IMG/VR virus record: IMGVR_UViG_3300005076_000001
Location: 23,361 to 87,360 of that record
Reading direction: 5' to 3' (one strand)
Length of the DNA stretch: 64,000 nucleotides
DNA from: a virus
Lineage: Duplodnaviria; Heunggongvirae; Uroviricota; Caudoviricetes
In this document: one piece after another, positions 1 through 64,000 of the stretch
How the letters are laid out: each line of letters starts with the position of its first letter
Numbering within the stretch: the first letter of the stretch is position 1
Made by a program: the position numbers and the translations under genes
The notes under the pieces: generated by a model
What the model saw: only the letters and a program-made list of their open reading frames with translations
Told to the model about the DNA's origin: nothing
Database searches by the model: none

Positions 1-3
1 GAC

Positions 4-540
4 TTGGCCTTTGGTTTGCCTAGTGAGGTTAATAGGAATCCCGATTACTCCGCCTCGTGTCTTATGGGACGAGGTAAATCAGGTAAGTATTATATCGCAC
101 ATGCTGAGAAGTTTCGAGGACTTGTTCACGATGTAACTCAAAAAATCATCAAGACGGCACACGAAGACGGTGATGACGTTGCTCTGCAAATCCCAAAAGA
201 CCCCGGTGGCGGTGGTAGATACATGCATGATGATATGAAACGTCGTCTGGCAGAGGAAGGGGTTTACGCGCACACAGAGGTTATCTCTGGGTGGAGTAGT
301 AAGGTACAGCGTTATATGCCTTTCTGTGCGATGGTGGATTTGGGTATGGTGCATGTTGTTCGTGGCAGTTGGAATGATGACTGGTTACAGGAGAATTTAC
401 ATTTCACAGGTGATAGGAATAAGAAGGATGACTTGTGTGACTGCACTGCATCTGCATTTAAGTTTCTCTCTAAACGTGCGACATTGCCAGTTTTTGAATT
501 CGCAGATATGAGTAGAGCATCAAATATTCCATCTCTGTAA
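4..540 (+). CDS. terminase large subunit, C-terminal nuclease domain (5' end cut by window edge)
   Basis: ORF open to window start; terminase-type C-terminal motifs (KDPGGGG, DDLCDCTASAF); sits immediately upstream of portal gene. Confidence 0.55.
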   Translation: MAFGLPSEVNRNPDYSASCLMGRGKSGKYYIAHAEKFRGLVHDVTQKIIKTAHEDGDDVALQIPKDPGGGGRYMHDDMKRRLAEEGVYAHTEVISGWSSKVQRYMPFCAMVDLGMVHVVRGSWNDDWLQENLHFTGDRNKKDDLCDCTASAFKFLSKRATLPVFEFADMSRASNIPSL

Positions 541-559
541 TGTTTTACATTACACCCTA

Positions 560-587
560 TTGACATTAATACATTTCATGTTATAAT
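560..587 (+). promoter_or_regulatory. sigma70-type promoter TTGACA-N16-TGtTATAAT upstream of portal
   Basis: -35 TTGACA 560-565; extended -10 TGtTATAAT 579-587; same architecture as promoters at 9490 and 14243. Confidence 0.45.
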
Positions 588-604
588 GTTATTATTAAGC
601 AATG

Positions 605-636
605 GAAGAAGCACTTAAAAATAAGTGCTCCTCTTC
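605..636 (+). promoter_or_regulatory. 5' UTR hairpin before portal RBS
   Basis: GCACTTA/TAAGTGC 7-bp stem plus GAAGA/TCTTC extension, AAAA loop, directly upstream of AAGGAGAA RBS. Confidence 0.3.
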
Positions 637-651
637 TTACAAGGAGAACAA

Positions 652-2118
652 ATGGCTGAATTAAATGAAGCCGCTCTTTCTCCCGACGACAATGTAATTC
701 CCCGAATTCGATTTTCAGATGTTGGTGTATTAGGGCTTAAAATTGCAGGTGATAGTGTTGTTGAGGAAGCTAGTCGTAAAATGCGCTTCCCTGAATTCTA
801 TCGCATTGTAGATGAAATGAAAAAAGATGCCACAATTGCAACAGGCACTAATTTCATTCGCACAATGATTAGCGATGCTGAATGGCACGTTAAATGCAAC
901 CCTAATTATTCTGATAAAGCTAAAGAGCGTTCTAAATTCCTCATGCAATGCATGAACGATATGGAACATTCTTGGGCTTCATTCATTTCGGAAGTTACAT
1001 CCTATCATGAATATGGATATGCAATCCATGAGAAAGCATTCCGCTATCGTCTTAAGCGAAACGGTAGTAAATATAATGATGGGCTTGTCGGATTAAAGAG
1101 CCTCAACCCTAGAGCACAATCCACCATCATCAAACATCATTTTGATGAGACAGGTAGTAAGCTTGTAGCTGTTACACAATCTACAGCCAACTCCTCTACC
1201 AACCTTCTTAGCGATAAGCTTAAAGAGAGTGAAATTAAGATTCCTCGTGAACGCTTTCTTCTCTTTACATGCGACAGCCGACTAAACAACCCTCTTGGCA
1301 ATTCTCCTCTCAAATCCATCTATCTAGCTTGGCAAACACGTCGCTCTATTGAAGAGCAAGAGCTTGTTGCCTTGGCTCGTGATTTGAATGGTATTCCGTA
1401 TGTTTCTGTGCCTGCTGCCATTATGTCAGATAATGCTTCTGACGGACAGAAAGCACAATACGAATATGCTAAGAATATGGCTCGTAACCTGCACGCAAAT
1501 AGGCAAGCAGGTATTGTGTTCCCTTCTGACGTTGATGAACAAACGAAGACAAAATACTTCGATATTAAATTGTTGTCAACAGAAAGTGGAAGTACATACG
1601 ACGTAAACAAAATTATTGAGCGTATCAATAACCAAATTCTAACAGCTCTTTCTGCTGACGTTCTCACAATTGGTCAATCTGGTACAGGTTCTTTTAGCCT
1701 TGCAGATAGCAAAGTGAGTTTGACAGAGTTTGCAATTCGTCATCGTCTGAAAGAAATTAAAGACGTTCTCAACCATGACCTCATTCCTGCTTTGTGGAGA
1801 ATGAACGGTTGGGATATGGACGAATTGCCAGAGTTTGATTTTGAAATGCCGGACACCATCACATTGTCTGAATGGGCTAAGGCTGTACAACAGCTTGCTG
1901 CTACATCTAACATTGAGCGTACACGTTCCTTCTTCAACATGGTGAACAAGAAACTTGGTTTGCCTCTTGAAGCCGATGACAAGGAAGTTGATTGGGAAAC
2001 GGTGGTAGTGGATATGGCCTCACGTTCTGGCGATGGTATGGCTGCTGGTATGAATAGTGGAACATCTTCTGGTGCTTCCACTTCTGACAACAGTTCCACC
2101 AACCTAGACAAAGCTTAA
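652..2118 (+). CDS. portal protein
   Basis: ~490 aa ORF between terminase and prohead protease; ATG 652 preceded by AAGGAGAA (ORF track extends upstream to 625). Confidence 0.65.
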   Translation: MAELNEAALSPDDNVIPRIRFSDVGVLGLKIAGDSVVEEASRKMRFPEFYRIVDEMKKDATIATGTNFIRTMISDAEWHVKCNPNYSDKAKERSKFLMQCMNDMEHSWASFISEVTSYHEYGYAIHEKAFRYRLKRNGSKYNDGLVGLKSLNPRAQSTIIKHHFDETGSKLVAVTQSTANSSTNLLSDKLKESEIKIPRERFLLFTCDSRLNNPLGNSPLKSIYLAWQTRRSIEEQELVALARDLNGIPYVSVPAAIMSDNASDGQKAQYEYAKNMARNLHANRQAGIVFPSDVDEQTKTKYFDIKLLSTESGSTYDVNKIIERINNQILTALSADVLTIGQSGTGSFSLADSKVSLTEFAIRHRLKEIKDVLNHDLIPALWRMNGWDMDELPEFDFEMPDTITLSEWAKAVQQLAATSNIERTRSFFNMVNKKLGLPLEADDKEVDWETVVVDMASRSGDGMAAGMNSGTSSGASTSDNSSTNLDKA

Positions 2119-2135
2119 AAGAGAAAAGGAATAGA

Positions 2136-3476
2136 ATGGCACACGAAGCATTCCGAGTAATGCAGAGTTTGTACGACACGCCTCATCTCATCTCTCAAAC
2201 CAGCCTTAATGCGATTGTCTCATATCTTGAAGATCGTGGCAACGGTGTTAGGGCTGAATCTGACGAAGAATCTCCTCGTTCCACATACGGCTACAACCCA
2301 GACACACAGATTGGTATGTTGTCTATTTCTGGTGCTCTGACAAACAAAACTACAGGCATGGAAATGATGTGTGGTGGTGTTAGCTACCAATCACTTGAAG
2401 AGCAAGCTGAAGAGTTGCTTGAAGCTGGTGCTAAGACACTTGTGCAGATGGTTGATAGCGGTGGTGGCGAAGCTTACGGTTGTTTCCAAACAGCCAATCG
2501 TATCCGAGAGATGGCAGATGAATATGGCGCTTCCATCATCAGTTATGTAGATGGGACAGCAGCCTCTGCTGCTTATGGCCTTATTGCCAAGAGTGACAAA
2601 ATCATTCTTAACCCAGATGCAGGTGTTGGAAGTATTGGTGTTGTTATCAAACTGCAAAACGTAGCTAAAGCAAAAGAACAGGCCGGTATTCAAGAGAGTT
2701 TTGTTTACGCTGGTGCTAACAAAATCCCGTATGCAGAAGACGGCTCCTATCGTAAAGAGTTTATTGCTGATTTGCAAGCTCGTGTAGACAAGATGTATGA
2801 ATCCTTTGCTACTCATGTTGCAGAAGGTCGCTCTCTGTCTCTGGAAGCCGTTAAAGCAACAGAAGCAAAAATGTTTATGGCTGATGAAGCTATTTCCCTT
2901 GGCCTAGCAGATGAAGTGATGACTACACACCAGTTTGCTAACGCCCTTGCCGACATGGCGAGTAATGTTAAACAAGAAAGGAAGTCAACAATGTTTGACA
3001 AAATTCTAGGCAAGGCTAAGGCAGAAGATGCTGGCGTCGTAGCCGAACTGGAGGCAAAACTCACCCAGATGGGCGAACAATTCGCTCAAATGGAAGAGCA
3101 ATTTGCTCTGGCAAAACAATCTCTGGAAGCTCATGTAGCTGACGCTGTTGCTCGTGCAGAACAAGCAGAAGCTGTGCTGAAAGCAAAAGAAGAAGCTGAA
3201 CAAGCTAAAGCACAGGCTGCTGAAGAAGCCCGTCTGAGTGCTCGTAAAGAAAAGCTCTCTGCTGCCGTAGGCGATGAGAAAGCTGTTGAAATGTTTGAAG
3301 CTCTGAAGGCCCTGCCGGATGCTGCTTTTGACAGTGTTGTTGATTCTATGTCGGCTGCTGTTGACCAGAAAAACGCACAAATGGATGAAATTGGCTTCAC
3401 TGTAGAACAAGCCTCTACCACACCTGATGTACCACACTTCTCTCAATATCTGAAAATTAAGAAAGAGGATAAGTAA
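2136..3476 (+). CDS. prohead serine protease (S49/ClpP-like) fused to Ala/Glu/Lys-rich coiled-coil scaffold domain
   Basis: Protease core YVDGTAASAAYGLIAKSD...GVGSIGVV resembles S49/ClpP active-site region; C-terminal 150 aa low-complexity AEAK coiled coil typical of scaffolds; lambda C/Nu3 position. Confidence 0.65.
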   Translation: MAHEAFRVMQSLYDTPHLISQTSLNAIVSYLEDRGNGVRAESDEESPRSTYGYNPDTQIGMLSISGALTNKTTGMEMMCGGVSYQSLEEQAEELLEAGAKTLVQMVDSGGGEAYGCFQTANRIREMADEYGASIISYVDGTAASAAYGLIAKSDKIILNPDAGVGSIGVVIKLQNVAKAKEQAGIQESFVYAGANKIPYAEDGSYRKEFIADLQARVDKMYESFATHVAEGRSLSLEAVKATEAKMFMADEAISLGLADEVMTTHQFANALADMASNVKQERKSTMFDKILGKAKAEDAGVVAELEAKLTQMGEQFAQMEEQFALAKQSLEAHVADAVARAEQAEAVLKAKEEAEQAKAQAAEEARLSARKEKLSAAVGDEKAVEMFEALKALPDAAFDSVVDSMSAAVDQKNAQMDEIGFTVEQASTTPDVPHFSQYLKIKKEDK

Positions 3477-3478
3477 TT

Positions 3479-3877
3479 ATGACTAAACTCGCTACTCGTG
3501 GCGCTAAACTGACTGGCGTTCTGGCATGGGAATTTGAGCCGGAGGTTGGCTACAGCCGCTCCACCGCTACCGTAACTGTTGAAGCAGGTATGGACGTAGG
3601 TGCTGTGGTTGTTCTGGCATCTGGTAAATACAAATGGGTTGCTGCTGCTGATGTTGCAACTCTGGCTGCCGATGTTCGCGTTGTTATTGACCCGACCATC
3701 ACCGACGTAGGCACTGGCGATAAGTCGCTGACCCTGCTGGGTAACGAACTGGCTGTTGCTCCTGCAATGGTTACTCGTGCTGGTCTGAAATTCAAAGACG
3801 CTCTGTCTGCCGGTCAAATCGACACTGTTATCACTAAACTGAACGCAAAAGGCATTCGTGCCGTAGCACGAGTGTAA
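3479..3877 (+). CDS. head decoration protein (lambda gpD-like)
   Basis: 132 aa between scaffold and major capsid gene; VLAWEFE...GAVVVLASG similar to gpD core; highly-expressed-gene codon usage. Confidence 0.5.
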   Translation: MTKLATRGAKLTGVLAWEFEPEVGYSRSTATVTVEAGMDVGAVVVLASGKYKWVAAADVATLAADVRVVIDPTITDVGTGDKSLTLLGNELAVAPAMVTRAGLKFKDALSAGQIDTVITKLNAKGIRAVARV

Positions 3878-4611
3878 TGTCCCGTAGTATTGTCTATTGG
3901 GCGCATCTTCCACAGCACACCGATATAACAAAAGAAGGCTATGTTGGTGTGTCTAGGAAGAACCTCTCTAAAAGAGAGCAACAACACAGGCGAGTCTCTG
4001 TAAAAGGCAATAATGTCTTCCATAAAGCCATTAGAAAATACAGAGAAGATATAGTCTTTGATGTTGTTGTCATTGCCTCTTTTGATATTTGCTTGAAGAT
4101 CGAAGCTGCATTACGTCCTGATATTTTCATAGGTTGGAATATGGCAAAGGGAGGCGGTTCTTCTCTACAACCTGTCAACAAGGCACCGTTAAGTCCTGAG
4201 ACAAAGAAGAAAATCTCCGAAGATCACAAAGCAAACGCACAGTTTTATGCCGACCAAGCAAGGCGTGTTCACACAGGAAGAAAACGGAGTGACGAAACTA
4301 AGAGGAAAATTTCATCCTCTTTGACTGGACGCACTTTGAGCGATAACACCAGAAAACTTATATCTGAGAACCGCACACCTCCTAAGAAATGGGAGCACCC
4401 TAACTCTGATATAAAGATGTGGGCTGTTGCCGATGAGCTGTTTGCTTTATGGGTAAACAATGACAAGTGCGGGAGGCAAAGGCTTGCAGAACTCTTCGGA
4501 GTCGGTAAGTACGCAGTTACAGCTATTCAAAAGTGCTTTAGAGAGGGATGGAACCCCTTAGATGATTCCGACTGGCAACACTTCAAATCAAATTACAAGG
4601 AAATAAAATGA
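3877..4611 (+). CDS. GIY-YIG homing endonuclease with three NUMOD3 repeats and C-terminal HTH
   Basis: N-terminal IVYWAHL...GYVGVS...R...H...N GIY-YIG motifs; NUMOD3-like TKKKISEDHK, TKRKISSSLTGR, TRKLISENR; start and stop overlap flanking capsid-module genes; AGA/AGG/ATA codon usage unlike neighbours. Confidence 0.8.
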   Translation: MSRSIVYWAHLPQHTDITKEGYVGVSRKNLSKREQQHRRVSVKGNNVFHKAIRKYREDIVFDVVVIASFDICLKIEAALRPDIFIGWNMAKGGGSSLQPVNKAPLSPETKKKISEDHKANAQFYADQARRVHTGRKRSDETKRKISSSLTGRTLSDNTRKLISENRTPPKKWEHPNSDIKMWAVADELFALWVNNDKCGRQRLAELFGVGKYAVTAIQKCFREGWNPLDDSDWQHFKSNYKEIK

Positions 4612-5648
4612 ATATTCGCTCCTACCTCAACTCTTTTAAAACTGACGAATTTACCGATCAAATCAACCGCGTTGAAAACCAATATGGTTACATCAACTCG
4701 CGTGACTACTTCGGCAATCTGCGTTCCACTGGCTCCACCTCTATTGTTTTCGATGTAAACAAGCACAATATCACCCTGCTGCCGCAAGTGAATCGTGGCG
4801 ATCATTCGTTTACTGACGGTAAAGAACGTGATGTTGAAACTTTCGCTCTGAAACTGGCCTACTTCAAACACCATGATCGTCTGACTAACGAAGACATTCA
4901 AGATTGGCGTCAGCCTGGTAGCATGGATGAAGAAACCTACGCTCGTGCATTTGCTGAAAAAGTAACTGACATGCGTATGGCTGCTGACCAGACCCGTGAA
5001 TACATGAAACTGCAAGCTTTCAAGGGCGTGTTCAAAACCCCTGATGGTAAAGTTGTTGCTGATATGTTCAACGAGTTCGGCGTTACTCAGAAAACTGTAG
5101 ACTTCGCTCTGGGTACTGCTTCCACTAACGTAGACAGCAAAATCCAAGAACTGAAACGCTATATCGCTTCCAACATCAAGCAAGGTGGTAGCATCAACGG
5201 TGTTGAAGTGCTGGTTGACCCATCCTTCTACGACAAGCTGATTTCCCATCCGAACATCAAAGCTGCTTACCAATACTACCTGAACTCTGGTGCTCAACGT
5301 CTGCGTGACGACCTGTCGCAATACATGAGCTGGGGTGTAATGGACTTCTTTGAGCATCGTGGTGTTCGCTTTATCTCCTACGACTCCACCTTCAACCTGC
5401 CGAACGGCACCACTGAAGTTGGTATTGCTACCGATAACGGTCATGCCTACGGTCTGGGTACTCGTGACCTGTTCCGTCAGTATGCTGGCCCATCCAACAA
5501 ACTGTCTGCTGCTAACCAACCTGGTCAAGAGATGTTTGTTCGCACCTATCTGGATGAGCGTGATGAGTATGTAGATTTCGAGCTGGAAATGGCTCCGCTG
5601 TACTTCTGCACCCAACCTGCTTCTCTAGTGAAATTGACAACAAACTAA
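4608..5648 (+). CDS. major capsid protein (lambda gpE-like, HK97 fold)
   Basis: 346 aa; position after decoration gene; lambda E-like length and sequence character; strongly biased codon usage. Confidence 0.75.
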   Translation: MNIRSYLNSFKTDEFTDQINRVENQYGYINSRDYFGNLRSTGSTSIVFDVNKHNITLLPQVNRGDHSFTDGKERDVETFALKLAYFKHHDRLTNEDIQDWRQPGSMDEETYARAFAEKVTDMRMAADQTREYMKLQAFKGVFKTPDGKVVADMFNEFGVTQKTVDFALGTASTNVDSKIQELKRYIASNIKQGGSINGVEVLVDPSFYDKLISHPNIKAAYQYYLNSGAQRLRDDLSQYMSWGVMDFFEHRGVRFISYDSTFNLPNGTTEVGIATDNGHAYGLGTRDLFRQYAGPSNKLSAANQPGQEMFVRTYLDERDEYVDFELEMAPLYFCTQPASLVKLTTN

Positions 5649-5747
5649 GCAATAAAACAACAAGCAGCCTGTGTTCGCATGGGTTGCTGTTTTCTGCTAC
5701 AAAATGTCTCTTCTTCTTTCGAGGAGATATTCTATAGGAGAATTTAC

Positions 5748-6170
5748 ATGGCTTTAGATTTTACAAAAGCCGTTGACAGAGTGAGGTTGAAGGTTGGCGA
5801 TACCAATGAGCTTCAAATCTTCCCTGACACTCTTTATCAGGCTGTTCTAGATAAGAACAATGCTGACGAAGCTGCAACGGCACTTGAAATGGCTCAATAT
5901 ATTCTTGGGTATATTAGTCAACATGGCTTCAGGGAACGTAGTGGAGCTTATGAAGTTTATGGGCGCGAGTGGCTGCAAAGCTACATGGATTTCCTTAAAA
6001 CATTCCTCTTGTCTAGTGGTACAGCTGCTGCTTTGAATGCCAAGATTTACGCTGGTGGTATTAGTATTTCTGACATGGAACAGAATGACCTAAACCCAGA
6101 TAACAACATTGTCCCAACAACAGATTTTGATGAAATGTTTGAGACGTATAATGGCAATCTTCGTTTCTAA
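5748..6170 (+). CDS. head completion / head-tail adaptor candidate
   Basis: 141 aa ORF from ATG 5748 with AGGAGAA RBS, directly downstream of capsid gene. Confidence 0.35.
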   Translation: MALDFTKAVDRVRLKVGDTNELQIFPDTLYQAVLDKNNADEAATALEMAQYILGYISQHGFRERSGAYEVYGREWLQSYMDFLKTFLLSSGTAAALNAKIYAGGISISDMEQNDLNPDNNIVPTTDFDEMFETYNGNLRF

Positions 6171-6618
6171 AGTTAAAATCGACACAAAGGGTTTGGATAA
6201 GCTTGTAAAGCGTGTTGAAGAAATCAAGAAAGCACAGCTTGATGTTGGTTATTTTGATGACATTCATCAAGCCTCTGGCCTTCCTGTTGCAGCCATTGCA
6301 GCAATGAACAATGAGGGTGTTCCAGAGAACAGTACACCTGCTCGTCCATTCGTAACAGAATCTCTCATTATGTCGTTTGAAAATAAAGCAGCAATGCGTC
6401 CTGTACGTTCTTTGCTTGACATTAAGATTCCTCTGAAGCTTACGTTGAGCCGTATTGGTGGACAAGCTGTAGAGCTTTTCAAATGGAACATTTACAATGG
6501 TGCATGGGTTGATAACGCTCCATACACTATTAGCTTGAAAGGCGTCAACTCTCCTCTTGTTGATACGGGAGAAATGGCTGACCTAACACTTTATCGCATT
6601 ACAACCCCATTTGCCTAA
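6151..6618 (+). CDS. structural hypothetical protein (neck/head-tail joining candidate)
   Basis: ATG 6151 overlaps previous stop by 20 nt; operon context. Confidence 0.35.
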   Translation: MAIFVSKVKIDTKGLDKLVKRVEEIKKAQLDVGYFDDIHQASGLPVAAIAAMNNEGVPENSTPARPFVTESLIMSFENKAAMRPVRSLLDIKIPLKLTLSRIGGQAVELFKWNIYNGAWVDNAPYTISLKGVNSPLVDTGEMADLTLYRITTPFA

Positions 6619-6636
6619 AGGCAGAAAGGAAATAAA

Positions 6637-6996
6637 ATGTCCTCTGCTCTTTTCCGTCTTGTTGGGTATGTTGATGTTACATTAAAGCGAAGAGGATTGC
6701 CTACAATTGTAAAAGGTAAGCCTGTTCCTGCAACAGCTACAGATGTTCCGATTAAAGCAAACATTCAACCTGTTGGATATGCAGAGCTAATGCAGCTTCC
6801 TGAAGGTGATAGAAGTAAACAGCTTATCATGCTTATGTCCACATTTGAAATTCGTGACATGAAAGAAGGAAGCTGGGAAGCTGATGAGTTTGAGTGGGAA
6901 GGTGATATGTATGTTGTTCTGAAAAGTCGTCATTATTCGATGCGTGTACGTAACCATTATCAAGCTATTTGTGCTAGAAAGCAAATGGTGAAATAA
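6637..6996 (+). CDS. structural hypothetical protein
   Basis: 119 aa ORF with RBS AAAGGAAA; structural operon. Confidence 0.35.
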   Translation: MSSALFRLVGYVDVTLKRRGLPTIVKGKPVPATATDVPIKANIQPVGYAELMQLPEGDRSKQLIMLMSTFEIRDMKEGSWEADEFEWEGDMYVVLKSRHYSMRVRNHYQAICARKQMVK

Positions 6997-7538
6997 TGAG
7001 CACAGCTTACACAACACTTGAAGACAAGCTGTATGACGCTTTGTATGTTGCAATGGGTAACAATGCGTCCATCCCAATCATTTACGCAAACAGAAACATT
7101 CCAGAGCCAGCAGGAACACACATTGCCATTCGTTCCATCCATCGTAATCCAATGGGGAGAGCACAAAAGTCTTCTCGTGTAGACACAGACGGTAATCTTG
7201 TCAGTGTACAGCATTACGAGTGGTATGTGCAGTTCACAGTTGTTGGTGATGACAGTGGTAATGTCAGTATGGATTTAGCCTCCATCTTCGACAGTGAAGA
7301 AGGGTTGTATCAGTTTGCAAAACAAGGATTATCCTACCTTCGTCGTTCACATATTCGTGATGTTCCAAAAAGCAGGGAAGATGGAAGTTATGTCCTTGCC
7401 TGCAACCAAGATGTTTTCTTCGGAATTGCTCTAGAGATTAAGACAGCTTCGCCTTCAATTAATTACATCAACTACACATCCTCGTATCCATCTTCACAAC
7501 AAGGCGGAAGTACATGGTTGCCATCCACCCCTCCGTAA
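6996..7538 (+). CDS. structural hypothetical protein (tail terminator/neck candidate)
   Basis: 180 aa, ATGA overlap with previous gene; immediately precedes sheath. Confidence 0.35.
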   Translation: MSTAYTTLEDKLYDALYVAMGNNASIPIIYANRNIPEPAGTHIAIRSIHRNPMGRAQKSSRVDTDGNLVSVQHYEWYVQFTVVGDDSGNVSMDLASIFDSEEGLYQFAKQGLSYLRRSHIRDVPKSREDGSYVLACNQDVFFGIALEIKTASPSINYINYTSSYPSSQQGGSTWLPSTPP

Positions 7539-7551
7539 CAAAGGAAATTAA

Positions 7552-8841
7552 ATGAGTAAGGTTTCGGATTTTATCAATATTCAAATTAGCCGTCAAACAC
7601 AATCTGTTTCTCGTGCTAGTTTCTCTGTGCCGATGTATCTGGCTGAACATGCTGGCTTTGCAGATCGTGCTCGCACATTCTCTAGCCTTGACGGTGTAGC
7701 AGAACTGTTTGACAGTGCTTCTCCTGTGTACAAAGCTGCTGAGAAGATGTTTGGTCAAGAGCTTGTTCCACAATCCATTATTATTGGTCGTAAAGCTGTT
7801 GCTGGTGGCACTATCAGTGTGTCTAGTGTTCTAGCCTCCTACACCTACAAACTCACTGTGAATGGTCAAACCATCACCTTCACATCTGATAGCACCCCTA
7901 CTGCAACTGAAATTGTTACTGGCCTGAAAGCTGCTTTCGATGCTGCTACTCCTGCTATTGTTGGTGTAACAGCCACCATCTCTGGCACTACTCTTGTTCT
8001 AGCTGCTTCCGGTGATTGGAGCGTTAAAGCTGGCACCAATCTGTCTCTGGTGTACGATGCATCCACTGAAACTTGGGTTGACGCCCTGAATGCTGTAGCT
8101 GCTGTTAATAGCAATTGGTATGTCTTTGCTGCTAACACTCACGCTAAAGCCGATCAGCTTGCGCTGGCTGCTGCAATTGAAGCACGCAAACAACTCTACT
8201 TCACTTCGACTGCCGATAGCACAGCTAAAGCCACTACCGTAACAGACGTAGGTCAAGCCCTGAAAGACCTCGGCTATGATCGTACACTGGTTATGTGGTC
8301 TGCTGTTGCTGCCACAGAAGAGCCTGAAGTTGCTGTTATGGCTAAGTTTAGTCAATACACCCCCGGCTCTGCAACCCTGATGTACAAGCAATTTGCTGGC
8401 GTCACTGTACAAGCTTTGACCGACAACGAAGTGGCTAACCTGAAAGCTAAGAACTACAACGTATACGAAACTGTTGGTGGCGTAGCGATGTTCTCTGATG
8501 GCGTCATGGCAAGTGGGGAATTTTGTGACACCATGTTCGTCAGTGACTGGTGCGAAGCGCGTATCCGCGAACGTGTATTCTTCAAGCTGGTGAATCTGTT
8601 GAAGCTTGGTTATACACGCGCTGGTGCTGCCATCATCGAGAATGAAATTCGTGCTGTGTTCACAGAAGGTGTTAGCTCTGGTGCATTTAGTCCTGATGTT
8701 CCTGCCATTATCTCCGTACCTGACCCTGTAACCGTTGACCCCAACCTGCGTGCTCAACGTAAACTGGAAGGTATTACGTTTGAATTCCGCCTTGGAAGTG
8801 CGGTGCATCGTGTTGGGATTAAAGGAATTTTGACCGTTTAA
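7552..8841 (+). CDS. tail sheath protein candidate
   Basis: 429 aa protein followed by 174 aa tube-like protein, chaperones, tape measure and Mu-type baseplate genes. Confidence 0.5.
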   Translation: MSKVSDFINIQISRQTQSVSRASFSVPMYLAEHAGFADRARTFSSLDGVAELFDSASPVYKAAEKMFGQELVPQSIIIGRKAVAGGTISVSSVLASYTYKLTVNGQTITFTSDSTPTATEIVTGLKAAFDAATPAIVGVTATISGTTLVLAASGDWSVKAGTNLSLVYDASTETWVDALNAVAAVNSNWYVFAANTHAKADQLALAAAIEARKQLYFTSTADSTAKATTVTDVGQALKDLGYDRTLVMWSAVAATEEPEVAVMAKFSQYTPGSATLMYKQFAGVTVQALTDNEVANLKAKNYNVYETVGGVAMFSDGVMASGEFCDTMFVSDWCEARIRERVFFKLVNLLKLGYTRAGAAIIENEIRAVFTEGVSSGAFSPDVPAIISVPDPVTVDPNLRAQRKLEGITFEFRLGSAVHRVGIKGILTV

Positions 8842-8853
8842 TAGGAGAATAGT

Positions 8854-9378
8854 ATGGCAACTCAAACACTGGCTACATTGGCCCCTGAGGATATTAAGGT
8901 AGTGGTTTCAACCGACACTTTCACCCACATCATCTCTGGTTATTCCGAAGATGCTATGGTGAGTATTGCTCGTAATAGTCCTACTTTTGAGATTTTTGTC
9001 TCGGCTGACAATCAACCGACTCGTGTTTACAAGAGCAACACTTCTGCCACTGTAACACTGACACTGAATCAAACTTCCGTGTCTAACGATGTTCTGTCTC
9101 AGCTTTACATCAACGACAAGAACAGCCGTAACAGCACTGGTTTGTTCCAGATTCAAATCTTGGATATGTCCGGTCGCAGCCGTTACACCTCTGGTCAAGC
9201 CTTCATCGCTGTTGTTCCTGACAGTGCATTTTCCAACTCGATTCAAACCCGTGATTGGCAAATCTTCTGCAACGACATGGAAACAATCATCGGTGGTAAT
9301 GCTCTGATTGGTGATGATGATGCTAACACACTGGCAACGCTTGGTGCAACTGTAGAAGCTAAATGGCGTAGCAACTAA
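8854..9378 (+). CDS. tail tube protein candidate
   Basis: 174 aa, directly after sheath candidate, followed by strong terminator. Confidence 0.5.
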   Translation: MATQTLATLAPEDIKVVVSTDTFTHIISGYSEDAMVSIARNSPTFEIFVSADNQPTRVYKSNTSATVTLTLNQTSVSNDVLSQLYINDKNSRNSTGLFQIQILDMSGRSRYTSGQAFIAVVPDSAFSNSIQTRDWQIFCNDMETIIGGNALIGDDDANTLATLGATVEAKWRSN

Positions 9379-9400
9379 CGTTTGAATAAATCAAACAGGG

Positions 9401-9430
9401 AGGGACATACAGAAATGTATGTCTCTTTTT
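9401..9430 (+). terminator. rho-independent terminator after tube gene
   Basis: AGGGACATACA-gaaa-TGTATGTCTCT stem-loop followed by TTTTCTTTT; same hairpin family as 45225 and 58421. Confidence 0.6.
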
Positions 9431-9489
9431 CTTTTATATTGTAAACACGTTCACACATGTTTGTGCTGTTGAGAAGAGCACATTTGCTC

Positions 9490-9517
9490 TTGACTTTAAG
9501 CGTGTTTATGCTATAAT
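9490..9517 (+). promoter_or_regulatory. sigma70 promoter TTGACT-N16-TGcTATAAT
   Basis: -35 9490-9495; extended -10 9509-9517; 22 nt upstream of ATG 9540. Confidence 0.55.
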
Positions 9518-9539
9518 TGAAATATAAGAAAGGGAATAC

Positions 9540-10016
9540 ATGGTTTACACATATTCCGCAGAAGACGTTGTTGTTCTTATTGGTGGCATGGCTGTAGAAG
9601 GAATTGACACATCTTCCTTCGTTACTGTAACAGCTTCGCAACCTGTATTTAAGACAAAACGCTCTGCTTCCGGCACTATCTCCCGCACTCTCGTAAAGAA
9701 TCAACAATACACTCTCAAGCTACGTCTTGTTCAAACATCTGAATTCAACGATAAATTGTGGATGTTGCTGACAACAGATCGCTATCTTGGCGATGCTATT
9801 TTCCCTCTGTTCATTAAAGACTTCTCTTCTGGTACAGCACTGATTGCAGGTCAAGCTTGGATTTGTGACTTCCCAGAGATTGTCTATTCTGATGGTGTGG
9901 AAATTCGTGAGTGGACAATTGACTTCACATCTGAATCCATCGCTATTTCTGGTGGTACAGATGGCGAGAGCTTCCTTGAAACAGCAATTAAATTGTTCTC
10001 GTCTGGAGTGATTTGA
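9540..10016 (+). CDS. tail protein, unknown role
   Basis: 158 aa, RBS AAGAAAGGGAA; between tube and chaperone genes. Confidence 0.4.
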   Translation: MVYTYSAEDVVVLIGGMAVEGIDTSSFVTVTASQPVFKTKRSASGTISRTLVKNQQYTLKLRLVQTSEFNDKLWMLLTTDRYLGDAIFPLFIKDFSSGTALIAGQAWICDFPEIVYSDGVEIREWTIDFTSESIAISGGTDGESFLETAIKLFSSGVI

Positions 10017-10654
10017 TGAATCTAGACTTAGTTAAAACGTACACACCAGAGAATGTTCAGCTAATTGTTGCAACATCAGATGGAACAAATACACTGTTCA
10101 CTGAATACATTACAGGTTGGAATAGTATCAAAGTGAAGCGAGACAATCAAGTGTTTCGCAAGATTAAAGGTATTCGTGGGACAGCTACACGTTCTCGTAC
10201 ATTTGATAGAAGCTTCTCCATTGAGGTGGGCATTGACCAAAACAGCAAAAGCAATCTTGTTCTAACATCTTTGTTGCGTCTTGATGGTAATGGTGTGCTT
10301 GAAGCTCCTTTGGCTATTCTTCTATCTGACGGTGTAACAGATAATACGTCTATCAGCGATTACGGCAACTTTCAAACACTGACAGGGCAAGAGTTTCCAG
10401 CTAAAGCAGGCACAACCGTTGCAAGCTACAAATGCTATTTGTCTGGCTTTCCTGAAGTGGAATATACAGACGAAGCTGTAGAACGTGTGTGGACATTTGA
10501 ATGTATTGATGCTTCTGAGTACATTGTGGGACGTGGTGCAAGCCTTCGTCAATCTTTGCTTGATGCTGCATCTCCTGTCCTTGATGGGTTGATTTCTCAA
10601 GCATCTAGTGTGGTGAGTAGCAGCTTACCATCTATCACCAAAATTTTCAATTAA
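10013..10654 (+). CDS. tail protein, unknown role
   Basis: 213 aa, ATGA overlap with previous gene. Confidence 0.4.
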   Translation: MMNLDLVKTYTPENVQLIVATSDGTNTLFTEYITGWNSIKVKRDNQVFRKIKGIRGTATRSRTFDRSFSIEVGIDQNSKSNLVLTSLLRLDGNGVLEAPLAILLSDGVTDNTSISDYGNFQTLTGQEFPAKAGTTVASYKCYLSGFPEVEYTDEAVERVWTFECIDASEYIVGRGASLRQSLLDAASPVLDGLISQASSVVSSSLPSITKIFN

Positions 10655-10675
10655 CAAATAAATAAGGAGAGCCTT

Positions 10676-11089
10676 ATGGCACTAACACAAAAAGAAGTAG
10701 AAATTAACGGCAGTAATTATCTGATTACATCGTTCGCTGGCATGAAAGGCTTCAACTACCTGAAACGTCTCACCAAACTTATTGGCCCTGCCCTGATGGC
10801 AGCTAATGGCGAAGGGGATGTTCTGGAAGGTAAGAGTCCAATGCAAGTGGCTGTAGAGGCTCTTGTAGATGCAACAGACAAAGTGGAAGTGGAACAACTC
10901 ATTCTTGATTTGCTGTCCAGTACATCTGTCAACGGCATTATGATCGATGCTAAGAAGTTTGACGATGTGTTTGCTGCCAACTACGGTGCTCTGTTCAAAA
11001 TTCTATTTGAAGTGTTGAAACACAATTACGGAAATTTTATGGAGGCCATTACTACCGTAGACATGCAACAAGTAATGGCAGGCAATTAA
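10676..11089 (+). CDS. tail assembly chaperone (gpG-like)
   Basis: 137 aa immediately upstream of tape measure; carries slippery site near 3' end. Confidence 0.55.
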   Translation: MALTQKEVEINGSNYLITSFAGMKGFNYLKRLTKLIGPALMAANGEGDVLEGKSPMQVAVEALVDATDKVEVEQLILDLLSSTSVNGIMIDAKKFDDVFAANYGALFKILFEVLKHNYGNFMEAITTVDMQQVMAGN

Positions 11090-11298
11090 GTAGAGTTGAA
11101 AAGGAGATACAAGACAAGCTCTCTGTTGATATGATTGTTTTTACCATATGTACAGCAGAACAGCCTCTTGCCCGTCTCTGGGAGTTAGAAACAATTTATT
11201 CTGTTGATGATGTTCTCATTCTTTACGAGATGATGCAAGCTAAATCTGCACTCATTGATGAGGCAAGGAAAGAACAAGAAAGACAGAACAACACGTGA
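10676..11298 (+). CDS. tail assembly chaperone GT-like fusion via programmed -1 frameshift at A_AAT_TTT (11032-11038)
   Basis: -1 frame open from 11011 to TGA 11296-11298, 87 codons beyond heptamer AAATTTT in X_XXY_YYZ register; no start codon in the extension; lies in 260 bp 'gap' before tape measure. Confidence 0.5.
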
Positions 11299-11305
11299 GA
11301 ATGTA

Positions 11306-11335
11306 GCCCTTGCCTTTGTGCAGGGGCTTTTCTTC
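11306..11335 (+). terminator. hairpin plus T-tract between chaperone and tape measure (partial terminator/attenuator)
   Basis: GCCCTTGC-ctttgt-GCAGGGGC followed by TTTTCTTC. Confidence 0.3.
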
Positions 11336-11351
11336 ATAACAAGGAAAATGT

Positions 11352-13508
11352 ATGGCTGAAAAAATTGCCGAGTATTTTGGGGCGTTAGGGTTTCAAGTTA
11401 ATGATAAAGGGCTAAAGGAATTTATCAAACAGCTTGACAATGTAGCCAAGAAAATGCAAGCTGTAACAAAGCTGGCTGTCGCAAGCAGTGGTGCAAGTGG
11501 TATGTCTCTCGGAATGCAGAAGCTAGCAACAGATGCAAAGAAAGCTGCTGACGGTGTAGAGAAGGCTACAACACGTATTACACGCAGTCGAGCGAAGCTT
11601 GGGTTGGTTGGTAAGAAGGCAACAGACATTCCGGCTACAGGAAGTTTGGCAAGCTTTCGTAGTAGAGTGTTGCTACTAAACCAACAAGCAAAGGAAGATG
11701 GTGCTGCAAAAGCTACGCTTGATCGTCTCACGAAGATGAAAGAGATGGCAGAGCAACGAGATGCGCTACGCCTACAACGTCGTCAAGAACGGATGGGAAG
11801 TGAAGATGAACGTCGCTATCAAAACCGCGTCTCTCGCACATATGCTCCCCGCACCTCACGTCTTGACCTCTACCAGAAAGACCTTGCACGTACACAGATG
11901 ATGTACAATGCAGCCCTTGCTGCTGGTGATGGTGGTGCTAAACGATATGCTGAAGCCATTAAGAAGCTACGAAGTGAAATCACATCCCTTAACAGGCAGA
12001 CAATGTTTGGTAAGATGGGTCTGAAAGGTGTTGGTGGATTTGGCTTAGGTGGTTTGGGTAGTGCTCTTGTTCCAATGTTAGGTATGGCTGCTGCTGGCGG
12101 TGCTGCTGGTTTGGGATATTCTGCTGTTGCCCTTAATCAGCAACTTGTAGAGAAGCAAAACATCAACGCACAGTTTGAAGGGTTGTATGGTGGTGCTTCG
12201 CAAGGTAAAGCTGGGTATGGCAGATTCAAGGATTATGCAAACCAGCGTGGTGTTCGTGCAGGCGATGTAGCACAAGATTATCTTGGCTTTATGTACTCTG
12301 CTAAAACCAACCTTGGTCTTGAGGGTGGTGAAAAGATTTTCCAGCAGTTTACAGATTTCGCTCGTGTACGTGGTACAAGTGGTGAACGCTACAAACGTGC
12401 ATTGGCTGCCCTCTCACAAATGGTGTCGAAAAACAGAATCTACTCTGAAGAATTGACACAACAGTTGTCTGAGCATTTGTTTGGTAGTAAAGAGATTTTT
12501 GCAGAAACCATCACGGGTAAAAAAGGCGGTGATGCCATGCAAGAATTGATGAAACAAATGAAATCGGACAAAGGTGTTACAACTTCTGATTGGTTGCCAA
12601 AAGTTACAGAGAAGATGCAGGAGCTTGCAAAAGAGTCCGGTGTTCTCGATAAGATGAGTAATAACCTAGATGCAACTCTGGCACGCCTTAATAACCGCTG
12701 GGGGGATTTCATCGGTAAGATAGAGGAAGTAGGTGTTGCAGATGCAATGGGGCGATTCATTGAAATGCTCACAGGCAAACTGGACATTCTTGAAGACTTC
12801 ATTGTAGAGAATAAAGATTCCATCATCAAACTGATGGATGCTTTCACAAGCTTTGTGGACTTCATTACCTCTAAAGAGTTTGTACTTATTGGTTTGACAG
12901 CAACCTTCACAGCCCTTGGTGCCGCAATTAAAACTAATGCTGTTTGGATGGGTATCCTCACTGGTCCAGCAACACTTGCAGGCTTTGGCAGTTTGATTAA
13001 GGCCATGTGGAGCTTGGCAGCCGCACAAGCTGTAGCGTTTGCTCCTTGGTTATGGCTTGGTACAATGATTGCTGTAACACTCCTCGTTCTTGAAGACTTC
13101 TATTATTGGGTGAATGGTAAACCTAGTTTGATGGGTGAGCTATTTGGCGATGCCGACGACATGTTCAAAGGTCTCGACCAGTTCTTTGATGACATGAAGA
13201 AGAAGTGGGATGAGGTTACGGCAGAAATGACCAAGATGTGGGAGAAATTTAAAACCACTGTAAGTAAGCCTTTTAACTGGCTCGGTAAGAAATGGGACGA
13301 TGTTTCTAAAGGTGCTGGTGAGATGATGAACGATATGGGTATTCGCACAAGCATTGTTGCAAATGCTCCCATGGTTACAGGGCAGCAGACCAAGCCTGCA
13401 CCGACATATCAACTTAATGGTGTAACTATTAATGCAAATGACCCAATGGCGTTAGGTAGAGCCTTACAGCAAGAAACTTCTAAATATTCTATTGGGGTTC
13501 CGCGATGA
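11352..13508 (+). CDS. tail tape measure protein
   Basis: 718 aa, coiled-coil N-terminus, Gly-rich and hydrophobic C-terminal segments, downstream of frameshifted chaperones. Confidence 0.75.
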   Translation: MAEKIAEYFGALGFQVNDKGLKEFIKQLDNVAKKMQAVTKLAVASSGASGMSLGMQKLATDAKKAADGVEKATTRITRSRAKLGLVGKKATDIPATGSLASFRSRVLLLNQQAKEDGAAKATLDRLTKMKEMAEQRDALRLQRRQERMGSEDERRYQNRVSRTYAPRTSRLDLYQKDLARTQMMYNAALAAGDGGAKRYAEAIKKLRSEITSLNRQTMFGKMGLKGVGGFGLGGLGSALVPMLGMAAAGGAAGLGYSAVALNQQLVEKQNINAQFEGLYGGASQGKAGYGRFKDYANQRGVRAGDVAQDYLGFMYSAKTNLGLEGGEKIFQQFTDFARVRGTSGERYKRALAALSQMVSKNRIYSEELTQQLSEHLFGSKEIFAETITGKKGGDAMQELMKQMKSDKGVTTSDWLPKVTEKMQELAKESGVLDKMSNNLDATLARLNNRWGDFIGKIEEVGVADAMGRFIEMLTGKLDILEDFIVENKDSIIKLMDAFTSFVDFITSKEFVLIGLTATFTALGAAIKTNAVWMGILTGPATLAGFGSLIKAMWSLAAAQAVAFAPWLWLGTMIAVTLLVLEDFYYWVNGKPSLMGELFGDADDMFKGLDQFFDDMKKKWDEVTAEMTKMWEKFKTTVSKPFNWLGKKWDDVSKGAGEMMNDMGIRTSIVANAPMVTGQQTKPAPTYQLNGVTINANDPMALGRALQQETSKYSIGVPR

Positions 13509-14224
13509 TTAGTATCCAAAGGCCAAACAAAGACCTTGTCCACCTATCTGTTATTACGTCTTATGGATTGAGTTATAGTAATTCTGTAACAGCACATCCT
13601 GTTGAGAACGGCAGTAAAATATCTGACCACGTTCAGTCCGAAAACCTGAAAGTAAGTTTGAATGGTGTGGTTGTAGATACAGACATTTTCTCTGGTACAA
13701 ATGTTGTCTCTGAACCTGCCATTCTTTCTCAGAACGATGCGTTTACTGTTGTTGCATCGACAGGTAGTAATGTAAAGCTTGGTGGCGATGTTGTCAAAAA
13801 GGCTTTACTTGACGCACGTAACAATAAAGAACTTTGTACCATCATTGATGGCGAGGTAGGTATTACAGGCCGTGCAACAGGTAAGGTGAAAAACGTGTAC
13901 AACAATTGCGTCATTACATCTCTGTCTTTTTCCGAAGGTGTAGATAGTGGCGATGGTGTTGAAGTGAGCTTAACGTTTGAGCAAATTAAACTTGTCACTC
14001 TGCGTGAAGTTGTTGTAAATGTCCCGCCTCAAAAGCAAACAGAGGGTAAAGGCACAACAGGCGGTAACAAGGGAAACACAAAGGACGGAAAAGCAACAAC
14101 CAACACACCCGCACAAAACACAAAACCAAATGAGAAAGGTAAAGCAGAAGGTAGTATTTTGCGAAAAGGTGTTGATAAAGCTCGCGGAACACTTACTGGT
14201 ATTTTAGAGAACGTATTCGGTTGA
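13505..14224 (+). CDS. tail/baseplate protein (Mu gp43-position), low-complexity Lys/Thr/Gly-rich C-terminus
   Basis: 239 aa, ATGA overlap with tape measure. Confidence 0.4.
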   Translation: MISIQRPNKDLVHLSVITSYGLSYSNSVTAHPVENGSKISDHVQSENLKVSLNGVVVDTDIFSGTNVVSEPAILSQNDAFTVVASTGSNVKLGGDVVKKALLDARNNKELCTIIDGEVGITGRATGKVKNVYNNCVITSLSFSEGVDSGDGVEVSLTFEQIKLVTLREVVVNVPPQKQTEGKGTTGGNKGNTKDGKATTNTPAQNTKPNEKGKAEGSILRKGVDKARGTLTGILENVFG

Positions 14225-14242
14225 TACAGTAAGGTGTACTTA

Positions 14243-14270
14243 TTGACTTTACCGATTTATATGGTATAAT
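14243..14270 (+). promoter_or_regulatory. sigma70 promoter TTGACT-N16-TGgTATAAT
   Basis: -35 14243-14248; extended -10 14262-14270. Confidence 0.55.
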
Positions 14271-14326
14271 GTAATAAACAAAGAGAAAGAGGGTTGTTCA
14301 TTCGGCCTTCTTTCTTAGGAGATTTT

Positions 14327-14695
14327 ATGAGTTATTCTTCTTTGCTCGAAGTAGATAGCAGCGAGTTATCTATTCTTGAGCTTCCGCTTTATAGTGATTT
14401 GTCTTATTCTTATTCAACAACATTAGAACAAAAGACATTCACACTCATCATCACATGGAGTACATTTAGCGAGAGTTGGAATTTCTCTCTGAATGATGAA
14501 GACGACGAACCTCTACTAACCAATCAAGCGTTAGTGTGTAGCTTCCCGATTGACCTTCCAATTGCCTCTGGGCTGGAAGGTTATTTGTTGTTAGAACCTA
14601 TTTCCTCCAATTCAAAAGGAAAATGGGATACATTGAAATGGGATTTGTCTTCTAATTATTCTCTCTATTTTGTAACAAAAACAAGCCTTCTGTAA
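14327..14695 (+). CDS. hypothetical Ser/Leu-rich protein in baseplate module
   Basis: ATG 14327 with AGGAGA RBS (track ORF starts 14294); lower GC than neighbours. Confidence 0.35.
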   Translation: MSYSSLLEVDSSELSILELPLYSDLSYSYSTTLEQKTFTLIITWSTFSESWNFSLNDEDDEPLLTNQALVCSFPIDLPIASGLEGYLLLEPISSNSKGKWDTLKWDLSSNYSLYFVTKTSLL

Positions 14696-14704
14696 GGAGA
14701 ATAT

Positions 14705-15733
14705 ATGGCTGAGAATACAACAGAAATTAAGCCACCAGAAGCTACAAGTATTGTCGGCTATGGAGATTATTCTCCTCTTGATAAGACACAATATCAGTTC
14801 ATACGTGTGTATGAGCTTATTATTGGTGATGGCAAAACAAAGAAAGGCTTTTCCATTGCTGATTTGGAAGTGAGCTTTTCCATCAAGAAGTCGGCAAATA
14901 ACAAAGACGCACAAAACACAGCAGATATTTCAATCACAAATTTGTCTGAAGAAACATTAGCTATTCTTGAGAAAGACTATCCTGTTGTCTCTTTGAAAGT
15001 TGGCTATTTGAAAACAGGATTGAAAGAATTGTTCTCCGGTGAAGTGTATGACATGGAGACAAAACGGAATGGCACAGGCAGAGTAACAACACTTAAATGT
15101 ACACCGTTTCAAAGTAAGCTCTCTTTCAATTATGTTTCCGATTTTGTTGCTGCTGGCAACACTGTCGGTAGTGCAATTGAAAAGCTCAGACAAAGTGTTG
15201 ATGGTTTGGCTAAAGGTATTTATCGCTCTGACAAGCTCAACCTAACACTTCCATTCGGTATGCCTATTGCCGGTAGTGCAATGCAAGAGTTGCAACGCAT
15301 TTGCAATGCTTATCTGCTTGAGTATCGTCTAGACAATGGTGCATTGTATATCAGTGACATTGACGGTACAAGCGATAGCAGCGTAAAGAAAGCTCCTGTG
15401 CTTTCTTATACAACAGGTTTGCTTGCTGGCCCTTACAAATCCACAGGACGCATTAAACGTGGCAAGCTTGACCCCCTACGTAAAGAAGGTCTGACAGTTA
15501 AGGCACTTCTAAATCCGACTGTACAAGCTGGTTGGGCTGTTGTGCTAGAAGGTACAGGTGATACAGACGGCACATATAAAGTAGAAGAAGTGACATTCAA
15601 TGGCTCATATCGCGGCTCTGATTGGACAATGGATATTCTTCTTATGACTACGAATGAGTTTGCCAAGATGCGTGCTGAAGATGCAAGGAAAGCTGATAAG
15701 AAGAACAAGAATAAGAAAGAGGAGACGAAATAA
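14705..15733 (+). CDS. baseplate hub protein (Mu gp44 / P2 gpD-like)
   Basis: 342 aa preceding gpV/W/J-like genes; gene order matches Mu/P2 baseplate cluster. Confidence 0.5.
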   Translation: MAENTTEIKPPEATSIVGYGDYSPLDKTQYQFIRVYELIIGDGKTKKGFSIADLEVSFSIKKSANNKDAQNTADISITNLSEETLAILEKDYPVVSLKVGYLKTGLKELFSGEVYDMETKRNGTGRVTTLKCTPFQSKLSFNYVSDFVAAGNTVGSAIEKLRQSVDGLAKGIYRSDKLNLTLPFGMPIAGSAMQELQRICNAYLLEYRLDNGALYISDIDGTSDSSVKKAPVLSYTTGLLAGPYKSTGRIKRGKLDPLRKEGLTVKALLNPTVQAGWAVVLEGTGDTDGTYKVEEVTFNGSYRGSDWTMDILLMTTNEFAKMRAEDARKADKKNKNKKEETK

Positions 15734-16395
15734 TGTCAGCATTTGATGATGCTTTCGAGTGGCTAATGTCCACGACATACACAGCAATGCCAGCTACAGT
15801 TGTTAAGTATGACTTTGACAATCAAATGGTAGATGTAAAGCCAGATATTGGTGTTGTAAAAGAGAATGGTGGTTTGATAGAACGTCCAACAATTGCCGGC
15901 ATTCCGATTTGCTTCCCTTGTTCTACAACATCTGCAATTACATTCCCTCTTCCTGTTGGTAGCAAAGTGCTGGTGGTTTGGAGTATGCGCGGAACAGACA
16001 ATTGGAAACAGAATGGTAGCTCTATTCCTCCAGACTATCGCATGAATGATATTCGCGATGGGTTTGCTATTCCTGCGCCATATCCAATGAATCAAGCCAA
16101 AACAAAATATGGACAATCTCCTGATGATTTGGTGTTGATTCATAACATTGGTGGAAGCCAAACAGAGCTTCATTTGAAAGCCTCTGGTGATATTGTAGCA
16201 AACACACCAACAAAGTTTCAAATCAATTGCAACCAGTTAGAAATTAATGCTGCTTCCACACAAATCAATTCCCCTGTGACAACGAACAGTAGTGTGACAG
16301 CTACAGGCGACGTTGTTGGTGCAGGAATTAGTTTGAGCACACACGTTCATGGTGGCGTTATTGTTGGTGGTAGCAATACAAGTGGGCCTCAATAA
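15733..16395 (+). CDS. baseplate spike protein (gpV / Mu gp45-like)
   Basis: 220 aa; N-terminal MSAFDD...ATVV KYDFDNQMVDVKPD OB-like region typical of gpV; ATGA overlaps. Confidence 0.6.
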   Translation: MSAFDDAFEWLMSTTYTAMPATVVKYDFDNQMVDVKPDIGVVKENGGLIERPTIAGIPICFPCSTTSAITFPLPVGSKVLVVWSMRGTDNWKQNGSSIPPDYRMNDIRDGFAIPAPYPMNQAKTKYGQSPDDLVLIHNIGGSQTELHLKASGDIVANTPTKFQINCNQLEINAASTQINSPVTTNSSVTATGDVVGAGISLSTHVHGGVIVGGSNTSGPQ

Positions 16396-16763
16396 TGGAT
16401 ATTCTCCTTAACGGTGATACAAAAGATGCTGTGTTTCTGAATGGGCAATGTCCTGTTACAGACGAGGCACGGCAATCTACAGCACAACGTCTAACAATTA
16501 AGCTGCGTACATTTGAAGGTGAATGGTTTTTAGACGAGGAATATGGCATTCCTTACATTGGAAAAATTATGGGGCGTGGACGTAAGAAAAGCTCCATCGA
16601 CACAATCTTCCAGCAAGCTATTTTGGAAGAGCCTTATGTTGCTTCCATTGCTTCATTCGCCTCTGATATTGACGCAGCAACACGGACATACTCTGCTGTG
16701 TTCACAACCATTACAAACATGGGTGAAACAACAGAACCAATAACAATTAACTTAGGACTCTAA
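16395..16763 (+). CDS. baseplate wedge protein (gpW / Mu gp46-like)
   Basis: 122 aa between V-like and J-like genes. Confidence 0.5.
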   Translation: MDILLNGDTKDAVFLNGQCPVTDEARQSTAQRLTIKLRTFEGEWFLDEEYGIPYIGKIMGRGRKKSSIDTIFQQAILEEPYVASIASFASDIDAATRTYSAVFTTITNMGETTEPITINLGL

Positions 16764-16764
16764 T

Positions 16765-18210
16765 ATGGCAGGACTTACTGATACAGGTTTTGAAGCATTA
16801 GGGCTTGCCGATGTATTGGAACAGAACAAAGCGTCTGCTGTGTCTTTGTTCCAAGATTTGGTGCCAGAAGGCGAGGTTGTTGATACAACAGATAGTAGTT
16901 TGTTAGGCAGGCTAATAGCTCTTGTCTCTCCTTACCAAGTGGATTTGTGGCAAGCCAACCTCTCTGTATTTCAATCATTCGACCCTGAACAAGCCTATGG
17001 TGTTGCTCTTGACAACATTGTTGCTCTTGCAGGACTTACACGCTTTGCAGCTAAGGCAACAACAGCACAATGCTTGTTTGAGATTGCTCCACTTGTTGTT
17101 CTATCTCCAGCATATCAAGTTAGCAGCTCGAGCACAGGGTACAAGTTTCAACTAACAGAAACTATCACGTATTCGCTAGATGGTGCTTCCTCTCTCACTG
17201 TCACTGTACCAACTGTTGCTAACAGCACCACCTACTCTGTTGCTTACAAAAGTAGTAACACATCTGATACACCAACTGTTCGCAGCTTTACATCTGATGG
17301 CTCTGCAACACAGGACGAAGTGTTAAATGGTATTGTAGCTGCTTTTGCTTCAGATGTAGCTTTTACGGCTACACGTAATGGCACGTCTGTTGTCATTAAG
17401 AGCAACGACCCTCTGCTACGTCGTGATTTCACGCTAACAAACGTAGCTGCGTCTTTTGCTGTACGTGTTGCCACAGTGGAGTGTACACAGAAAGGCGTTA
17501 TCGAGCAAGCTGTAAATACAATTGACACAATCGACACACCTGTCATTGGCTGGAATGGTGTCTCCAATCCTGTGCAAGCTGTTGTTGGTAATGATTTGGA
17601 GACAGATGAAGAGCTGCGTTTGCGCTTCAAACAAAACAAAGCGCGTACATCTACCGGCACTGTAACAGCGCTCTATTCTGCCTTGACGGCATTGGACAGT
17701 GTGAAAGAAGTGAAGGTTGTGGAGAATTTTACCAGCACGACAGATGCTAATGGTTTGCCGCTGAAATCATTCATGTGTGTTGTTGATGGGGGCAACAGCT
17801 CTGATATTGCTAATGCTATCTGGCAAAAGAAACCAGCAGGTATTCAACCCTATGGTAACACAACAGTGAATGTAATTGATAGCCAAGGGTTTGGTCATGA
17901 CATTTCATTTCAACGTGTTGCCGATAAGAATGTTTATGTTGCTGTCAATATTACTACGTACACTGGTGCTCCCCCTACAGCTGTGGAAGATGTGAAGGCA
18001 GCTATTGTTGCCTATCTTGAGGGCTTGAAAATTGGCGACGATGTTGTTTATTCTCGCCTCTATACACCAATCAACTCTGTTGCAGGTGTTCAAGTGAACA
18101 ATTTGTTTATTGGGACAAGTGCAAGTCCGACAGGCACAAGTAATATTGTTGTAGGTTTGACAGAGAAAGCAAACACACAAACATCCTTCATCACTGTAAC
18201 AACTTCGTAA
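16765..18210 (+). CDS. baseplate J-like protein (Mu gp47-like)
   Basis: 481 aa; size, position and sequence character of Baseplate_J family. Confidence 0.65.
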   Translation: MAGLTDTGFEALGLADVLEQNKASAVSLFQDLVPEGEVVDTTDSSLLGRLIALVSPYQVDLWQANLSVFQSFDPEQAYGVALDNIVALAGLTRFAAKATTAQCLFEIAPLVVLSPAYQVSSSSTGYKFQLTETITYSLDGASSLTVTVPTVANSTTYSVAYKSSNTSDTPTVRSFTSDGSATQDEVLNGIVAAFASDVAFTATRNGTSVVIKSNDPLLRRDFTLTNVAASFAVRVATVECTQKGVIEQAVNTIDTIDTPVIGWNGVSNPVQAVVGNDLETDEELRLRFKQNKARTSTGTVTALYSALTALDSVKEVKVVENFTSTTDANGLPLKSFMCVVDGGNSSDIANAIWQKKPAGIQPYGNTTVNVIDSQGFGHDISFQRVADKNVYVAVNITTYTGAPPTAVEDVKAAIVAYLEGLKIGDDVVYSRLYTPINSVAGVQVNNLFIGTSASPTGTSNIVVGLTEKANTQTSFITVTTS

Positions 18211-18219
18211 GGAGAGAAT

Positions 18220-18936
18220 ATGGCGCTCAATCCTTTTAATGAAGTTGATTATTATGTAGAGGCACAAACAAGGTATACAGACGCCTTCAAAGATAAGCCG
18301 ATCTTTGATAAATATCTTCGCTTGATGTTAAATGGATTTCTACCTATTCAGGAAGCAACAAAACAACTTATGCAATTGCGTAGCTTGGATGTTGCCACAG
18401 GAAAGAACCTAGACATTATCGGAGATATTGTAGGTCAAGAACGTATTCTTGTCGATACAGGTTTGTATATCTATTTTGGCATGAATGAGGATGCCACAGC
18501 AGGTGAGCTTGGTACTGCGTCAGACAGCAGCAAAGGTTATCCTTTGTTCTCCATAACAAACGAGTCAACATCTGATTATCGTTATATTGACGATGCAACT
18601 TACCGTCTATTTATCCGAAGTAAGATATTGAAGAACATATCTGGAATTAGTCCAGAGGAGATTATTGAGTTCTTCAACTTCTTGTTCCAAACAGAACAAA
18701 CTCTTCTTGTAGAGGAGTATCCCGCAAAATGTACAATAAGGATTGGCAAAATCTTGTCTTTCCAAGAAGAGCAATTCTTGGCTTATTCTGTATTGAATGG
18801 TGGGTACACAGATAGATTGTTCCCGAAACCAGCCGGAGTGCAGTTTGACTTTGAACAGGCATTGTCTCCATTCTTGTTATTTGATGGCACTGTTGCATAC
18901 AACGGCTCACAAACATACGATGCAGTGAAAGATTAA
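18220..18936 (+). CDS. tail protein (Mu gp48 / P2 gpI-like)
   Basis: 238 aa directly after J-like gene. Confidence 0.45.
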   Translation: MALNPFNEVDYYVEAQTRYTDAFKDKPIFDKYLRLMLNGFLPIQEATKQLMQLRSLDVATGKNLDIIGDIVGQERILVDTGLYIYFGMNEDATAGELGTASDSSKGYPLFSITNESTSDYRYIDDATYRLFIRSKILKNISGISPEEIIEFFNFLFQTEQTLLVEEYPAKCTIRIGKILSFQEEQFLAYSVLNGGYTDRLFPKPAGVQFDFEQALSPFLLFDGTVAYNGSQTYDAVKD

Positions 18937-18945
18937 AGGAATAAT

Positions 18946-19560
18946 ATGGCAGAAATTAACAAACCTTCTCTCGGTGTAGCTTGGGCAGAGAGTGGTAGTA
19001 AAGTGGAACCAAGTGATACAAAGAAGAACACAGGTTGGGTGGTCGAGAAGCCTCCTTATGAAGTGTGGAACTTTATTGAACATCGTCAAGATAAGATGCT
19101 TCAACATATTAACCAACACGGTATTGTTGTGTGGGACACCACAACAGAGTATATTGCTAATAAAAGTTTTGTGCAAGGTTCGGACGGTGTTCTTTACAAG
19201 TGTAAGGTTACAAACGTCAATCAAAATCCTGTTTTAGACACTTCCTTTAGTTATTGGGAGAAGCTCCTTGGTAGGTATGTAGCAGGTACAAATGGTTTCA
19301 ATATCAACGCGAACGGGATTATTGAGCAGTGGGGAAGAGGTTCTTACTCTGGAAATTCAGACGGAACAATAGATGTTTTTTTTAACATCCCATTCCCAAA
19401 TGACTGTTTTAACGTTGTATTGTCTCCCGGAGCGTTTATCGCAGATTCAACATTTGGGGCTGATACCATAGATAACATAAAGTTTAAACTCGGTTATCAC
19501 AAAGCTTCTGGAGGGTCTGTAGTGAATATTGGATACTATTGGCGCGCGATTGGGCATTAG
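18946..19560 (+). CDS. short tail fibre protein
   Basis: 204 aa after baseplate genes; Asn/Gly-rich beta-rich C-terminus. Confidence 0.45.
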   Translation: MAEINKPSLGVAWAESGSKVEPSDTKKNTGWVVEKPPYEVWNFIEHRQDKMLQHINQHGIVVWDTTTEYIANKSFVQGSDGVLYKCKVTNVNQNPVLDTSFSYWEKLLGRYVAGTNGFNINANGIIEQWGRGSYSGNSDGTIDVFFNIPFPNDCFNVVLSPGAFIADSTFGADTIDNIKFKLGYHKASGGSVVNIGYYWRAIGH

Positions 19561-19998
19561 ATGGAGACACTGTTATCGTTCATATTTTCAGCCGAGGGCT
19601 TTGACGGCGTAACTAAAATAGGTGGTGTCTCTGTCCTTCTTCTGTTCATCATCATTTACCTTGTTGTAATGATGAAAGAGAAACTATTTGAAACAGGCGT
19701 AAGACAGAATGTTGTTGAGATGCTACTTAAACAAATAGAAGATGTGAAGAAGGATTTTGAGAACGAACGGGATAAACTAGAAGAAGCATATAAGGAACGT
19801 AATGAAGCTATTTCAGAAGTGAAGAAATGGCAAAGCCTTGCACAACGTCTTGAACGAGATGTTGATGAAATGCGAGAAGAGATAAAGCAAAGCTCTATGT
19901 TCATTCGTTCACTTCTAAATAATATTCATAAATTTACACAAGAGCATCCAGATAAAGCACAATATTTAGATGTTCCTGATTTCCCAGATAAGGACTAA
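19561..19998 (+). CDS. membrane-anchored coiled-coil protein (unknown; inserted in fibre module)
   Basis: N-terminal TM segment VSVLLLFIIIYLVVMM then charged coiled coil; low GC. Confidence 0.4.
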   Translation: METLLSFIFSAEGFDGVTKIGGVSVLLLFIIIYLVVMMKEKLFETGVRQNVVEMLLKQIEDVKKDFENERDKLEEAYKERNEAISEVKKWQSLAQRLERDVDEMREEIKQSSMFIRSLLNNIHKFTQEHPDKAQYLDVPDFPDKD

Positions 19999-20001
19999 TA
20001 A

Positions 20002-21987
20002 ATGGCAAATCTTACACCAACAGCAATTTGGGGTGATGTGTTTCAGATCGAAAAAAACACACCTGTTCTTGGTGGCGCAGGAGGTGTTGCGAACCGGCAG
20101 GCACAAGAACTAGCGAATAGGACACAGTTTCTTTACGAGAATATGGGGGAGGAATTTGCCCCTACCTACGCAGCCCTCCGTGCGTATAACGGCAGTGCCA
20201 CTCGGATGCAGGTTGGGGGCCGCACTAACTATTTTGACGGCGCAGGCGGTATTGTTGTTCGTACTGGTAGCCAGCCTGACAACGACGGCACTGTGTGGGT
20301 AGATGCGCTTGGCCGCAGCTGGGAGCGTCAATTTAGTGGTCCGGTAGATATTCGTTGGTGGGGCGCAAAAGGCGGGAACTATAATTCTTCCCCGGCATTG
20401 CAGGCTGCATACAATTACCTTGTATCTACAGGAAACGGTGGAACCATTCTAGTCCCACCTGCACCTGATGGCTATCGATTGGATACCCCACTTAACTTCA
20501 CTGACGCGTGGGTTCCAATTACTATTAAGGGGATGTCTGGGACAAATATCCCAAGCAATCGACCGAATAACTTCCCCTATGGTTCGCTGTTCTGGGCAAA
20601 CACTGGCGGGGTGTGTATTGATATTGCAGGCCGATGCAATTTTGGTTTGGAAGATATTGTTATCGACACGTTCGATACTACAAAATGCCCTACCCCATCC
20701 AGAATTGGTGTGCTTGGCGCTCGTACTACTACGAGCCAAGATAACCAAAACCACCACTTTAAAAACGTGGCGATTTTCATGAAGTCACAACGCCCCAGCG
20801 CCCCGTCCATCGCGCACTATGCTTATGGTACAGAGCTTGGGTATTACGAGAACTGCTGGTACTTTGCCGACCTTCCGGCAGCGTACTGCTTGGCTAACGT
20901 ACTCGGCGTAACGTCTCCACACCGCACACTTGTGGCAAGCGGCGTTTCCGCTACTGCGAACACCGGTAATGGCTGCCGTTTTGTGACAGTTTCCCCCTCT
21001 GACCCTGCCATCTGGTTTGACGGAACTTACGACAACAGCTTTAAGCAGTCATACTTCTACAATGAAAGTGGCGTATTCACCAATCGCCCCGCGCTGCTTC
21101 TAACTGGCAATAACCACAGTTTGTCGGTTGATACTTTCCAGTGCGAAGAGTTTGCAAACGTCTTTGAGCAGTATGGCTCTTTGTTCAACTCCAAGATTAA
21201 GGGGTTTGTTACAAGCACTAGCTACGCAACAGCAGCTAGCGAAATTGGTCGTTTCACTGGCGCGGCGATTACTGTTGATAACAATTTCGAGATTGAAACA
21301 GGCGGAATTGGCGTAGCTTATGAAGCGTACAAAGGCACCACTGCGGCAAGTTCTGTTTTTGCTAACAACAAGTTCAAGTTAAACCAAACTGGCGGATTTA
21401 ATGTATCTTTTGGTGCTAGCAGTAATGTCGGAAATTTGCACTTTGACAAATGGACGGATGACGTGTCCGTGTTGTTGGGTGGGCTAACCAACTCGACAAA
21501 CATCACTGTAAACGGCAAACAAAAAACAATTGGTGCTGTGAATGTTTCTGAGGGGTTTGTTTTCAAGTATGAAGCCAAGCCAAATAGCACGGCCAACTCA
21601 ATTTTGTCTTTTACCGTTCCAAATGGCGATATTGCATATTGTTATTTTGTTGATTACGTTATTAACTCCAGCGCAAAAGAAGCAGTTAAAACTGGCAGAG
21701 TTCAAGTTTCTGTCGCCAGAAAAACTGACCAAGCCATGGTGCTTACCGCTGAGAAATTGCATGAAAACACACTTCAAGCAGCCGGATCAGAAAGCATAAG
21801 CACTACCTTTTCGGTGTCAGGTATTTTTGATCCTGCAACTGGTACGCAGTATGCTTTTCTAACGTGCAACGCCAACTCTTCTGCTGGTGGAACATCCTAT
21901 ATTCGTGGTAGTGTTAAATCGCTAGGCGCAAGCCTACTAAACTCTCCAATTTACGGAAATCAAAATATAATCATTGGAACGGTATAG
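20002..21987 (+). CDS. tailspike / tail fibre with pectate-lyase-like right-handed beta-helix (probable depolymerase)
   Basis: 661 aa; conserved fibre N-terminal anchor; WWGAKGGNYNSSPALQAAYNYL...GGTILVPP pectate_lyase_3-like; body ~55% GC vs ~42% genome. Confidence 0.6.
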   Translation: MANLTPTAIWGDVFQIEKNTPVLGGAGGVANRQAQELANRTQFLYENMGEEFAPTYAALRAYNGSATRMQVGGRTNYFDGAGGIVVRTGSQPDNDGTVWVDALGRSWERQFSGPVDIRWWGAKGGNYNSSPALQAAYNYLVSTGNGGTILVPPAPDGYRLDTPLNFTDAWVPITIKGMSGTNIPSNRPNNFPYGSLFWANTGGVCIDIAGRCNFGLEDIVIDTFDTTKCPTPSRIGVLGARTTTSQDNQNHHFKNVAIFMKSQRPSAPSIAHYAYGTELGYYENCWYFADLPAAYCLANVLGVTSPHRTLVASGVSATANTGNGCRFVTVSPSDPAIWFDGTYDNSFKQSYFYNESGVFTNRPALLLTGNNHSLSVDTFQCEEFANVFEQYGSLFNSKIKGFVTSTSYATAASEIGRFTGAAITVDNNFEIETGGIGVAYEAYKGTTAASSVFANNKFKLNQTGGFNVSFGASSNVGNLHFDKWTDDVSVLLGGLTNSTNITVNGKQKTIGAVNVSEGFVFKYEAKPNSTANSILSFTVPNGDIAYCYFVDYVINSSAKEAVKTGRVQVSVARKTDQAMVLTAEKLHENTLQAAGSESISTTFSVSGIFDPATGTQYAFLTCNANSSAGGTSYIRGSVKSLGASLLNSPIYGNQNIIIGTV

Positions 21988-22010
21988 ACCTAGTATAAGA
22001 GAATAAAATT

Positions 22011-22448
22011 ATGACTCAAGTTAAAAAACAATTTATAATTTCCGAACGTTCTAACAGTGCTTTGAAAGGCGTTGATAAACGTCTGCAAGATGTTGTTGCA
22101 TTGGCAATTAAATACACAACAGAAGATTTCTTTGTCAATGAAGGATTGCGCAGCCTAGAACGGCAGCGCCTGCTTGTCAAGCAAGGAGCTTCTAAAACAA
22201 TGAACAGCAAGCACATTACAGGTCATGCTGTTGACCTTATTCCTGTTGCTGTCAAAGGTGTTATTCCTTGGAACGACACAAAGAAATTTGATGCAATCGG
22301 TAAGGCAATGATGAAGGCAGCAGCAGAGCTTGGTGTTAAAATTCGTTGGGGCAAGGATTGGAATGGGAACGGAATTGCGGATGAGAAGTTTGTAGATAGT
22401 CCTCATTTTGAATTGCTTGATACAGCATCTTTTGTGAAAGGTTTCTAA
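22011..22448 (+). CDS. endolysin, L-alanyl-D-glutamate peptidase (peptidase M15 family)
   Basis: SKHITGHAVDL...DSPHFEL Zn-binding H-x6-D...H signature of M15/VanY-type phage endolysins. Confidence 0.8.
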   Translation: MTQVKKQFIISERSNSALKGVDKRLQDVVALAIKYTTEDFFVNEGLRSLERQRLLVKQGASKTMNSKHITGHAVDLIPVAVKGVIPWNDTKKFDAIGKAMMKAAAELGVKIRWGKDWNGNGIADEKFVDSPHFELLDTASFVKGF

Positions 22449-22639
22449 TGGAAAAGCTTAAACAATTGAAAGCATATGTGCTTGACTTGCTTGCAGAAGC
22501 TTCTACATGGCGTTCCCTGATGTTCTTTGCTACTTTGGCTACAGGGCATCAAATGGATTGGCCTGAAGAGCAGCAGTTGTTTGTTGCTACGTCAGCAGCA
22601 TACGCTATCGGGTTGATGTTCAAGGACAAGACAAAATGA
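22448..22639 (+). CDS. putative holin
   Basis: 63 aa, two hydrophobic segments, charged C-terminus, between endolysin and spanins. Confidence 0.4.
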   Translation: MEKLKQLKAYVLDLLAEASTWRSLMFFATLATGHQMDWPEEQQLFVATSAAYAIGLMFKDKTK

Positions 22640-22971
22640 ACAAAGTGGCGGAACTTGTCTACAAGCTTGTTCCCGCTCTTCTCATTGTTATTTCTGTATT
22701 CGCTTCTGGCTGGTTTGTACGTGGCTGGAGCGATGCAGAGGACAGGTTGAAAGAAGAGAAGGCAATTGCAGAGCAACGTATTGCAATTGAGAAGCTTGCT
22801 AACAGTACATTGCTTGAACTTAAAGATACATTGTCTGACATTAAGGCTCAAGGGATTAAAGAGCGCACCATCGTTCAGAAAGAGACACAGAAGCCTGTGT
22901 ACAGCCAACAATGCTTTGAACAGAGCGGTGTAGATATTGTCAACCAAATGGCTAAAGGGAACAAGCAATGA
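22636..22971 (+). CDS. i-spanin (Rz-like)
   Basis: N-terminal TM, periplasmic coiled coil; precedes lipoprotein gene. Confidence 0.55.
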   Translation: MNKVAELVYKLVPALLIVISVFASGWFVRGWSDAEDRLKEEKAIAEQRIAIEKLANSTLLELKDTLSDIKAQGIKERTIVQKETQKPVYSQQCFEQSGVDIVNQMAKGNKQ

Positions 22972-23246
22972 AACACATTCTAATTGCATTGTCCGTTGTT
23001 CTTTTGTCTGCTTGCTCTACAACGAAGGTGGTTTTGCCTGCTGAAACATTCAAGCCGGAGCTTACACAAATGTGTTCCCCTGTCTTGGCTGAAATGAAAG
23101 GGGTGGATGGCAAAGCTGTTTTCGTAACATTGCAGGCTTGGCATGAAGAATACAGACGTTGTGAAGCATTGAACAACAGCAAAGCCTCTTACATGCTCAA
23201 GCTACAAGAGCTTGTAAAGAAGCAGAATAGTTTGATTACATTCTAA
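22968..23246 (+). CDS. o-spanin (Rz1-like outer-membrane lipoprotein)
   Basis: Signal peptide with lipobox LSAC; 92 aa; follows i-spanin. Confidence 0.6.
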   Translation: MKHILIALSVVLLSACSTTKVVLPAETFKPELTQMCSPVLAEMKGVDGKAVFVTLQAWHEEYRRCEALNNSKASYMLKLQELVKKQNSLITF

Positions 23247-23251
23247 AACAG

Positions 23252-23277
23252 AAAGCCCTCCAATTAAGGAGGGCTTT
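23252..23277. terminator. bidirectional rho-independent terminator at convergence of + late and - early blocks
   Basis: AAAGCCCTCC-aattaa-GGAGGGCTTT 10-bp stem flanked by A-tract and T-tract. Confidence 0.7.
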
Positions 23278-23294
23278 ATTCTATTGCTTAAATT

Positions 23295-23483
23295 TTAGGC
23301 AAACAAGCCAAGAATGCTACCGAGAGGGGCAAGAACAATACCTGCTGCTCGTGCAATCTGGAGTGTATCAAACAGAGGCAAGGCTTGAACAAATGCAACG
23401 ATGTTCATAATCCAACCAACAAAAGCCGCAATCCAGAGACCCACCACAACCAAACCAAAACCAGCACCAAACAGTTCTTTCAT
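23295..23483 (-). CDS. small membrane protein (2 TM)
   Basis: 62 aa hydrophobic ORF with RBS. Confidence 0.35.
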   Translation of the reverse strand: MKELFGAGFGLVVVGLWIAAFVGWIMNIVAFVQALPLFDTLQIARAAGIVLAPLGSILGLFA

Positions 23484-23497
23484 TTTATTCTCCTTTC

Positions 23498-23776
23498 TTA
23501 CAGATTAGCCAGCTCGGCAGCTTCGTCCATCAGAGCCTTCTGTTCTGTAGCTTGTTGTTTAGCGTACAGAGCAAGAGATTTCTTCAGAGCTTTAATTTGA
23601 CCTTTGTGTTCCTTTCGGCACCAACCGAGGCCATCAATCAAGCTATCAACATCGTCTTTCTGCATTTGCTTGATGTTGTCAATGTCTCGTGCGTTCTTGG
23701 CATATTCGGCACGAGTTGCCTTGTACAGCTCCACTTGATGTGCATTCATGGAAATAGTGAAGTTCAGTTCGTTCAT
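23498..23776 (-). CDS. hypothetical protein
   Basis: 92 aa ORF, operon context downstream of nrdA. Confidence 0.35.
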   Translation of the reverse strand: MNELNFTISMNAHQVELYKATRAEYAKNARDIDNIKQMQKDDVDSLIDGLGWCRKEHKGQIKALKKSLALYAKQQATEQKALMDEAAELANL

Positions 23777-23790
23777 TTGATTCTCCTTAA

Positions 23791-23985
23791 TTAGAATTTA
23801 GAAATACGTTGTTGCAGAATGATAAAGTATTCAGACATTTTAATCAACTGTTTTTGAAGTAGTACGTAATCTTCAATACCAATACTGTCTGCAACAAAAT
23901 CAGGGTTGGTGTAAAGATACTTGTGAAGTTTACTGATTTTCTCGCCAAGCTCGTCTTTCTCTTCTATGACTTCCCAGTTTTGCAT
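23791..23985 (-). CDS. hypothetical protein
   Basis: 64 aa ORF with AAAGGAGAAGAAA RBS. Confidence 0.35.
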   Translation of the reverse strand: MQNWEVIEEKDELGEKISKLHKYLYTNPDFVADSIGIEDYVLLQKQLIKMSEYFIILQQRISKF

Positions 23986-24072
23986 TTTCTTCTCCTTTAA
24001 ATGGAGGCTACGCAGCGTAGCCCCTTCATGTGTTACATATTAAGTTGTTTCAGCCAGTGTGTCAACAACTGT

Positions 24073-25794
24073 TTATTGGCAAGCCAAACATTCACCACTA
24101 CTGCTACTTACAACACCACGACTACTGTAGATGTAGTAGAGAGAAAGAATGTCTTCGTTCTCAAAAGCCTCTTGATGCACTTCAGCAATCAACTCTTCAC
24201 TTGCATTACCAGCAAAGTAGAGGTTGAGCGACTGACCTTGACAAATACGTCGTTGACGTGCTGCTGCCATACGGATAATTGCTTTCTGGTCAATTTCAAA
24301 TGCTGTCTTGAACACAAGCTTCTCTTCGGGTGTCAGCCAATCAACGTGTTGTACACTGCCCTGACCAGTCACAGTATCGCTGATACACTTCTCTACGTCA
24401 AGCCCTTTCTTCTTAATTAGTTCAAGAAGAACAGGATTGATACGATCTACTTCCCCTGCTGCCGTGAGTTGTGTAAAGCTCATCGCCATATCAGGGCCAA
24501 TACCTTCACTAATACCACCGTAAATCAATGCTGTGCTCTTTGTTGGAGCAATAGCAGTACGATGAGTGAAACGTACACCATACCCTTCACACCACTCAGG
24601 TTCGCCAAGAACAGAAGCAAGCCACTTAGAAGCTTCCAGCGATTGCTTATCAATGTGCGCAGCAATTTGGTTAGAAAGCATGTGTGCCTCAAAACCCTCA
24701 AACGGCAACATCTTCTTCTGGAACAGAGTGTGCAAACCACCTTGACCCAGACCAATTGCCCGACCTTTCACGGTGGAAGCAACAGCTTTCTCAAGACCTG
24801 CAATCTTGCTGCCTTTCTCGATAAAGTCACTTACAACACAATCGAGGAACACAGTGGCAACAAAAACAGCATCAGTATCTTTCCATTCGTCCCATTTACT
24901 GTCATTCATCCAAGAAAGCACACAAGTATATGTCAAATCTTTCGAAGAATGCAGCATAATTTCCGAGCAAAGCTGGCTTGCCTTGACATAAAGTTGCTTG
25001 TCTACGTACATTTGTGGGCGTTGTCGATTAACTTTATCCACAAACATGAAGTAGCCACGACCAAACACCATCTTCAGTTTCAGGGCTTTCTTGAACCGGC
25101 GATGTGCTTCCTTGTCTCCGTTGTTTAGTTTATCAACAAACTTGTCCTTGACAATCCAACCAACATTTCGACCATCAGGCTCTTTCTCGATAACACCCAC
25201 GAGTTCGTCAAAGTCACCGTGCTCAATGTCAACGTAACCAGCCCAGCCACCTCGACGGTTACTGCCTTGGCTCACGTCCACCATATCCTGCACAAAGTGT
25301 TCGTAGACAGGCACCAAACCTGCTGCTGTGCCGCCACGAGAGATAGGGCTACCACGAGGACGAATATCACTCAAATCAGTGGCTGTACCGAAACCTTCCT
25401 TGGTGAGCATAGCAACTTCACGATAAGCATCATAGAAGCCCAGCACACTGTCGTCAATAACACTACCTGCACAAGAGACAGAACAACCACGCTCTGTACC
25501 CATGTTGGCGAGAACAGGTGTACTACCAGCCATCCAGCCTTTCCACATAATCTCAAAGAATGCAGATTCCCATGTACGACCTACAGGCCAGTTTTCAGGA
25601 TAGGCTTTAGGGGCATGTTTTGCTGCTGTCTTTGCAATACGCTCAAATTGCTCACGAACATTGGTTGCTTGATAGAGGTATTTATTCTTGAACATCTGCC
25701 AGCCTGCTGTTGCCATCCAATCAGGAATTAGCCCTTCTTGCTGCAACATCTTACGTTCCATGCTCAGTGCTTCATACGCATTCACTACTGTCAT
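24073..25794 (-). CDS. nrdA: ribonucleotide reductase class I large subunit (no ATP cone)
   Basis: 573 aa; active-site region NMGTERGCSVSC; C-terminal redox-active Cys pair in ...GECLACQ; start overlaps nrdB stop. Confidence 0.8.
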   Translation of the reverse strand: MTVVNAYEALSMERKMLQQEGLIPDWMATAGWQMFKNKYLYQATNVREQFERIAKTAAKHAPKAYPENWPVGRTWESAFFEIMWKGWMAGSTPVLANMGTERGCSVSCAGSVIDDSVLGFYDAYREVAMLTKEGFGTATDLSDIRPRGSPISRGGTAAGLVPVYEHFVQDMVDVSQGSNRRGGWAGYVDIEHGDFDELVGVIEKEPDGRNVGWIVKDKFVDKLNNGDKEAHRRFKKALKLKMVFGRGYFMFVDKVNRQRPQMYVDKQLYVKASQLCSEIMLHSSKDLTYTCVLSWMNDSKWDEWKDTDAVFVATVFLDCVVSDFIEKGSKIAGLEKAVASTVKGRAIGLGQGGLHTLFQKKMLPFEGFEAHMLSNQIAAHIDKQSLEASKWLASVLGEPEWCEGYGVRFTHRTAIAPTKSTALIYGGISEGIGPDMAMSFTQLTAAGEVDRINPVLLELIKKKGLDVEKCISDTVTGQGSVQHVDWLTPEEKLVFKTAFEIDQKAIIRMAAARQRRICQGQSLNLYFAGNASEELIAEVHQEAFENEDILSLYYIYSSRGVVSSSSGECLACQ

Positions 25795-26807
25795 TAATTC
25801 GCCCCTTTCTTAGTTTTCCACACAAACCCATCTTCATTCCAGCCACGTTGATATTCACGACCAACGCCAGAAGTAAAGAAGTCAATCATCTGAATCTTTT
25901 GCACACCACTGTAAAACCATTTGGCAATCGGATTATCACCCACAGGGAACATCGCGTCAATGCCCAAATCAGCGAGACAGATGTTCAACCGGCTACGAGC
26001 AAACTCTTTCAACTGATGTGCGTTAATACCTCGTGGGTCGCCTTTGGCACAAAGCATTTCACAAATACGCTCTTCATGCTCCAACACACTGATTGCTGCT
26101 TGCTTAATCTTTTGTTGAATCTCCGCCACTTCTTCTTGGGAAAGTTGAAGCTCTTGCAGTGCAATGTTGTAAAGCAATGCACCAGCTGTTTGGTGCAAAC
26201 CTTCATCAATGGCAGATTGATTAATCCCACGTACAGTGTTGCTAATTAGGTTGTTACCGTTGCTTTGGAAGTTCTTAAACAAGGCAAAGCTACTGAACAG
26301 TACAGCACCTTCCACAAGAGAGAATACAGCCAAGTCAACCAAATCATCAGAGCTATTTACAATCTCATCCAAGAACTCCATACGAGCTTTTAACACAGGG
26401 TCTTCGATGTAACTCTCGTAAAAGCTGTCTACGTTCAGACCAAGTACTTGATTGAGCTTATCATAAAAAACTGCATGTATGCCCTCTTCAACCATGCCAA
26501 ACACTGCGCACAATCGCTGCACTTCAGGGCGCGGGAACATCTTACGAACACGGCCATTCCAGTGTTCACCACCAACAAACAGCTCGTATTTTACAAATAA
26601 CTTCAGAGCCGTCGATACAGCATGTTTCTCTGCCTCTGTCATATTCACCAGAAGGTCTTGCTTGTCTTTCTCTACATCCATCTCTGTTGCTGTCCAAAAG
26701 CAATCCACAAGCTGCTTATCAGCAAGCTCTACAATCTGTGGATAGTAGGTTACGTAGCTTTCTGTTGGTGTAAAAATGCGAGAATTGTATTTTCGAGTCA
26801 TATTCAT
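25794..26807 (-). CDS. nrdB: ribonucleotide reductase small subunit
   Basis: 337 aa ferritin-like di-iron protein immediately upstream of nrdA. Confidence 0.8.
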   Translation of the reverse strand: MNMTRKYNSRIFTPTESYVTYYPQIVELADKQLVDCFWTATEMDVEKDKQDLLVNMTEAEKHAVSTALKLFVKYELFVGGEHWNGRVRKMFPRPEVQRLCAVFGMVEEGIHAVFYDKLNQVLGLNVDSFYESYIEDPVLKARMEFLDEIVNSSDDLVDLAVFSLVEGAVLFSSFALFKNFQSNGNNLISNTVRGINQSAIDEGLHQTAGALLYNIALQELQLSQEEVAEIQQKIKQAAISVLEHEERICEMLCAKGDPRGINAHQLKEFARSRLNICLADLGIDAMFPVGDNPIAKWFYSGVQKIQMIDFFTSGVGREYQRGWNEDGFVWKTKKGAN

Positions 26808-26813
26808 CCTTTA

Positions 26814-27344
26814 TTAAATGTGTTCACAAACAACATCACCTTCACCAATACCACGAATATCTTTCACAACACGCGTCATGGCATTGATGAGCTGTTCAAC
26901 CTGTACACTATCTTTTTCCCATTCAGGGTTGGAAGATTTACGACGTGCAGCATTGCTAAATGTCTTACGTGCAAACTCTTGCAAATCCCTATCCCCAATA
27001 CCTTCTTGGCTTGCTCTAATCATATCGCTACGTAGTTCATCATCTTTCTGGCTGTTAATACGAGCTTCCATTGAAGCATACCTACTGTTCAACCAACCAA
27101 TATCTGTTCGCTCATAACCTGTAACAGAAAAATCCATCACAGCCTCTCCATCTAAATTACGATGTTTATTGAATTGATACTCCACCTCACGATTTAGATT
27201 AATGCCGAGCTCATGCAAGAAAGGGCGTAGCTCTTCATCTGTTTCTTTAGAGATGAATTGCTCTTGTGTCATCTCTTTAAAGCGTGGAATTTTAACAATA
27301 TCTGTGTAGCTTACACGCTTAATACCAATTGTACGAAATGTCAT
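26814..27344 (-). CDS. hypothetical protein
   Basis: 176 aa ORF, operon context. Confidence 0.35.
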   Translation of the reverse strand: MTFRTIGIKRVSYTDIVKIPRFKEMTQEQFISKETDEELRPFLHELGINLNREVEYQFNKHRNLDGEAVMDFSVTGYERTDIGWLNSRYASMEARINSQKDDELRSDMIRASQEGIGDRDLQEFARKTFSNAARRKSSNPEWEKDSVQVEQLINAMTRVVKDIRGIGEGDVVCEHI

Positions 27345-27601
27345 TCCATTTCCTCCATATTTTTCTTAGCTTTTCCAAGTATTTCTTTCCATTCTTCTTG
27401 ACCACTGCCTTCACTGTTCTCAAGAATATATTTTGTTACACTGTCATAAGCTAGCTGTTGTAACAGAAAAGAATATTCTTGTGGAGCATCAAAGCAACGC
27501 TCTTCAATTGTGTACACAACATTCTCGACATTGTCTCCAATAACAAATTTGAAATAAGTGTTAATGGAATGCCCTTGCTCTTTTCGATATAGTGTTTGCA
27601 T
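27341..27601 (-). CDS. hypothetical protein
   Basis: 86 aa ORF. Confidence 0.3.
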   Translation of the reverse strand: MQTLYRKEQGHSINTYFKFVIGDNVENVVYTIEERCFDAPQEYSFLLQQLAYDSVTKYILENSEGSGQEEWKEILGKAKKNMEEME

Positions 27602-28531
27602 TTATTTCTCCTCGTTAGGTAGAAACTCATTCAGTGTAACAGAAACAAAATTGTAAGGCTTGAGGAGCTTGTTGTCGCTCTTGCGTTTCACCACCCACAC
27701 ATCATACACCTCATTGTATTGCTTGTAAACATCTTCTCCCTTGTTTTTATACATCTCTACTGTCTTATCAGCTTCATCTTCTGTGTCGTGGTATTTTGTG
27801 TCATTGTTAGCTGCAACGGCAGACAGGCCACCAAGAACATCATACCCCAACACTTCAGCTTTTGCAATAAGGCCAAGAGATGTGACGAGAACATCATCAA
27901 TACCATCCAGCAGCCCAAGCTTGTCTAGCTCTGTACGCCACTCATAGAAAGTACCATCAGCGTCTTCCCACGTTGTTACCATTGCATCATACGTTTCTTT
28001 AAGCTCTTCATTCACCCGTTCCAGCTGATTCAACAAACTTCCATACGACTGTGGATTGCCAATAATTGCATTAAAGCGTTCAATAGCTCGGAAAGCAAGA
28101 ATCAGCTGCTCTTCACGACGTGTAATTGGAATGTTGCTCAAAGCCATAGATGTGTCCTTTTTGCTGTTGTTAAAGAATCTGTTGATAAGTTCAACATCAG
28201 GATGGTCAAGAGTGGTGAGTTGGTAATCTGTACTGAGGTCTACAATATACCCAACACCACCTTGTTTCACAAACTCATCCCAAACTTTTTGTTCTAGAAC
28301 ATACTTTCCAACATACGCTTCACGAGCATAACCCTTCCAAACACAAACAAGATTGTCTGGTAGATAATCATACTCAAAATCACTCAGTTCCTTTTGTACT
28401 TTGTGGAACAATTCTTTATATTCCTCAGATGCTACGTAAATGATAGCAGCACCTTTATATGGCAGCAATGACATTATTTCTTCTCCTTCATTTAATAAAG
28501 CGTTTTTCACCGTATGTCTGGCCTTTTTCAA
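27602..28531 (-). CDS. hypothetical protein with MazG-like NTP pyrophosphohydrolase-like C-terminal half
   Basis: C-terminal region LERVNEELKETYDAMV...EWRTELDKLGLLDGIDDVL...LGLIAKAEVLG resembles MazG E-x2-E...D motifs. Confidence 0.3.
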   Translation of the reverse strand: MKKARHTVKNALLNEGEEIMSLLPYKGAAIIYVASEEYKELFHKVQKELSDFEYDYLPDNLVCVWKGYAREAYVGKYVLEQKVWDEFVKQGGVGYIVDLSTDYQLTTLDHPDVELINRFFNNSKKDTSMALSNIPITRREEQLILAFRAIERFNAIIGNPQSYGSLLNQLERVNEELKETYDAMVTTWEDADGTFYEWRTELDKLGLLDGIDDVLVTSLGLIAKAEVLGYDVLGGLSAVAANNDTKYHDTEDEADKTVEMYKNKGEDVYKQYNEVYDVWVVKRKSDNKLLKPYNFVSVTLNEFLPNEEK

Positions 28532-28727
28532 TCAACGTGTTTGCGTCTTCTTTACTCACGAAGAAAACATCGCCATTGAAAATCTCTTTACCAACAATAG
28601 CCTCCACGACAACTTGAGGAACGAAATAGCCGTAGCTGTAGTCGTTAGCGATAAACACACGTACAGTGTTGTTCCAACCAGAAGGCATAACCCCTTCTGT
28701 AACACTGATTCTAACTTTGTTTTCCAT
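28488..28727 (-). CDS. hypothetical protein
   Basis: 79 aa ORF downstream of promoter at 28763-28791. Confidence 0.3.
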   Translation of the reverse strand: MENKVRISVTEGVMPSGWNNTVRVFIANDYSYGYFVPQVVVEAIVGKEIFNGDVFFVSKEDANTLIEKGQTYGEKRFIK

Positions 28728-28762
28728 TGGTTTCTCCTTAATTTCCCAACTGACGAATATAC

Positions 28763-28791
28763 ATTATATCATGCACATTACGTCTTGTCTA
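28763..28791 (-). promoter_or_regulatory. sigma70-like promoter TAGACA-N17-TATAAT (minus strand)
   Basis: read on minus strand: TAGACA (plus 28786-28791) N17 TATAAT (plus 28763-28768). Confidence 0.4.
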
Positions 28792-28873
28792 CAATTATTT
28801 CAGAACAATGTGTTTGCAATAAAGAACAACACAATAAGTATAGTAATGTACACGGCAATGCTTTGGAATACGT

Positions 28874-29056
28874 TCATTTCATTTCACCTTTAATGTCGTG
28901 AGCAAAGATTTCCAAGTCTTTAATCACGTAATGATTGCCACCACGACTGCCATCTACCCATACACCTTCTCGTGCAACCTGAAAGCCAACACGTTTAAGG
29001 ATTACGTCCATAACAGCACGTTCAAATTCTTCTTGTGTCTCAAATACAATAGCCAC
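28874..29056 (-). CDS. hypothetical protein
   Basis: Track ORF starts at GTG 29086 inside a terminator hairpin; in-frame GTG near 29056 with AAAGGAGAGA RBS is more plausible. Confidence 0.25.
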   Translation of the reverse strand: MAIVFETQEEFERAVMDVILKRVGFQVAREGVWVDGSRGGNHYVIKDLEIFAHDIKGEMK

Positions 29057-29089
29057 TTCATCTCTCCTTTTGTTAACAGAAAGCACCTC

Positions 29090-29110
29090 CCGTGATTGGG
29101 AGGCACATTT
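29090..29110 (-). terminator. minus-strand terminator after exonuclease gene
   Basis: minus-strand GCCTCCC-aatcac-GGGAGGTGC then TTTCTGTT. Confidence 0.4.
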
Positions 29111-29114
29111 CTCA

Positions 29115-30029
29115 TCAGATTACATTCAACATTGTAACAGACATTTCCTGCTTTGTTCTAACATTTTTACGTGTGCGAGAATATTTCCCACAACATTTAC
29201 ATTGCATTGTCTCAAATGAGGACAAGGCTGTGTGTGAGAGCTTATCGACATGCTTCAGATCAGATGAGCCACACACGACACAACGAACAACAGAATCATT
29301 ATAGTATAGGGAAGCGTTAGGTGCAAACTTATCGTAAGGACGAAGCTTCTTATACACTTCCTCAAGGACAAGAATGTCTTGGACATTATACTCTTCCATC
29401 TCAGCCCATGCTTCTTCATCCATCTGCATAACACGCTTCCACAGAGAGAAGCCAGAATGTTTCATCTTCTGTTCTGTCAAGCCCAGATAAGCAGCAATGG
29501 AATCAAGAGAGTTAGAAGGAAAGCGGAAATTCTGCTTTGCAATCTTCAACGTATCCACCACTTTATGAGGAGCGAAAGGTGTCATGCCATGATACAACAT
29601 GCGTGTAGCAATCGTCGGCATATCGAACTTCACGGCATTGTGCGCAATCACAACCTGAGCACTATCAATAAGCTCTTTCATCTCCTTCACAATGTCATAG
29701 TCATTCTCTGGCTCTTTGACACGAGAGAAAATAATACTATCCTCACCTAACCATTTAGCTGCATAGCACAGAATGTACCCTTCCTTCTCTACATTCTCTT
29801 GTCCAATATTAGCCTTCCATCTGCGGAATGTATAAGCTAAGAATGGTGCTGTCTCAATGTCAATAATGAGAATGCGTGGAGCTTGTGACACAGATTGCGT
29901 ATTGCTTTGCTTTCGATGACTTCTAAGCATATCAGACACTGTACTCTTGCTAACACCAAGACGACGCCCAATCTCACGCCAAGAAATCCCTTGCTTGTCT
30001 AGCTCAATTGCTTGTTGTTTCCAATTCAT
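29115..30029 (-). CDS. DnaQ-like (DEDDh) 3'-5' exonuclease with N-terminal HTH and C-terminal Zn-ribbon
   Basis: HTH ISWREIGRRLGVSKSTVSDML; Exo I ILIIDIETAPF, Exo II VIAHNAVKFD, Exo III YNVQDILVLEEVY; C-terminal CVVCGS...CKCCGK. Confidence 0.55.
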   Translation of the reverse strand: MNWKQQAIELDKQGISWREIGRRLGVSKSTVSDMLRSHRKQSNTQSVSQAPRILIIDIETAPFLAYTFRRWKANIGQENVEKEGYILCYAAKWLGEDSIIFSRVKEPENDYDIVKEMKELIDSAQVVIAHNAVKFDMPTIATRMLYHGMTPFAPHKVVDTLKIAKQNFRFPSNSLDSIAAYLGLTEQKMKHSGFSLWKRVMQMDEEAWAEMEEYNVQDILVLEEVYKKLRPYDKFAPNASLYYNDSVVRCVVCGSSDLKHVDKLSHTALSSFETMQCKCCGKYSRTRKNVRTKQEMSVTMLNVI

Positions 30030-30214
30030 TCAAGTGTCTCCATAACGGTGCGAGAATATACTTTCACAAGACCTAAATTCTGCGCCTCTTTAAAAGTGTA
30101 CGAGGTGTTTTCGTGAATTGCCTCCTCCAAGTCTGCAACAGCCAACTCATAAGTTGCATAGATGTTGTTGTTAATACCTAAATCCCACTCTGCCCAGATA
30201 GTGTACACTTTCAT
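30026..30214 (-). CDS. hypothetical protein
   Basis: 62 aa ORF, ATGA overlap with downstream gene. Confidence 0.3.
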   Translation of the reverse strand: MKVYTIWAEWDLGINNNIYATYELAVADLEEAIHENTSYTFKEAQNLGLVKVYSRTVMETLE

Positions 30215-30231
30215 TCATAATCCTCCTCTGC

Positions 30232-30380
30232 TGCGTTAGCGTGATAACCACATTCCCAGCCATCCCAGTAGGCAATGAGTGCTATGACAGTAGCTTCTGT
30301 CTCGTTAGCTTCAAGCCATCTATTAGCCTCGTCAACAGAAATTCCAACACGTCTTGCAAAGTCAATAACGTCCAGTTTCA
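30232..30380 (-). CDS. small HTH protein (Xis/AlpA-like fold candidate)
   Basis: 49 aa ORF not in track: MKLDVIDFARRVGISVDEANRWLEAN...; ATGA overlap with upstream ORF. Confidence 0.25.
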
Positions 30381-30746
30381 TTGTTTATTCTCCAGCATGT
30401 CAGGGTATTTCTTCATAAGCTCTTTCAGCTTCTTACGCTCTTTCTCCTCCTCTTTACGTTTCTTCTCTTGCTCTTTCCCTACACGAGCTTTCCATTCGTC
30501 TTCTGGCTCATCAACAAAACCAACAAGAACAAGCTCATAACCAGAAGGAAGAATGCGCCACTCAACGTCTCTACCAAACACTTCAATACTGCTACCTCCC
30601 TCCCACCATTCCTCCTTACAAGCCTCCAATGTTTTTGTAAGAGCTTTTTGTAGTTCATCCACACTGTAGGTATCACTGTAGCAGCTTTCGTCGTAAGTGC
30701 CGTGTGCAATGGTGCTACTTCCTACATAAATCTTCTTACGTTCCAT
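30378..30746 (-). CDS. hypothetical protein with Lys/Glu-rich C-terminus
   Basis: 122 aa ORF. Confidence 0.3.
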   Translation of the reverse strand: MERKKIYVGSSTIAHGTYDESCYSDTYSVDELQKALTKTLEACKEEWWEGGSSIEVFGRDVEWRILPSGYELVLVGFVDEPEDEWKARVGKEQEKKRKEEEKERKKLKELMKKYPDMLENKQ

Positions 30747-30942
30747 TATTCGTCTCCTTGATAGTTTTTACTCTGTTGTTCCATCGGTGGATTGCACGGT
30801 TAATCGTTCCACATTCCTTCGTCAGTGTGTGATTATTGCCACACCAGACGCGATACATTCCACGAAAATCCCAATCAATGACAATGGCCTTTGCTCCGCA
30901 CCAGCAATCCTCTATCTCTGGGACAATCACTTTACTCATCAC
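30736..30942 (-). CDS. hypothetical Cys/Trp-rich small protein
   Basis: 68 aa ORF. Confidence 0.3.
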   Translation of the reverse strand: MMSKVIVPEIEDCWCGAKAIVIDWDFRGMYRVWCGNNHTLTKECGTINRAIHRWNNRVKTIKETNNGT

Positions 30943-31526
30943 ATTGTCTCCTTGAGGTAGGTGATTTGTTGTTGAGCTTTCTTAATTGTTTCTTCCAGCT
31001 GCTCAATTTGTTTACGACGTTCACGTTGTTCTTCACTCTCTTCTTGCCAGATAGGCGTTGCGTCGTAGTTGAAATTTGATGTAATGTCTGCACCACCACG
31101 TTCTTTTTCCCAAATCTTCACTGCGCGATAGTGTGTGTCTCCTTCCAAAATATTATACAGAACATTGGAGTGGTAGGTAGACCACACATTTGCCTCAAAA
31201 TAAACAGCGCACACCTCACCCTCAAAATCTAGAAACACACCGCGCTTCCCATTAGCCATTTCAAAACGATTGAAGGGTTTAATGTATTGTTCTACGTCTT
31301 TCATTCTCTTCTCCTCTTTCAATCTAAAAGAATTAATGTACCACTCTTCCTTCTGGTCTACAAAAGGCCACCTAGAAGGGTCTTCTACACGTACTACAAC
31401 TCCGACGAACAAGTCTTTACGTGATTCAACATCTCCCAATACGAGAACATCGAAACTATTCCCGATGACCTCCTGCGCCATGCGGCCGCCAACCCAAGTA
31501 ACAATATCACCTTTCTTAAACATCAT
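30939..31526 (-). CDS. hypothetical protein (N-terminal MFKKGD domain shared with ORF 44304..44744)
   Basis: 195 aa ORF; MMFKKGDIVTWV N-terminus matches MFKKGDVVVF of 44304..44744. Confidence 0.35.
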   Translation of the reverse strand: MMFKKGDIVTWVGGRMAQEVIGNSFDVLVLGDVESRKDLFVGVVVRVEDPSRWPFVDQKEEWYINSFRLKEEKRMKDVEQYIKPFNRFEMANGKRGVFLDFEGEVCAVYFEANVWSTYHSNVLYNILEGDTHYRAVKIWEKERGGADITSNFNYDATPIWQEESEEQRERRKQIEQLEETIKKAQQQITYLKETM

Positions 31527-31543
31527 TCTCTCCTTTACAACAG

Positions 31544-32101
31544 TTAATCTCTAGACAATATATCTCTCAACAGCTTCCTACGCTTTGCTTCACTATTGAT
31601 AGCAACACCAGTATACCCTTTTTCTTGAAGGTAGGCAAGCACCTTTGCCTTGTTTTTTAACATGTCAATAATGGTTGCCTCAGTCTTAGCTTCCTCAAAG
31701 GACACACCAAGACGCTGCCCAAGACTTACAATTCTGTGACACCCCTTGCATAAAATCCTCAAATCACTATCAGCAACCACTAAAAGCTTTTCTACACAAG
31801 ATCGTACATCATCCAGAGATGTAAGGGAAGCTGTTTCTTCAAGGATGTGGTCAACTTCCACTTCGTTCTGCTTAAAAACTTGCTGGCAAATCTCACATTT
31901 GTACGCGTTAACAAAAGGGAAACGTTTCATTGAACGTGGGTTTGTGTTTGGAACACGCATTGCCCTCTTCTTCAAATGCTTTAGACGTACAGGGGATTTA
32001 GACCACCCTTTCCTAATAATCCCCTTAATCCACGAGAAGAAGGCAGAACGTGTCTTCCAAACATCTTGGTTTTCTGCAACGATGAGGTCGATTTTATCCA
32101 T
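31544..32101 (-). CDS. HNH endonuclease
   Basis: CEICQQ...VEVDHI...CKGCHR HNH Zn-finger nuclease signature; ATG 32101 with GAGAAGG RBS. Confidence 0.55.
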   Translation of the reverse strand: MDKIDLIVAENQDVWKTRSAFFSWIKGIIRKGWSKSPVRLKHLKKRAMRVPNTNPRSMKRFPFVNAYKCEICQQVFKQNEVEVDHILEETASLTSLDDVRSCVEKLLVVADSDLRILCKGCHRIVSLGQRLGVSFEEAKTEATIIDMLKNKAKVLAYLQEKGYTGVAINSEAKRRKLLRDILSRD

Positions 32102-33080
32102 ACAACACCTTCTCATACGCTTCACTGAACGTCACTGCATCATCTTCCCAGCGACGCATACGTGCCATATCCCACATTTCAGAGGCAACATATTTCCAAT
32201 CAATCACAATATCATCTCCTCGCCAACCTTGAATTGTTTTTGGCTCTGGGTAGAGTGTTTTGAATATTTGCTCGATTGCAACAAACGCTTCTTTATCATT
32301 CTGCAAGCCACGCAGAATGTCATAAGCCTTCACATCACCCCATTTTACATCAGAGAAGCAACTGGCATTATAATTGTCACTCGTATCTCCGCTACACATT
32401 TGAAAATAGAAGAACAAACGTCCAATACCCCTCACCTTACCCTTACTATCTCGCCACAATTTACCAAACCAATTGCAATTACGAATACCAAGTTCAGGAT
32501 AGTTTGGATTGAACAAGAAGATTGGGCAACCGTTATAATCCTTGTCAACCCCGATCACAACATGGTCTTTCTTCTTGTACGCTTCAATTACACACCAATC
32601 GTCAGCCTCAAGAGAGGTGCATTCAATCGGTTTATATTTAGCCTGCAAATATTGTGTTACATCATCCAAGTATAGAGGTTTTAGCAGGTCAGCACGTTGC
32701 CCTTTGTATTTCAATAGTGTGCTACGTTCTACACGAAAACTATCACCTTTACCAATGAAAGAGACATAGTTGTCAGCGTTAATAGCTTTCAAGCCACCTT
32801 CAAACATCATTTTGGCTGTGTGTAAAACATTCTCGATTGGTTCTGGTGTTTGCACATCAATGATTTCAAAATCGTCTGCAACAAACGGTGATGTACGTCC
32901 TTTGTTAAGCTCTCCAAGCCAACCACCATCTTTGTTCTTGCCACGACCCCAAAACTCTGTCCTGTTTGCAAAAGGGTGTTCTCTACCACTTTGTTTGTGA
33001 ATAGCAACGATGGAGCGTTTCTCTCCCACACCTGCTGCTGCATACTTGATAAAATCTAAATCGACAATAGCTGTTGTCAT
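32094..33080 (-). CDS. 5'-3' exonuclease / flap endonuclease (FEN, T5 D15 / T4 RNase H-like)
   Basis: N-terminal MTTAIVDLDFIKYAAAG; EADDWCVIEAY; VIGVDKDYNGC motifs of PIN-like 5' nucleases; start ATG 33080 with AGGAGAACC RBS. Confidence 0.7.
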   Translation of the reverse strand: MTTAIVDLDFIKYAAAGVGEKRSIVAIHKQSGREHPFANRTEFWGRGKNKDGGWLGELNKGRTSPFVADDFEIIDVQTPEPIENVLHTAKMMFEGGLKAINADNYVSFIGKGDSFRVERSTLLKYKGQRADLLKPLYLDDVTQYLQAKYKPIECTSLEADDWCVIEAYKKKDHVVIGVDKDYNGCPIFLFNPNYPELGIRNCNWFGKLWRDSKGKVRGIGRLFFYFQMCSGDTSDNYNASCFSDVKWGDVKAYDILRGLQNDKEAFVAIEQIFKTLYPEPKTIQGWRGDDIVIDWKYVASEMWDMARMRRWEDDAVTFSEAYEKVLYG

Positions 33081-33640
33081 AGGTTCTCCTTTAGGAAATC
33101 TCGCAAAGCTTGCAATTCCTCTTCGTAATAAAGATTGAATGTAGGGATGTTGTTTTTCTTTGCTAACATGTAAGCTGTGTTTGTGCCACCAGAAACACCT
33201 TCGCCATCTTTCTTTGGCTTTGCATAGCACACAAGAAAATCACTCTTGCTTGTCAAACTACTGCCCAGCACTTGAAACACATTACGTGTATGTAGACGTT
33301 TAGCACCTTGGCTGCAACGCTCCCAAGCTGGGTGAATCTGTGCCACAATACCTTCTGCTGTCTCTACAATGTTCTTGTTTGTCACCAACACATCGTAGCT
33401 GTTAGATAAATGTGGGTTTGAAAACTTAGCCCACGGGATGTAGATTTCTGCAAGCTCTTTCTGGAATACGCCAGATTGTTTTGCAAAAGCCTCTACACCA
33501 AGCTGGAAGGCTTCGTCTGCACCACCAGCTTTGCCAGAACGAAGCACAACGCCTTTACTAGCCAGATAGAAAGCAATGTCTTTCATCTTGTCTAAAATGT
33601 ACTCTGGTGTCTCTCTACTACCAATTCCTGTGTAAATCAT
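33077..33640 (-). CDS. DprA/Smf-like Rossmann-fold (SLOG-type) protein
   Basis: GIGSRETPEYILDKMKDIAFYLASKGVVLRSGKAGGADEAFQLGV matches DprA GSR...GxxVVSGxAxGxDxAAHxGAL core. Confidence 0.45.
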   Translation of the reverse strand: MIYTGIGSRETPEYILDKMKDIAFYLASKGVVLRSGKAGGADEAFQLGVEAFAKQSGVFQKELAEIYIPWAKFSNPHLSNSYDVLVTNKNIVETAEGIVAQIHPAWERCSQGAKRLHTRNVFQVLGSSLTSKSDFLVCYAKPKKDGEGVSGGTNTAYMLAKKNNIPTFNLYYEEELQALRDFLKENL

Positions 33641-33960
33641 TCTTCCTTCGCCTCCCAATAAGCATCAACATCAAACTTATTGTTCTTGTCAAACACCACT
33701 GTCACACGACCACCACAACCATCATAGCAATTCTTGAAAATAATGTAGCTTTCTGTTTCTACAGGTGTACCATGATGCTCGACACCATATGTGTTTCCAT
33801 TTCCGTTGACCAAGTCTTCTTTGTTGTTGTCTGTGTTCCAGTGGACAGCACTGGAAACTGAATACCACAAACAGTCTGTCAAATCGTCAATGTCAGGTGT
33901 GATGAATTTGCTCAGTAAGGTGGCTGCTGCCAGCATTTCTTTAACGTCGTTGTCAGTCAT
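33637..33960 (-). CDS. hypothetical protein
   Basis: 107 aa ORF. Confidence 0.3.
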   Translation of the reverse strand: MTDNDVKEMLAAATLLSKFITPDIDDLTDCLWYSVSSAVHWNTDNNKEDLVNGNGNTYGVEHHGTPVETESYIIFKNCYDGCGGRVTVVFDKNNKFDVDAYWEAKEE

Positions 33961-34585
33961 TTTGTTGCTCCTCTTTCACTTCATACTCCATCAGTGCCTT
34001 ATAAACCCGTGGGTCAACTCTGCCCTTGTAGTGCTCAGCAACAAGCTTCACATACTTTTCCTTTTCTATTTTAAAGAAAGCAAAAGCAGCTTCAGGTGTT
34101 GTGAACTCCTTGTAAACTGTACTCAGGTTCATCGCACCTCTGCGGATTGTTGCAGAATAACGTTCGCCTCTTGACGTGAGTGCAACACCAGTCGGCAACC
34201 CTTTAGTGCATTTCCTGTTCACTTGCAGCAAATTGTTTATAGCAACAGGTACAAAGACACATGTCTCTGGGGAGTATGCTTTACCATTACCGTTAGCCAA
34301 AACATCTTTGTCTAGGTGAAACATCTTTCCGTTATCGTCTAAGGAACAGTATCCAATCTGAGTTTGGCACCACTCCACAAAAGACTGAAAATCGGTAAAG
34401 AGATTAAGAGTCCCTTCATAATAACTCACTTTCGAGTCACTACCAACTGTTCTCCTACGTACACTATAGAATAGTGCAGCAGCGTGCGTTGTTACTTTTA
34501 CATAGGGTTCAGGGTTAAATGCTTTTACCCACAAACCATTCACTTTAAAATCTGGAACATTCTTTCTTGTTATGTATCTGCTCAT
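33953..34585 (-). CDS. HNH-type homing endonuclease with C-terminal AP2 DNA-binding domain
   Basis: FQSFVEW...HLDKDVLANGNGKAYSPETCVFVPVAINN nuclease-like region then AP2-like GVALTSRGERYSATIRRGAMNLSTVYKEFTTPEAAFAFF; paralogous to 45258..46568 and 59761..60342. Confidence 0.5.
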   Translation of the reverse strand: MSRYITRKNVPDFKVNGLWVKAFNPEPYVKVTTHAAALFYSVRRRTVGSDSKVSYYEGTLNLFTDFQSFVEWCQTQIGYCSLDDNGKMFHLDKDVLANGNGKAYSPETCVFVPVAINNLLQVNRKCTKGLPTGVALTSRGERYSATIRRGAMNLSTVYKEFTTPEAAFAFFKIEKEKYVKLVAEHYKGRVDPRVYKALMEYEVKEEQQND

Positions 34586-34595
34586 ATCTTACCCT

Positions 34596-34627
34596 TATAA
34601 ATAAAAACCCCACCCCGAAGGGCAGGG
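34596..34627 (-). terminator. minus-strand rho-independent terminator after SSB-like gene
   Basis: minus-strand GCCCTGCCC-UUCG-GGGTGGGG tetraloop hairpin followed by TTTTTATTT. Confidence 0.55.
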
Positions 34628-34642
34628 CTGATTTAAGCCAGA

Positions 34643-35719
34643 TCACATCCAGTGAATGCTCATTTTGTTTTGCAAACCCAGCGGGGCAAACGGAATATCC
34701 GACTCCAGATCAGCCAAAGGGGTGGCAACTTTCTGTTGCACTTCCTTCTTAACAACTGGAGGAGCAACGTCTTCTACACCATCCTCACCAAGCAGAGTAA
34801 AGATTTCTTGAAGCTCTTTGTTACCTGCAATAGCCTTGGCAGACAGCTCTTTAGCTTTCTCAATCAGTGCTGCTTCATCCATACGTTGCTGAATTGCTTT
34901 TTGCATTTCAGAGCCAGCATAATCTTCAGCCAGAACAATCTTACGCAGGTCAGCCTGACGAATCAGATCAAACTTGCAGCTACCACCGAGTTCTTCTTTT
35001 GGCTCCAGCAGGTCAGTGTCGGTGAAGCTGATTGCCTTCGGAGGAACCAGAGGAGCCGGAGGATTCATGCCTTTCATCAGAGGAACAGGAGATTTCAGAG
35101 AGACATTGTGATAGGTTTTACCATCACTCTTACCAACACTCTCCTTCACTTCCACGTTCATCATAAATGGCTTCCCAAGCAGCAAACCAACATTGTTCAG
35201 GTTTGGGTTGTTGAAGTCAGCAGCAAAAATCACATCCTTAACCAGTTGACCATCTTTGGTTTTGGTTACAGCAGCCAGCTTTGCCCACATAGAAGCAGGG
35301 GCCAGAGTCCAAGGCTTACCTTTGATATAATTGCCTTGGGTATCTCGCGGTGCGACCTCTACGTAGTTGAGACCTTCAGAGATAGCGTAGCCAACTTTGT
35401 GCAGCGGCAGACGAATGTTCTTAACACCAATGTCGTTGCCGTAGTCATGTGTCTGGTCTAGAAGGTCAACATAGGCAGCAATCTTCCGTTCTAAGCCTTT
35501 GTCGCCTTCTTTCGGAATCAAGATTTTCTTGCTACCATCTTCATTCAGTTCTACAACACCTTTACTGTCTTTGGCAAACTTAGGCTGTTTGCGATGCTTA
35601 CCCAGATAAACAAGCAGGCTGACAGCAACAGCATTCAAACCATCTTCAGGAATTACAGGAACGAATTCCTTCTGCTCAGTGTTGTTGGAGGTAGTGCTTA
35701 CTTTACGTTCGTTAAACAT
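34643..35719 (-). CDS. putative ssDNA-binding protein (highly expressed early protein)
   Basis: 358 aa from ATG 35719 with AAAGGAAA RBS; basic N-terminus MFNERKVST; C-terminal acidic tail with DIPF motif; optimal codon usage; own promoter and terminator. Confidence 0.35.
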   Translation of the reverse strand: MFNERKVSTTSNNTEQKEFVPVIPEDGLNAVAVSLLVYLGKHRKQPKFAKDSKGVVELNEDGSKKILIPKEGDKGLERKIAAYVDLLDQTHDYGNDIGVKNIRLPLHKVGYAISEGLNYVEVAPRDTQGNYIKGKPWTLAPASMWAKLAAVTKTKDGQLVKDVIFAADFNNPNLNNVGLLLGKPFMMNVEVKESVGKSDGKTYHNVSLKSPVPLMKGMNPPAPLVPPKAISFTDTDLLEPKEELGGSCKFDLIRQADLRKIVLAEDYAGSEMQKAIQQRMDEAALIEKAKELSAKAIAGNKELQEIFTLLGEDGVEDVAPPVVKKEVQQKVATPLADLESDIPFAPLGLQNKMSIHWM

Positions 35720-35798
35720 ATTGGTATTTCCTTTCATTTAAAATTAAACAATGTGCTTCCACACATTTCTTCGTAGCTGTGTATATCACTACAAAAAC

Positions 35799-35837
35799 AT
35801 TGTCTCACAGATTTGAGAATTTGTCAAGCAATTATTG
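35799..35837 (-). promoter_or_regulatory. early promoter TTGACAAAT-N-TCTGTG family (minus strand) plus GCAATAATTGC palindrome
   Basis: minus-strand TTGACA (plus 35822-35827) N17 GACAAT; shares TTGACAAAT...TCTGTG with promoters at 41063 and 41966. Confidence 0.45.
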
Positions 35838-36614
35838 CATAATCATGTTGCCCTTGAAATCAGAAGGGACAATAAAAACTTTATTCTGACTCTTTGCCAA
35901 CTCCTTCATCACATCCAGCTGTTTATCTGCCAGCAGTTTACTATCCAAAGATTGAGAACGCACACGCAGAGTTTCCGCTTCGACTTTAGCCACTTCCAGT
36001 TCATTCTGAGCTTGCTTCTTACGGTTTTCAGAGGCAGCTACAGCACGAATACTATCTTCTACAGTTGCATCAGTGAGAATGTTGGTGATGTTCACACGCT
36101 CAACGATGATGGTGCCTTTGTCACTCTTGTCAAACTCTTTCTGCAAACTCTCTTTAATGAAAGCTTCCATTTCAGTGCGTTTGTCATTCAACTGCATACT
36201 CGGCACTTTAGCTACAGCTTCGTTAGCAGCAGAGCGAGCCACCTGTTCCACCAAGTTGTACGCTGGATAGCTGATGCTAGTCTCAGCGTCGTAGGCTGTC
36301 GAATTGCTGTATTTCACCACCAAATCAGCAACAGAGGCAGGGTTTACAGCGTAGTAAATGGTTACATCGAAGTCTTGCAGACGTAGGTTGTCGGCTGCTT
36401 TCGGCTTCAGATCAGCCAGTGTAACAGGGATTTGTTTCACAGTGTATTTGCGAACATCCGATGTAACAGAGGTGTAGAACCCTTGTTGTAGTTCTTGTTG
36501 CTCCACTTCACCGCTGAAGGTGGTGCGAACACCAACTTGACCAGTTTCCACAGAGCCACATGCAGCCAGAGACATTGCCACAACAACAGACATTACGATA
36601 GATTTGATTTTCAT
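35832..36614 (-). CDS. SPFH/Band-7 (flotillin/HflC-like) domain lipoprotein
   Basis: Signal peptide MKIKSIVMSVVVAMSLAAC with lipobox; SPFH-like core DFDVTIYYAVNPASVADLVVKY...; C-terminal coiled coil; strong RBS AAGGAGAGAAG. Confidence 0.65.
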   Translation of the reverse strand: MKIKSIVMSVVVAMSLAACGSVETGQVGVRTTFSGEVEQQELQQGFYTSVTSDVRKYTVKQIPVTLADLKPKAADNLRLQDFDVTIYYAVNPASVADLVVKYSNSTAYDAETSISYPAYNLVEQVARSAANEAVAKVPSMQLNDKRTEMEAFIKESLQKEFDKSDKGTIIVERVNITNILTDATVEDSIRAVAASENRKKQAQNELEVAKVEAETLRVRSQSLDSKLLADKQLDVMKELAKSQNKVFIVPSDFKGNMIMQ

Positions 36615-36624
36615 ACTTCTCTCC

Positions 36625-36813
36625 TTAATTAAAATTACCAACAAAAGACAACACAGCACAAACTACAGCACCTATAGCAAGAAGTAGAGAGATGGACAAC
36701 CCTTTCTTCCCAATTTCAATTTTCTCCCTCAAGCTTGTCTTGCGTAGAACATCATAACAGATGTACACAAGAACACAAGACATAAAGTAAAGAATAAGTG
36801 TTTTTGCAATCAT
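36625..36813 (-). CDS. small 2-TM membrane protein (NfeD-like partner candidate of SPFH gene)
   Basis: 62 aa, two hydrophobic helices; immediately upstream, same strand as SPFH gene. Confidence 0.4.
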   Translation of the reverse strand: MIAKTLILYFMSCVLVYICYDVLRKTSLREKIEIGKKGLSISLLLAIGAVVCAVLSFVGNFN

Positions 36814-36848
36814 TCCAGCCTTTCAGAAATAGATGTGTGTAAACGCGG

Positions 36849-37082
36849 CTATTTCAGCCAGCCCAGCTCAATTGCTTTGTTCAGGGCTTTGATGAGGTTT
36901 TGGGCCTGTTCAATAGAACGTACTCGGACACATTCATCTTGATCGTCCCAGATTGCAACATCACCAAACTCATTGCCCAGCTTAAAAGCAACACTGAAAC
37001 CTGCGTCATCCACCGTCTCAGCAAACACAATCTCAGTGATGGATTCTTCCACATCGTTACGAACATCAAATACAGCCATCAC
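36849..37082 (-). CDS. small acidic protein
   Basis: 77 aa, Asp/Glu-rich. Confidence 0.3.
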   Translation of the reverse strand: MMAVFDVRNDVEESITEIVFAETVDDAGFSVAFKLGNEFGDVAIWDDQDECVRVRSIEQAQNLIKALNKAIELGWLK

Positions 37083-37242
37083 TCTTCTCCTTTCTCAAAC
37101 AGTTTAACAGCCTTCTTCAAATCCTTGAGTGTAAATTGACCAATCCCACGAACAGGTTCGTCAGCTTTTACAACAACACTCTCCTTTTCAGGCTGGTCTG
37201 GGTCAAAAACAATCACTTCGCCACCACACACTTGAATTGTAA

Positions 37243-37815
37243 TCATATTTCTTCTCCTTTGTTAACAACATTCCCGAACACATTTATGAGTTCACTCTCA
37301 GCCCCATACAACATAACAGCAACATTCTTATCCTGCTCAAACATTGTTGCTATGTCTTCATTATCTCCCAATCCCCACTCTTTGTCAAGAGAATTTAGAA
37401 GCTTTTCCACTTGCCCAAGCTCCATACGAAGCTGTTTGGCGTTGTAAGAAGCATAACCCATCTCGTACACATAGTCAAGCAGATTGCTTGCATTGACACG
37501 CATAATGACAGTGAAAATGTCCTTCATGCCAACAAGAATGCCTTTTGGGAATTTCTTGTTCTTTACACGGAAATTGATAGGGAGGGCAATATCTAAAGTT
37601 GCCCTGTCCGTCCGTGTGTGGTTTTGCTTCTTAACAATAGCTGCTGTGCAGGCCACAACCACTTTCTGCCATGTTTCAGGAAGAATAGGAGAAAGACGTG
37701 AGTCTATGTATTTAGAAAAACGCCCAACCCCTATTGCATCCTTAGCTTTCTTGTACATCTGTTCCGCTGAGGAACAGCCCTCGAAGAAGGATGTTCCCTG
37801 CCGGTAGTATTCCAT
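37243..37815 (-). CDS. hypothetical protein
   Basis: Track ORF extends to 37917 but that overlaps DNA pol exon 2; internal ATG 37815 has GAGAGGGA RBS. Confidence 0.35.
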   Translation of the reverse strand: MEYYRQGTSFFEGCSSAEQMYKKAKDAIGVGRFSKYIDSRLSPILPETWQKVVVACTAAIVKKQNHTRTDRATLDIALPINFRVKNKKFPKGILVGMKDIFTVIMRVNASNLLDYVYEMGYASYNAKQLRMELGQVEKLLNSLDKEWGLGDNEDIATMFEQDKNVAVMLYGAESELINVFGNVVNKGEEI

Positions 37816-37898
37816 CAATGTCAAATCCCTCTCGCTGGGACGAATGAGAGAGGGGCTTTTCCTAATGCGTTTCTTTTTCCTCACGTCCTTTCTCCATA

Positions 37899-38051
37899 TT
37901 AGTGAACTGAAAACCAAGATTTCCCAATCTTGCCTTCGCCAGCCAAAGGCATTGCTGTCTTCAGCACCTCACCGGCACGCACAAAACCTTGCTCTGCCAT
38001 CTGGCGGATTTCTTCTGCAATCTCAGGACGACACTCAAAACTATATTCATC
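37899..38051 (-). CDS. DNA polymerase exon 2 (C-terminal 50 aa incl. D-E of motif C)
   Basis: minus-strand reading DEYSFECRPEIAEEIRQMAEQGFVRAGEVLKTAMPLAGEGKIGKSWFSVH* aligns to family A pol C-terminus (T7 ...HDEIQVGCRTEEIAQ...EGKMGPNWAICH). Confidence 0.7.
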   Translation of the reverse strand, partial: DEYSFECRPEIAEEIRQMAEQGFVRAGEVLKTAMPLAGEGKIGKSWFSVH

Positions 38052-38277
38052 CAATCTGTTATGTGGTTCGTTACACCACCTTGCATCCCTGCAAGTGTCG
38101 GACTATATCACCATCTCTCACGAGATGCCCCCCGTTTCGAGAGCACTTGCTCCCTACGCCTTTCGGCTAGTCTCTAGGCTTTCAGCTTTCGCTGTTTAGC
38201 ACGGTAAGTTAGCTGTTCTAGCTTTCTCCGTTTAGAGGGGTTTTCAATACGCATCACTGCGCAAGGCCACAATGTCT
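38052..38277 (-). other. group I self-splicing intron (226 nt, no ORF) in DNA polymerase gene
   Basis: 5' exon ends in U (..UACUACCAU); intron starts AGACAUUGUGG (IGS GUGG pairs CCAU giving U.G); R-like GAGACUAG (plus 38167-38174) and S-like GAUAUAGUCC (plus 38100-38109) P7 elements; terminal G; splicing restores HDE motif. Confidence 0.7.
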
Positions 38278-40995
38278 ATGGTAGTAGATTACGCGTTTAA
38301 CTTCGTAACCTTTATAAATATAGTAAGGTCGCCCCTTATCGTCAATGTACATCTCGCCCAACCATGTATCCATGAAACAACAAGCAAGGTCACAAGCAAT
38401 AGCACCACCAGACTGCATGATGATATTAATCAGGCTGTGTTTACTGCGTGTGTTCAGCAACCGTCCATCAATAGCAGGCAGGTGTTTCTTCTTGCCCTTG
38501 GTTTCCCAATACTTCTCCACATTCTCCTTCAGAGCCTTCAGCGCAGGGTTTGAGTCCCAGAACGCATCGTACAGTCGCTTACCTTCTGCCTCCGGCTTAC
38601 CAAGCGTTGTGGCCAGTTTCTTAGGTGAAGAACCATACAACACTGCGTAGCCACCGCTTTTTGCTTTGTTACGCCAAGGTTTGAAACGCGGGTCATCCTT
38701 GTTAAAGTCCACAGCCTTGTAGTCAAAGCCTTTCGTCTCTTCTGGGAAGAAGCTGCATGCCACTTTACTGTGAACATCACCCTCAAGCAACTCTTTTGCG
38801 TATGCACCGTTGTCGTACTTGTGCGTATTACCTGTAATGGTGATGGTGTTGCCCTGCTTCATGACCCAACTACCATGTTTTGTCTTTGGGCACCACACTT
38901 CCTCTGTGCCATAGTAAGATACTGCCATACGCTGCATGGTCACAAAACCTTTCCTGTTCACAGTGACAGTGTTATGTTTACAGCGTACATATTCTCTTGT
39001 AGCAACCGTCAGCATAGCGTCTGTAGCAAGGTACGTGGCGGTCAGGGCGGCATCAAAGTGCTTGCCTTCATTCTGAGAGAATCTCCACCGACCATCCGGA
39101 TTTCCAGCACAAACCTTGTGTGCATTTTCTCCTTCAAAATGACCATCTGCTACCAAGAAACCCTCCAACCACCTTTGCGTTTCTGCCAGTGATTGTTGAC
39201 AGATTCGTTCAGTCCAGTCAATAGAATACTTACCTTTTGCAAACTGCATGTCACAACCGCTGTAGTCGAGTGTTGGTGCATTTACAATAATGTTACAACA
39301 TGTATTCAAGTCTTTTGTCTCAACAACTCTGTCCTCGTAAGTTCGTTTTTGCGTGTTTCTGTATTTTACAAACCACCTGTGGTTGGCAGTTGCTCGTACA
39401 GAAAAATGCGAGTTGCTAATAGTATATGTTTCGGCATCAGAGAACTTGTGCTTGCTTTCTAGTGGTGTCCACTCTTTCTTTTTAGTCTCTGGGTTATATG
39501 CAAGTATATCTTCACCAATGACAAGCTCATTAAAAAACTTCCAACCTGTACGGGTTAGTGCTTGTGCCGACATTGGGACGCAATAATGGCCTGTAATGCG
39601 TTGTTCCAAACCACTGCTGTCAGAGGCTGCAATAACGAAGCCATCTTCAGCACAAAACAAACGCCTAAACTCTTCACCATACACACTACCGACACGAGGC
39701 ACGTTGCAAATTTCACTATGCGCTTGACGATGTGTGTTGGTAATTTTTGTGCTCTTAGGGTTTAGTCGTCCATCCCAATCAAGACGCCACACACCCAACC
39801 AACCCTCAAGCACAGAGAGACGATTACGCAAAGACAGAAAGCGAACAACGTCTTTAGCCAACTCACCTTCAAGAATTTCAAGATTAGGACACAGCTTGCC
39901 CATCTCCTGTAGCTTCGGTGATGTTTGGATAACATCTTTTGTACGCTCGTCTCTGACAGCTTTGCCTTTTGCGTCCTTCTTAATGTTCCAGAAAGTAGGC
40001 ACCCAACCATGCTCTTCTTGTAGCCAAGTTTTCAGATCGTCTTGGTGTTTAAGTTCCATTGGAAGCATAACGTCAAGAACAAGGTTGCCAACAACTTTAT
40101 ACTGCTTACCGTAAAACTCAACAACACCTGTGCTCACCTCTTTACCGTTATGCTTTGCAATAAAGTTTTGCATATGGTGTGAGTAAGAGCCGTCTTTCTT
40201 GTAAGGGTTTTTAGGAAGTGTGTATTCCTTTTCTTCACCTTTGTTCGGACTGCGTGGTGGCAGCTTAGGCTCAACCTTCTCCTTGAGTTCTTCAATCTCT
40301 TTCTCAAGGCGTTCTTTCACCTCAAGAGCAAGCTTCTTGTCAAAAGCATGACCCGTAAACTCTTGTGCTTTCATGAGGAAGAAGCTTTTCTGCCCCATGC
40401 GATAGCTAGGGTGAACCCACGCATCACCGTACATGTCAACAGCCTTACGCCATAGATCGAAGAACACAACAATGTTTGCGTCAACGTCTTGGTCACAATA
40501 CTCTTCCATCAACGGGTGATAGAAAGAAAACTCATGTCCTTTTGTTTCATTGCCAACCATCACACCAATGTCTACGAGGCGCTGGCGATAGTCGATCTTG
40601 TGACTACCAGCTTTGCGCGACAAAGCATCCAAACTGTGTGACTCAAGATCAGGTTCAAGGTACATGGATAGGTAGAGTGTGTCCCAAAACACCACCTCAA
40701 TACCTGCCAGCGTGTCTTTGCCTTTTTTGCCGACGCGAGGTTGTAGGTCGAAATGCTTCCACAACACCCACACATCATAGCCCAAGATATTGTGGCCTAC
40801 GATCAGCGGTTTATCAAACTGAGACAAAAAGTCTACAACGGCTTGTCTCACTTCCTCTTTTGTCATCTGGAACGGACGAAGGCTCAGTATCTTACTGCCA
40901 TCTGCTGTCTTCCAACGCATATACCACACTTGCTTTGATTGCAAATAGAGGTTGTCTGCCTCAATGTCAAATACAATGATGTTACTCCTGTCCAT
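38278..40995 (-). CDS. DNA polymerase, family A (T7 gp5-like) exon 1, with 3'-5' exo domain and an in-frame intein
   Basis: Exo I NIIVFDIEADN, Exo II HNILGYD; motif A DSSGLEQRI; motif B RNKAKSGGYAVLYG; start ATG 40995 with AGGAGAAAG RBS; ORF reads through into intron to TGA 38254. Confidence 0.85.
38827..39582 (-). mobile_element. intein (252 aa) with LAGLIDADG-type motif inserted after pol motif A
   Basis: Begins Cys right after ...EQRITGHY; block B TANHRWF; LEGFLVADGHFEG; ends ...ITITGN followed by Thr; flanks align contiguously to T7 gp5 (AHFMARFDNGEYAHEILNGDIHTK vs GHY/THKYDNGAYAKELLEGDVHSK). Confidence 0.75.
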
Positions 40996-41024
40996 ACTTT
41001 CTCCTCTGTAAACACTCACAAGAA

Positions 41025-41047
41025 GGGACAGCACTATCGCCTGTCCC
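41025..41047 (-). promoter_or_regulatory. 5' UTR hairpin of DNA polymerase mRNA
   Basis: GGGACAG-9nt-CTGTCCC perfect stem between promoter and RBS. Confidence 0.35.
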
Positions 41048-41062
41048 TTTCAATCAGTAGTC

Positions 41063-41091
41063 ACATTACCACAGAAACGTCTATTTGTCAA
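41063..41091 (-). promoter_or_regulatory. early promoter TTGACAAATAGAC...TCTGTGG-TAATGT (minus strand) for DNA polymerase
   Basis: minus-strand TTGACA (plus 41086-41091) N17 TAATGT (plus 41063-41068). Confidence 0.5.
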
Positions 41092-41095
41092 GCTG

Positions 41096-41338
41096 TCAAA
41101 GGGTTGTCCACCAATCTGGAACATAACCCATTGCCACGTCCTTCTTACCTTCTTGTTTGCAGTTTGGACACTCTTTCAACTTAACGTCACCACTTAGCGA
41201 CCACTGATGGTTACAAATCTTACAACGACAATACGTTTGCATCCACAACTGCTTGATAGATACACTACTGTCTTCCGCTGTGAATTTAATCATGTTTTGT
41301 TTCTCCTTTACGATATTTCTCCGTGAACTCATCAACAC
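41096..41338 (-). CDS. Zn-ribbon protein
   Basis: CRCKICNH...CPNCK paired Cys motifs. Confidence 0.3.
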   Translation of the reverse strand: MLMSSRRNIVKEKQNMIKFTAEDSSVSIKQLWMQTYCRCKICNHQWSLSGDVKLKECPNCKQEGKKDVAMGYVPDWWTTL

Positions 41339-41624
41339 TCTTTTTCAACTCAGACATGTTCCGCTTGTGTGCATGATAGCGACGTTCACTATCCTTCTCT
41401 GCCTCTTCTTTCGTAGCAAACAAGAAACGCTCTTCAATTGTGTCAAAATAATTATCAATGTGCGTAAACACTTTAACAACGTAATGCACATGCTCAGAAA
41501 CATCGTTATCAAAGAATGGCGTTACGACAACAACGTCATAGGCTTCTTGGGGTTTGCTAGGCCACAGCTTCATAGCATCTGCTGTACGCCACAGAACATC
41601 ACCTGCTTTGTATTTCGGGTTCAT
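41286..41624 (-). CDS. hypothetical protein (copy B1 of duplicated cassette)
   Basis: 112 aa; paralog of 41983..42360 (PKYKAGDVLWRT, YIDNYF, ERFLFATKEEAEKDSERRYHAHKR). Confidence 0.4.
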   Translation of the reverse strand: MNPKYKAGDVLWRTADAMKLWPSKPQEAYDVVVVTPFFDNDVSEHVHYVVKVFTHIDNYFDTIEERFLFATKEEAEKDSERRYHAHKRNMSELKKSVDEFTEKYRKGETKHD

Positions 41625-41887
41625 ACTTCATCTCCAATAATACCTTCTGGCAAAAGTTGTTCTGTGAACACCAACACTGTTGGTTCTTCTTCCATAAACG
41701 GAACAGCAACGTGCTCCTCTTCAAACACAGCAAGCTGTTCCATCATGTCCTCTTTCTTCCCAAAAATAGCTTCCCAGCCTTTAGCATATTTCTCTTGACC
41801 AGAAGCTTTTGTCTTAATCAAATCCACTGTGCTGTCATCCAGCAATCCTGTGGTCTCAATATCAAAACACCATGCTCCCTTGTCCAT
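41621..41887 (-). CDS. hypothetical protein (copy A1 of duplicated cassette)
   Basis: start ATG 41887 with AAAGGAGAACAG RBS; paralog of 42344..42604 (DLIKTKASGQEKYAKGWEAIFGKK). Confidence 0.4.
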   Translation of the reverse strand: MDKGAWCFDIETTGLLDDSTVDLIKTKASGQEKYAKGWEAIFGKKEDMMEQLAVFEEEHVAVPFMEEEPTVLVFTEQLLPEGIIGDEV

Positions 41888-41965
41888 CTGTTCTCCTTTT
41901 GTAACATTGTTTGCAACGAGGGGCGTGTGACGAACGCAGGGAGCCACACACCCTTCCAAACAACT

Positions 41966-41993
41966 AATGTAACACAGAATGTCTATTTGTCAA
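41966..41993 (-). promoter_or_regulatory. early promoter TTGACAAATAGAC...TCTGTG-TACATT (minus strand)
   Basis: near-identical to pol promoter; minus-strand TTGACA (plus 41988-41993) N16 TACATT. Confidence 0.45.
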
Positions 41994-42360
41994 GAACGGT
42001 ACGTGCTTGTGCAGCCTTTGCTGCAAGCTCTTGCCCACGCTTCTTAGCTTCAGCCAACACACGCTTGTGTGCATGGTAACGCTTCTCACTATCTTTAACA
42101 GCTTCTTCTGCTGTCTCAAACAGACAACGCTCTGGGACAATGCAGAAATAATTGTCAATGTAAGTGTAGACAGTGCAAACATACCACACTTGGCTGTCAA
42201 CATCATGCTTGTCAAGAACAGCTGTCACTTGAACGTCATACGCTTCTTTAGCAGGCTTCTCTCCAACTTTCCACCAAATGTTTTCTGCGTCGCTTGTACG
42301 CCAAACAATTTTACCAATGTTGTATTTTGGGACAATAACTTTATCATTGTTCATTTTCAA
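41983..42360 (-). CDS. hypothetical protein (copy B2)
   Basis: 125 aa paralog of B1. Confidence 0.4.
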   Translation of the reverse strand: MKMNNDKVIVPKYNIGKIVWRTSDAENIWWKVGEKPAKEAYDVQVTAVLDKHDVDSQVWYVCTVYTYIDNYFCIVPERCLFETAEEAVKDSEKRYHAHKRVLAEAKKRGQELAAKAAQARTVLDK

Positions 42361-42604
42361 TCATCCCTTGTGGCAACAAGCCTTCTACAAACTCTTGCAC
42401 ATACGGAACACACTCAACATCGCCCTCCGGTGTTTCAAGAATAAAACGAGCGTCTTTGGAAGAAATGGTTTGTTCCTCTTGTTTCTTCCCAAAAATACGT
42501 TCCCAATTATCTGCATATGCTTTCTGAGAAGAAGCTTTGCTTTTAATCAAATCCCCTGTTACATCGTTTACAGATGTTTTGAATTTCTCTACATCTTTAG
42601 CCAT
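42344..42604 (-). CDS. hypothetical protein (copy A2)
   Basis: 86 aa paralog of A1. Confidence 0.4.
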   Translation of the reverse strand: MAKDVEKFKTSVNDVTGDLIKSKASSQKAYADNWERIFGKKQEEQTISSKDARFILETPEGDVECVPYVQEFVEGLLPQGMIENEQ

Positions 42605-42616
42605 GTTCTTTCTCCT

Positions 42617-43627
42617 TTACGCGTCTTTGTTCTTCAACAGATATGCGTTGCTAATTGCTTTAAAGCTGAAATCACTTGTCAGATGTTTGAACACCAACCC
42701 TTCACGCTTAACACCCTTGTTCATACCTTCGCCTTCGGCCATTTCCAAGAGTTGTTTTACGTCATGTACAAGAACGTATTTGGCGTTAAACACAGGTACA
42801 TGAGGAATACCAAGTTGCTTGCACAAAGCAGCACGCTCCTCTGGAAGCAAATACTGGCGCTTATCAATGTCGTAAACATCGTAAACAAACATGCACAGCT
42901 TGTCAACCTTCTCCCAATTACCTTGAATGTTTGTGTTCAGCATCTCACCTTGGATTGCAAGTTGACGCCCTGTGGAACGGATTTTCTCGTGCAAATTCTC
43001 TTGTTTAGCAATAATCCAGAATGCACTATCACCCTCTTGCAAATCTAGATTGCGACTGCACACACCTTCACGCCAAACATTATCTTCATTCACACTGTAC
43101 ACAGTGATGGAACTTCCGTCAAGTTTCAACGTAACCTCAAATTCTTCACCTTGCATTTGCTCGATAATACGGGACAAATTTTGAACACGTTCTTGGTCTG
43201 TCTTAGGGATGAATGATGGGAAATTCCCTCGTGCCAAACCTGCAAGCTGTGGAGAAATCGGTTTGTCCCACTTCTTGATACCCAGAATCTCGGCGACATC
43301 TGCGCCTTCTTCAAATACATAATCAGCGAAATCTAGAATACTCATTGGTAGCAATAATCCTTGGCTGACAACACCTCGCAGTTTCTTGGTGCGCAGACGA
43401 GCACCTTCTACACCTTCAAACTCTTTACCCTCAAACAAGAAAGAAGCAAGCTCTTTTGGCATCCAAGAATCAATCTCAAAATACACAGCCAAATCGCCTG
43501 CTTTAAACTCTCCCTTCTTAATTACGACATTCCAACCGCCAACGATAGCACACTCAATTGCATCAGCGTCTTTGATAGGTACAACGTCATCAATACGGCG
43601 TACAGTGGCAAGTTTGCGTTCACTCAT
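42617..43627 (-). CDS. ATP-dependent RNA ligase-like nucleotidyltransferase (N-terminal OB-like domain + KxDG NTase)
   Basis: Motif I EVTLKLDGSSITVY (K-x-D-G) resembling T4 Rnl1 KEDGSL; ~150 aa N-terminal domain as in DraRnl-type ligases; separate from the DNA ligase at 58932. Confidence 0.5.
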   Translation of the reverse strand: MSERKLATVRRIDDVVPIKDADAIECAIVGGWNVVIKKGEFKAGDLAVYFEIDSWMPKELASFLFEGKEFEGVEGARLRTKKLRGVVSQGLLLPMSILDFADYVFEEGADVAEILGIKKWDKPISPQLAGLARGNFPSFIPKTDQERVQNLSRIIEQMQGEEFEVTLKLDGSSITVYSVNEDNVWREGVCSRNLDLQEGDSAFWIIAKQENLHEKIRSTGRQLAIQGEMLNTNIQGNWEKVDKLCMFVYDVYDIDKRQYLLPEERAALCKQLGIPHVPVFNAKYVLVHDVKQLLEMAEGEGMNKGVKREGLVFKHLTSDFSFKAISNAYLLKNKDA

Positions 43628-43628
43628 T

Positions 43629-44021
43629 TCATTCTCCTTTACTTAAAATATAAACATCAGCTTGTGCCAACGAACACAAAGCTTCTTCCTTAATATGCAT
43701 ATATTGCATTGTATACAGCTTCATTGCATTACACAAGAACGAAGACATGCGAGAGCAAGCTTGGTGTATTTCTTCTTCGTTATTTCCGTTCAATGCCTCT
43801 ACAATGCGAAAACATTGTACAACAGACTCTGTTGGAATGTCAACAGATGGGTTGTCACTTGTTACATGCCTCAGCTCAAAGAACATCTTAGAAGCTGTCT
43901 TTCGTACAAACACAATCCGGAAAGAACATCCATTTAACACAATCCCTATGTCATTTGGAACATTGTGTGCTAATGAACACAACAACATTTTCAATAACTT
44001 TTCTGGAGAGCTTGTTTTCAT
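43629..44021 (-). CDS. hypothetical protein
   Basis: 130 aa ORF. Confidence 0.3.
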   Translation of the reverse strand: MKTSSPEKLLKMLLCSLAHNVPNDIGIVLNGCSFRIVFVRKTASKMFFELRHVTSDNPSVDIPTESVVQCFRIVEALNGNNEEEIHQACSRMSSFLCNAMKLYTMQYMHIKEEALCSLAQADVYILSKGE

Positions 44022-44335
44022 GACGCATATTCCGAAGGAATGTTCCCTTTCAATTGGTTGATGATAGCGGAAATATCTATCGGCTTTTCCAACAACACCT
44101 CACCCTCAGAGGCATACGCGGCTTTCAAAACAGCCTCATGCACAGCTTCCGCCACAGTTTGCAGGGCTTCGTCAGTGTATAGCTGACGTACTTCGTAACC
44201 GAATTCCTTGATAAGATGTGGGTCTGGTGCAGTAAGCCACCGCGAAACATCTCCGTTATGATTCCTTCGGAACTGGTGATGTGCTGGCTCAATTTTGTTC
44301 ATATTAATTCTCCTTACGCAAAATACGTTCTGCAA
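44018..44335 (-). CDS. hypothetical protein
   Basis: 105 aa ORF. Confidence 0.3.
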   Translation of the reverse strand: MQNVFCVRRINMNKIEPAHHQFRRNHNGDVSRWLTAPDPHLIKEFGYEVRQLYTDEALQTVAEAVHEAVLKAAYASEGEVLLEKPIDISAIINQLKGNIPSEYAS

Positions 44336-44744
44336 TATCTCTATTCACAGGGCAATCGAATGCTGTCCAATACAAAGCGTTACGCTCTGCTTCGATGAGA
44401 CGTTGTTTAAGTTGTTCGTTTTCTTGTTGAAGCTGCAAAACAACATCATCCATCAGGTCGTGGTAGCCTCTGTTTTTCAGACGAAGAAAACCTCCCCACA
44501 CCGTTACATCCTTTTCTTCGTAAAAATCAATGATGACAAAATTCCCTGTTGTACCTTTCACAATGAAGGTGGAATCCAGATCACTAATGTACCAACCATA
44601 CCAATCTCCTCGTGTGGCAAGTACATTTTTCTTATGCTCCTCTGTGAACACAACCACATCACCTTTCTTAAACATTCTCTTTCTCCTCTTTGTTAGTAGC
44701 TTGCTGCAACACCCCAAAACAACGAACAACGTCAGCATAGCCAA
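44304..44744 (-). CDS. hypothetical protein (MFKKGD N-terminal domain; probable start at 44672)
   Basis: internal MFKKGDVVVF matches N-terminus of 30939..31526. Confidence 0.3.
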   Translation of the reverse strand: MAMLTLFVVLGCCSKLLTKRRKRMFKKGDVVVFTEEHKKNVLATRGDWYGWYISDLDSTFIVKGTTGNFVIIDFYEEKDVTVWGGFLRLKNRGYHDLMDDVVLQLQQENEQLKQRLIEAERNALYWTAFDCPVNRDIAERILRKEN

Positions 44745-44868
44745 TACTCTTCAAATGTGCAAGCAATTTCTTGCGTTGTGTTGTAATGTGTCGTTGTGTT
44801 GTAACATCCCCGTCTTCTACAATGAGACGTGCATTATTTTCCAATTGTACGTGCCATATCAGCTTCAT
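44668..44868 (-). CDS. hypothetical protein
   Basis: 66 aa ORF. Confidence 0.25.
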   Translation of the reverse strand: MKLIWHVQLENNARLIVEDGDVTTQRHITTQRKKLLAHLKSIGYADVVRCFGVLQQATNKEEKENV

Positions 44869-45050
44869 TTCAAAAACACCTCACGGGCCAGTTTGAAAAA
44901 GAACTCTTGTGCATCTCTTTCTTCCTCACACATATCTCCTTTATGAACAATCTCCCCACAAGGCGTTTTAATGTCGTAGCTACCTGTGTTGTGATTATAC
45001 CACATTTCAAAACCCATAGCACGTACAATGTCAGATGCTTCTAGTTTCAT
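44865..45050 (-). CDS. hypothetical protein
   Basis: 61 aa ORF. Confidence 0.25.
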   Translation of the reverse strand: MKLEASDIVRAMGFEMWYNHNTGSYDIKTPCGEIVHKGDMCEEERDAQEFFFKLAREVFLK

Positions 45051-45224
45051 TTAGTTTCTCCAATGTTAAACAGTTTCATAAGGCTTCGTTGTACAACGTC
45101 AAAGACATTATACACGAATGTTGCGTACATGTGCAAGAGGGACATTTACTCTCCTTCCGTTCTGTTGATGTGCTCAATATAGAGGATGGGTGGAGGAATG
45201 TCAAGCACAATTTGCAAAAGAAAA

Positions 45225-45248
45225 AGAGCATACAGAAATGTATGCTCT
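45225..45248 (-). terminator. minus-strand terminator (conserved AGAGCATACA hairpin family)
   Basis: AGAGCATACA-gaaa-TGTATGCTCT; on minus strand followed by TTTTTCTTTT; 10 nt downstream of HEG stop. Confidence 0.6.
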
Positions 45249-45257
45249 TGAAGGTTG

Positions 45258-46568
45258 TTACACACGTTCCTTTACAGAGTAGCTCATCAGTGCGTGATAC
45301 GCAGCGGGAATGATATGCTCTTTCCATTTCTCAGCAAGACGTCTGGCATAAGCTTCTTTGCAACCACAATATGCTTCATGGGCTTCCTCTTGAGTTGGGA
45401 AGAATCCAAGGTATTCCCTACCTTTCTCTGTGTTGCAACGAGCAATGTACCCAACTGTCTCATTAGGTGTTTTAGGCTCAATGATGTGTACACCACGCAA
45501 GAACTTGGAGTCGCTCGGCTCGATGAGGAACTTGTTAACTTCTGATGGTAGGAAACAACAGCCTTCTGGCCCGTACACTTTGTTGTTAGGAATCAACAGG
45601 TCTTTGTCAAGTTCAAACTTAGGTAGTTGCCAGTTTGGTTGTGCCAAACCCCATTCAGCGAAGTTATGAAAATTCCACCACCTTTGGTCTACCTCTTTAT
45701 CCTCATAGCTTCTACCTGTTGGTTTTTGCAACTCAAACTCATTGTAACAGCGACTGAACATCCTTACCCAATAACCGTACATCCGCTCTGGTGCATGTTC
45801 ACCACGCTTGCTGCCGCGAGGAACAAACCTGCCAACACCAAAGAAACCTCTACCCTCTACAGACGGCTGCGTTGGTGGTTTAATACCGCCACTCAAAATA
45901 TTAGCAGAAGCATTCCAAGACTCGCTACCATCTTGCCATCGAATGAGAACGTCATGTGGCCCTTCGTAGCCAATAACTTCGCCTTCCCAACCGCTATTTG
46001 TTTTGAACTTTTGCCCAATACGGACAGCGCCTGTCGGATGCCTTACATTACCTTCTTTTAGGTTGTTCCAAGAAGTAACAACTTCACTTCCATCCTCAAA
46101 GGCAACTAGAATCTTTGTGGCGTTTACAAACTGTTTAACCACAACACTCCCGTAGTTGTTCGTAGAGAATACAGTACCAATCTCCGGTTTGCTCTTGGTT
46201 GGATGGCGATTGTGCCCTTGTCGAAGAACTGCAATGTTGGTAGTATGCTCCGTTCCATCGCTCAACCACTTAACACGCATCTCGGAGTTTTTCAATACTT
46301 CCACAATCTCAACAACATCACCGTCATGGCAAGGGAATTGTTGCCCAACGTAAGGCTTACCGAACGTAGGATGAAGTGGGCGCTGTTGTTTAATATAAGT
46401 GCCGGTGGTTGTCACAATAGCCCCGTCAAGGTCGAAACGAACGTCAATGTCCTTTCTTCCTCGGTATGCAACAATCTCAACTTCAAGCCCCTGTTTGTTT
46501 GTATAGCGATAGCCTACAAAATAGGCACCTTTCCTACTACCCATATACCCTCCCAATAAATAAGCCAA
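45258..46568 (-). CDS. HNH-type homing endonuclease with four N-terminal ~50 aa tandem repeats and C-terminal AP2 domain
   Basis: Repeats ending in (R/L)HP; nuclease-like WWNFHNFAEW...LDKDLLIPNNKVYGPEGCCFLPSEVN; AP2-like GREYLGFFPTQEEAHEAY; paralog of 33953..34585. Confidence 0.5.
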   Translation of the reverse strand: MAYLLGGYMGSRKGAYFVGYRYTNKQGLEVEIVAYRGRKDIDVRFDLDGAIVTTTGTYIKQQRPLHPTFGKPYVGQQFPCHDGDVVEIVEVLKNSEMRVKWLSDGTEHTTNIAVLRQGHNRHPTKSKPEIGTVFSTNNYGSVVVKQFVNATKILVAFEDGSEVVTSWNNLKEGNVRHPTGAVRIGQKFKTNSGWEGEVIGYEGPHDVLIRWQDGSESWNASANILSGGIKPPTQPSVEGRGFFGVGRFVPRGSKRGEHAPERMYGYWVRMFSRCYNEFELQKPTGRSYEDKEVDQRWWNFHNFAEWGLAQPNWQLPKFELDKDLLIPNNKVYGPEGCCFLPSEVNKFLIEPSDSKFLRGVHIIEPKTPNETVGYIARCNTEKGREYLGFFPTQEEAHEAYCGCKEAYARRLAEKWKEHIIPAAYHALMSYSVKERV

Positions 46569-46592
46569 CCCGAAGGTTGGCCTTTAGCTTGA

Positions 46593-48347
46593 TTAAAATG
46601 AAACGTCCTGCTTACCCACCCAATCATCGAAGTCGTGCAATGAGTGGGTTTGTCCATCATAGAACAGTTTTCCACACTCACCTGTTGTACCTGCTCCGCG
46701 ATTCTTAGGCATGAAGAGGTTTGTAGTGTTGCGAATTATAGGGTCTTCGTTCATCTTGTCTCGACTTGCAATGATAATCCATGCAGCGGATTTAACAAGC
46801 GTACTACTACCCTGAACACCGCTCTCTGTGCCAACACCACCTTGACTACCATCCTTCTCACCCGTACCAACCTTACGTTGATGGGCAATCAGTATAAAGC
46901 TTACAGGATAGTTTGTCACCATACCCTTCATCCACATCATAAGCTGTGCTTGTTCGTCCACAGTGAGCATATCGAAGCTGTCAGAAATGGTGTCCCATAC
47001 GATGATTTGACAATCACATTGAATGATGAGCTGTTCAATGCGTTGCTTCATAATGTCGATGTGGCAGTCACGATCATCAATTACAAACCAACGATCTGCG
47101 CCGTCTGGTGTACGGAACAGTTCATTAGCCTTCTCAATTACCCACTCTTGTTCAAGAAGCTCAACCTTCTCTTCTTTAGTAAGAGCACCAAGTTTTACAC
47201 CGATATGGCGAGATAACACAAGCTCAGAATACTGGCCCAAGTTCTGTTCCATTGAAATGACGCCAACTTTCAGTTGACCGTTCATTAGCCAATGGTAACA
47301 GCACTCATTGACAATAGTTGATTTTGCTGCACCTGTAAATGCAGAAATCAGGCCAATCGTTCCCAGTGCTGGGCCACCTGCTGTCATGCTGTTAAACTTC
47401 TTCATGAAGGGCGGAAACTCAATACGTGGTGCATGTGCTTCTTTGATAACAGCATCAAGAAAACTACTACTACCTGCAATCCCTTGCGGTACATAAGGTT
47501 TTGCCTTCAAAAACGCATTCAGAAAATGGCGAGAACGATCTTGAATAAGCATCTCGTTAGCGTCTTTAAGGTCAATGTGCATAACGTACATCTTCCCTTT
47601 GGGCAGAACATCTACAAGCTTCTTGACAGCATCTTGACCAGCCTTATCGTTATCATAACAAACAATAATTTGCTCGAAACGATTTAGCCACTCGTAGTGG
47701 TGTTTCAATTGCTTAAAGCTGGCTGTCTCGCCCACAACAGCACTGACGATAGGTGTTGGCTCATACTCGCTGTCTGGCTTGTTAAGCATTGCATACGCAG
47801 ACATTGCATCAACTTCACCAGCGGTGATGAGAATCTTCTTGCTGTTGCTGTTACGGAATTTGTGCTGACCAAACAAATCACTCTCACTGCCCATGCTGCC
47901 AACTGTGTAGAATGTTTTTGGAAGCTGCCTTACTTTAAAGCCCGTCAGAACACCATCTTTGAAGATTGGATAGTATTGCTCAGTTGGCTCACCTGTGGTT
48001 GTGTCAATCTTATGGCGAACGTAAAACGGTGTGTACGCCCAATCAGGAATGCCACGTACTTTGTAGCCTTGTGGTGTGGTGTACCCTTTAATCTTCTCAA
48101 TCTCTTCTTTAGTTAGTGGTTCCTTGCTGCTCACCTCTTCCTCCATTTCATCAGTCCAGTCAAAAACACCAAGCCCACGTCTCTCTAATTCATCGTCGGA
48201 CAACACAGAGAAGCCGCAGCTGAAACAATGACCGCCAAGCCCCTCGCCATAGAAATAAAAGTTATCCCCAGAATGATCTTGGTTGTTCTCACGGCAGCGC
48301 GGGCATGGGTTTTTACCGATTTTAAAATCAACCGCGTAGTGGTTCAC
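46593..48347 (-). CDS. primase-helicase (T7 gp4-like)
   Basis: N-terminal Zn ribbon CPRC...CFSC; TOPRIM-like ITAGEVDAMSAY; Walker A AFTGAAKST; 584 aa. Confidence 0.8.
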   Translation of the reverse strand: MNHYAVDFKIGKNPCPRCRENNQDHSGDNFYFYGEGLGGHCFSCGFSVLSDDELERRGLGVFDWTDEMEEEVSSKEPLTKEEIEKIKGYTTPQGYKVRGIPDWAYTPFYVRHKIDTTTGEPTEQYYPIFKDGVLTGFKVRQLPKTFYTVGSMGSESDLFGQHKFRNSNSKKILITAGEVDAMSAYAMLNKPDSEYEPTPIVSAVVGETASFKQLKHHYEWLNRFEQIIVCYDNDKAGQDAVKKLVDVLPKGKMYVMHIDLKDANEMLIQDRSRHFLNAFLKAKPYVPQGIAGSSSFLDAVIKEAHAPRIEFPPFMKKFNSMTAGGPALGTIGLISAFTGAAKSTIVNECCYHWLMNGQLKVGVISMEQNLGQYSELVLSRHIGVKLGALTKEEKVELLEQEWVIEKANELFRTPDGADRWFVIDDRDCHIDIMKQRIEQLIIQCDCQIIVWDTISDSFDMLTVDEQAQLMMWMKGMVTNYPVSFILIAHQRKVGTGEKDGSQGGVGTESGVQGSSTLVKSAAWIIIASRDKMNEDPIIRNTTNLFMPKNRGAGTTGECGKLFYDGQTHSLHDFDDWVGKQDVSF

Positions 48348-48349
48348 TG

Positions 48350-48691
48350 CTATCGCTCCCCAAGACGAATCAACTCAACAAAATCTTTAGGAAGCTCAAT
48401 CTTTGCCGGTTCATAAACAGAATCCAATGCAACCATAATTGCTTCTTGACGCTTCACAATTTTAGCAACACGACGCAGCTTAACAATTTCAGCCAGAATG
48501 CGTTTATCCTCTTTCTGTTGTTTTGCAAGAGCAACAACGTCTGGATGGTTTGGCGGAAGGCCATCCCGAACGTGATTGTAGATAGTCCTACCAAACATGT
48601 CTTCATAGGCGTATGCCCGGTTTGTTAGCTTACTAAACTCTTTCAAACGCTTTGCAATACGCGATTGCAGAATGGAAATAACGTCTTTCAT
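48350..48691 (-). CDS. hypothetical protein
   Basis: 113 aa ORF upstream of primase-helicase. Confidence 0.3.
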   Translation of the reverse strand: MKDVISILQSRIAKRLKEFSKLTNRAYAYEDMFGRTIYNHVRDGLPPNHPDVVALAKQQKEDKRILAEIVKLRRVAKIVKRQEAIMVALDSVYEPAKIELPKDFVELIRLGER

Positions 48692-48909
48692 TTAATGTCC
48701 TCCAGCAGCTTGATAACAGCGTCTCGGTTGTCGAGTAGGAACTGTGCAATACTGCCGTGGTTGTCTATATCTTCCATAGTATCCAGAGCACTAAGACCCT
48801 GTTTCAAAGTGTTGTACTTCAGCATCATGTCATTGGCACGTTCAGACTTCAAAGTTGCGACAATGTTTTCTGCCTCTTCCAGTTGTTTTTGTTTCTCTTC
48901 ATTCCACAT
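48688..48909 (-). CDS. hypothetical protein
   Basis: 73 aa ORF. Confidence 0.3.
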   Translation of the reverse strand: MWNEEKQKQLEEAENIVATLKSERANDMMLKYNTLKQGLSALDTMEDIDNHGSIAQFLLDNRDAVIKLLEDIK

Positions 48910-48921
48910 TATTTCTTCTCC

Positions 48922-49158
48922 TTAAAGTTTACGAACACGCATTTGCACATTGAGAGGGGAAGCTGGTGCAATTTCAATGATGTGACAAGCACCACAGTTA
49001 GGGCACATTTCAACTTGCTCATTAATGTCTTTTGCAACCTCTGTTGGAACAGATTCGATAGAGAAGTTGCTACAATAACATTCTCCCGCCTTGCTCTGCC
49101 ATTCTAGCAGATTACCACACTCACTGCAACGATCTGTAACACTGTCGTACATACCCAT
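48922..49158 (-). CDS. Zn-ribbon protein
   Basis: CSECG...CPNCGAC. Confidence 0.3.
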   Translation of the reverse strand: MGMYDSVTDRCSECGNLLEWQSKAGECYCSNFSIESVPTEVAKDINEQVEMCPNCGACHIIEIAPASPLNVQMRVRKL

Positions 49159-49529
49159 TATTTCTTCTCCTGTTTGTCTTTAGTTTGTTCATCAAGCCAT
49201 TTCTCCACAACAGCTACACTCTTCGAAGCAAGACGCTGTGCTGTCTCGCTTTTAACAGCTTCCGTAATACCAACACCTGCTGCAATGAGCATAGCATCTT
49301 CTTTGGAAGGAATGAAAGGTTTTGTTGCAGATGTTAGGATGAACACTGTTGCAAAAACAGGCATCCACTTCTTAGCAAGAGCCTTCTCTTCAACCTCGAG
49401 GTCACTTGACACAATCCGCAAGAAACCTAGTGCCAAGAAAAGCGCACCAGCCAACCCTTGCACCCAAGACAATGTTTGAATCAGCGTGTCAAGCCGTGTA
49501 ATCCAATACAAAATCCACAACGATTCCAT
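49158..49529 (-). CDS. membrane protein (holin-like candidate)
   Basis: 123 aa with 3-4 hydrophobic segments and charged C-terminus; directly downstream of secreted cell-wall hydrolase. Confidence 0.35.
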   Translation of the reverse strand: MESLWILYWITRLDTLIQTLSWVQGLAGALFLALGFLRIVSSDLEVEEKALAKKWMPVFATVFILTSATKPFIPSKEDAMLIAAGVGITEAVKSETAQRLASKSVAVVEKWLDEQTKDKQEKK

Positions 49530-50048
49530 TTATTTCTCCATTCGTTTGTAAAACACATGTCCAGATTCAACATACATCCTTTTCATCTTACTTGCCCATG
49601 TTGGACGTACATTCTTGGCATGAAAGAACGTAATGTTGCTGTAATTGCTTTGTCTATTATGCATTGCTCTTCCAAGAATGTCAAGCACAATTTGTATGTT
49701 CTCCTCGTACATTGCATTCTTCGTAAAGCTATACCCTGCTTTGTAGAAGGAAAATTGTGCCTTCTCTCTTAGAATGTCACAAACATGTTTATTCTTCTCT
49801 ATTGCCCTGTTAAGAATGACAACAGCAATTTTCTCCCTGTCTTGTTTGCTCTCTAGCTGCCCTTCAGAGAACAAGGCAGAGGAGAGACAAGCCACACTCC
49901 CCCTCTGTGTCATTGCATGAACATAAGCGTTGTTTGCATTTGCATTAGAAGCAAAGAACATCAGCAAAGACAAAGCAACAATGTAATATAAAACAATACG
50001 AATTATTCTTCTCCTTTTCTTACCAAGTAGTTTGCATGTGTAATCCAA
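49530..50048 (-). CDS. cell-wall hydrolase, SleB/CwlJ (Hydrolase_2) family, with N-terminal signal/SAR-like segment
   Basis: GSVACLSSALFSEGQLESKQDREKIAVVILNRAIEKNKHVCDILREKAQFSF matches Hydrolase_2 core (AVA.VILNR...QFS); N-terminal KKRRRIIRIVLYYIVALSLLMFFASNANA. Confidence 0.6.
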   Translation of the reverse strand: MDYTCKLLGKKRRRIIRIVLYYIVALSLLMFFASNANANNAYVHAMTQRGSVACLSSALFSEGQLESKQDREKIAVVILNRAIEKNKHVCDILREKAQFSFYKAGYSFTKNAMYEENIQIVLDILGRAMHNRQSNYSNITFFHAKNVRPTWASKMKRMYVESGHVFYKRMEK

Positions 50049-50323
50049 CCTAGTTGTGTCTCATTTGAAGACAGTGAGCATGTTTTGGCTTTTGCCAATG
50101 CAGAACGATATTGACGTTCAACATGATCTGTATAGGAGACTAGATGACAGCCCTGTATTGTAACATTCCCTGCTGCTCGGTCATGAAGAGATTGATGTAA
50201 AGCCTCTACAGAATTATCATTTGTCGGACAAACAACCTGTGCATCATAAATAGCCACGCTTTGCAATACAGCATCACTTGCAATAAAGACAGTGCCACCA
50301 CGGATAGTTACCTTACCTGACAT
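50003..50323 (-). CDS. hypothetical protein
   Basis: 106 aa ORF overlapping hydrolase start. Confidence 0.3.
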   Translation of the reverse strand: MSGKVTIRGGTVFIASDAVLQSVAIYDAQVVCPTNDNSVEALHQSLHDRAAGNVTIQGCHLVSYTDHVERQYRSALAKAKTCSLSSNETQLGWITHANYLVRKGEE

Positions 50324-50647
50324 TATTCTTCTCCTTTATACATCTGTTGTACATACATTTCATTCTCAACATTCTCTTCCTCTTGCTCTGCCTCTAAAAC
50401 AATTGTTTCAAATGCGTCATAAGCTAGAAGGCTGTTAATGCTCCCTTGTTTGTGTTTTGGAAGGAACATATGTTCATTCATTATTCTAAACTCTCCAAAT
50501 TACCGTTTTTCATGTTGTAAACAAGCGTGTCTACGTAGTCTCTATCAAAGCCGGGCATTGCAGGAAGCTGTACATCCGCTGGAATAGCGTCGATATACTC
50601 CAAAGCCCATTGCAGAGCTTCCAAGAGATTAGCTGTATTTTCGTCCA

Positions 50648-50878
50648 TCAGTCGAAGTCCTCCACAAAAGCATTCTCAAGCAAATACTCTTTCACAATGT
50701 CATAATACATTTGTTCCAGAGAACGCTTGTCTGGCAAACAAACATCAGAAGGAGCAGGGCAAATGTTTGTCCCCTGAAACACAGCGTCAGCTGTATATAT
50801 TTCAATATCTCCTTCGTAGAATTCATAGCAAATGATGATAGCGGTGCGTTCATCGTACAGCCGGTGCATGTTAGACAT
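50648..50878 (-). CDS. hypothetical protein
   Basis: 76 aa ORF. Confidence 0.3.
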   Translation of the reverse strand: MSNMHRLYDERTAIIICYEFYEGDIEIYTADAVFQGTNICPAPSDVCLPDKRSLEQMYYDIVKEYLLENAFVEDFD

Positions 50879-51077
50879 GTTGCTTTTCCTTCACAAGAGT
50901 TGTTTGTGTGCTAAAGCTGTTCTGCACATGAAGGACAGAATAACGTGTTTTGTGTTTCAATGCAAGAGCTTTTGCTTCTTTCTCTGCTGATTCTTTGTTG
51001 GAATGCAACACACCATTATGTGTCAACATACGGAATGCCCCACCATCTACAATTTCTAGCTTTGCTACAATGTACAT
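50871..51077 (-). CDS. hypothetical protein
   Basis: 68 aa ORF. Confidence 0.3.
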   Translation of the reverse strand: MYIVAKLEIVDGGAFRMLTHNGVLHSNKESAEKEAKALALKHKTRYSVLHVQNSFSTQTTLVKEKQHV

Positions 51078-51511
51078 TATTTGTTCTCCTTAGATTTCTT
51101 AGCACGTTCTTCTTCACGTTTCTTCTTGAAAGCCAATGTTGCTTCAACATCAATACCACCGTGAGCGTCAAGAACAGCTCGCACAACATCTACAGGTACA
51201 TAGCCATACACTGTATCTGTTGGTTGTTCAGGTTGTTCTGCATATTCCATCCATTCATCTGCCTTGAACGAAGGGAAGCCAATCTCGTACTTGAAATACG
51301 GCGTGTCGTAACGAGAAAGCTCATCCAAGAACATGTTCTCACGAGGGGAGCAATACGCATACTCGTTAGCCTGAACACTTACGCTCTCACCATCAACAAG
51401 AATAATGCGTGTACGTCGGCAAGGAATGTTCTCATCCACTTGCATTGTGCTGTAGTTGAAAGCAAAATCTGCTACAAAACGTGCATCTCTGAAGAATTCG
51501 TTAATATCCAT
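51077..51511 (-). CDS. hypothetical protein
   Basis: 144 aa ORF. Confidence 0.35.
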   Translation of the reverse strand: MDINEFFRDARFVADFAFNYSTMQVDENIPCRRTRIILVDGESVSVQANEYAYCSPRENMFLDELSRYDTPYFKYEIGFPSFKADEWMEYAEQPEQPTDTVYGYVPVDVVRAVLDAHGGIDVEATLAFKKKREEERAKKSKENK

Positions 51512-51527
51512 TTGTATATCCTTTCGT

Positions 51528-51728
51528 TCAGTTACGGTCTACAGAAATTTCAAGCAATGTGATGATGTGCTCAAAAGAATCAATAGAGCCTTCAAAATAC
51601 ATGCGTTCTTCTTCGCAGTCTGCCTCTTTGAGGTCTCGCTGAAGGTTTTGCAGTTCATCTTTCAGGTTGCTAATCAGTTGTTGAATTTCTGCTTTCATGT
51701 TTGTTCTCCTAAGAAATAATGTAAACAA
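51528..51728 (-). CDS. hypothetical protein
   Basis: 66 aa ORF. Confidence 0.3.
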   Translation of the reverse strand: MFTLFLRRTNMKAEIQQLISNLKDELQNLQRDLKEADCEEERMYFEGSIDSFEHIITLLEISVDRN

Positions 51729-51841
51729 TTTTGTTGCTGAACATTGGTTTGTACAGCTTCATTGTACGTGGGCTAGAAGCCTTTGTAAAGCGTTTGTTTG
51801 TTACAGGGCGTATGTCCATGTATGCTTTTGTATATGTCATT

Positions 51842-52234
51842 TTACATACCATCAGGACGTGGCGTATAACTAGTTTTCCAGTCTACACCATTTGTATCGA
51901 TGTTAAAAGCTGTGGCGTACACCCATTCACCAGCATAACAACCATTGTGCAAGTCCAAAACTGGTGTTTTCTTGTAGAAATATACGTCGCCATACTTATC
52001 CATCGCAGCTCCAACAATGCTCTTACCCACCCACTCCCACGGAATGATGAGCTGTTTTTGCTTTGTGCGGTAAACAGCAGAAAAGTGAACAGCCAAAGTG
52101 TCAGCTTCTTCCCACACTTCGTAGTGACTGTGGTAGCTCTCAACATTTCCTTTTTGTTTTGCTTCAATAATCACCAGTTGCTCTTCCTTTGCCATGTCAC
52201 GGAATGCCAGCTTTTGTTCGTTCAATACAGTCAT
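51842..52234 (-). CDS. hypothetical protein
   Basis: 130 aa ORF. Confidence 0.35.
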   Translation of the reverse strand: MTVLNEQKLAFRDMAKEEQLVIIEAKQKGNVESYHSHYEVWEEADTLAVHFSAVYRTKQKQLIIPWEWVGKSIVGAAMDKYGDVYFYKKTPVLDLHNGCYAGEWVYATAFNIDTNGVDWKTSYTPRPDGM

Positions 52235-52247
52235 TTGTTATCTCCTT

Positions 52248-52450
52248 TTATGCACAATAACGTGGGAAATCGCTATTTTTCGTAGACAACACCACCTTAG
52301 CCATCTCTGCCAACTTCTTACTCTTGCTTTGGGCTACAAGACGAATGAAATCTTCGTAGAGCTGGTCTTCCATTCCGTGTGCAGCTTCGTAGTCGCCAGC
52401 ACATTCGTTAATGTCGTTTACACGTTTTTGAATTTGTTCCAATGTCATTT
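52248..52450 (-). CDS. hypothetical protein (likely start MTLEQIQ...)
   Basis: track ORF 52248..52625; upstream part is low-complexity. Confidence 0.3.
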
Positions 52451-52634
52451 CTATTTTTCCTTGTTTAGTGTTCTGTTGTCTATTTCTTGGCACACACGTT
52501 CGATACAATTCTGTCGGTTTGTGTGACAGTACCAACTTGTTTTGCAACTGCATTTGCCGCAGCAAAGCACGCCTCTTTCGTCTCAAAAGTAGTAGTAAAA
52601 GAAGTTGCACCACTGTATGTAGCAATCACTGTAA

Positions 52635-52820
52635 TCAAAATCCACATTTCTTTTCTCCTTTAGGTTTTAACTGTATGCCGCCCTCGACACAACGTATGTC
52701 AAATATAGCATTGATGTTCTTGCTTGTCAACTCTTTTACGTATTCTTCTGCCTCTTCCTTTGTATCTCTGTAGCCACACAACATTGTCTTAGGCAGACGT
52801 TGGCAGATGATGTATTTCAT
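52635..52820 (-). CDS. first gene of leftward early operon, hypothetical
   Basis: 61 aa, RBS ACAGGAGAACACCC; directly downstream of promoter/operator. Confidence 0.35.
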   Translation of the reverse strand: MKYIICQRLPKTMLCGYRDTKEEAEEYVKELTSKNINAIFDIRCVEGGIQLKPKGEKKCGF

Positions 52821-52840
52821 TGGGTGTTCTCCTGTTGTTT

Positions 52841-52895
52841 GTTAACATGTCCACGTACTCGTACACATGTTAACTTGCTTGTGAGGGTGTGTCAA
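52841..52895 (-). promoter_or_regulatory. leftward early promoter TTGACA-N17-TAACAT overlapped by perfect 10-bp inverted repeat operator
   Basis: minus-strand TTGACA (plus 52890-52895), TAACAT (plus 52867-52872); IR GTTAACATGT(52841-52850)-N14-ACATGTTAAC(52865-52874) covers -10 to +20. Confidence 0.5.
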
Positions 52896-53233
52896 GCAAA
52901 TTCTTCATGTGCAGATTGTCTCTAAGTTTGTGACAGATTTCTGCTACGCCCTCTTGACAAAACAGCATTCTTGTGAGACACTATGCTTAGTTGGACGTTT
53001 GGCCTACGTACAGGCACTGCCAAATTTTAGGGGGAAGGAAGCACAGACATGTGTTTGCTTCGGCAGTAGGTGTTGTCAGGAACCTCAGAGAATACGCTCA
53101 AGGAACAGGACACACGCTCTCTTTTCTTCATGGAATCTATAAAAATTCTATGGGGGATTAGGGGGTAGTGTGTCTGAATTTCCTAGAGAATATATCTATA
53201 ACATACTAACATACTAAGATACAGGAGATAGAA

Positions 53234-53920
53234 GTGATAAGTTGTAACGTATACATACTAACAGACAAGACAAACAAAGCAGTAAAGATAGGGATAACAA
53301 AGAAACATCCAGATGTACGTATCTCTACTATCAACAAAGAAGCAACGAAGTACAAGTTTGTTCTTCATAAGTTTGAAACAATGTCCACACCAAAGGCAAG
53401 GTGGGTAGAGAACAAGTTGCTTGATGCATTAGAGAAGATGGGTGGCGCTTGGGTTGAAGATGATGATTTTGGTGGTGTAACGGAAGTTGCTACACTTGAT
53501 GTAACCAATGTTGTGTTTGATGCTTGTGTCTCGTATCTAGACAATCTTCTCCTCACTCTGGCAGAACAAGAGTTCAAAGAACGAAGTTACACAGAACTAG
53601 AAAATGACAGCAGTGTTCTCAAAATTCCTCTGAATCTTCTTGGTGCAAAATACCTGCACAACCTTTTCACAGATGCTAAAATTCAACTAGACCTTACACA
53701 CAAGGTTTTGCTGTGCTTGCTAAAGGACGATGGTAACGTAGACCAATCCACACTTGCAGATGTTTGTGGGGTTAGCAGACACTCTGTTTTGCGTGCAATT
53801 TCTATGCTGTCCTCTTGTGGCATTGTCGAGGTTGTTAAGGTGCGAGCAAGCAATGGAGCCGTGTACAACAACTATGTGGTGCATGAAATTGATGGTGTAG
53901 CATTTGTAGCATACAAATAA
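53234..53920 (+). CDS. T5orf172 (GIY-YIG-like) domain + winged-helix DNA-binding protein
   Basis: GTG start with CAGGAGATAGAA RBS; N-terminal VYILTDKTNKAVKIGITKK; C-terminal wHTH LLKDDGNVDQSTLADVCGVSRHSVLRAISML. Confidence 0.45.
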   Translation: MISCNVYILTDKTNKAVKIGITKKHPDVRISTINKEATKYKFVLHKFETMSTPKARWVENKLLDALEKMGGAWVEDDDFGGVTEVATLDVTNVVFDACVSYLDNLLLTLAEQEFKERSYTELENDSSVLKIPLNLLGAKYLHNLFTDAKIQLDLTHKVLLCLLKDDGNVDQSTLADVCGVSRHSVLRAISMLSSCGIVEVVKVRASNGAVYNNYVVHEIDGVAFVAYK

Positions 53921-53933
53921 ATCCATTCTAGCC

Positions 53934-53962
53934 TTGACATGCCCTCTTCGGAGGGCTATTAT
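53934..53962 (+). promoter_or_regulatory. promoter TTGACA-N17-TATTAT with GCCCTC-TTCG-GAGGGC hairpin in spacer
   Basis: -35 53934-53939; -10 53957-53962; hairpin 53941-53956 may also terminate upstream gene. Confidence 0.35.
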
Positions 53963-53998
53963 CCGTATATAGACACTGACAACGTAAGGAGAAACCAA

Positions 53999-54637
53999 AT
54001 GAAATCTATCAACTTAGCCAACCTGAAAGAACAACGCTTTAACAAGCTGCAAGAAAGCCTCTGGCTCGATTACGAATCCTTAACCAAAGCAGGTGCAATT
54101 ATTGCTGGCGGCAGCTTGCGCACACTGATTGACAAAGAAGATGAAGTGTGCGACATTGATCTTTTCTTCAAAGATGAGGAAAGTATTGCTAACACTAAGA
54201 AATTGCTTGAAGACAACGAATACGTTTGTGTGTTCCAATGTCCTCTTGGCTACCTTTCCACTTATTACAAGTTCAGTGAGAAGATTGTTGGTGAACGCTT
54301 TGACGGAAGCCCTGAATACGAAGTGGTGAGTAAGGTGCAACTGATTACACGAGACTTGTATATTGATCTGGAACATGTTGTTTCGTCTTTTGATCTGATG
54401 CCATGTTGTGTTGCAATGGATGATGAACGTATTGTGTTTGCTGATAAATGGGTGAAGAGTGTCAAGAAGAAAATGCTCTACTTGAACAACCTTACCTACC
54501 CTGTTGCTACATTGAATCGAATTGACAAATACAAGCGCAAAGGCTACTATGCCAGTGAAGCATTTTATGTAAACATTATCACAACAATTCAGAGCAGCAG
54601 CTTTGACGGTGACAGAATGTCCTTGTACATCGACTGA
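53999..54637 (+). CDS. nucleotidyltransferase-fold protein (pol beta superfamily, minimal NTase)
   Basis: AGGSLRTLIDKEDEVCDIDLFF matches hG[GS]-x9-13-DhD NTase signature; ATG 53999 with AAGGAGAAACC RBS. Confidence 0.5.
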   Translation: MKSINLANLKEQRFNKLQESLWLDYESLTKAGAIIAGGSLRTLIDKEDEVCDIDLFFKDEESIANTKKLLEDNEYVCVFQCPLGYLSTYYKFSEKIVGERFDGSPEYEVVSKVQLITRDLYIDLEHVVSSFDLMPCCVAMDDERIVFADKWVKSVKKKMLYLNNLTYPVATLNRIDKYKRKGYYASEAFYVNIITTIQSSSFDGDRMSLYID

Positions 54638-54648
54638 GGAGAAATCAA

Positions 54649-54855
54649 ATGAATCATCCACCAATCACAAAAGACTATTTCCACATTGGCTTTGCAGAGA
54701 GTGATGTTGTTCTTGTCACGTTAGCTGATGGACAAAAGACAAAGGCACAATGGGTAGTGAATTACGAAATGGGGACAGGTGTTGTTAGTTGCGGTTGGAT
54801 GCATGAGTGTGGGCTACCGCTTAACAATGTTGTTTCTTGGGAGGAAAGTAAATGA
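54649..54855 (+). CDS. hypothetical protein
   Basis: 68 aa ORF. Confidence 0.3.
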   Translation: MNHPPITKDYFHIGFAESDVVLVTLADGQKTKAQWVVNYEMGTGVVSCGWMHECGLPLNNVVSWEESK

Positions 54856-55235
54856 ACACATTTGTCATAAACAAGAACAACATTGATGAAATATTTGGCA
54901 TGTGCTGTCTGTTCATCTCTCACCACGAAAAGAAGCTTGAACGTCTGAAGCATCAAAGCAACAGCCTGTCTAACATCAGCTTACGTTTCTGGCGTGTTCG
55001 TCTGGATTGTTGGAGCGGTAAGACACGAAACATTGCAACAGTAATGGAGAATGAGTTGTGTCAGTGGATGAAAGATAATGACAAGCTTTACAACCACCTC
55101 ATTGATGCTTTTCGCCTTGCAGAGAATGTTGTGTCTCTGTATTGCAAAGGGTATGAAGAATTTGAAGAAATACACGTAAACAGTGTTGACATGGAAATGG
55201 TGGTGTCGTATGCTTACAAACATGGAAATGAATGA
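54852..55235 (+). CDS. hypothetical protein
   Basis: 127 aa ORF. Confidence 0.3.
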   Translation: MNTFVINKNNIDEIFGMCCLFISHHEKKLERLKHQSNSLSNISLRFWRVRLDCWSGKTRNIATVMENELCQWMKDNDKLYNHLIDAFRLAENVVSLYCKGYEEFEEIHVNSVDMEMVVSYAYKHGNE

Positions 55236-55247
55236 AGGAGAAACAAA

Positions 55248-55466
55248 ATGCTAATTGACGAAACAAACTGGAAACAAGAGCTTGCAAAGCTGAAAGCAAA
55301 ACGTATTCTGATTGTAGAAGAAAAGAAGACACTACTCAGTACACCAGAGAAACAATGGGAACATGGTGTAAATCAAGTATATTGGCGTCAACTTCAGATA
55401 GAAGAACTTGACATTTCTATTGAAACAATAGAGAATGTGTTTGTACATAAACGCTGTTATATTTAG
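55248..55466 (+). CDS. hypothetical protein
   Basis: 72 aa ORF with GGAGAAAC RBS. Confidence 0.3.
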   Translation: MLIDETNWKQELAKLKAKRILIVEEKKTLLSTPEKQWEHGVNQVYWRQLQIEELDISIETIENVFVHKRCYI

Positions 55467-55477
55467 GAGAGAATAAA

Positions 55478-55912
55478 ATGAATGCAAGAGATATTGCTTG
55501 GGAATACCACAATGGTCAGATGTATGGAAACGCAAGCTACATACTGGGTCATGTTTGCGACGTTGTTGATAGGGTTGCTGGGGTAGGAAACCACCTACAT
55601 GTAGCCATTGCCTACCTTCACGACACTATCGAAGATACCTCACTGACGTTGGAAAAGCTACGCAATCTCCTGAAAGAGGACGAAAGCGATAGTGAGTATG
55701 TAGATGCAGTGGTGGATGCCGTTGACGCCTTGACAAAACGTGAAGGGGAAGATTATACTGCGTATATGTCCCGTGTAATGGAAAACAAACATGCGGCTTT
55801 TGTAAAATATTACGACAGTGAATCCAACATGTATGCTTGCATTCATGACGGCGATAATAGACGAGCACAGAAATATCTGAAGAACATGTGTATGTTGAGA
55901 GATTTTGTTTAA
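55478..55912 (+). CDS. HD-domain small alarmone hydrolase (RelA/SpoT-hydrolase / Mesh1-like)
   Basis: EYHNGQ...ILGHVCDV...VAIAYLHDTIEDT...AVDALTK matches (p)ppGpp hydrolase HD motif (H..GQ...H...ALLHDvvEDT). Confidence 0.65.
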   Translation: MNARDIAWEYHNGQMYGNASYILGHVCDVVDRVAGVGNHLHVAIAYLHDTIEDTSLTLEKLRNLLKEDESDSEYVDAVVDAVDALTKREGEDYTAYMSRVMENKHAAFVKYYDSESNMYACIHDGDNRRAQKYLKNMCMLRDFV

Positions 55913-56067
55913 GGGGGCAAGCGTGGACATTGACAAGCGTGAGCGAGATGCTAAAATCTTGACAGGTGGTTTTGTTTGCATGGTGGCATTAGGTTTTGTT
56001 GTATTTATTGCCACTGTACTACTTGTACCTCTTCTATTCTGGCTAGCAAATTAAAGGAGACGATAAC

Positions 56068-56361
56068 ATGAACAAGCAATTTAAAGAGTTTGCTGATATT
56101 GTAAAGACCTACGCACAACCAACTAAGGAGAAGCCCATGAACACACAATCTAGTGACAAACCATTTGTCGGAGCATTCTTTGTCATTTCTTGTGTTGGAG
56201 AGAATGAAGAACGCATTAGCCAATTCTTCTCTCACAAAGAGATGGCTCGTGCATTCATTGAAAGCTGTGACGTTGTAGAGAATGAAATGTTGTACATTGA
56301 TGTTGTAAGAGATGAAGAACATAAGCAATTCTTGCTTGACAACATTGAGAAGATAAAGTAA
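56068..56361 (+). CDS. hypothetical protein
   Basis: 97 aa ORF with AAAGGAGACG RBS. Confidence 0.3.
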   Translation: MNKQFKEFADIVKTYAQPTKEKPMNTQSSDKPFVGAFFVISCVGENEERISQFFSHKEMARAFIESCDVVENEMLYIDVVRDEEHKQFLLDNIEKIK

Positions 56362-56395
56362 TATACAAACACATTGAACGTAGGGAGAGAAAGAA

Positions 56396-57097
56396 ATGAA
56401 ACAACAGAAATTCTTTGTTGGTGATAAAATAGAAAGAACAGACAACTTTATGCAGGAGTTTGGTGGCGAACGTGGTGTTGCTTACACTGTAAAACATGTT
56501 AGTGCCGACGGGTGGTTTATTGTGGTTACGGATGGTTATTCTGTATCAGGAAACCGTTATCCTGAATACTACACCCTCGTAGAACGTGCATGGCAAGAGA
56601 ATGACGGCACACAAGGAGCTGACGAAGACACGTACATTGAAGTCTTGTTCAATGACGCAACAACGCCGTCTATTGTTACAGTTGAGAAAGAGTGGTGGGA
56701 AAATACGAAGGGTATGGTGAAGTGGCGTATTGCCGATGAGTATGAAAACCCAAAAGAGTTTTTTGAGCAGGAACAATCGGCAAATTCTGTGTGTCCACCA
56801 GAAGCACAGCCTCCGGTGTGTGCCATTCCCCCTGCACATGTTGCTCTTGGGGAAGAGCTTGTTGCTGTTGACGTGCAAAAGAAAAACAAATACACTCGTG
56901 AAATCAAGCCGAATGTGTTTGTTGATGTGTATGATGTTCTTCGTGCTTTTAATGTAACAGACCCTTGTCTGAGCCACTTGGCGAAAAAGGCACTTGCAGC
57001 AGGGCAACGTCATCATAAAGACCGCCTGACAGACTTGCAAGACATTAAGGCTAGTATTGAACGTGCAATTGAAATGCACATTGAATGGGAGAAGTGA
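56396..57097 (+). CDS. hypothetical protein
   Basis: 233 aa ORF. Confidence 0.35.
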   Translation: MKQQKFFVGDKIERTDNFMQEFGGERGVAYTVKHVSADGWFIVVTDGYSVSGNRYPEYYTLVERAWQENDGTQGADEDTYIEVLFNDATTPSIVTVEKEWWENTKGMVKWRIADEYENPKEFFEQEQSANSVCPPEAQPPVCAIPPAHVALGEELVAVDVQKKNKYTREIKPNVFVDVYDVLRAFNVTDPCLSHLAKKALAAGQRHHKDRLTDLQDIKASIERAIEMHIEWEK

Positions 57098-57098
57098 A

Positions 57099-57380
57099 AT
57101 GAACACACTTATTTCACAGCTAGAGTACATGGCTTGGAAGCTTACATGGGCTGACAGCAAATGGAAATGTAACATGACAGGTGTAGAATTTACGCTCCCT
57201 ACGGAAGTGAGGAAGGGTGATTTCTACGAATTCGGTAAGAGTTATGTTGATGTTGGAACAGAAAGCTATTCACGTTTTGGAGGTAGTCCTGTTCTTGTAG
57301 AAGCTCCGCACAGGCAGCTTGCTGAAACAATTCGAGAATATGTTGAACAACTGAAAGGAAAGAAAGATGACAACACTTGA
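57099..57380 (+). CDS. hypothetical protein
   Basis: ATG 57099 with GGGAGAAG RBS (track starts 57057). Confidence 0.3.
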   Translation: MNTLISQLEYMAWKLTWADSKWKCNMTGVEFTLPTEVRKGDFYEFGKSYVDVGTESYSRFGGSPVLVEAPHRQLAETIREYVEQLKGKKDDNT

Positions 57381-57672
57381 AGATTTGAAGAAAAAGCTGG
57401 AAGAGGCACAGAGTAATGTCGCTTCTCTTGAGAAAGAGATTGCTTCTAAAACACCACATTTTTGTGGGAAGTTTGACTTCTTGTATCTACTGCCACACCG
57501 CGCTGAGATTGTGCGTCGTTGGTGTGAGAAACATCAACTGCCTTATTCTATTGATGGGGTTTCAGCTTATGGGTTTGCTGGAGGTTATATCAGCATGGAC
57601 GTTTATGTAGATGGCGCTTTTACGTCAGCCCGTCTTCGTGATTTGGCAGATAAGATGGAGGAGAATGTATGA
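57367..57672 (+). CDS. hypothetical protein
   Basis: 101 aa ORF. Confidence 0.3.
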   Translation: MTTLEDLKKKLEEAQSNVASLEKEIASKTPHFCGKFDFLYLLPHRAEIVRRWCEKHQLPYSIDGVSAYGFAGGYISMDVYVDGAFTSARLRDLADKMEENV

Positions 57673-58409
57673 CACAACGTACCGAACAAATTAAAGTGGA
57701 GTTCATTGACAAGATGGGCAGTGACAAGCGCATTTGTAACGCTGCTCGCGTTTCATTTGCCAAGTGGGATGATACTGAAGAAATCACTGAGGCAGATAAG
57801 GGATTGCTTCGTTATCTTGCTACAGGTTTGCCAAAAGCTGAACGTGACGATTGGGAGAAACGTGCAAAAGCACACACTCATTTCACACCTTTCTGCCATG
57901 CAACACTATCTGTTCGTGTAACTGTTCCTATCTTCGTTGCACGACAATTGCACAAACATGTAATCGGTTTGGTGATTAACGAAGAGTCTCGTCGTTACAT
58001 TACAAACGATGTTAAGCTTTTTATTCCAGATGTTGTGCATAAAGCCCCAGCACATGCAAAGCAAGGTGCAAGTGATGAAGAGCACACTGCTATTGTAGTG
58101 AAAGAGGCTAAGTTTGGAGGTGATGATCTGACAGCAAAACAGCTTATTGAACAGCAAACAAATGCTGCTGTCGATGTGTACGAGGCTCTGCTAGACGCAG
58201 GAGTTGCACCAGAAGAAGCACGTATGGTATTGCCTTTGAATACAATGGTGACGTGGATTTGGACAGGCTCTCTTCTGGCTTTCAACCGTGTTTATCAACA
58301 ACGTATTGACAGCCATGCACAGAAGACAGGTACGCAAGAGTTTGCCGAGAAGCTTGGTACAATTCTCTATGAATACTTTCCGCATAGTATGGAAGCACTA
58401 AACAATTAG
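57669..58409 (+). CDS. thyX: flavin-dependent thymidylate synthase
   Basis: 246 aa; ThyX signature HKHVIGLVINEESRRY (RHR-x7-S-x-RY type); C-terminal MVTWIWTGSLLAFNR. Confidence 0.75.
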   Translation: MTQRTEQIKVEFIDKMGSDKRICNAARVSFAKWDDTEEITEADKGLLRYLATGLPKAERDDWEKRAKAHTHFTPFCHATLSVRVTVPIFVARQLHKHVIGLVINEESRRYITNDVKLFIPDVVHKAPAHAKQGASDEEHTAIVVKEAKFGGDDLTAKQLIEQQTNAAVDVYEALLDAGVAPEEARMVLPLNTMVTWIWTGSLLAFNRVYQQRIDSHAQKTGTQEFAEKLGTILYEYFPHSMEALNN

Positions 58410-58420
58410 AAACACACATG

Positions 58421-58450
58421 AGAGCATACATTTCTGTATGCTCTTTTTGT
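58421..58450 (+). terminator. rho-independent terminator (AGAGCATACA hairpin family)
   Basis: AGAGCATACA-tttc-TGTATGCTCT then TTTTTGTTTTTG. Confidence 0.65.
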
Positions 58451-58458
58451 TTTTGTGC

Positions 58459-58487
58459 TTGACAACATGCTTGCTGTGGATTATATT
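58459..58487 (+). promoter_or_regulatory. sigma70 promoter TTGACA-N17-TATATT
   Basis: -35 58459-58464; -10 58482-58487. Confidence 0.5.
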
Positions 58488-58519
58488 AGCTACATCAACA
58501 ACGAAGCAGGAGAAAGAAC

Positions 58520-58765
58520 ATGAAACAATTTCCGTACGCACAGCAAATCATTTGGGAGAATGATGTTGAGCAAATTGAATGGGAAGAGCAGTATGGGAAG
58601 TGCTGGAAATCGACTCTTTACGTTGCCAAAACCCATAACACGAAAGACGTTGTTGTAGGCGGGTTCTCCAGCAGGAATACAATTGGGGATGAGATTTTAG
58701 TGTTCATGACACCTAACGGTAGACAGCTTGAAGTAAGTAAACTCTTGTGCTGGGCAAAGCTATGA
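58520..58765 (+). CDS. hypothetical protein
   Basis: 81 aa ORF. Confidence 0.3.
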   Translation: MKQFPYAQQIIWENDVEQIEWEEQYGKCWKSTLYVAKTHNTKDVVVGGFSSRNTIGDEILVFMTPNGRQLEVSKLLCWAKL

Positions 58766-58932
58766 CAAGTGGCTACTATTTCATTAAGCTAGCTACAAAC
58801 GTAGCCCTTCCAATGTACGTCATATGTCTTGACGAACGCATGTATATTTGGCAGAATGGGAAACAACAATGGCTGCAATTGAAGAAAGAGCAAATAATGG
58901 GTGAACGTCTTACGTATGAGGGAGATAAGTAA
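58747..58932 (+). CDS. hypothetical protein
   Basis: 61 aa ORF. Confidence 0.25.
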   Translation: MLGKAMTSGYYFIKLATNVALPMYVICLDERMYIWQNGKQQWLQLKKEQIMGERLTYEGDK

Positions 58933-59768
58933 TGCTATACAACATCCTCAAACAACTTCAAGAAACACCGAGTACAAACGATAAGCTTTCTATTTTGAAA
59001 GCAAACAAAGACAATGAGACATTGAAAGAATACATGCGTCTTGTTTGTTGCCCTTCTGTCTCGTTTTATATTACAGCAAAGACGTTTCCTGTTGTATCTA
59101 AGATAGGGACACATACATTCCAGTCTCTCATGAATGCTGGGTATTCTCTTGGTACAAAAGAACTTTCTCAACGTCATGTTACAGGACAGGCAGCAAAGAA
59201 TTTTATTGTTGCTACAATGGAAGACCTTGATGAAGAGCACCAACAACTGTACAAAATGCTTCTTCTCAAGGACATTCGTGCGAAAGTGGGGGCAACACTT
59301 GTGAATAAGGTGTGGCCTAATTTGTGTGTCTCTGTTCCATATCAACGCTGCTCTCTTCCAGATGAAAAGACATTGGAGAAGTTTAAGAATGGAGAACAGT
59401 TCTTTGTTCAACTTAAATACGATAGTTCTTTTGCATATGCGTTCAAGTCTCCACGTGAATTTGCCCTTATTACAAGGGCCGGGTCACGATACCCCAAAGA
59501 AATTGCAAGTATCATTACAGAAGACATTCCAGAGAACTACGTGTTGATGGGTGAGTTAGAGGTTGTTTACAAAGGGGAAGTCCTTTCTAGAAAAGATGGC
59601 TGTGGGGTGCTAAATAGCTTGTTGAACGGAGGGCCGTTACCTTCTGGTTGTGGGCTTCAATTAACTGCGTGGGATGTTGTCAGTGTTGAAGAATTTTCAA
59701 AAAGTAAGAGTGACAAACCGTACTGGGAAAGACTCAACCTGCTGAGGGGGATGTTCACGAATGAGTGA
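58932..59768 (+). CDS. ATP-dependent DNA ligase (T4 gp30-like), N-terminal fragment (through motif IIIa)
   Basis: MLYNILKQLQETPSTNDKLSILKANKDNETLKEYMRL ~ T4 ligase N-terminus; VNKVWPNL; motif I region QLKYDSSF; LITRAGSRY; ends where T4 ligase continues. Confidence 0.7.
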   Translation: MLYNILKQLQETPSTNDKLSILKANKDNETLKEYMRLVCCPSVSFYITAKTFPVVSKIGTHTFQSLMNAGYSLGTKELSQRHVTGQAAKNFIVATMEDLDEEHQQLYKMLLLKDIRAKVGATLVNKVWPNLCVSVPYQRCSLPDEKTLEKFKNGEQFFVQLKYDSSFAYAFKSPREFALITRAGSRYPKEIASIITEDIPENYVLMGELEVVYKGEVLSRKDGCGVLNSLLNGGPLPSGCGLQLTAWDVVSVEEFSKSKSDKPYWERLNLLRGMFTNE

Positions 59769-60342
59769 TAATTTACACTGGGAAGATTATTTCTACTACG
59801 ACGAAACAAGTCCTAGTTGTCTAAGGTGGAAAGTTTCTGTGTACAGTGGATGTGGGTTAAAAACACAGAATGTCAGAGAAAACCAAGAAATCCAGCATAA
59901 AGATCGTGAAGGGTATTTTGTTGTTGGGTTGATGAAGAGGAGACATAAAGTACATAGAATAATCTATGAGATGTTCTACGGAGAAATCCCAGAGGGCATG
60001 GTGATAGACCACGTAGATAGAGACAAAGAAAACAACAAGATTGAGAATCTGCGCGCAGTTTCATGCAAAGTTAATTCCAGAAATACTAAAAGATACTCCT
60101 CCAACACGTCTGGGGTGACAGGGGTTAGTTTGCAAACCTCTTATAAGTCTTCAGGAAATTACACAGCGTATGTTGCAAATTGGACAGATTTAGAAGGAGT
60201 AAAACACGGAAAGTCATTTTCCATCCTTAAATATGGGGAAGAATTGGCATTGAAATTGGCCGAGGAGTATAGACGCAGTAAGATTGCGGAGCTTAATGCG
60301 CAAGGAGCTGGGTACAATGACACACATGGGGATGTGCTATGA
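59761..60342 (+). CDS. HNH_3 homing endonuclease with AP2 domain, inserted between ligase halves
   Basis: IDHVDRDKENNKIENLRAVSCKVNSRN HNH_3 motif; AP2-like GVTGVSLQTSYKSSGNYTAYVANW...ELALKLAEEYRR; own SD GAGGGGGA; ATG overlaps ligase-N stop. Confidence 0.75.
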   Translation: MSDNLHWEDYFYYDETSPSCLRWKVSVYSGCGLKTQNVRENQEIQHKDREGYFVVGLMKRRHKVHRIIYEMFYGEIPEGMVIDHVDRDKENNKIENLRAVSCKVNSRNTKRYSSNTSGVTGVSLQTSYKSSGNYTAYVANWTDLEGVKHGKSFSILKYGEELALKLAEEYRRSKIAELNAQGAGYNDTHGDVL

Positions 60343-60839
60343 AAAATATTAAACTCGCAGAAACACACACAGTTACGTCACTGGAGGGTGCTTTTGAGAT
60401 CTATTCCAGATATGTTGAGCAAGGTTATGAGGGTGTGATTATTAAGACAAAAGATTTTTTGTGGAGTTCGTCTACAAGTAAGGAATGTCTCAAGCTGAAA
60501 GTGGAAGCAGAGATTGACTTGATTTGGACAGACAGTGTGGAAGGCAAGGGGAAAGCTGCCGGAATGCTTGGTGCTATGTGCTTGCAAAGCTCTTGTGGAC
60601 GTGTTAAAGTGGATTGTGGCACTGGCTATACAGATGCACAGCGTAAACAGCTTTGGGAAGAACGTAGCAGCCTGCATGGCTCTGTTGTGACGGTGAAAGC
60701 CAACGACCTCGTCTCGAAGGAAGGCAGCAATGTGTTGTCTCTATTCCTACCTGTGTTCATTGAGCTACGTGAGAAGCAAGAGGCAGACAGCTTGGAACGT
60801 ATTGAGCAAATTTTCAATGCTGCTAAACATATTGCTTGA
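60339..60839 (+). CDS. ATP-dependent DNA ligase C-terminal fragment (motifs IV, V and OB domain)
   Basis: EGVIIK (motif IV), CLKLK (motif V), GKGKAAGMLGAM...LFLPVFIELRE aligns with T4 ligase C-terminus; own SD GGGGA; ATGA overlap with HEG stop. Confidence 0.7.
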   Translation: MKNIKLAETHTVTSLEGAFEIYSRYVEQGYEGVIIKTKDFLWSSSTSKECLKLKVEAEIDLIWTDSVEGKGKAAGMLGAMCLQSSCGRVKVDCGTGYTDAQRKQLWEERSSLHGSVVTVKANDLVSKEGSNVLSLFLPVFIELREKQEADSLERIEQIFNAAKHIA

Positions 60840-60899
60840 CACACATTCCTACACAAGCTAATATACAGACATACAAACAATGTAACGAAAGGAAGAGAA

Positions 60900-61040
60900 A
60901 TGAAAGACATTCTGCTTCAGATTGAACAACTGGAAGATGAAGTGATTGTGTGGCAAGAACGCGGCAATGTAACGCTTGCTCGTAAGTTCAAGGAGCAACT
61001 GATTGCTTTGCGTAAACAAGTGTTGAAAGGGGAAGAATGA
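60900..61040 (+). CDS. small hypothetical protein (46 aa)
   Basis: ORF with AAAGGAAGAGAA RBS, not in track (<60 aa). Confidence 0.25.
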   Translation: MKDILLQIEQLEDEVIVWQERGNVTLARKFKEQLIALRKQVLKGEE

Positions 61041-61390
61041 TGCCTCTGACAACACAAGATTTTCTGTATAAAGGGTACAAGAAATTCAAGTCTGTACTTA
61101 ACAATGCTGATTTTGGTTTGCAACGCGTTGTGCGTGATGAGGAAGGGAATAAGAAATACTTCCTAACCGTGTATGCATACGACTTCAGCACATCACAACA
61201 TCAAGCACTAGCACAGCGAGGGATTGTGTTCTCTTACGAGGTGTGTTTGTATACGGAAGATTTTGCACAAGAAGATGGTTACACTACGTTCCATGTAACA
61301 GGTAGTGTTGAAGACATTGAAACATTTGAAAAGTGGATTGAACACATGTACAATAAGCTGAATTGCGTTATTGATGTTCATAACAACTAA
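61037..61390 (+). CDS. hypothetical protein
   Basis: 117 aa ORF, ATGA overlap. Confidence 0.3.
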   Translation: MMPLTTQDFLYKGYKKFKSVLNNADFGLQRVVRDEEGNKKYFLTVYAYDFSTSQHQALAQRGIVFSYEVCLYTEDFAQEDGYTTFHVTGSVEDIETFEKWIEHMYNKLNCVIDVHNN

Positions 61391-61462
61391 GCCGTAAAAA
61401 CAATAGGGGTATATATGTACATATATACATTTGTTTGCCCCTGTTTTATTTAAGGAGAGAAC

Positions 61463-61627
61463 ATGCTATCATTGTTCATACTATCGTGCTTGTGCCTGTT
61501 GTGTGGACTGCTTGTCTCTCGTCTAGGAGATGACAGCAAGAGTGTTCCATTGGCTCTGCTAGGTTTTGCAGCCCTCATTGTAGGGTTTACAGGTGTGATG
61601 GTGTCGTTAGGGTATGTTGCTGTTTAA
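61463..61627 (+). CDS. small membrane protein (54 aa)
   Basis: hydrophobic ORF with TAAGGAGAGAAC RBS, not in track. Confidence 0.3.
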   Translation: MLSLFILSCLCLLCGLLVSRLGDDSKSVPLALLGFAALIVGFTGVMVSLGYVAV

Positions 61628-61639
61628 AGGAGAAAGAGA

Positions 61640-62350
61640 ATGAATAAAATTGAAGTGTTTGAATGTCCTACGTGCAACACGCTGCATCGCACAGAGAAAG
61701 GTGTGCAAGGGTGCATGAAGCTGCACAAAAAGGCAGAAGATAAGCGTGCTGAAGCTCTTGAGCAGAAAAAGCTAGAACAAGAAATCCGCAACATTCCAGC
61801 ACGAGAGGCAGAAAGCTTGGAGCAATTTCTTGACATGGTGTTGGAGCTACAACATAAGGTGCCACACCTTGTTGAAGAAGGGCATGTTACAGCTTACAAA
61901 ATCACTCGCAACCCTTGGCGCTGGGGTGTTGGTGAAGTGGGGCTGGATGTTACGTTTTGGTATAAGAACAAGAAAAGAACTGGTTGGTTTTCCCCGTCAA
62001 CAGTGATGGATTTCTTCGTTGGTTTTAGAACAGGTAGTGGAAGTGGTAACGGAGAAGATGAAATGTCTCTCCAATGTTATTTCGACATTTCTGTTATTGA
62101 TAAAATGCGAGATAAAATCCAAAAAGAATTGGAGAATAAAGAAGAGCTTTCTGCATTTATTCAGCATGTGCAAGAAGAGAATAACAAAGCATTTTATAAT
62201 AGCCCACATATTGTCGAATTAACTACAAAGATTAAAGCGTTAAATACAGAGCTAAATAGGCTTCGTAATGAACTATTTACTGTTCCGACAGAGAATAAAA
62301 TAAACGAGGAGCGGTTGAAATATACGTGGCAATATATTGATGCCCTTTAA
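61640..62350 (+). CDS. hypothetical protein with N-terminal Zn ribbon and coiled coil
   Basis: CPTCNTLH...GCMKLH then KAEDKRAEALEQKKLEQE. Confidence 0.35.
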   Translation: MNKIEVFECPTCNTLHRTEKGVQGCMKLHKKAEDKRAEALEQKKLEQEIRNIPAREAESLEQFLDMVLELQHKVPHLVEEGHVTAYKITRNPWRWGVGEVGLDVTFWYKNKKRTGWFSPSTVMDFFVGFRTGSGSGNGEDEMSLQCYFDISVIDKMRDKIQKELENKEELSAFIQHVQEENNKAFYNSPHIVELTTKIKALNTELNRLRNELFTVPTENKINEERLKYTWQYIDAL

Positions 62351-62774
62351 CTTGTTTTAAAAACCATCCCCGCCTAATTAAGCCCCGCCTTATTTAGGCT
62401 GGGGCATTTCTTATTATGTGAGCGCCAGCACACAACCCTACAACTGACGTATGTTCTACGAACGTGCAGACATTTCCCTAGAAATCGAGGACATTTGTTT
62501 CTAACACTCTTGGAAAGCTATTTACCAAACTACTCAAGGAGTTTATTATACGAGGGCTTTGGAATGGTATTTGTGTTTAAATGGGAGAGGAATCGAGGAA
62601 TAAATTCTGGTGAAGTCTTAAAATGCTTTTCGTAAATAGACAGAGAAATGTAAAACTACTCGACCGACGTGTTTATACAAAATGCTGACGCTGGTTTTGC
62701 TTTTTCGCGCCAGTTCCGTCGTGATTTCTTCCTATAAAACCTTGGAATGGTTTTTGCATTTTTATATAGGCGTA

Positions 62775-62894
62775 AAACATTTATACAATATGCTGACGCA
62801 TATATTGTCTTTTAACAATATGTCGAAACATAGAATATCAACAGACAATATATCGGCGTATATAATGAACAAAGACAATATGTCTAAATACATT
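62775..62894. repeat. iteron array: four direct repeats of ACAATAT(G/A)T... with exact 30-bp period, plus 20-bp direct repeat TTTATACAAnATGCTGACGC
   Basis: ACAATA cores at 62775, 62805, 62835, 62865; second copy of TTTATACAA..ATGCTGACGC at 62664 and 62771; AT-rich, noncoding. Confidence 0.6.
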
Positions 62895-63240
62895 ATATTT
62901 ATATGTAAAATGAATTAGCCCGTGGGCGCTGGCTTTTTAAACCAGTTGCAATCTATTAATAAACATTCCCTTGTTAATTTTACGAAAACGACAGGCACCA
63001 GCCGTCCTGCTCGATTGACTAGCTTCTTCGCGGAGTATACAGGAAATCAGAGAAAAGGCAAGCGGAATATTGAACAGGACGTTAGACAAGAAAGGAATAT
63101 AAAACGGCGTTTTTATGCTTACAAGAATATCGCGCAGCCTTGCCGTCCACCCCGGCAAACTGGCCTTCGAATCAGTAGGAACATTATAAAACAAAAAGAC
63201 AGGACAATGCAAGCCATATCCTACAAACGACAGGCAAAAT

Positions 63241-63268
63241 AAAAGCCCCTTGCGGGGCTTGTTTTGTT
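63241..63268. terminator. bidirectional rho-independent terminator
   Basis: AAAAGCCCC-ttgc-GGGGCTT then GTTTTGTT; A-tract on other side. Confidence 0.65.
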
Positions 63269-63273
63269 CATAT

Positions 63274-63717
63274 TCACAGCCACCAAGGGGCGCGGGCTTC
63301 TACTACTTCTTTCACGCAACCGACGCTAACCCAGATATTAGCACCTTCATGTTGCACACAAACCGTTTCAGGGTCGTATTGATTGAAACGCGCATTGTAT
63401 CCGCCAGCGTCATAATCAACGACAAGCAGCGGCGTTTTGTTTGGCGCTTTACGGCTACGTTGCAATACTACGGTGCAACCAATCAGTTTACTGCCGTAAA
63501 CCTTGGTTTCGTTGGCTTGCCACCAATCGGCAGCTGCCTGTTTTTCTTCTTGTGTAGCATTTACGCGCGCATCATCAAATCGACCATTGTCGTATGCACT
63601 GGCCACGCAGTCCATGTATACCTCTTCGCCATTCCACATAATGGCAAACGTGCGCGCGCCGTCGTTGTCGTTGTAAGTGTGGTCTACTGCTACGCAAACA
63701 GGGGCTTGGGTTTTCAT
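63274..63717 (-). CDS. hypothetical protein encoded by GC-rich moron
   Basis: 147 aa; ~52% GC vs ~42% flanks; own promoter and terminator. Confidence 0.45.
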   Translation of the reverse strand: MKTQAPVCVAVDHTYNDNDGARTFAIMWNGEEVYMDCVASAYDNGRFDDARVNATQEEKQAAADWWQANETKVYGSKLIGCTVVLQRSRKAPNKTPLLVVDYDAGGYNARFNQYDPETVCVQHEGANIWVSVGCVKEVVEARAPWWL

Positions 63718-63745
63718 GATGTTGGCCTTTCGTGCCGTGTTGATA

Positions 63746-63773
63746 AGATAGGTTGATTATAGCAAAGCCGTGT
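63746..63773 (-). promoter_or_regulatory. promoter TTGCAA-N16-TATAAT (minus strand) for moron gene
   Basis: minus-strand TTGCAA (plus 63768-63773), TATAAT (plus 63746-63751); RBS GAAAGG. Confidence 0.5.
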
Positions 63774-63910
63774 AACATTGCAAGCGTTATTTTCACCTTG
63801 TTACAAAATAACAGGCAGCGGTGCCGTGCACCCCCAGCCATGCTGATCGAACCATTAAGGACAGTATACAAAAGAAAAGCAGCAAGCGCAAATTGTTTTT
63901 CGTGGCGTGC

Positions 63911-64000
63911 CTGGTAGCCTTCGGCTTTGCCTTAGCCTGGGCTTCGCCCTGGTAGCCTTCGGCTTTGCCTTAGCCTGGGCTTCGCCCTGGTAGCCTTCGG
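63911..64000. repeat. tandem 38-bp direct repeat (>=2.4 copies, truncated by window end), GC-rich with small hairpins
   Basis: unit CTGGTAGCCTTCGGCTTTGCCTTAGCCTGGGCTTCGCC at 63911-63948, 63949-63986, partial 63987-64000; internal AGCC-TTC-GGCT and AGCC-TG-GGCT mini-hairpins. Confidence 0.6.

Follow-up and report, generated by a model that had tools for sequence, protein, structure and literature searches.

A candidate ORF-less group I intron between the His and Asp codons of the HDE motif in a T7 gp5-type DNA polymerase gene of an uncultivated myovirus

The DNA analyzed here, in the following called the window, is a stretch of 64,000 nucleotides from a tailed-phage record in IMG/VR. It contains genes for a portal, a protease, a major head protein, a tail sheath, a tape measure and a baseplate, which identify the phage as a myovirus, together with a T7-type replication module made up of a gp4-like primase-helicase (46593-48347), a gp5-like polymerase, an exonuclease, an RNA ligase and an RNR. 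The T7 gp5-like polymerase is accordingly carried by a myovirus and not by a T7-like phage. The RNR at one point seemed to be split at 25794, and this is simply the boundary between neighboring small- and large-subunit genes. Since megablast searches of phage genomes with the polymerase region and with 25 kb of the window returned no match, the phage has no close sequenced relative, and when viral and metagenome contigs were scanned with the last 233 aa of the polymerase as protein seed, the relatives found were of at most 37% identity.

The polymerase gene is read from the minus strand and comes in two parts. The first part lies in an ORF that opens at either GTG 41034 or ATG 40995 and ends at 38254, and the ATG, with GAGGAG upstream, is the likely start of exon 1. 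The C-terminal end of its translation reads ...KRVIYYHRHCGLAQ before the stop (in a longer view ...KGYEVKRVIYYHRHCGLAQ), with the stop falling seven codons past ...YYH. Exon 2 encodes DEYSFECRPEIAEEIRQMAEQGFVRAGEVLKTAMPLAGEGKIGKSWFSVH (DEYSFEC...SVH, followed by the stop), and U38278 and G38051 enclose a gap of exactly 226 nt (38277..38052). The sequence-only reading of this DNA had described a polymerase ORF devoid of motif C with the C-terminus of the protein encoded 226 nt downstream, and this description is correct to the base with respect to both coordinates and sequences.

Exon 1 aligns with T7 gp5, with the polymerase of Pseudomonas phage vB_PsaM_M1 (M1) and with P0003, which is a 955-aa metagenomic protein. 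The M1 enzyme is the closest sequenced phage polymerase, with 47.9% identity over 99% of the 704 aa of the predicted mature protein (tblastn), and it runs uninterrupted across the junction (...RRIGYVHDEVEFECE...). P0003 is 49% identical, end to end, over the 956-aa predicted spliced precursor; it is likewise continuous at the junction (...GYYHDEIEFEC...), and it carries the same insert in the same place as the polymerase of the window (see below). Because of this homology to uninterrupted polymerases the exon junction is fixed independently of any RNA model. The predicted ligated-exon sequence is ...TACTACCAT/GATGAATATAG..., where the slash marks the junction, as it does in the sequences that follow.

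When the exons are joined as CAT/GAT the protein gives a match to T7 DNA polymerase chains that starts at residue 318 and reaches the C-terminal His, spans positions 113-380 of the 381 in Pfam DNA_pol_A, and places HDE over HDE in motif C (viyyHDEysfecrp in the joined protein on mawvHDEiqvgcrt in T7). Subtracting the 252-aa insert from the 906 codons and adding the 50 aa of exon 2 gives a mature protein of 704 aa, and the T7 gp5 chains in PDB likewise have 704 aa; the arithmetic stands because the insert is an intein. It had been claimed that joining after the His restores the HDE motif (YYH/DEY), that the mature product has the length of T7 gp5, and that the enzyme is a T7-like DNA polymerase. 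All three claims hold up: the junction aligns with T7 VHDE, the arithmetic agrees with the PDB chain length and with the end-to-end alignment, and the alignment with T7 gp5 down to the C-terminal His makes the enzyme gp5-type.

The 252-aa insert in exon 1 had also been taken for an intein. It starts with a Cys (C1), contains TANH and ends in ITGN before a T, with G and not H as the penultimate residue, and it is missing from the M1 polymerase at exactly GHY/T. An exhaustive HMMER search of 1.8 billion representative proteins found 2161 relatives of the insert within larger proteins; the host proteins are for the most part family A polymerases, and several insertion sites are used. Each of the 36 family members inspected starts with Cys and ends with GN or SN (mostly ITGN) followed by T, C or S, again with no penultimate His. 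The family profile matched the solved mini-inteins Spl DnaX (8.6e-6), AceL NrdHF (3.8e-4) and NrdJ-1 (2e-3), and its center weakly matched LAGLIDADG endonucleases. Used as a single sequence, the insert of the window gave no match in Pfam, NCBIfam, PHROGs or a phmmer search of PDB, a word-indexed homolog search returned one fragment, and the single-sequence AlphaFold model was unusable (pLDDT 34). Pfam intein-related domains were found in one of ten family members scanned (P0005), and the domain libraries may lack a dedicated profile for this insert family. Judged by its C1, terminal N and +1 T, its absence from M1 and the match of the family profile, the insert is an intein, as proposed. The same kind of double interruption, by an intron and an intein, is present in nrdA of Pectobacterium phage CB7 (PMC7344957).

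The features of the 226 nt between the exons are listed in Table 1. The predicted intron begins with AGACAUUGUGG, carries GAGACUAG and GAUAUAGUCC internally and ends in ...AGAUUG with G as the last base, and no sense-strand ORF of more than 32 aa is found within it. In P1, GUGG of the internal guide sequence (38270-38267) pairs with exon CCAU (38281-38278), giving a U.G pair at the 5' splice site, and the exon-guide pairs in the window copy are four only. The remainder of the guide, CAUU (38274-38271), can pair with GAUG of exon 2 (38051-38048) to form P10. An in-frame stop is present at intron nt 19-22 in all six ORF-less copies, that is, the window copy and the five homologs described below. 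P7.1 and P7.2 placed between P7 and the 3' strand of P3, and linked by G-U-A, are a mark of subgroup IA2 (PMC3428280), and because this arrangement is present in the window intron we assign it to IA2 by that criterion.

Table 1 Coordinates of the polymerase exons, the intein, the predicted intron with its elements, and the HNH genes of the window.
Feature	Position	Strand	Remarks
Polymerase exon 1	38278..40995	minus	906 codons, ATG 40995 to CAT (His); intein included
Intein, 252 aa, LAGLIDADG-like center	38827..39582	minus	in frame after motif A, GHY/C...ITGN/T
Predicted group I (IA2) intron, 226 nt, ORF-less	38052..38277	minus	Rfam match, covariation with 5 homologs, MFE fold
Internal guide sequence CAUU+GUGG	38267..38274	minus	read from sequence
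P2 hairpin UGCGCA-GUGA-UGCGUA	38248..38263	minus	6 pairs, 4 changed on both sides among homologs
In-frame UGA stop in P2 loop	38254..38256	minus	intron nt 22-24
P3 5' strand	38240-38235	minus	P3 is CCCCUC with GGGGGG
P4-P5	38231-38201	minus	AA/AA J4/5 loop
P6/P6a	38200-38178	minus	GAAA cap
P7 5' strand	38174-38168	minus	G-A(bulge)-GACUA
P7.1	38167-38158	minus	GCC-GAAA-GGC
Linker between P7.1 and P7.2	38157-38155	minus	GUA
P7.2	38154-38139	minus	GGGAGC-AAGU-GCUCUC
P3 3' strand	38133-38128	minus	GGGGGG
P8	38127-38112	minus	
J8/7, then P7 3' strand	38105-38100 (P7 strand)	minus	J8/7 GUGAUA; P7 strand UAGUCC
P9	38095-38080	minus	
P9.1	38079-38063	minus	loop GUAACGA; then 3' tail
Terminal guanosine (omega-G)	38052	minus	intron end ...AUUG/GAUG
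Polymerase exon 2	37899..38051	minus	50 codons and stop; gives Asp-Glu of motif C and C-terminal His
HNH gene, free-standing	33953-34585	minus	resembles T7 gp3.8-like protein of M1
HNH gene, free-standing	45258-46568	minus	resembles T7 gp3.8-like protein of M1
HNH-like stretch	~59899-60114	plus	36% over 74 aa to HNH motif region of CB7 intron endonuclease

The splice sites, the terminal G and the ORF-less state that had been read from the letters were verified in the sequence. The same is true of the U.G pair in P1, with CCAU and GUGG invariant in all six ORF-less copies and in CB7, and of the P7 elements, both strands of which are present. As a separate observation, the P9.1 loop GUAACGA is invariant in the six ORF-less introns, and a pairing of its CGA with UYG of J2/3 (38245-38247) is possible, the base that faces the G being either U or C; such a pairing may be a tertiary contact.

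A local Rfam scan of 451 nt matched the element to Intron_gpI (RF00028) over the full length of the model (1-253) with 45.9 bits against a cutoff of 50 and an E-value of 1.2e-10. When all 64 kb of the window were scanned with Rfam, at the gathering threshold as well as at E <= 0.1, the intron was lost to the speed filters, and chance matches to HIV-1_SD and sR7 were all that came back. The MFE fold recovers the intron helices independently (z = -3.8).

For the analysis of covariation the six ORF-less introns (the window copy together with L016, L028, L135, L137 and L138) were aligned with MAFFT. In this set of only six sequences a 68-pair structure with 14 helices is paired in 96.5% of the cells, and in 32 of the 68 pairs both partners have changed (55 cells). 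With 500 column shuffles, not one of the five measures used was reached, and sliding the 3' partners by 1-3 columns reduced the pairing to 37-44% and the number of doubly changed pairs to 2-8; part of the structure had been derived from the window sequence itself, and this gives it an advantage over the slid controls in percent paired. Several compensatory pairs were found in each of P2, P6, P6a, P7.1, P7.2, P8, P9 and P9.1, two in P4, one in P3 (C-G to U-A in L138) and one in P10, where the guide of L138 has changed from A to G and the exon from GAU to GAC. P1 and P7 do not vary across the alignment, and this is what one would expect of the helices that hold the splice site and bind G.

The window copy is the most divergent member of the set, with 62-68% identity to the other ORF-less copies over the full length. 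Its distal P4/P5 is in another register than in the five homologs and is scored as unpaired there in the alignment; in its own register the fold pairs AGCU with AGCU. Because of this difference in register, a defect in the P4-P6 domain of the window copy is possible. The homolog L028 scores 98.7 bits to Rfam Intron_gpI, which makes the lineage unambiguously group I. That the gap should be something else, either an artefact of assembly or a frameshift, a recoding site, or another ribozyme such as GIR1, seems extremely improbable, as at least eight independent contigs, besides isolated phages, have an insertion at this codon boundary and the group I fold is supported by covariation, and read-through of the first ORF would reach a stop after seven codons. 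The GIR1 model does match the region weakly; its score of 17.9 bits against a cutoff of 100 led us to reject it.

Homologous introns were searched for in both phage genomes and IMG/VR. In phage genomes, blastn matched the P7-P8 core of the intron in unannotated stretches of 58 records; the core is 83-85% identical to those of CB7, phiTE, CR9 and A5-4, and 80-85% identical across many phages. A junction pattern, CCATA-N(1-8)-ACATTGTGGC, occurred at 120 loci, five of which have the P7 element downstream, and among those five a polymerase-like ...YH exon context was present in three only (L016, L028 and L127). A scan with a core pattern was far more specific and gave nine loci. In IMG/VR the pattern scans yielded ORF-less homologs at the identical CCAT/GAY GA site, five of them distinct and 224-266 nt in length, in addition to duplicates (L141 with L016, and L139 with L137) and further HNH-bearing copies. 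The nucleotide position of the insertion is identical in the window, CB7, phiTE, L127 and the IMG/VR copies.

The ORF-less IMG/VR introns (L016/L141, L028, L135, L137/L139 and L138) resemble the window intron in site, size class, architecture and the in-frame stop in P2. They differ from it in the sequence and register of P4-P5, and in their host polymerases, which are of the rv5-like type and have a long exon 2. We have seen no annotation or description of any of these introns.

A second group at the same site is formed by the second of the DNA polymerase introns in rv5-like phages (Vequintavirinae: Pectobacterium phages CB7 and phiTE, Escherichia phage A5-4 and Salmonella phage SSE121). Here the insertion point is ...YYH/DEY... 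as in the window, and the introns share with the window copy the guide sequence ACAUUGUGGC, the P7-P8 core (83-85%) and the 3' end. In CB7 the upstream exon ends ...IIYYH/K followed by a stop, the junctions read ccat/aagtaACATTGTGGC ... cttttg/GATGAATAC, and the protein resumes with DEYQLEV. In both CB7 and phiTE the intron match falls between two CDS pieces annotated as "DNA polymerase". The rv5-like introns are about 690 nt long (687 nt in CB7) and encode an HNH endonuclease, whereas the window intron is 226 nt and ORF-less; the HNH ORF of CB7 begins in the P5 loop region, crosses P6 and stops just short of P7. The host polymerase is only distantly related to that of the window, and its C-terminal exon encodes 116 aa as compared to 50 aa.

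Ever since SPO1, family A polymerase genes of phages have been known to contain group I introns. Those of SPO1, SP82, Bastille and Pf-WMP3 (site 674), phiL7 (site 676), LUZ24 and the Vibrio N4-like phage VCO139 are group I introns, mostly IA2, and like the window intron they lie in conserved motifs of family A polymerases. They differ from it by their insertion sites, with 674 and 676 in the fingers and the VCO139 intron near motif A, and by carrying endonuclease ORFs in all cases; the VCO139 intron belongs to the same core sequence family as the window intron. From Klenow residues D882 and E883, we take the His of HDE to be site 881. Sites 674, 676 and 881 (E. coli numbering) are listed for introns in family A polymerases in the Pf-WMP3 paper, where the introns of phiI and W31 are placed at 881 and in subgroup IA2, with an HNH ORF in P6a (PMC3428280).

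According to the same paper, phiI and W31 share with the window a T7 gp5-type family A polymerase, site 881 and the IA2 elements P7.1 and P7.2; they are podoviruses with HNH endonuclease I-TslI in P6a, as opposed to a myovirus with a GAAA-capped P6a (PMC3428280). The window intron is inserted between His and Asp and its ribozyme is homologous to those of CB7-type members, which places it in the site-881 lineage, whereas the membership of phiI and W31 is taken from the literature. Precedents thus exist for the site, the subgroup and the gene, and splicing has been reported for a homolog. The traits of the window intron itself are the lack of an endonuclease ORF, the new phage lineage and morphotype (myovirus), the intein in the same gene and the previously unnoted ORF-less relatives.

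The intron core family (80-85% over P7-P8) was also observed in other phage genes, at L004 (VCO139, 1800-2620), L005, L006 and L007. Among the genes interrupted are an N4-like polymerase, with the intron near motif A, a T5-like helicase, the terminase region of a Nitrincola phage and the tape-measure gene of a Bacillus phage; the pieces to either side are annotated as separate CDSs, and the listed features include no intron.

On the evidence of the sequence we consider it very probable that 38277..38052 is an IA2 group I intron without an endonuclease, located between the His and Asp codons of HDE (motif C) in a T7 gp5-type family A polymerase gene of an uncultivated myovirus. We infer from this that the window copy splices and is catalytically active, and each of the following steps is inferred along with it. 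The GUGG-CCAU helix P1 would set the U.G wobble at the 5' splice site, and by the standard group I pathway a free guanosine in the P7 pocket would attack after U38278. Guide CAUU would then pair with GAUG of exon 2 in P10 and line up exon 2, G38052 would take the place of the guanosine in the pocket, and ligation of the exons would produce ...YYH-DEY.... The 5' site has the sequence C-CAU in all intron-bearing alleles, while the empty alleles have CAC (P0003) or GUG-CAU (M1), and this restriction fits the requirement of P1.

Translation of the unspliced RNA would result in a polymerase ending in ...YYHRHCGLAQ before the stop, lacking the two catalytic carboxylates (the Asp and Glu of motif C). 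Because the UGA sits in the P2 loop, ribosomes on unspliced RNA would stay out of the ribozyme core. The spliced mRNA would encode the 956-aa precursor, from which the 252-aa intein must also be excised before the 704-aa enzyme is obtained. It is conceivable, though unlikely, that the double need for RNA and protein splicing in one essential enzyme acts as a regulatory gate on replication.

The homolog at the same site in CB7 (with the HNH gene CB7_50, between CB7_51 and CB7_49) is reported to splice in infected cells, on the basis of RT-PCR and Sanger sequencing (PMC7344957). The same paper reports that one HNH-associated intron of CB7 did not splice and cites the split NrdA of Aeh1 as a precedent (PMC7344957), which lends some weight to the reading that the window element is a group I intron which has decayed and lost its ability to splice. 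In that case the gene would be either a pseudogene or the source of two non-covalently associating polypeptides of 913 aa and 50 aa, the latter starting from TTG 38054. The Rfam score under the gathering cutoff and the P4/P5 register unlike that of the homologs are consistent with decay. However, the core elements are all intact and the differing helices are preserved by compensatory changes; both polymerase exons keep open and conserved frames, with exon 2 resembling its relatives over the whole length. As for two polypeptides, the TTG is indeed in frame ahead of exon 2, but it is not preceded by a Shine-Dalgarno sequence, and motif C would be divided between two chains after the His. No second polymerase domain gene was found among the large ORFs of the window examined. 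We therefore regard decay as improbable and retain the reading of an intact, splicing-competent intron as by far the better account.

Since it has no homing endonuclease ORF, the window intron is unable to mobilize itself and is not self-mobile. It represents either what is left of the HNH-bearing copies at the same site in rv5-like phages or a form that preceded them. No second copy of the intron core is present in the window. The ORF downstream of the polymerase (37243-37917) was considered as an intron-associated endonuclease and rejected, as it has no family match or nuclease signature and its homolog stands beside the intron-less polymerase of L152.

The exon flanks may hint at where the intron came from. 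The window reads RVIYYH/DEYSFEC (38278-38310 and 38019-38051), its nearest relatives RVGYYH/DEIEFEC and RIGYVH/DEVEFEC, and the rv5-like polymerases RIIYYH/DEYQLEV. The window flanks thus differ from the nearest intron-less relatives at -3, +3 and +4. The Ile at -3 and the Tyr at +3 are the residues of the intron-bearing rv5-like polymerases. They may represent a co-conversion tract from horizontal homing, an argument that consists of two residues only and is given low weight here.

A life cycle of introns and endonucleases has reportedly been proposed by Bonocora and Shub. In such terms the window intron might be a live ORF-less stage, acquired horizontally from an rv5-like donor (with Ile -3 and Tyr +3 as the tract) and either awaiting an endonuclease or mobilized in trans by a free-standing HNH protein, and we hold this scenario to be unlikely. 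The more specific proposal that the intron is actively mobile in trans through a free-standing homing endonuclease (collaborative homing), so that the missing ORF would be a functional state and not a loss, also appears unlikely to us. The window does contain two free-standing HNH genes and an HNH-like stretch resembling the CB7 intron HNH (Table 1), in M1 an HNH gene directly follows the intron-less polymerase, and the flanks match rv5-like donors at -3 and +3, unlike the nearest relatives. However, no HNH gene adjoins the polymerase in the window, the next ORF is the one without nuclease signature discussed above, and the co-conversion argument again comes down to two residues.

Two observations concern the HNH genes themselves. 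In M1 (L001, 3883-4422) the annotated HNH homing endonuclease gene overlaps the stop of the polymerase gene, which is both intron-less and intein-less; this layout recalls the free-standing endonuclease beside gene 5 of T3 that Bonocora and Shub are said to have described in 2009. In the window, the 436-aa protein encoded beside the primase-helicase matches HNH families only in residues 185-434 (approximately the C-terminal 250 aa), and about 180 residues at its N-terminus carry no assignment.

With respect to annotation, gene callers would report a truncated polymerase without motif C and an orphan 51-aa ORF from this locus, and related isolates have been deposited with the polymerase as separate CDS pieces. 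The signature C-CAU/A...ACAUUGUGG...GUGAUAUAGUCC...G/GAYGA would correct such annotations. Given the filter-dependent Rfam misses, other small introns in the window or in similar phage genomes could escape notice. The intron family at the HDE site gains ORF-less members and a third phage morphotype and lineage, and with empty, ORF-less and HNH-bearing alleles it offers comparative material on the association of introns and endonucleases; the current understanding of group I introns is unchanged by the window intron. Finally, the HIV-1_SD match obtained in the whole-window scans is a 19-nt hairpin in the tail-fibre region (21070-21088, minus strand) with 30.3 bits against a cutoff of 30 and E = 0.023, and it is almost certainly a chance match to a short model.

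Follow-up and report, generated by a model that had tools for sequence, protein, structure and literature searches.

The DNA polymerase gene carried by a stretch of phage DNA of 64,000 nucleotides (the window) is interrupted by a segment of 252 codons. The question is whether this segment is part of the enzyme, a relic or a protein-splicing element that can move between genomes. A preliminary description, made from the letters of the window, had proposed an intein located after motif A. The presence and absence of the segment, the residues of its family, a model with a HINT fold and a signature of transfer all agree with this proposal. Its identity as an intein is strongly supported by its polymorphism, exact boundaries, conserved residues, HINT model and horizontal-transfer signature, and it is probably a mobile intein in an essential T7-like family A polymerase of a phage. 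From the same material, we infer that it is competent to splice, in which order its nucleophiles act and that an endonuclease activity would come with dimerisation.

The interrupted polymerase gene

The host gene lies on the minus strand in an open reading frame at 38254..41034, which is open across 926 codons. Its translation is that of a T7-like phage DNA polymerase of family A, and it matched the PHROG DNA polymerase profile with an E-value of 5e-89. The start codon was placed at the ATG at 40995 (MDRSN...), in agreement with the starts of the homologues P0002–P0004. The full-length product, earlier given as 954 aa, is thereby corrected to a precursor of 956 aa, and the mature polymerase would have 704 aa. 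The N-extein (39583..40995, minus strand; 471 aa, from MDRSN... to ...DSSGLEQRITGHY) was delimited with the PHROG match and the alignment to T7 gp5, and contains the 3'-5' exonuclease domain and the polymerase up to motif A. The intein follows at 38827..39582 on the same strand, with Cys1 encoded at 39582..39580 and Asn252 at 38829..38827. The first part of the C-extein (38278..38826, minus strand; 183 aa, THKYDNG... to ...VIYYH) begins with the Thr+1 codon at 38826..38824 and forms the end of exon 1.

The insertion was recovered as first described, with 252 stop-free codons on the minus strand that read CVPMSAQ...NTITITGN, preceded by ...DSSGLEQRITGHY and followed by THKYDNGAYAKELLEGDVHSK. 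It starts 12 residues past the motif A aspartate. All of the motifs attributed to it were found, namely TANHRWF at residues 65–71, LEGFLVADGHFEG at residues 139–151 and the terminal ITITGN followed by Thr. The flanks are contiguous in T7 gp5, as had been claimed: the alignment (PDB 1skr and others) stops at residue 485 of the query and 482 of T7 and resumes at 740 and 485, respectively, and therefore about 252 residues of the query have no counterpart in T7.

[quoted passage not shown] It was absent from 117, which were 600–760 aa long, and P0004 was the only one of the 120 to carry it. In the intein-less P0002 (92% identical), GHY is followed directly by THKYD, and in P0003 (84%), GNY is followed by TFKYD; the DNA of both showed an exact 756-nt indel at the insertion site. 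Because the segment is missing from 117 of 120 homologues and corresponds to an exact indel in two sequences, the insertion is far beyond chance. Of 91 intein-less alleles with a locatable site, 90 had Thr, Cys or Ser as the residue equivalent to +1. When the region was compared by megablast with 50,697 phage records, no match was returned, and no further copies of the intein family were found elsewhere in the 64-kb window.

These data bear on the possibility that no splicing occurs and the mature polymerase of this lineage retains the segment as a native accessory domain. In favour of such a domain, many records of phi92-like coliphages contain a homologue of the segment at this site, mostly under the plain annotation DNA polymerase. 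However, the preliminary description had named a domain shared by homologous polymerases as evidence against an intein, and 117 of the 120 best homologues lack the segment, among them one that is 92% identical. The segment also breaks up the motif A region, which runs uninterrupted in T7 gp5, and the same module is found in unrelated hosts and sites, always running from Cys to Asn and followed by Ser, Cys or Thr. Its predicted HINT fold and a history unlike that of its flanks, both described below, point the same way. A native domain is therefore extremely improbable and was rejected.

Family residues and predicted fold

The intein family was collected by an exhaustive HMMER profile search of 1.84 billion representatives. 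At E ≤ 1e-3 the profile matched 2,227 proteins, of which 107 also reached E ≤ 1e-30; most matches ran end to end and were embedded in larger proteins. The hosts that were sampled included family A polymerases, occupied at several sites, a DnaB-like helicase-primase and others. A word-indexed homologue search using the insertion alone returned one fragment only (P0001). Among 114 full-length copies, Cys was the first residue in 113 and Gly-Asn the last two in 113. The residue after the intein was Ser, Cys or Thr in 113 of the 114 (51, 32 and 30 copies, respectively), and the residue at −1 was variable. Among relatives that are longer or shorter than this, 39 had a readable N-terminus, and every one of these also started with Cys1. 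Across 115 family sequences, conservation was between 0.97 and 1.0 at Cys1, Thr65, His68, Trp70, Cys231, Thr250, Gly251 and Asn252. The Thr-x-x-His of block B reads T65-A-N-H68, with conservation of 0.99 and 1.0 at its Thr and His. Every catalytic position of the window intein agrees with the family consensus.

The cyclisation of the terminal Asn is normally helped by a penultimate His and a His in block F, of which the former (G:6) is common but not obligatory. Here the penultimate residue is Gly251 instead of His, 113 of the 114 family members likewise have Gly, and a conserved block F His is absent. A class 1 intein of a phage was found to splice well with Gly as its penultimate residue (PMC5050341). 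Protein engineering could profit from compact inteins that are independent of these histidines and take Ser, Thr or Cys at +1.

Profiles of the family matched two solved inteins, Spl DnaX (E = 2e-7) and AceL NrdHF (E = 2e-6). The window insertion alone gave nothing significant against Pfam, NCBIfam, PHROGs or PDB sequences, the best Pfam match being Hint with an E-value of 0.18. When 28 family members were compared with Pfam at E ≤ 0.01, Hint was matched by three, LAGLIDADG_3 by three and Intein_splicing by one; the member P0125 clears the Pfam cut-off for Intein_splicing. The standard models (Pfam, NCBIfam) are blind to this sequence. Because Pfam-style models miss the family, many of its metagenome relatives, which number above 2,000, may be unannotated. 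In most phage records that carry it, the region is labelled just DNA polymerase or hypothetical protein.

The window intein adds to a known family, as same-site relatives in phi92-like coliphages (Justusliebigvirus/Phapecoctavirus) are already annotated as inteins. The record of Escherichia phage PaulScherrer (MZ501100.1), for example, reads "intein-containing DNA polymerase precursor". The phi92-type intein shows 41% identity to that of the window over all 252 residues (E = 5e-46) and occupies the same polymerase site, 12 residues past the motif A aspartate (...ESHY|CVPM...ITGN|CWRY). It is 245–252 aa long, with a single core and the same Cys1, WC and TGN residues. However, its host polymerase is only distantly related, and the +1 residue is Cys there and Thr here. 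The phi92-type copy is found in many records of that group, whereas the window copy is polymorphic among close relatives. Literature searches on the phi92 polymerase intein returned nothing relevant.

An AlphaFold2 model of the intein reached a pLDDT of 94.5 and a pTM of 0.90 with a 28-sequence family alignment as input. The single sequence gave a pLDDT of 34, and confidence was reached solely with this alignment. The top Foldseek matches of the model were all inteins or HINT domains. A HINT fold is confidently predicted, from a model built on an alignment of the same family. Residues 1–104 (39271..39582, minus strand) make up the N-terminal half of the splicing domain, with Cys1 in block A, Thr65 and His68 (39381..39379) in block B and Trp70 at B:12 (39375..39373). 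This half, block B included, aligns to the Spl DnaX and AceL NrdHF inteins and consists of beta strands in the model. The C-terminal half (residues 214–252; 38827..38943, minus strand) holds Trp230-Cys231 of block F (Cys codon 38892..38890) and Thr250-Gly251-Asn252 of block G.

Class 1 and class 3 features of the splicing domain

In the proposed course of splicing, the group I intron of the gene would leave the RNA first, and translation would give the 956-aa precursor. The intein would then fold as a HINT domain with an inserted LAGLIDADG core and excise itself. Cys1 would form a thioester at the GHY|C junction, aided by Thr65 and His68 of block B. The N-extein would be transferred to Thr+1, possibly through the conserved Cys231 of block F, and cyclisation of Asn252 would free the 29-kDa intein. 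Ligation of the exteins (...ITGHY-THKYD...) would yield a polymerase of 704 aa in which the motif A region is whole again and ...RITGHYTHKYDNGAYAK... is the spliced junction peptide.

The possible part of Cys231 raises the question of the intein class. The triplet of class 3 inteins is complete here, as W70 (B:12), C231 (F:4) and T250 (G:5), with conservation of 0.97–0.99. W70 aligns with Met70 (N3:12) of AceL NrdHF, and the spacing of 19 from Cys to Thr and 2 from Thr to Asn equals that of Cys124/Thr143/Asn145 in MchDnaB1 (PMC7664689). When a trimmed mini-intein profile was compared with solved class 3 inteins, the N-terminal half aligned and blocks F and G did not, so the assignment of F:4 and G:5 rests on the spacing and the model. 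The class 3 inteins (mycobacteriophage Bethlehem DnaB, MchDnaB1/MsmDnaB1, AceL NrdHF) have the same Trp(B:12)-Cys(F:4)-Thr(G:5) at identical spacing, are associated with phages, reside in replication proteins and often have Ser or Thr at +1. AceL NrdHF is also devoid of the G:6 and block F histidines. However, position 1 of class 3 inteins is Ala, Pro or Gly, whereas Cys1 is invariant in the window family, and the DnaB-type class 3 clade has no specific sequence relationship to it.

A missing N-terminal nucleophile is part of the definition of class 3 (PMC2807308, PMC7891396). Because Cys1 is invariant, the window intein was not filed under this class; a class 3-like step may nevertheless occur in this Cys1 intein. 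[quoted passage not shown] Cys1 would then be dispensable and conserved for another reason, such as a redox-sensitive Cys1-Cys231 disulfide. The conserved W70/C231/T250 signature, spaced as in the solved MchDnaB1 (PMC7664689), is consistent with this route, as is the +1 residue, which is Ser or Thr in 81 of 114 members, as in class 3 inteins (PMC2807308). However, the presence of Cys1 in 113 of the 114 full-length members and in 39 of 39 other readable relatives points to a catalytic role for this residue. The definition of the class and the sequence searches, which gave no specific link to the canonical DnaB-type class 3 inteins, also argue against the route.

The signature of the clade, CVPxD..LT ... 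WC ... ITGN, joins the Cys1 of class 1 with the full Trp-Cys-Thr triad, and the clade is large, found in phages and mostly unannotated. Because it keeps both Cys1 and the complete triad, a two-cysteine relay (Cys1 to Cys231 to +1) may operate as a state preceding class 3; separately, the single core may act as a homodimeric homing endonuclease. This combined proposal is speculative, and we consider it unlikely as a whole. If the relay were true, class 3 could arise by the mere loss of Cys1, and the family would be a living intermediate between class 1 and class 3. The origin of class 3 is disputed between descent from a class 1 phage intein (PMC3196547) and convergence (PMC7664689). A family with Cys1 and the WCT triad and without either assisting histidine bears on this dispute.

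Transfer, the LAGLIDADG core and the companion intron

The history of the intein was revealed by comparison with another carrier, L004, an independent NCBI assembly with the same arrangement. The inteins of the two are 96.3% identical in nucleotides with a dS of 0.15, whereas the exteins are 81% identical with a dS of 1.6–2.5. The step in divergence sits exactly at the intein boundaries and therefore indicates recent horizontal transfer of the intein. The L004 exteins are nearer to those of the intein-less L002 (90–92% in nucleotides) than to those of the window. The dN/dS of the intein is 0.07 overall and about 0.10 in its nuclease domain, the latter value resting on 14 substitutions; the polymerase exteins, at 0.02–0.05, are under strong purifying selection. 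Judged by these nucleotide comparisons, a recent horizontal transfer of an intein under purifying selection has taken place, the outcome being movement between diverged polymerase alleles at one site.

The same values weigh on the suggestion that the intein is dead and the polymerase a pseudogene, or that the insertion is an assembly artefact. The missing penultimate and block F histidines would fit a dead intein, and a related metagenome fragment, L001, has stops near both ends of its 648-nt contig. However, the frame of 926 codons is open, the catalytic positions all equal the family consensus and the intein has a dN/dS of 0.07, all of which argue against decay. The purifying selection on the exteins speaks against a pseudogene, and the arrangement of L004 speaks against an artefact. 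These readings are very improbable, and both pseudogene and artefact were rejected.

The agent of transfer is a different matter. The linker and a single LAGLIDADG core take up residues from about 105 to 213 of the intein (38944..39270, minus strand). The model has one motif helix (residues 132–146, LEGFLVADG) and one core of alpha-beta-beta-alpha-beta-beta topology, with an acidic residue, Asp146 (codon 39147..39145), at the end of the helix. Conservation is 0.92 at Asp146, 0.99 at Gly147 and 1.0 at the invariant Gln170, and that of Lys118 lies within 92–100%. Characterised intein endonucleases have two LAGLIDADG cores. In PI-SceI, PI-PfuI, PI-PkoII and the TliVMA intein, both (blocks C and E) are on one chain and the enzyme is monomeric; these are class 1 inteins of 360–540 aa with His at G:6, whereas the window intein has one core, Gly at G:6, Cys at F:4 and 252 aa. 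The window core aligned solely to the second core of a two-motif relative. The earlier label "LAGLIDADG-type" therefore stands for the fold and the conserved motif aspartate, but not for the number of cores. With a single core, the protein would have to dimerise to act as an endonuclease, or may have no such activity. The signature of recent transfer in a compact intein of about 250 aa, equipped with half of a LAGLIDADG endonuclease, prompts one to ask how such an element homes.

The most likely agent of spread would be the single-core nuclease of the intein, which would attack the empty site as a homodimer; after the cut, recombinational repair would copy the occupied allele. Known homodimers such as I-CreI, I-MsoI and I-CeuI are free-standing, intron-encoded and have pseudo-palindromic targets. 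The window core is smaller (about 90–100 aa), has no C-terminal helices and lies inside a HINT domain. It is a real possibility, although not the reading we favour, that the intein splices but its core is a dead remnant of a two-core endonuclease, so that the element spreads only by ordinary recombination between co-infecting phages or is simply inherited. The alignment with a related intein of 336 aa and two motifs, in P0071, looks as though a first core of about 105 aa had dropped out, and the same clade has mini versions of 138–210 aa, as endonuclease decay predicts. A homodimeric endonuclease is expected to favour a palindromic target. The empty site had no detectable symmetry, with 5–6 of 11 half-site pairs at best, which does not exceed shuffled sequences; this weak test lends no support to a symmetric target. 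No description of a single-motif LAGLIDADG intein endonuclease was found in literature searches. Against a dead core stand the 92–100% conservation of Asp146/Gly147, Gln170 and Lys118 among copies that are 35–55% identical and occupy many host sites, the dN/dS of about 0.10 in the nuclease domain and the tenfold lower dS of the intein than of its flanks. The step lies exactly at the boundaries, a sharpness to be expected of homing by an endonuclease when co-conversion tracts are short.

The gene also holds a group I intron (38052..38277, minus strand; 226 nt, without an internal ORF), as had been proposed from the letters. It matched Rfam RF00028 over the full model length with 45.9 bits (E = 2e-10), slightly below the gathering score of 50. 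A scan of the window at the gathering threshold accordingly missed the intron and gave one chance 19-nt match to HIV-1_SD. The splice sites lie after U38278 and after G38052 (CAU|AGA...UUG|GAU), and removal of the intron joins YYH|DEYSF, identical to the intron-less homologue P0003. Exon 2 (37899..38051, minus strand) supplies the final 50 residues of the enzyme (DEYSFECR...GKSWFSVH) and the stop codon; these residues have their homologue in the C-terminus of P0003. The companion intron, from 38277 to 38052, is real. The gene is thus to be annotated as N-extein, intein, C-extein, intron and exon 2, giving a mature enzyme of 704 aa; it would otherwise be misread as an apparently truncated 926-aa protein with an unexplained insert.

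The intron diverges along with the host gene, whereas the intein is a recent arrival. To speak of a heavy load of selfish elements, as the preliminary description did, is fair for a gene that holds both. The combination of intron and intein in one phage gene is already documented (PMC7886860): in crAss-like Zeta and Delta phages, essential replication or structural genes carry group I introns and inteins, whereas the polymerase of the window, T7-like and of family A, holds a single intein and a single, ORF-less intron.

Boundaries of the insertion and its absence from relatives

The minus strand carries the polymerase gene, which reads as a single ORF (38254..41034, 926 aa); its true start is the ATG at 40995, since homologues begin at MD(R/K)SNIIVFDIE. 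Translation of 39582..38827 (-) gives 252 codons (CVPMSAQALT...QGNTITITGN), flanked by ...AASDSSGLEQRITGHY upstream and THKYDNGAYAKELLEGDVHSK downstream and located 12 residues past the motif A aspartate. In a comparison with T7 gp5 (phmmer against PDB sequences), the alignment comes in two pieces: one pairs the query up to residue 485 with T7 up to 482 (...IDASGLELRCLAHFM), and the other pairs the query from residue 740 with T7 from 485 (FDNGEYAHEILNGDIHTK). T7 therefore has no counterpart for the 252 residues. The preliminary description had placed the segment at 38827-39582, with T7 gp5 contiguous across it; its coordinates, flanks and motifs were correct throughout.

Homologues were searched with a 704-aa construct in which the flanks and exon 2 were joined without the segment. 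This search returned 527 proteins at E ≤ 1e-20, and 117 of the 120 best polymerase homologues are 600-760 aa long. Two close homologues have no insert at the site (junctions are marked by a slash): P0003 (704 aa, 84% identical, on an 87.7-kb contig) reads ...RITGNY/TFKYDNG, and P0002 (92% identical) reads ...RITGHY/THKYDGG. The segment is carried by P0004 alone (913 aa, NCBI assembly), with 97.6% identity. At the DNA level, the intein-less contigs L002 and L005 lack exactly 756 nt, between ...CAT TAY and ACN CAY AAR. The segment is thus an insertion relative to close relatives, and its boundaries are exact. Of the 91 intein-less homologues in which the site could be placed, 90 have Thr, Cys or Ser at the position equivalent to +1.

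A group I intron had been reported in the same gene. Rfam RF00028 matches 38287..38079 with 45.9 bits (E 2e-10), under the gathering score of 50. From the splice sites as read, exon 1 ends ...TAC CAU at 38278, the intron occupies 38277 to 38052 on the minus strand (226 nt, G at its end, no ORF), and exon 2 starts GAU GAA... at 38051 (37899-38051). The exons join as VIYYH/DEYSFECR, the same as VVYMHDEYSFECR in the intron-less P0003, which bears out the report; motif C of the polymerase (YYH/DE) is split. The intron is 73% identical in nucleotides to those of L002 and L004 (an independent NCBI assembly with the intein), close to the surrounding gene, unlike the intein, which is 96% identical to that of L004. 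These identities suggest a long-established intron and a newly arrived intein.

Intein identity and splicing residues

The segment alone has no significant match in Pfam, NCBIfam, PHROGs or PDB sequences (best, Pfam Hint, E 0.18), and a word-indexed homologue search retrieved one fragment. Run exhaustively with HMMER against 1.84 billion cluster representatives, a two-sequence profile matched 2,227 proteins at E ≤ 1e-3, of which 107 reached E ≤ 1e-30; most matches span all 254 profile positions and are embedded in a much larger protein. Among the 114 full-length copies in the best 150 matches, Cys is first, Gly penultimate and Asn last in 113 each; the +1 residue is Ser in 51, Cys in 32 and Thr in 30, and the -1 residue is variable. 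The hosts sampled are family A polymerases, whose point of interruption is any of several sites, a DnaB-like helicase-primase, and proteins lacking a Pfam assignment. Family profiles match the solved inteins Spl DnaX (2e-7) and AceL NrdHF (2e-6) and, more weakly, NrdJ-1, BIL domains and gp41-1, and one member, P0125, exceeds the Pfam Intein_splicing gathering score. By all computable criteria the segment is an intein, as it had been called: the exact indel, the Cys...Gly-Asn family, the matches to solved inteins and the modelled HINT fold all point to this.

Conservation was scored over 115 family sequences, only 26-56% identical to the window intein. The score is 1.0 for His68 and Gln170, 0.99 for Cys1, Thr65, Trp70, Gly147, Cys231, Thr250, Gly251 and Asn252, 0.97 for Trp230 and Thr234, 0.94 for Lys118 and 0.92 for Asp146; the splicing residues are conserved family-wide. 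Positions B:12, F:4 and G:5 are Trp70, Cys231 and Thr250. The spacings (His68 to Trp70, +2; Cys231 to Thr250, +19; Thr250 to Asn252, +2) are the same as those of His65/Trp67/Cys124/Thr143/Asn145 in the class 3 intein MchDnaB1 (PMC7664689), and Met70 (N3:12) of AceL NrdHF aligns opposite Trp70 (PMC7891396). Class 3 inteins are defined by the Trp-Cys-Thr (WCT) triplet together with a missing N-terminal nucleophile (PMC2807308), whereas here the triplet stands alongside an invariant Cys1. The catalytic set is a hybrid of the class 3 triplet and Cys1. Tori et al. 2010 noted this combination in three of 37 WCT inteins (PMC2807308), and Hoffmann et al. excluded such cases by definition from 1,701 class 3 inteins (PMC7891396). 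Gly stands in place of the penultimate His. A mycobacteriophage intein that has Gly at this position splices efficiently, and does so more quickly than its own Gly-to-His mutant (PMC5050341).

In the proposed mechanism, the group I intron would be removed by RNA splicing and translation would yield a 956-aa precursor. At the N-terminal junction Cys1 would make a thioester; the N-extein would be passed to Thr+1, possibly via Cys231, and Asn252 would cyclise without histidine assistance, giving a 704-aa polymerase and a 29-kDa intein. The intein may then dimerise through its LAGLIDADG helix and cut or nick empty alleles.

Predicted fold and known relatives

The AlphaFold2 model of the intein reached pLDDT 94.5 and pTM 0.90 with a 28-sequence alignment (pLDDT 34 without alignment). 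Its top Foldseek matches are the endonuclease-bearing TliVMA, PI-SceI, PhoVMA and PI-PfuI, followed by mini-inteins and hedgehog HINT domains. The model, together with conservation, predicts a HINT domain (residues 1-104 and 214-252) and, after a linker, the model places a single LAGLIDADG core (123-208), with the motif helix at 132-146 (end ...FLVAD146-G147), a second helix at 174-186 and strands at 147-150, 165-171, 191-197 and 202-208. The earlier label "LAGLIDADG-type" holds for the modelled core, but there is only one. P0071, a homologous metagenomic polymerase, has a 336-aa intein with two cores (Pfam LAGLIDADG_3) at another site; the window intein can be aligned with residues 1-106 and 212-336 of this larger intein, passing over the first core. 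Other versions in the clade measure ~310-340 aa, or 138-210 aa in the case of mini versions; every one begins with Cys, and nearly all end in Thr-Gly-Asn.

The two-motif intein of P0071 occupies the motif B region (...FYA/C...ITGN/CLYGAG). Another metagenomic homologue, P0110, carries a larger intein of the same clade (324 aa, C...VSGN/T) ~23 residues downstream of the window intein site. Several further proteins from the family search appear to contain two inteins.

The family was found by tblastn in 68 of 50,697 phage records. Escherichia phages account for 36 of these, the phi92-like group (Justusliebigvirus, Phapecoctavirus) included, and Gordonia, Pseudomonas, Campylobacter and Klebsiella phages are also represented. 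Phage PaulScherrer (MZ501100.1) has a 245-aa homologue, 41% identical, at the same polymerase site (...DSLEAKIESHY/CVPMDAQ...CITITGN/CWRYEQ), which the record labels "intein" and places in an "intein-containing DNA polymerase precursor"; most of the other records give DNA polymerase or hypothetical protein as the annotation. Since family A polymerase inteins are already documented, as are phage genes that combine introns with inteins (PMC4760082, PMC7886860), the window intein is a further example of a known element type. No paper was found on a single-core endonuclease for this family, nor on Cys1 plus WCT in it, in literature covered without Tori & Perler 2011. The insertion is genuine and reading it as an intein is correct, but the element class is ordinary, and relatives at this polymerase site are already annotated; its unusual residues and single endonuclease core deserve specialist attention.

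Mobility, selection and neighbouring sequences

In L004 the same intein lies within a polymerase that has diverged from that of the window. The exteins are 81% identical in nucleotides (third positions 56-59%, dS 1.6-2.5), as against 96.3% for the intein (third positions 91%, dS 0.15), and in 30-nt bins identity steps from ~24/30 to ~29/30 exactly at both intein boundaries. The common ancestor of the two inteins is therefore much younger than that of the host genes. The L004 exteins are nearer to those of the intein-less L002 (90-92%) than to the window, so intein presence does not follow the host tree. The intein has undergone recent horizontal transfer, and its history carries the signature of homing or another horizontal route. 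It is also under purifying selection: dN/dS is 0.07 over the full intein and 0.10 in the nuclease domain, where the estimate comes from 10 synonymous and 4 non-synonymous changes; these values are consistent with selection on both. The empty site lacks palindromic symmetry, with a score of 5-6 of 11 half-site pairs that 64-95% of shuffles reach; a homodimeric nuclease is thus plausible, and the target sequence gives it no support.

Among non-identical relatives, the one nearest to the intein (53% identity) is on L001, a metagenome contig of 648 nt (ENA k141_20665). Its junction reads ...GRVQGHY/CVPM, with an in-frame stop 9 codons upstream and a second stop where the window intein reads on. 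Either this copy is decaying or the contig ends contain an error.

Directly upstream of the polymerase gene, relatives carry an ORF of 217-253 aa with a weak AP2 match (L004 1876-2529; L002 975-1628; L005 2253-3014), possibly a free-standing homing-endonuclease-like gene. A tblastn comparison gave no match to it in any part of the window; there its place (41035-41340) is taken by an 80-aa zinc-ribbon-like ORF (41096..41338). The sole Rfam match in the window at the gathering threshold, a 19-nt "HIV-1 splice donor" hairpin at 21070-21088 (-) (30.3 bits, E 0.023), is almost certainly a chance match. Upstream of the polymerase, a two-gene cassette is tandemly duplicated at 41286-42604 (-), the copies being 49% (41286..41624 and 41983..42360) and 41% (41621..41959 and 42344..42604) identical.

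Follow-up and report, generated by a model that had tools for sequence, protein, structure and literature searches.

A 336-aa ORF in a 64-kb stretch of phage DNA (the window; ~23 kb of its 87,360-bp source contig lie outside it) very probably encodes an intact nick-sealing RNA ligase of the Rnl5 family, and the ends that it joins are most likely RNA-terminated nicks linked to replication or repair, not those of cleaved tRNA. Judged from its sequence, the ORF is an ordinary, intact and full-length Rnl5 enzyme of the DraRnl/NgrRnl type. The sequence is new, and none of its characterised or cultured homologues exceeds 53% identity; the family is known and widely annotated in phages. Rnl5 ligases have been known since 2004-2007 and were crystallised in 2015. 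The identification is routine, and the interest lies in the in vivo role of phage Rnl5 enzymes and in the state of this phage's DNA ligase.

Family, fold and active site of the ligase

The ORF runs from an ATG start to a TAA stop over 336 codons. Its coordinates and its motif I (TLKLDGSS, within EVTLKLDGSS) are those given by the original prediction, and the motif I lysine is residue 168. We assigned the following features to the gene and its domains.

42617..43627, minus strand: gene for the Rnl5-family ATP-dependent RNA ligase, 336 aa (ORF, TIGR02306, PHROG 968, NgrRnl 5cot and structural model)
43343..43612, minus strand: N-terminal OB-fold domain, residues 6-95, the signature Rnl5 N domain (Pfam PF21189, E 9.6e-31)
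42656..43147, minus strand: nucleotidyltransferase (NTase) domain, residues 161-324, with motifs I, Ia, III, IV and V (Pfam PF09414, "RNA_ligase", E 3.7e-28)
43124..43126, minus strand: codon of Lys168, the predicted AMP-accepting nucleophile in motif I (KLDG), aligned with NgrRnl Lys170

Every defining feature of Rnl5 that can be tested on a sequence is present, i.e. the order of an OB domain followed by an NTase domain, the lack of an appendage, the catalytic and the OB/linker residues, and the match to TIGR02306. The N-terminal match, above the Pfam threshold, is to the family named "PHA02142 OB-fold domain", and residues 7-94 are all-beta and form a beta-barrel in the AlphaFold2 model. Together with the linker, this domain fills the ~125-150 residues before the NTase core, in agreement with the OB-like N-terminal extension of ~150 aa that had been proposed. 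The NTase motifs read K168-L-D170-G (I), S191-R192 (Ia), Q-G-E228 (III), R-E309-G-L-V-F-K (IV) and F-K323 (V). Only 13 residues separate Lys323 of motif V from the C-terminus (residue 336), which leaves no C-terminal appendage.

The match to the NCBIfam equivalog TIGR02306 ("RNA_lig_DRB0094") scored 204.6 bits for a cut-off of 151.15, and it spans model positions 2-341 of 341 (protein residues 6-332). PHROG 968 ('RNA ligase') was matched at 2e-98. When the sequences of the PDB were searched, the only strong matches were entries of the Naegleria gruberi RNA ligase (NgrRnl; 5cot and others). Residues 2-335 of the protein aligned with residues 3-339 of 5cot at E 2.2e-95, and the identity was 53% end to end in a global alignment. 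At least 7,563 of the 8,000 candidates scored are homologues at E <= 1e-10. Chance cannot account for the match, given this E value against an RNA ligase of known structure and a family of more than 7,500 homologues. The AlphaFold2 model (49 homologues as input, mean pLDDT 90.7) was compared with known structures using Foldseek, which gave a TM score of 0.90-0.92 to NgrRnl, 0.45 to T4 Rnl2, 0.44 to Rnl3, 0.38 to T4 Rnl1 (2c5u) and at most 0.37 to DNA ligases.

The protein had been described as an RNA ligase separate from the DNA ligase and resembling T4 Rnl1. The first part of this description is right: Pfam, TIGR02306, PHROG 968 and NgrRnl all identify an RNA ligase, and the DNA ligase is encoded at 58932-60839. 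The likeness to Rnl1 does not hold. The suggested HMM search matched PF09414, but RNA_lig_T4_1 (PF09511) remained below threshold (17.8 bits for a cut-off of 28.3, over ~45 residues around motif I only); the structural similarity to Rnl1 is low and the C-terminal domain is lacking. We also rejected a DNA ligase (PF01068 at 15.8 bits for a cut-off of 26.2, the OB domain at the N-terminus and the low TM scores above) and a capping enzyme (no such family or structure among the Pfam, PDB sequence and Foldseek matches). The best homology is to neither of these classes, and the designation 'RNA ligase' stands. There is a close to negligible probability that the ORF is the remnant of a gene that no longer functions, or that a DNA ligase or capping enzyme has been misannotated. 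This reading could appeal to a weak, sub-threshold match to the Pfam family DNA_ligase_A_M (E 0.011). Yet the protein is full-length, keeps all catalytic residues and gives a confident model, and its OB domain is N-terminal, whereas that of DNA ligases and capping enzymes is C-terminal.

We infer the catalytic mechanism from the very close homology to crystallised NgrRnl. In that enzyme, Lys170 is the nucleophile, Asp172, Glu227 and Glu312 hold the catalytic metal via waters, Lys326 and Arg149 touch phosphates, and Arg4, Lys121 and Asp53 of the OB domain touch the gamma-phosphate and a second metal (PMC7261155; Unciuleac, Goldgur, Shuman). Mutation of Lys170 abolishes ligation (PMC4408790). 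In the alignment of the two proteins, K168, D170, E228, E309, K323 and R147 of the phage ligase correspond to K170, D172, E227, E312, K326 and R149 of NgrRnl, while R4, D53 and the linker residue K119 correspond to R4, D53 and K121. These nine residues are all identical to those of NgrRnl, and all nine are invariant across an alignment of 49 homologues with 54-88% identity.

Lys168 would thus attack the alpha-phosphate of ATP to form ligase-AMP, with D170, E228 and E309 holding the catalytic metal through waters, and with R147, K323 and the OB-domain residues R4, K119 and D53 positioning the gamma-phosphate and the second metal. In a second step, AMP would be passed to the 5'-PO4 at a nick, and in a third the 3'-OH of the RNA strand would attack, sealing the nick. 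This is the classic lysyl-AMP pathway of DraRnl and NgrRnl, which prefer Mn2+ and seal duplex 3'-OH/5'-PO4 nicks only when the 3'-OH strand is RNA; their N-terminal domain is required for adenylylation, whereas a nick that is already adenylylated is sealed without it (PMC1807946, PMC4408790; see also PMC5397189 on the substrate specificity of the family). The expected substrate of the phage enzyme is therefore a duplex nick between a 3'-OH of RNA and a 5'-PO4 of RNA or DNA, probably sealed with Mn2+. The requirement for a 3'-OH RNA is an extrapolation from the two characterised members, of which NgrRnl is 53% identical to the phage protein and DraRnl less so.

Genome context of the ligase gene

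The window carries structural genes on its plus strand from ~1 to 22.4 kb, a minus-strand block from ~22.5 to 52.8 kb and then further plus-strand genes, among which are ThyX and a T4-like ATP-dependent DNA ligase. The features relevant to the position of the Rnl5 gene are as follows.

46593-48347, minus strand: primase/helicase
45258-46568, minus strand: HNH endonuclease
43634..43637, minus strand: GGAG ribosome-binding site, 7 nt 5' of the ligase ATG (read from the sequence)
38254-41034, minus strand: DNA polymerase A
58932-59768 and 60339-60839, plus strand: T4-like ATP-dependent DNA ligase in two ORFs, split inside the NTase domain by an HNH ORF

The Rnl5 gene lies between the primase/helicase and the DNA polymerase, on the same strand as both. 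Three small unknown ORFs and a duplicated two-gene cassette are found near it, and the minus-strand block also encodes a Band_7 protein, an exonuclease, further HNH genes, a DNA polymerase exonuclease subunit, a MazG-like protein and a ribonucleotide reductase. An intein and a group I intron interrupt the DNA polymerase gene.

The TGA stop of the preceding ORF (43629-43631) is 1 nt ahead of the ligase ATG, and 13 nt separate the ligase stop from the start of the next gene. The ribosome-binding site, the abutting stop and start codons and the 13-nt gap make the ligase one cistron of a dense minus-strand operon. The abutting codons and the tight same-strand packing indicate that the gene is probably co-transcribed with the minus-strand replication operon. 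Ahead of the block of genes that includes Rnl5 there is a terminator-like hairpin (45249-45224) and, after it, a near-consensus sigma-70-like promoter (45204-45176), both being consensus matches only. The ORFs flanking the ligase (43629-44744 and 41286-42604) matched no Pfam or PHROG family and have no homologue in the 89 other Rnl5 loci that we collected, which argues against a conserved accessory protein.

A megablast of the locus against deposited phages gave no nucleotide-level match, so there is no close cultured relative among them. The primase/helicase of the window shares no more than 43% identity with its counterparts in ~99-kb Pseudomonas myoviruses. In these phages, too, an RNA ligase of the DRB0094 family is encoded, a few kb away from the primase/helicase and polymerase. 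We detected no tRNA genes in the 64-kb window, and a scan of the window with Rfam returned no relevant family at the gathering threshold and no ribozyme match; a 19-nt HIV-1_SD match at 21070-21088 was discarded as chance.

The original prediction had remarked on the lack of a polynucleotide kinase-phosphatase (Pnkp) nearby and had called it atypical. We looked for such a partner in several ways. Pfam searches of 20 unannotated ORFs of the window gave no Pnkp, kinase or phosphatase domain, and scans of the window for P-loop kinase and DxDxT phosphatase motifs gave no Pnkp-like pattern. The T4 Pnkp (a query that we verified to be 100% identical to the T4 record) had a best match of only E 0.26 in the window by phmmer and tblastn. 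Finally, HMMs built from the clusters of kinases, Cys-phosphatases and metallophosphoesterases that are linked to Rnl5 in other loci gave a best E of 0.087 against the six-frame translation of the window. The absence thus holds over the 64 kb. The qualification as atypical does not, since Rnl5 ligases seal ready-made nicks: their substrate ends are already 3'-OH and 5'-PO4, and no kinase-phosphatase is needed. By analogy with the characterised enzymes, the absence of Pnkp would be expected for nick-sealing chemistry of the Rnl5 type.

Rnl5 settings in other phages and the role of this ligase

We found 344 phage records with an Rnl5 homologue. A locus search with a single protein retrieved 2 loci, and we used instead an alignment-based search, which retrieved 80. 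In total, 89 other Rnl5 loci were collected, their ORFs were called and clustered, and dereplication of Rnl5 at 90% identity resulted in 67 loci including the window. Many of the comparison loci are short contigs and the counts of neighbours are lower bounds: an ATP-dependent DNA ligase is present in at least 14 of the 67 loci, and in at least 10 it is within ~1.1 kb of Rnl5 and on the same strand. In this replication setting, the stop and start codons of Rnl5 and the DNA ligase sometimes overlap, and the pair is usually accompanied by a primase/helicase and a DNA polymerase A (e.g. loci L004 and L007). Other loci show a heal-and-seal setting, where the Rnl5 strand also encodes (again as minimal counts) an AAA_33 P-loop kinase (7 loci), a Cys-type dual-specificity phosphatase (11) or a metallophosphoesterase (7). 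For example, in locus L041 a kinase followed by a HAD_PNKP phosphatase, i.e. a split T4-like Pnkp, is directly upstream of Rnl5.

A quick distance-based neighbour-joining tree of the 67 sequences grouped the window ligase with those of loci L004, L005, L007, L010, L011, L012 and L013. All of these have a DNA ligase, primase/helicase or DNA polymerase within 6 kb of Rnl5, except L013, which has a metallophosphoesterase ~4.6 kb away. The loci linked to kinases or phosphatases are mostly elsewhere in the tree. The two genomic settings suggest that Rnl5 enzymes may have two different roles, and RNA break repair is plausibly a real one for some members, those of the clade linked to kinases and phosphatases.

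These patterns bear on the function that had been proposed, a tRNA repair activity countering anticodon nucleases. In its full form, this explanation has a T4 Rnl1-like enzyme repairing tRNAs cleaved by the nucleases of the host, with the healing step performed by a Pnkp encoded in another part of the genome, or by the host. The protein is indeed an RNA ligase, some phage Rnl5 genes adjoin a metallophosphoesterase, an AAA_33 kinase or a phosphatase of the Cys or HAD_PNKP type (as with the split Pnkp of L041), and the ~23 kb of genome outside the window could encode a partner. Moreover, a 140-fold enrichment of DRB0094-family ligases has been reported for those gut phages that carry tRNA-linked theta ribozymes (PMC10879173). 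We nevertheless consider it very unlikely for this ligase. The enzyme is of the Rnl5 family and not an Rnl1, on the profile and structural scores given above, and it is devoid of the C-terminal tRNA-binding domain. Neither tRNA genes nor ribozyme matches nor a Pnkp, kinase or phosphatase were found in the 64 kb, and by its position in the tree the window ligase belongs with the clade linked to replication genes rather than with that of the healing enzymes. Furthermore, the characterised Rnl5 ligases require that the nick be templated (PMC4408790, PMC1807946).

The physiological role of Rnl5 has been called "uncharted", with the exception of D. radiodurans, where the radiation sensitivity of a knockout led to a model of sealing of "ribo-patches" left by repair polymerases (PMC5397189). 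For the phage enzyme, the substrates are most likely RNA-terminated nicks that would arise in phage DNA replication or repair, such as ribo-patches or nicks in RNA:DNA hybrids. We infer this biological role from gene context, namely the place of the gene in the replication operon and, in the nearest relatives, a DNA ligase gene immediately next to Rnl5; gene neighbourhood is weak evidence of function.

The DNA ligase of this phage deserves separate consideration. A T4-like DNA ligase had been predicted elsewhere in the window and is present on the plus strand at 58932-60839, although in two ORFs separated by an HNH gene. It is 15 kb from Rnl5 and on the other strand, unlike in the related loci. 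There was no Rfam match to a group I intron at the split, which argues that the HNH gene is free-standing. Motifs III, IIIa, IV and V of the DNA ligase are intact. Its motif I is a deviant KYDS; the 19 homologues from related loci all have KxDG.

A more specific proposal is that Rnl5 acts as a second ligase associated with the replisome, partly compensating for a split DNA ligase without the invariant glycine of motif I. The nicks would be ribo-patches, or 3' ends of primers abutting DNA, made during phage DNA synthesis. We regard this as rather unlikely. If true, it would provide the first defined physiological substrate for a viral Rnl5. A stronger version, in which Rnl5 is a back-up or a replacement for DNA-strand joining, perhaps with a relaxed specificity for the sugar at the 3'-OH, seems highly improbable. 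The interruption of the NTase domain of the DNA ligase, its deviant motif I and the position of Rnl5 in a replication operon could all be taken in its favour. On the other hand, the remaining motifs of the split ligase are intact, split phage genes commonly stay functional, and the phage could draw on the LigA of its host. Rnl5 is retained even in relatives whose DNA ligase is canonical and intact, which shows that it is not a replacement in general. Finally, DraRnl cannot join DNA 3'-OH strands (PMC1807946) and NgrRnl is reported to need RNA (PMC4408790).

An Rnl5 encoded in a replication operon, in a phage whose DNA ligase is possibly compromised, would be a reasonable system in which to test a replication-linked role. 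The enzyme might also serve as a reagent for templated RNA-to-DNA ligation.

Comparison with known ligases

Like the phage enzyme, T4 Rnl1 is an NTase that uses covalent lysyl-AMP chemistry and has KxDG as its motif I. It differs in having a C-terminal tRNA-binding domain, in acting on breaks of the anticodon loop and in its reliance on healing by Pnkp. T4 Rnl2 is a functional analogue, i.e. a phage nick-sealing ligase that requires a 3'-OH RNA strand and has no known partner or physiological substrate (PMC5397189). It belongs to another family, with an N-terminal NTase and a C-terminal helical domain, and the TM score to it is only 0.45.

The closest characterised enzyme is NgrRnl (PDB 5cot, 5cou, 6vt*), which has the same length, the N-terminal OB and C-terminal NTase domains, no appendage and the KLDG motif. 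NgrRnl is eukaryal whereas the window ligase is viral, ~47% of the positions differ, and the alignment is broken by small indels in the linker between the OB and NTase domains and around residues 180-200 and 270. The founding Rnl5 is DraRnl (DR_B0094, the namesake of TIGR02306), with which the phage enzyme shares the domain order and motifs I, Ia (S-K/R), III, IV and V. However, motif I of DraRnl is KLHG, with an essential His167 (PMC1807946), and the phage enzyme has KLDG as in NgrRnl. DraRnl is also a cellular protein, implicated in DNA repair after irradiation (PMC5397189), while the window enzyme is from a phage.

Phage homologues of Rnl5 were noted as early as 2007, in Aeromonas phage 44RR2.8t. 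This protein belongs to the same family as the window ligase, as do gp079 of Pseudomonas phage PaP1 (annotated 'RNA ligase, DRB0094 family'), that of Pyxpy02 and gp168 of pf16. The annotated phage homologues are at most 49% identical to the window ligase. Phages of the Pakpunavirus and Otagovirus types likewise have Rnl5 a few kb from the primase/helicase and the DNA polymerase. In PaP1 and Pyxpy02, however, Rnl5 and the replication genes are on opposite strands, whereas the window has Rnl5 inside the replication operon.

Homing-type endonucleases, an intron and a probable intein

The window carries unusually many homing-type endonuclease genes, four of the HNH type and one T5orf172/HTH gene:

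31544-32125, minus strand, homing-type endonuclease
33953-34585, minus strand, homing-type endonuclease
45258-46568, minus strand, homing-type endonuclease
53234-53920, plus strand, homing-type endonuclease
59761-60342, plus strand, homing-type endonuclease (free-standing HNH/AP2)

We also observed two insertions, one of them only probable, in the gene for DNA polymerase A. A group I intron that carries no ORF (38079-38287, minus strand) breaks it exactly inside motif C: exon 1 ends in '...VIYYH' and exon 2 reads 'DEYSFEC...SWFSVH*', terminating at 37899. The intron covers the full length of the Rfam model RF00028 (45.9 bits, for a gathering threshold of 50; E 1.2e-10) and has a fold z-score of -3.5. 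The second is a probable intein, which occupies residues 485-736 (~38827-39582, minus strand) directly C-terminal of motif A. Its boundaries read 'SDSSGLEQRITGHY|C...GN|T', it contains the LAGLIDADG-like motif 'LEGFLVADGHF', and the PHROG DNA polymerase match falls in two pieces around it (14-487 and 739-890). Pfam yielded no intein domain here at E < 0.001. Together, the five endonuclease genes, the intein and the intron point to heavy invasion by mobile elements.

A split DNA ligase

The T4-like ATP-dependent DNA ligase (58932-60839, plus strand) is encoded in two ORFs, with the HNH/AP2 endonuclease gene lying between them and overlapping both:

58932-59768, plus strand, DNA ligase, first part (278 aa)
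60339-60839, plus strand, DNA ligase, second part (166 aa)

The break falls within the NTase domain and leaves motif IIIa on one side and motif IV on the other. L004, another Rnl5-bearing locus, encodes an intact homologue of 448 aa, to which the joined halves align collinearly at 54% identity. An Rfam search gave no group I intron signal at the split. The ligase is also atypical in motif I, which we placed by aligning the protein with 6dt1, a structure of the T4 ligase. It reads K-Y-D-S instead of K-x-D-G (residues 161-164, ~59412-59423), and in related Rnl5 loci every one of the 19 homologues of this ligase keeps the glycine. The enzyme may be impaired or unusual. On the same strand, a perfect (100% match) 38-bp tandem repeat occupies 63910-64000, with at least 2.4 copies, and continues past the right end of the window.

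Neighbourhood and homologues of the Rnl5 gene

Between the DNA polymerase gene and the gene for the RNA ligase Rnl5 lies a two-gene cassette duplicated in tandem (41286-42604, minus strand):

41983-42360 and 41286-41624, minus strand, first ORF pair (49% identity, E 7e-35)
42344-42604 and 41621-41959, minus strand, second ORF pair (41% identity, E 1e-14)

None of the four ORFs has a Pfam or PHROG match, or a homologue in the other Rnl5 loci.

Phage Rnl5 genes of a different clade have, as same-strand neighbour, an AAA_33 polynucleotide-kinase-like P-loop protein. This is the case at 6783-9032 of the comparison locus L041, and in L024, L028, L032, L056, L070 and L076. The kinase-like protein is accompanied in L041 by a HAD_PNKP phosphatase, and elsewhere by a Cys-type phosphatase or a metallophosphoesterase. 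These loci look like heal-and-seal RNA repair cassettes in which Rnl5 replaces Rnl1.

The window Rnl5 (42617-43627) is nearer to the eukaryotic enzyme of Naegleria (53% identity to PDB 5cot) than to the homologue of any cultured phage (at most 49%). This would fit a horizontal transfer of Rnl5, with amoeboflagellates on one side and phages or bacteria on the other.
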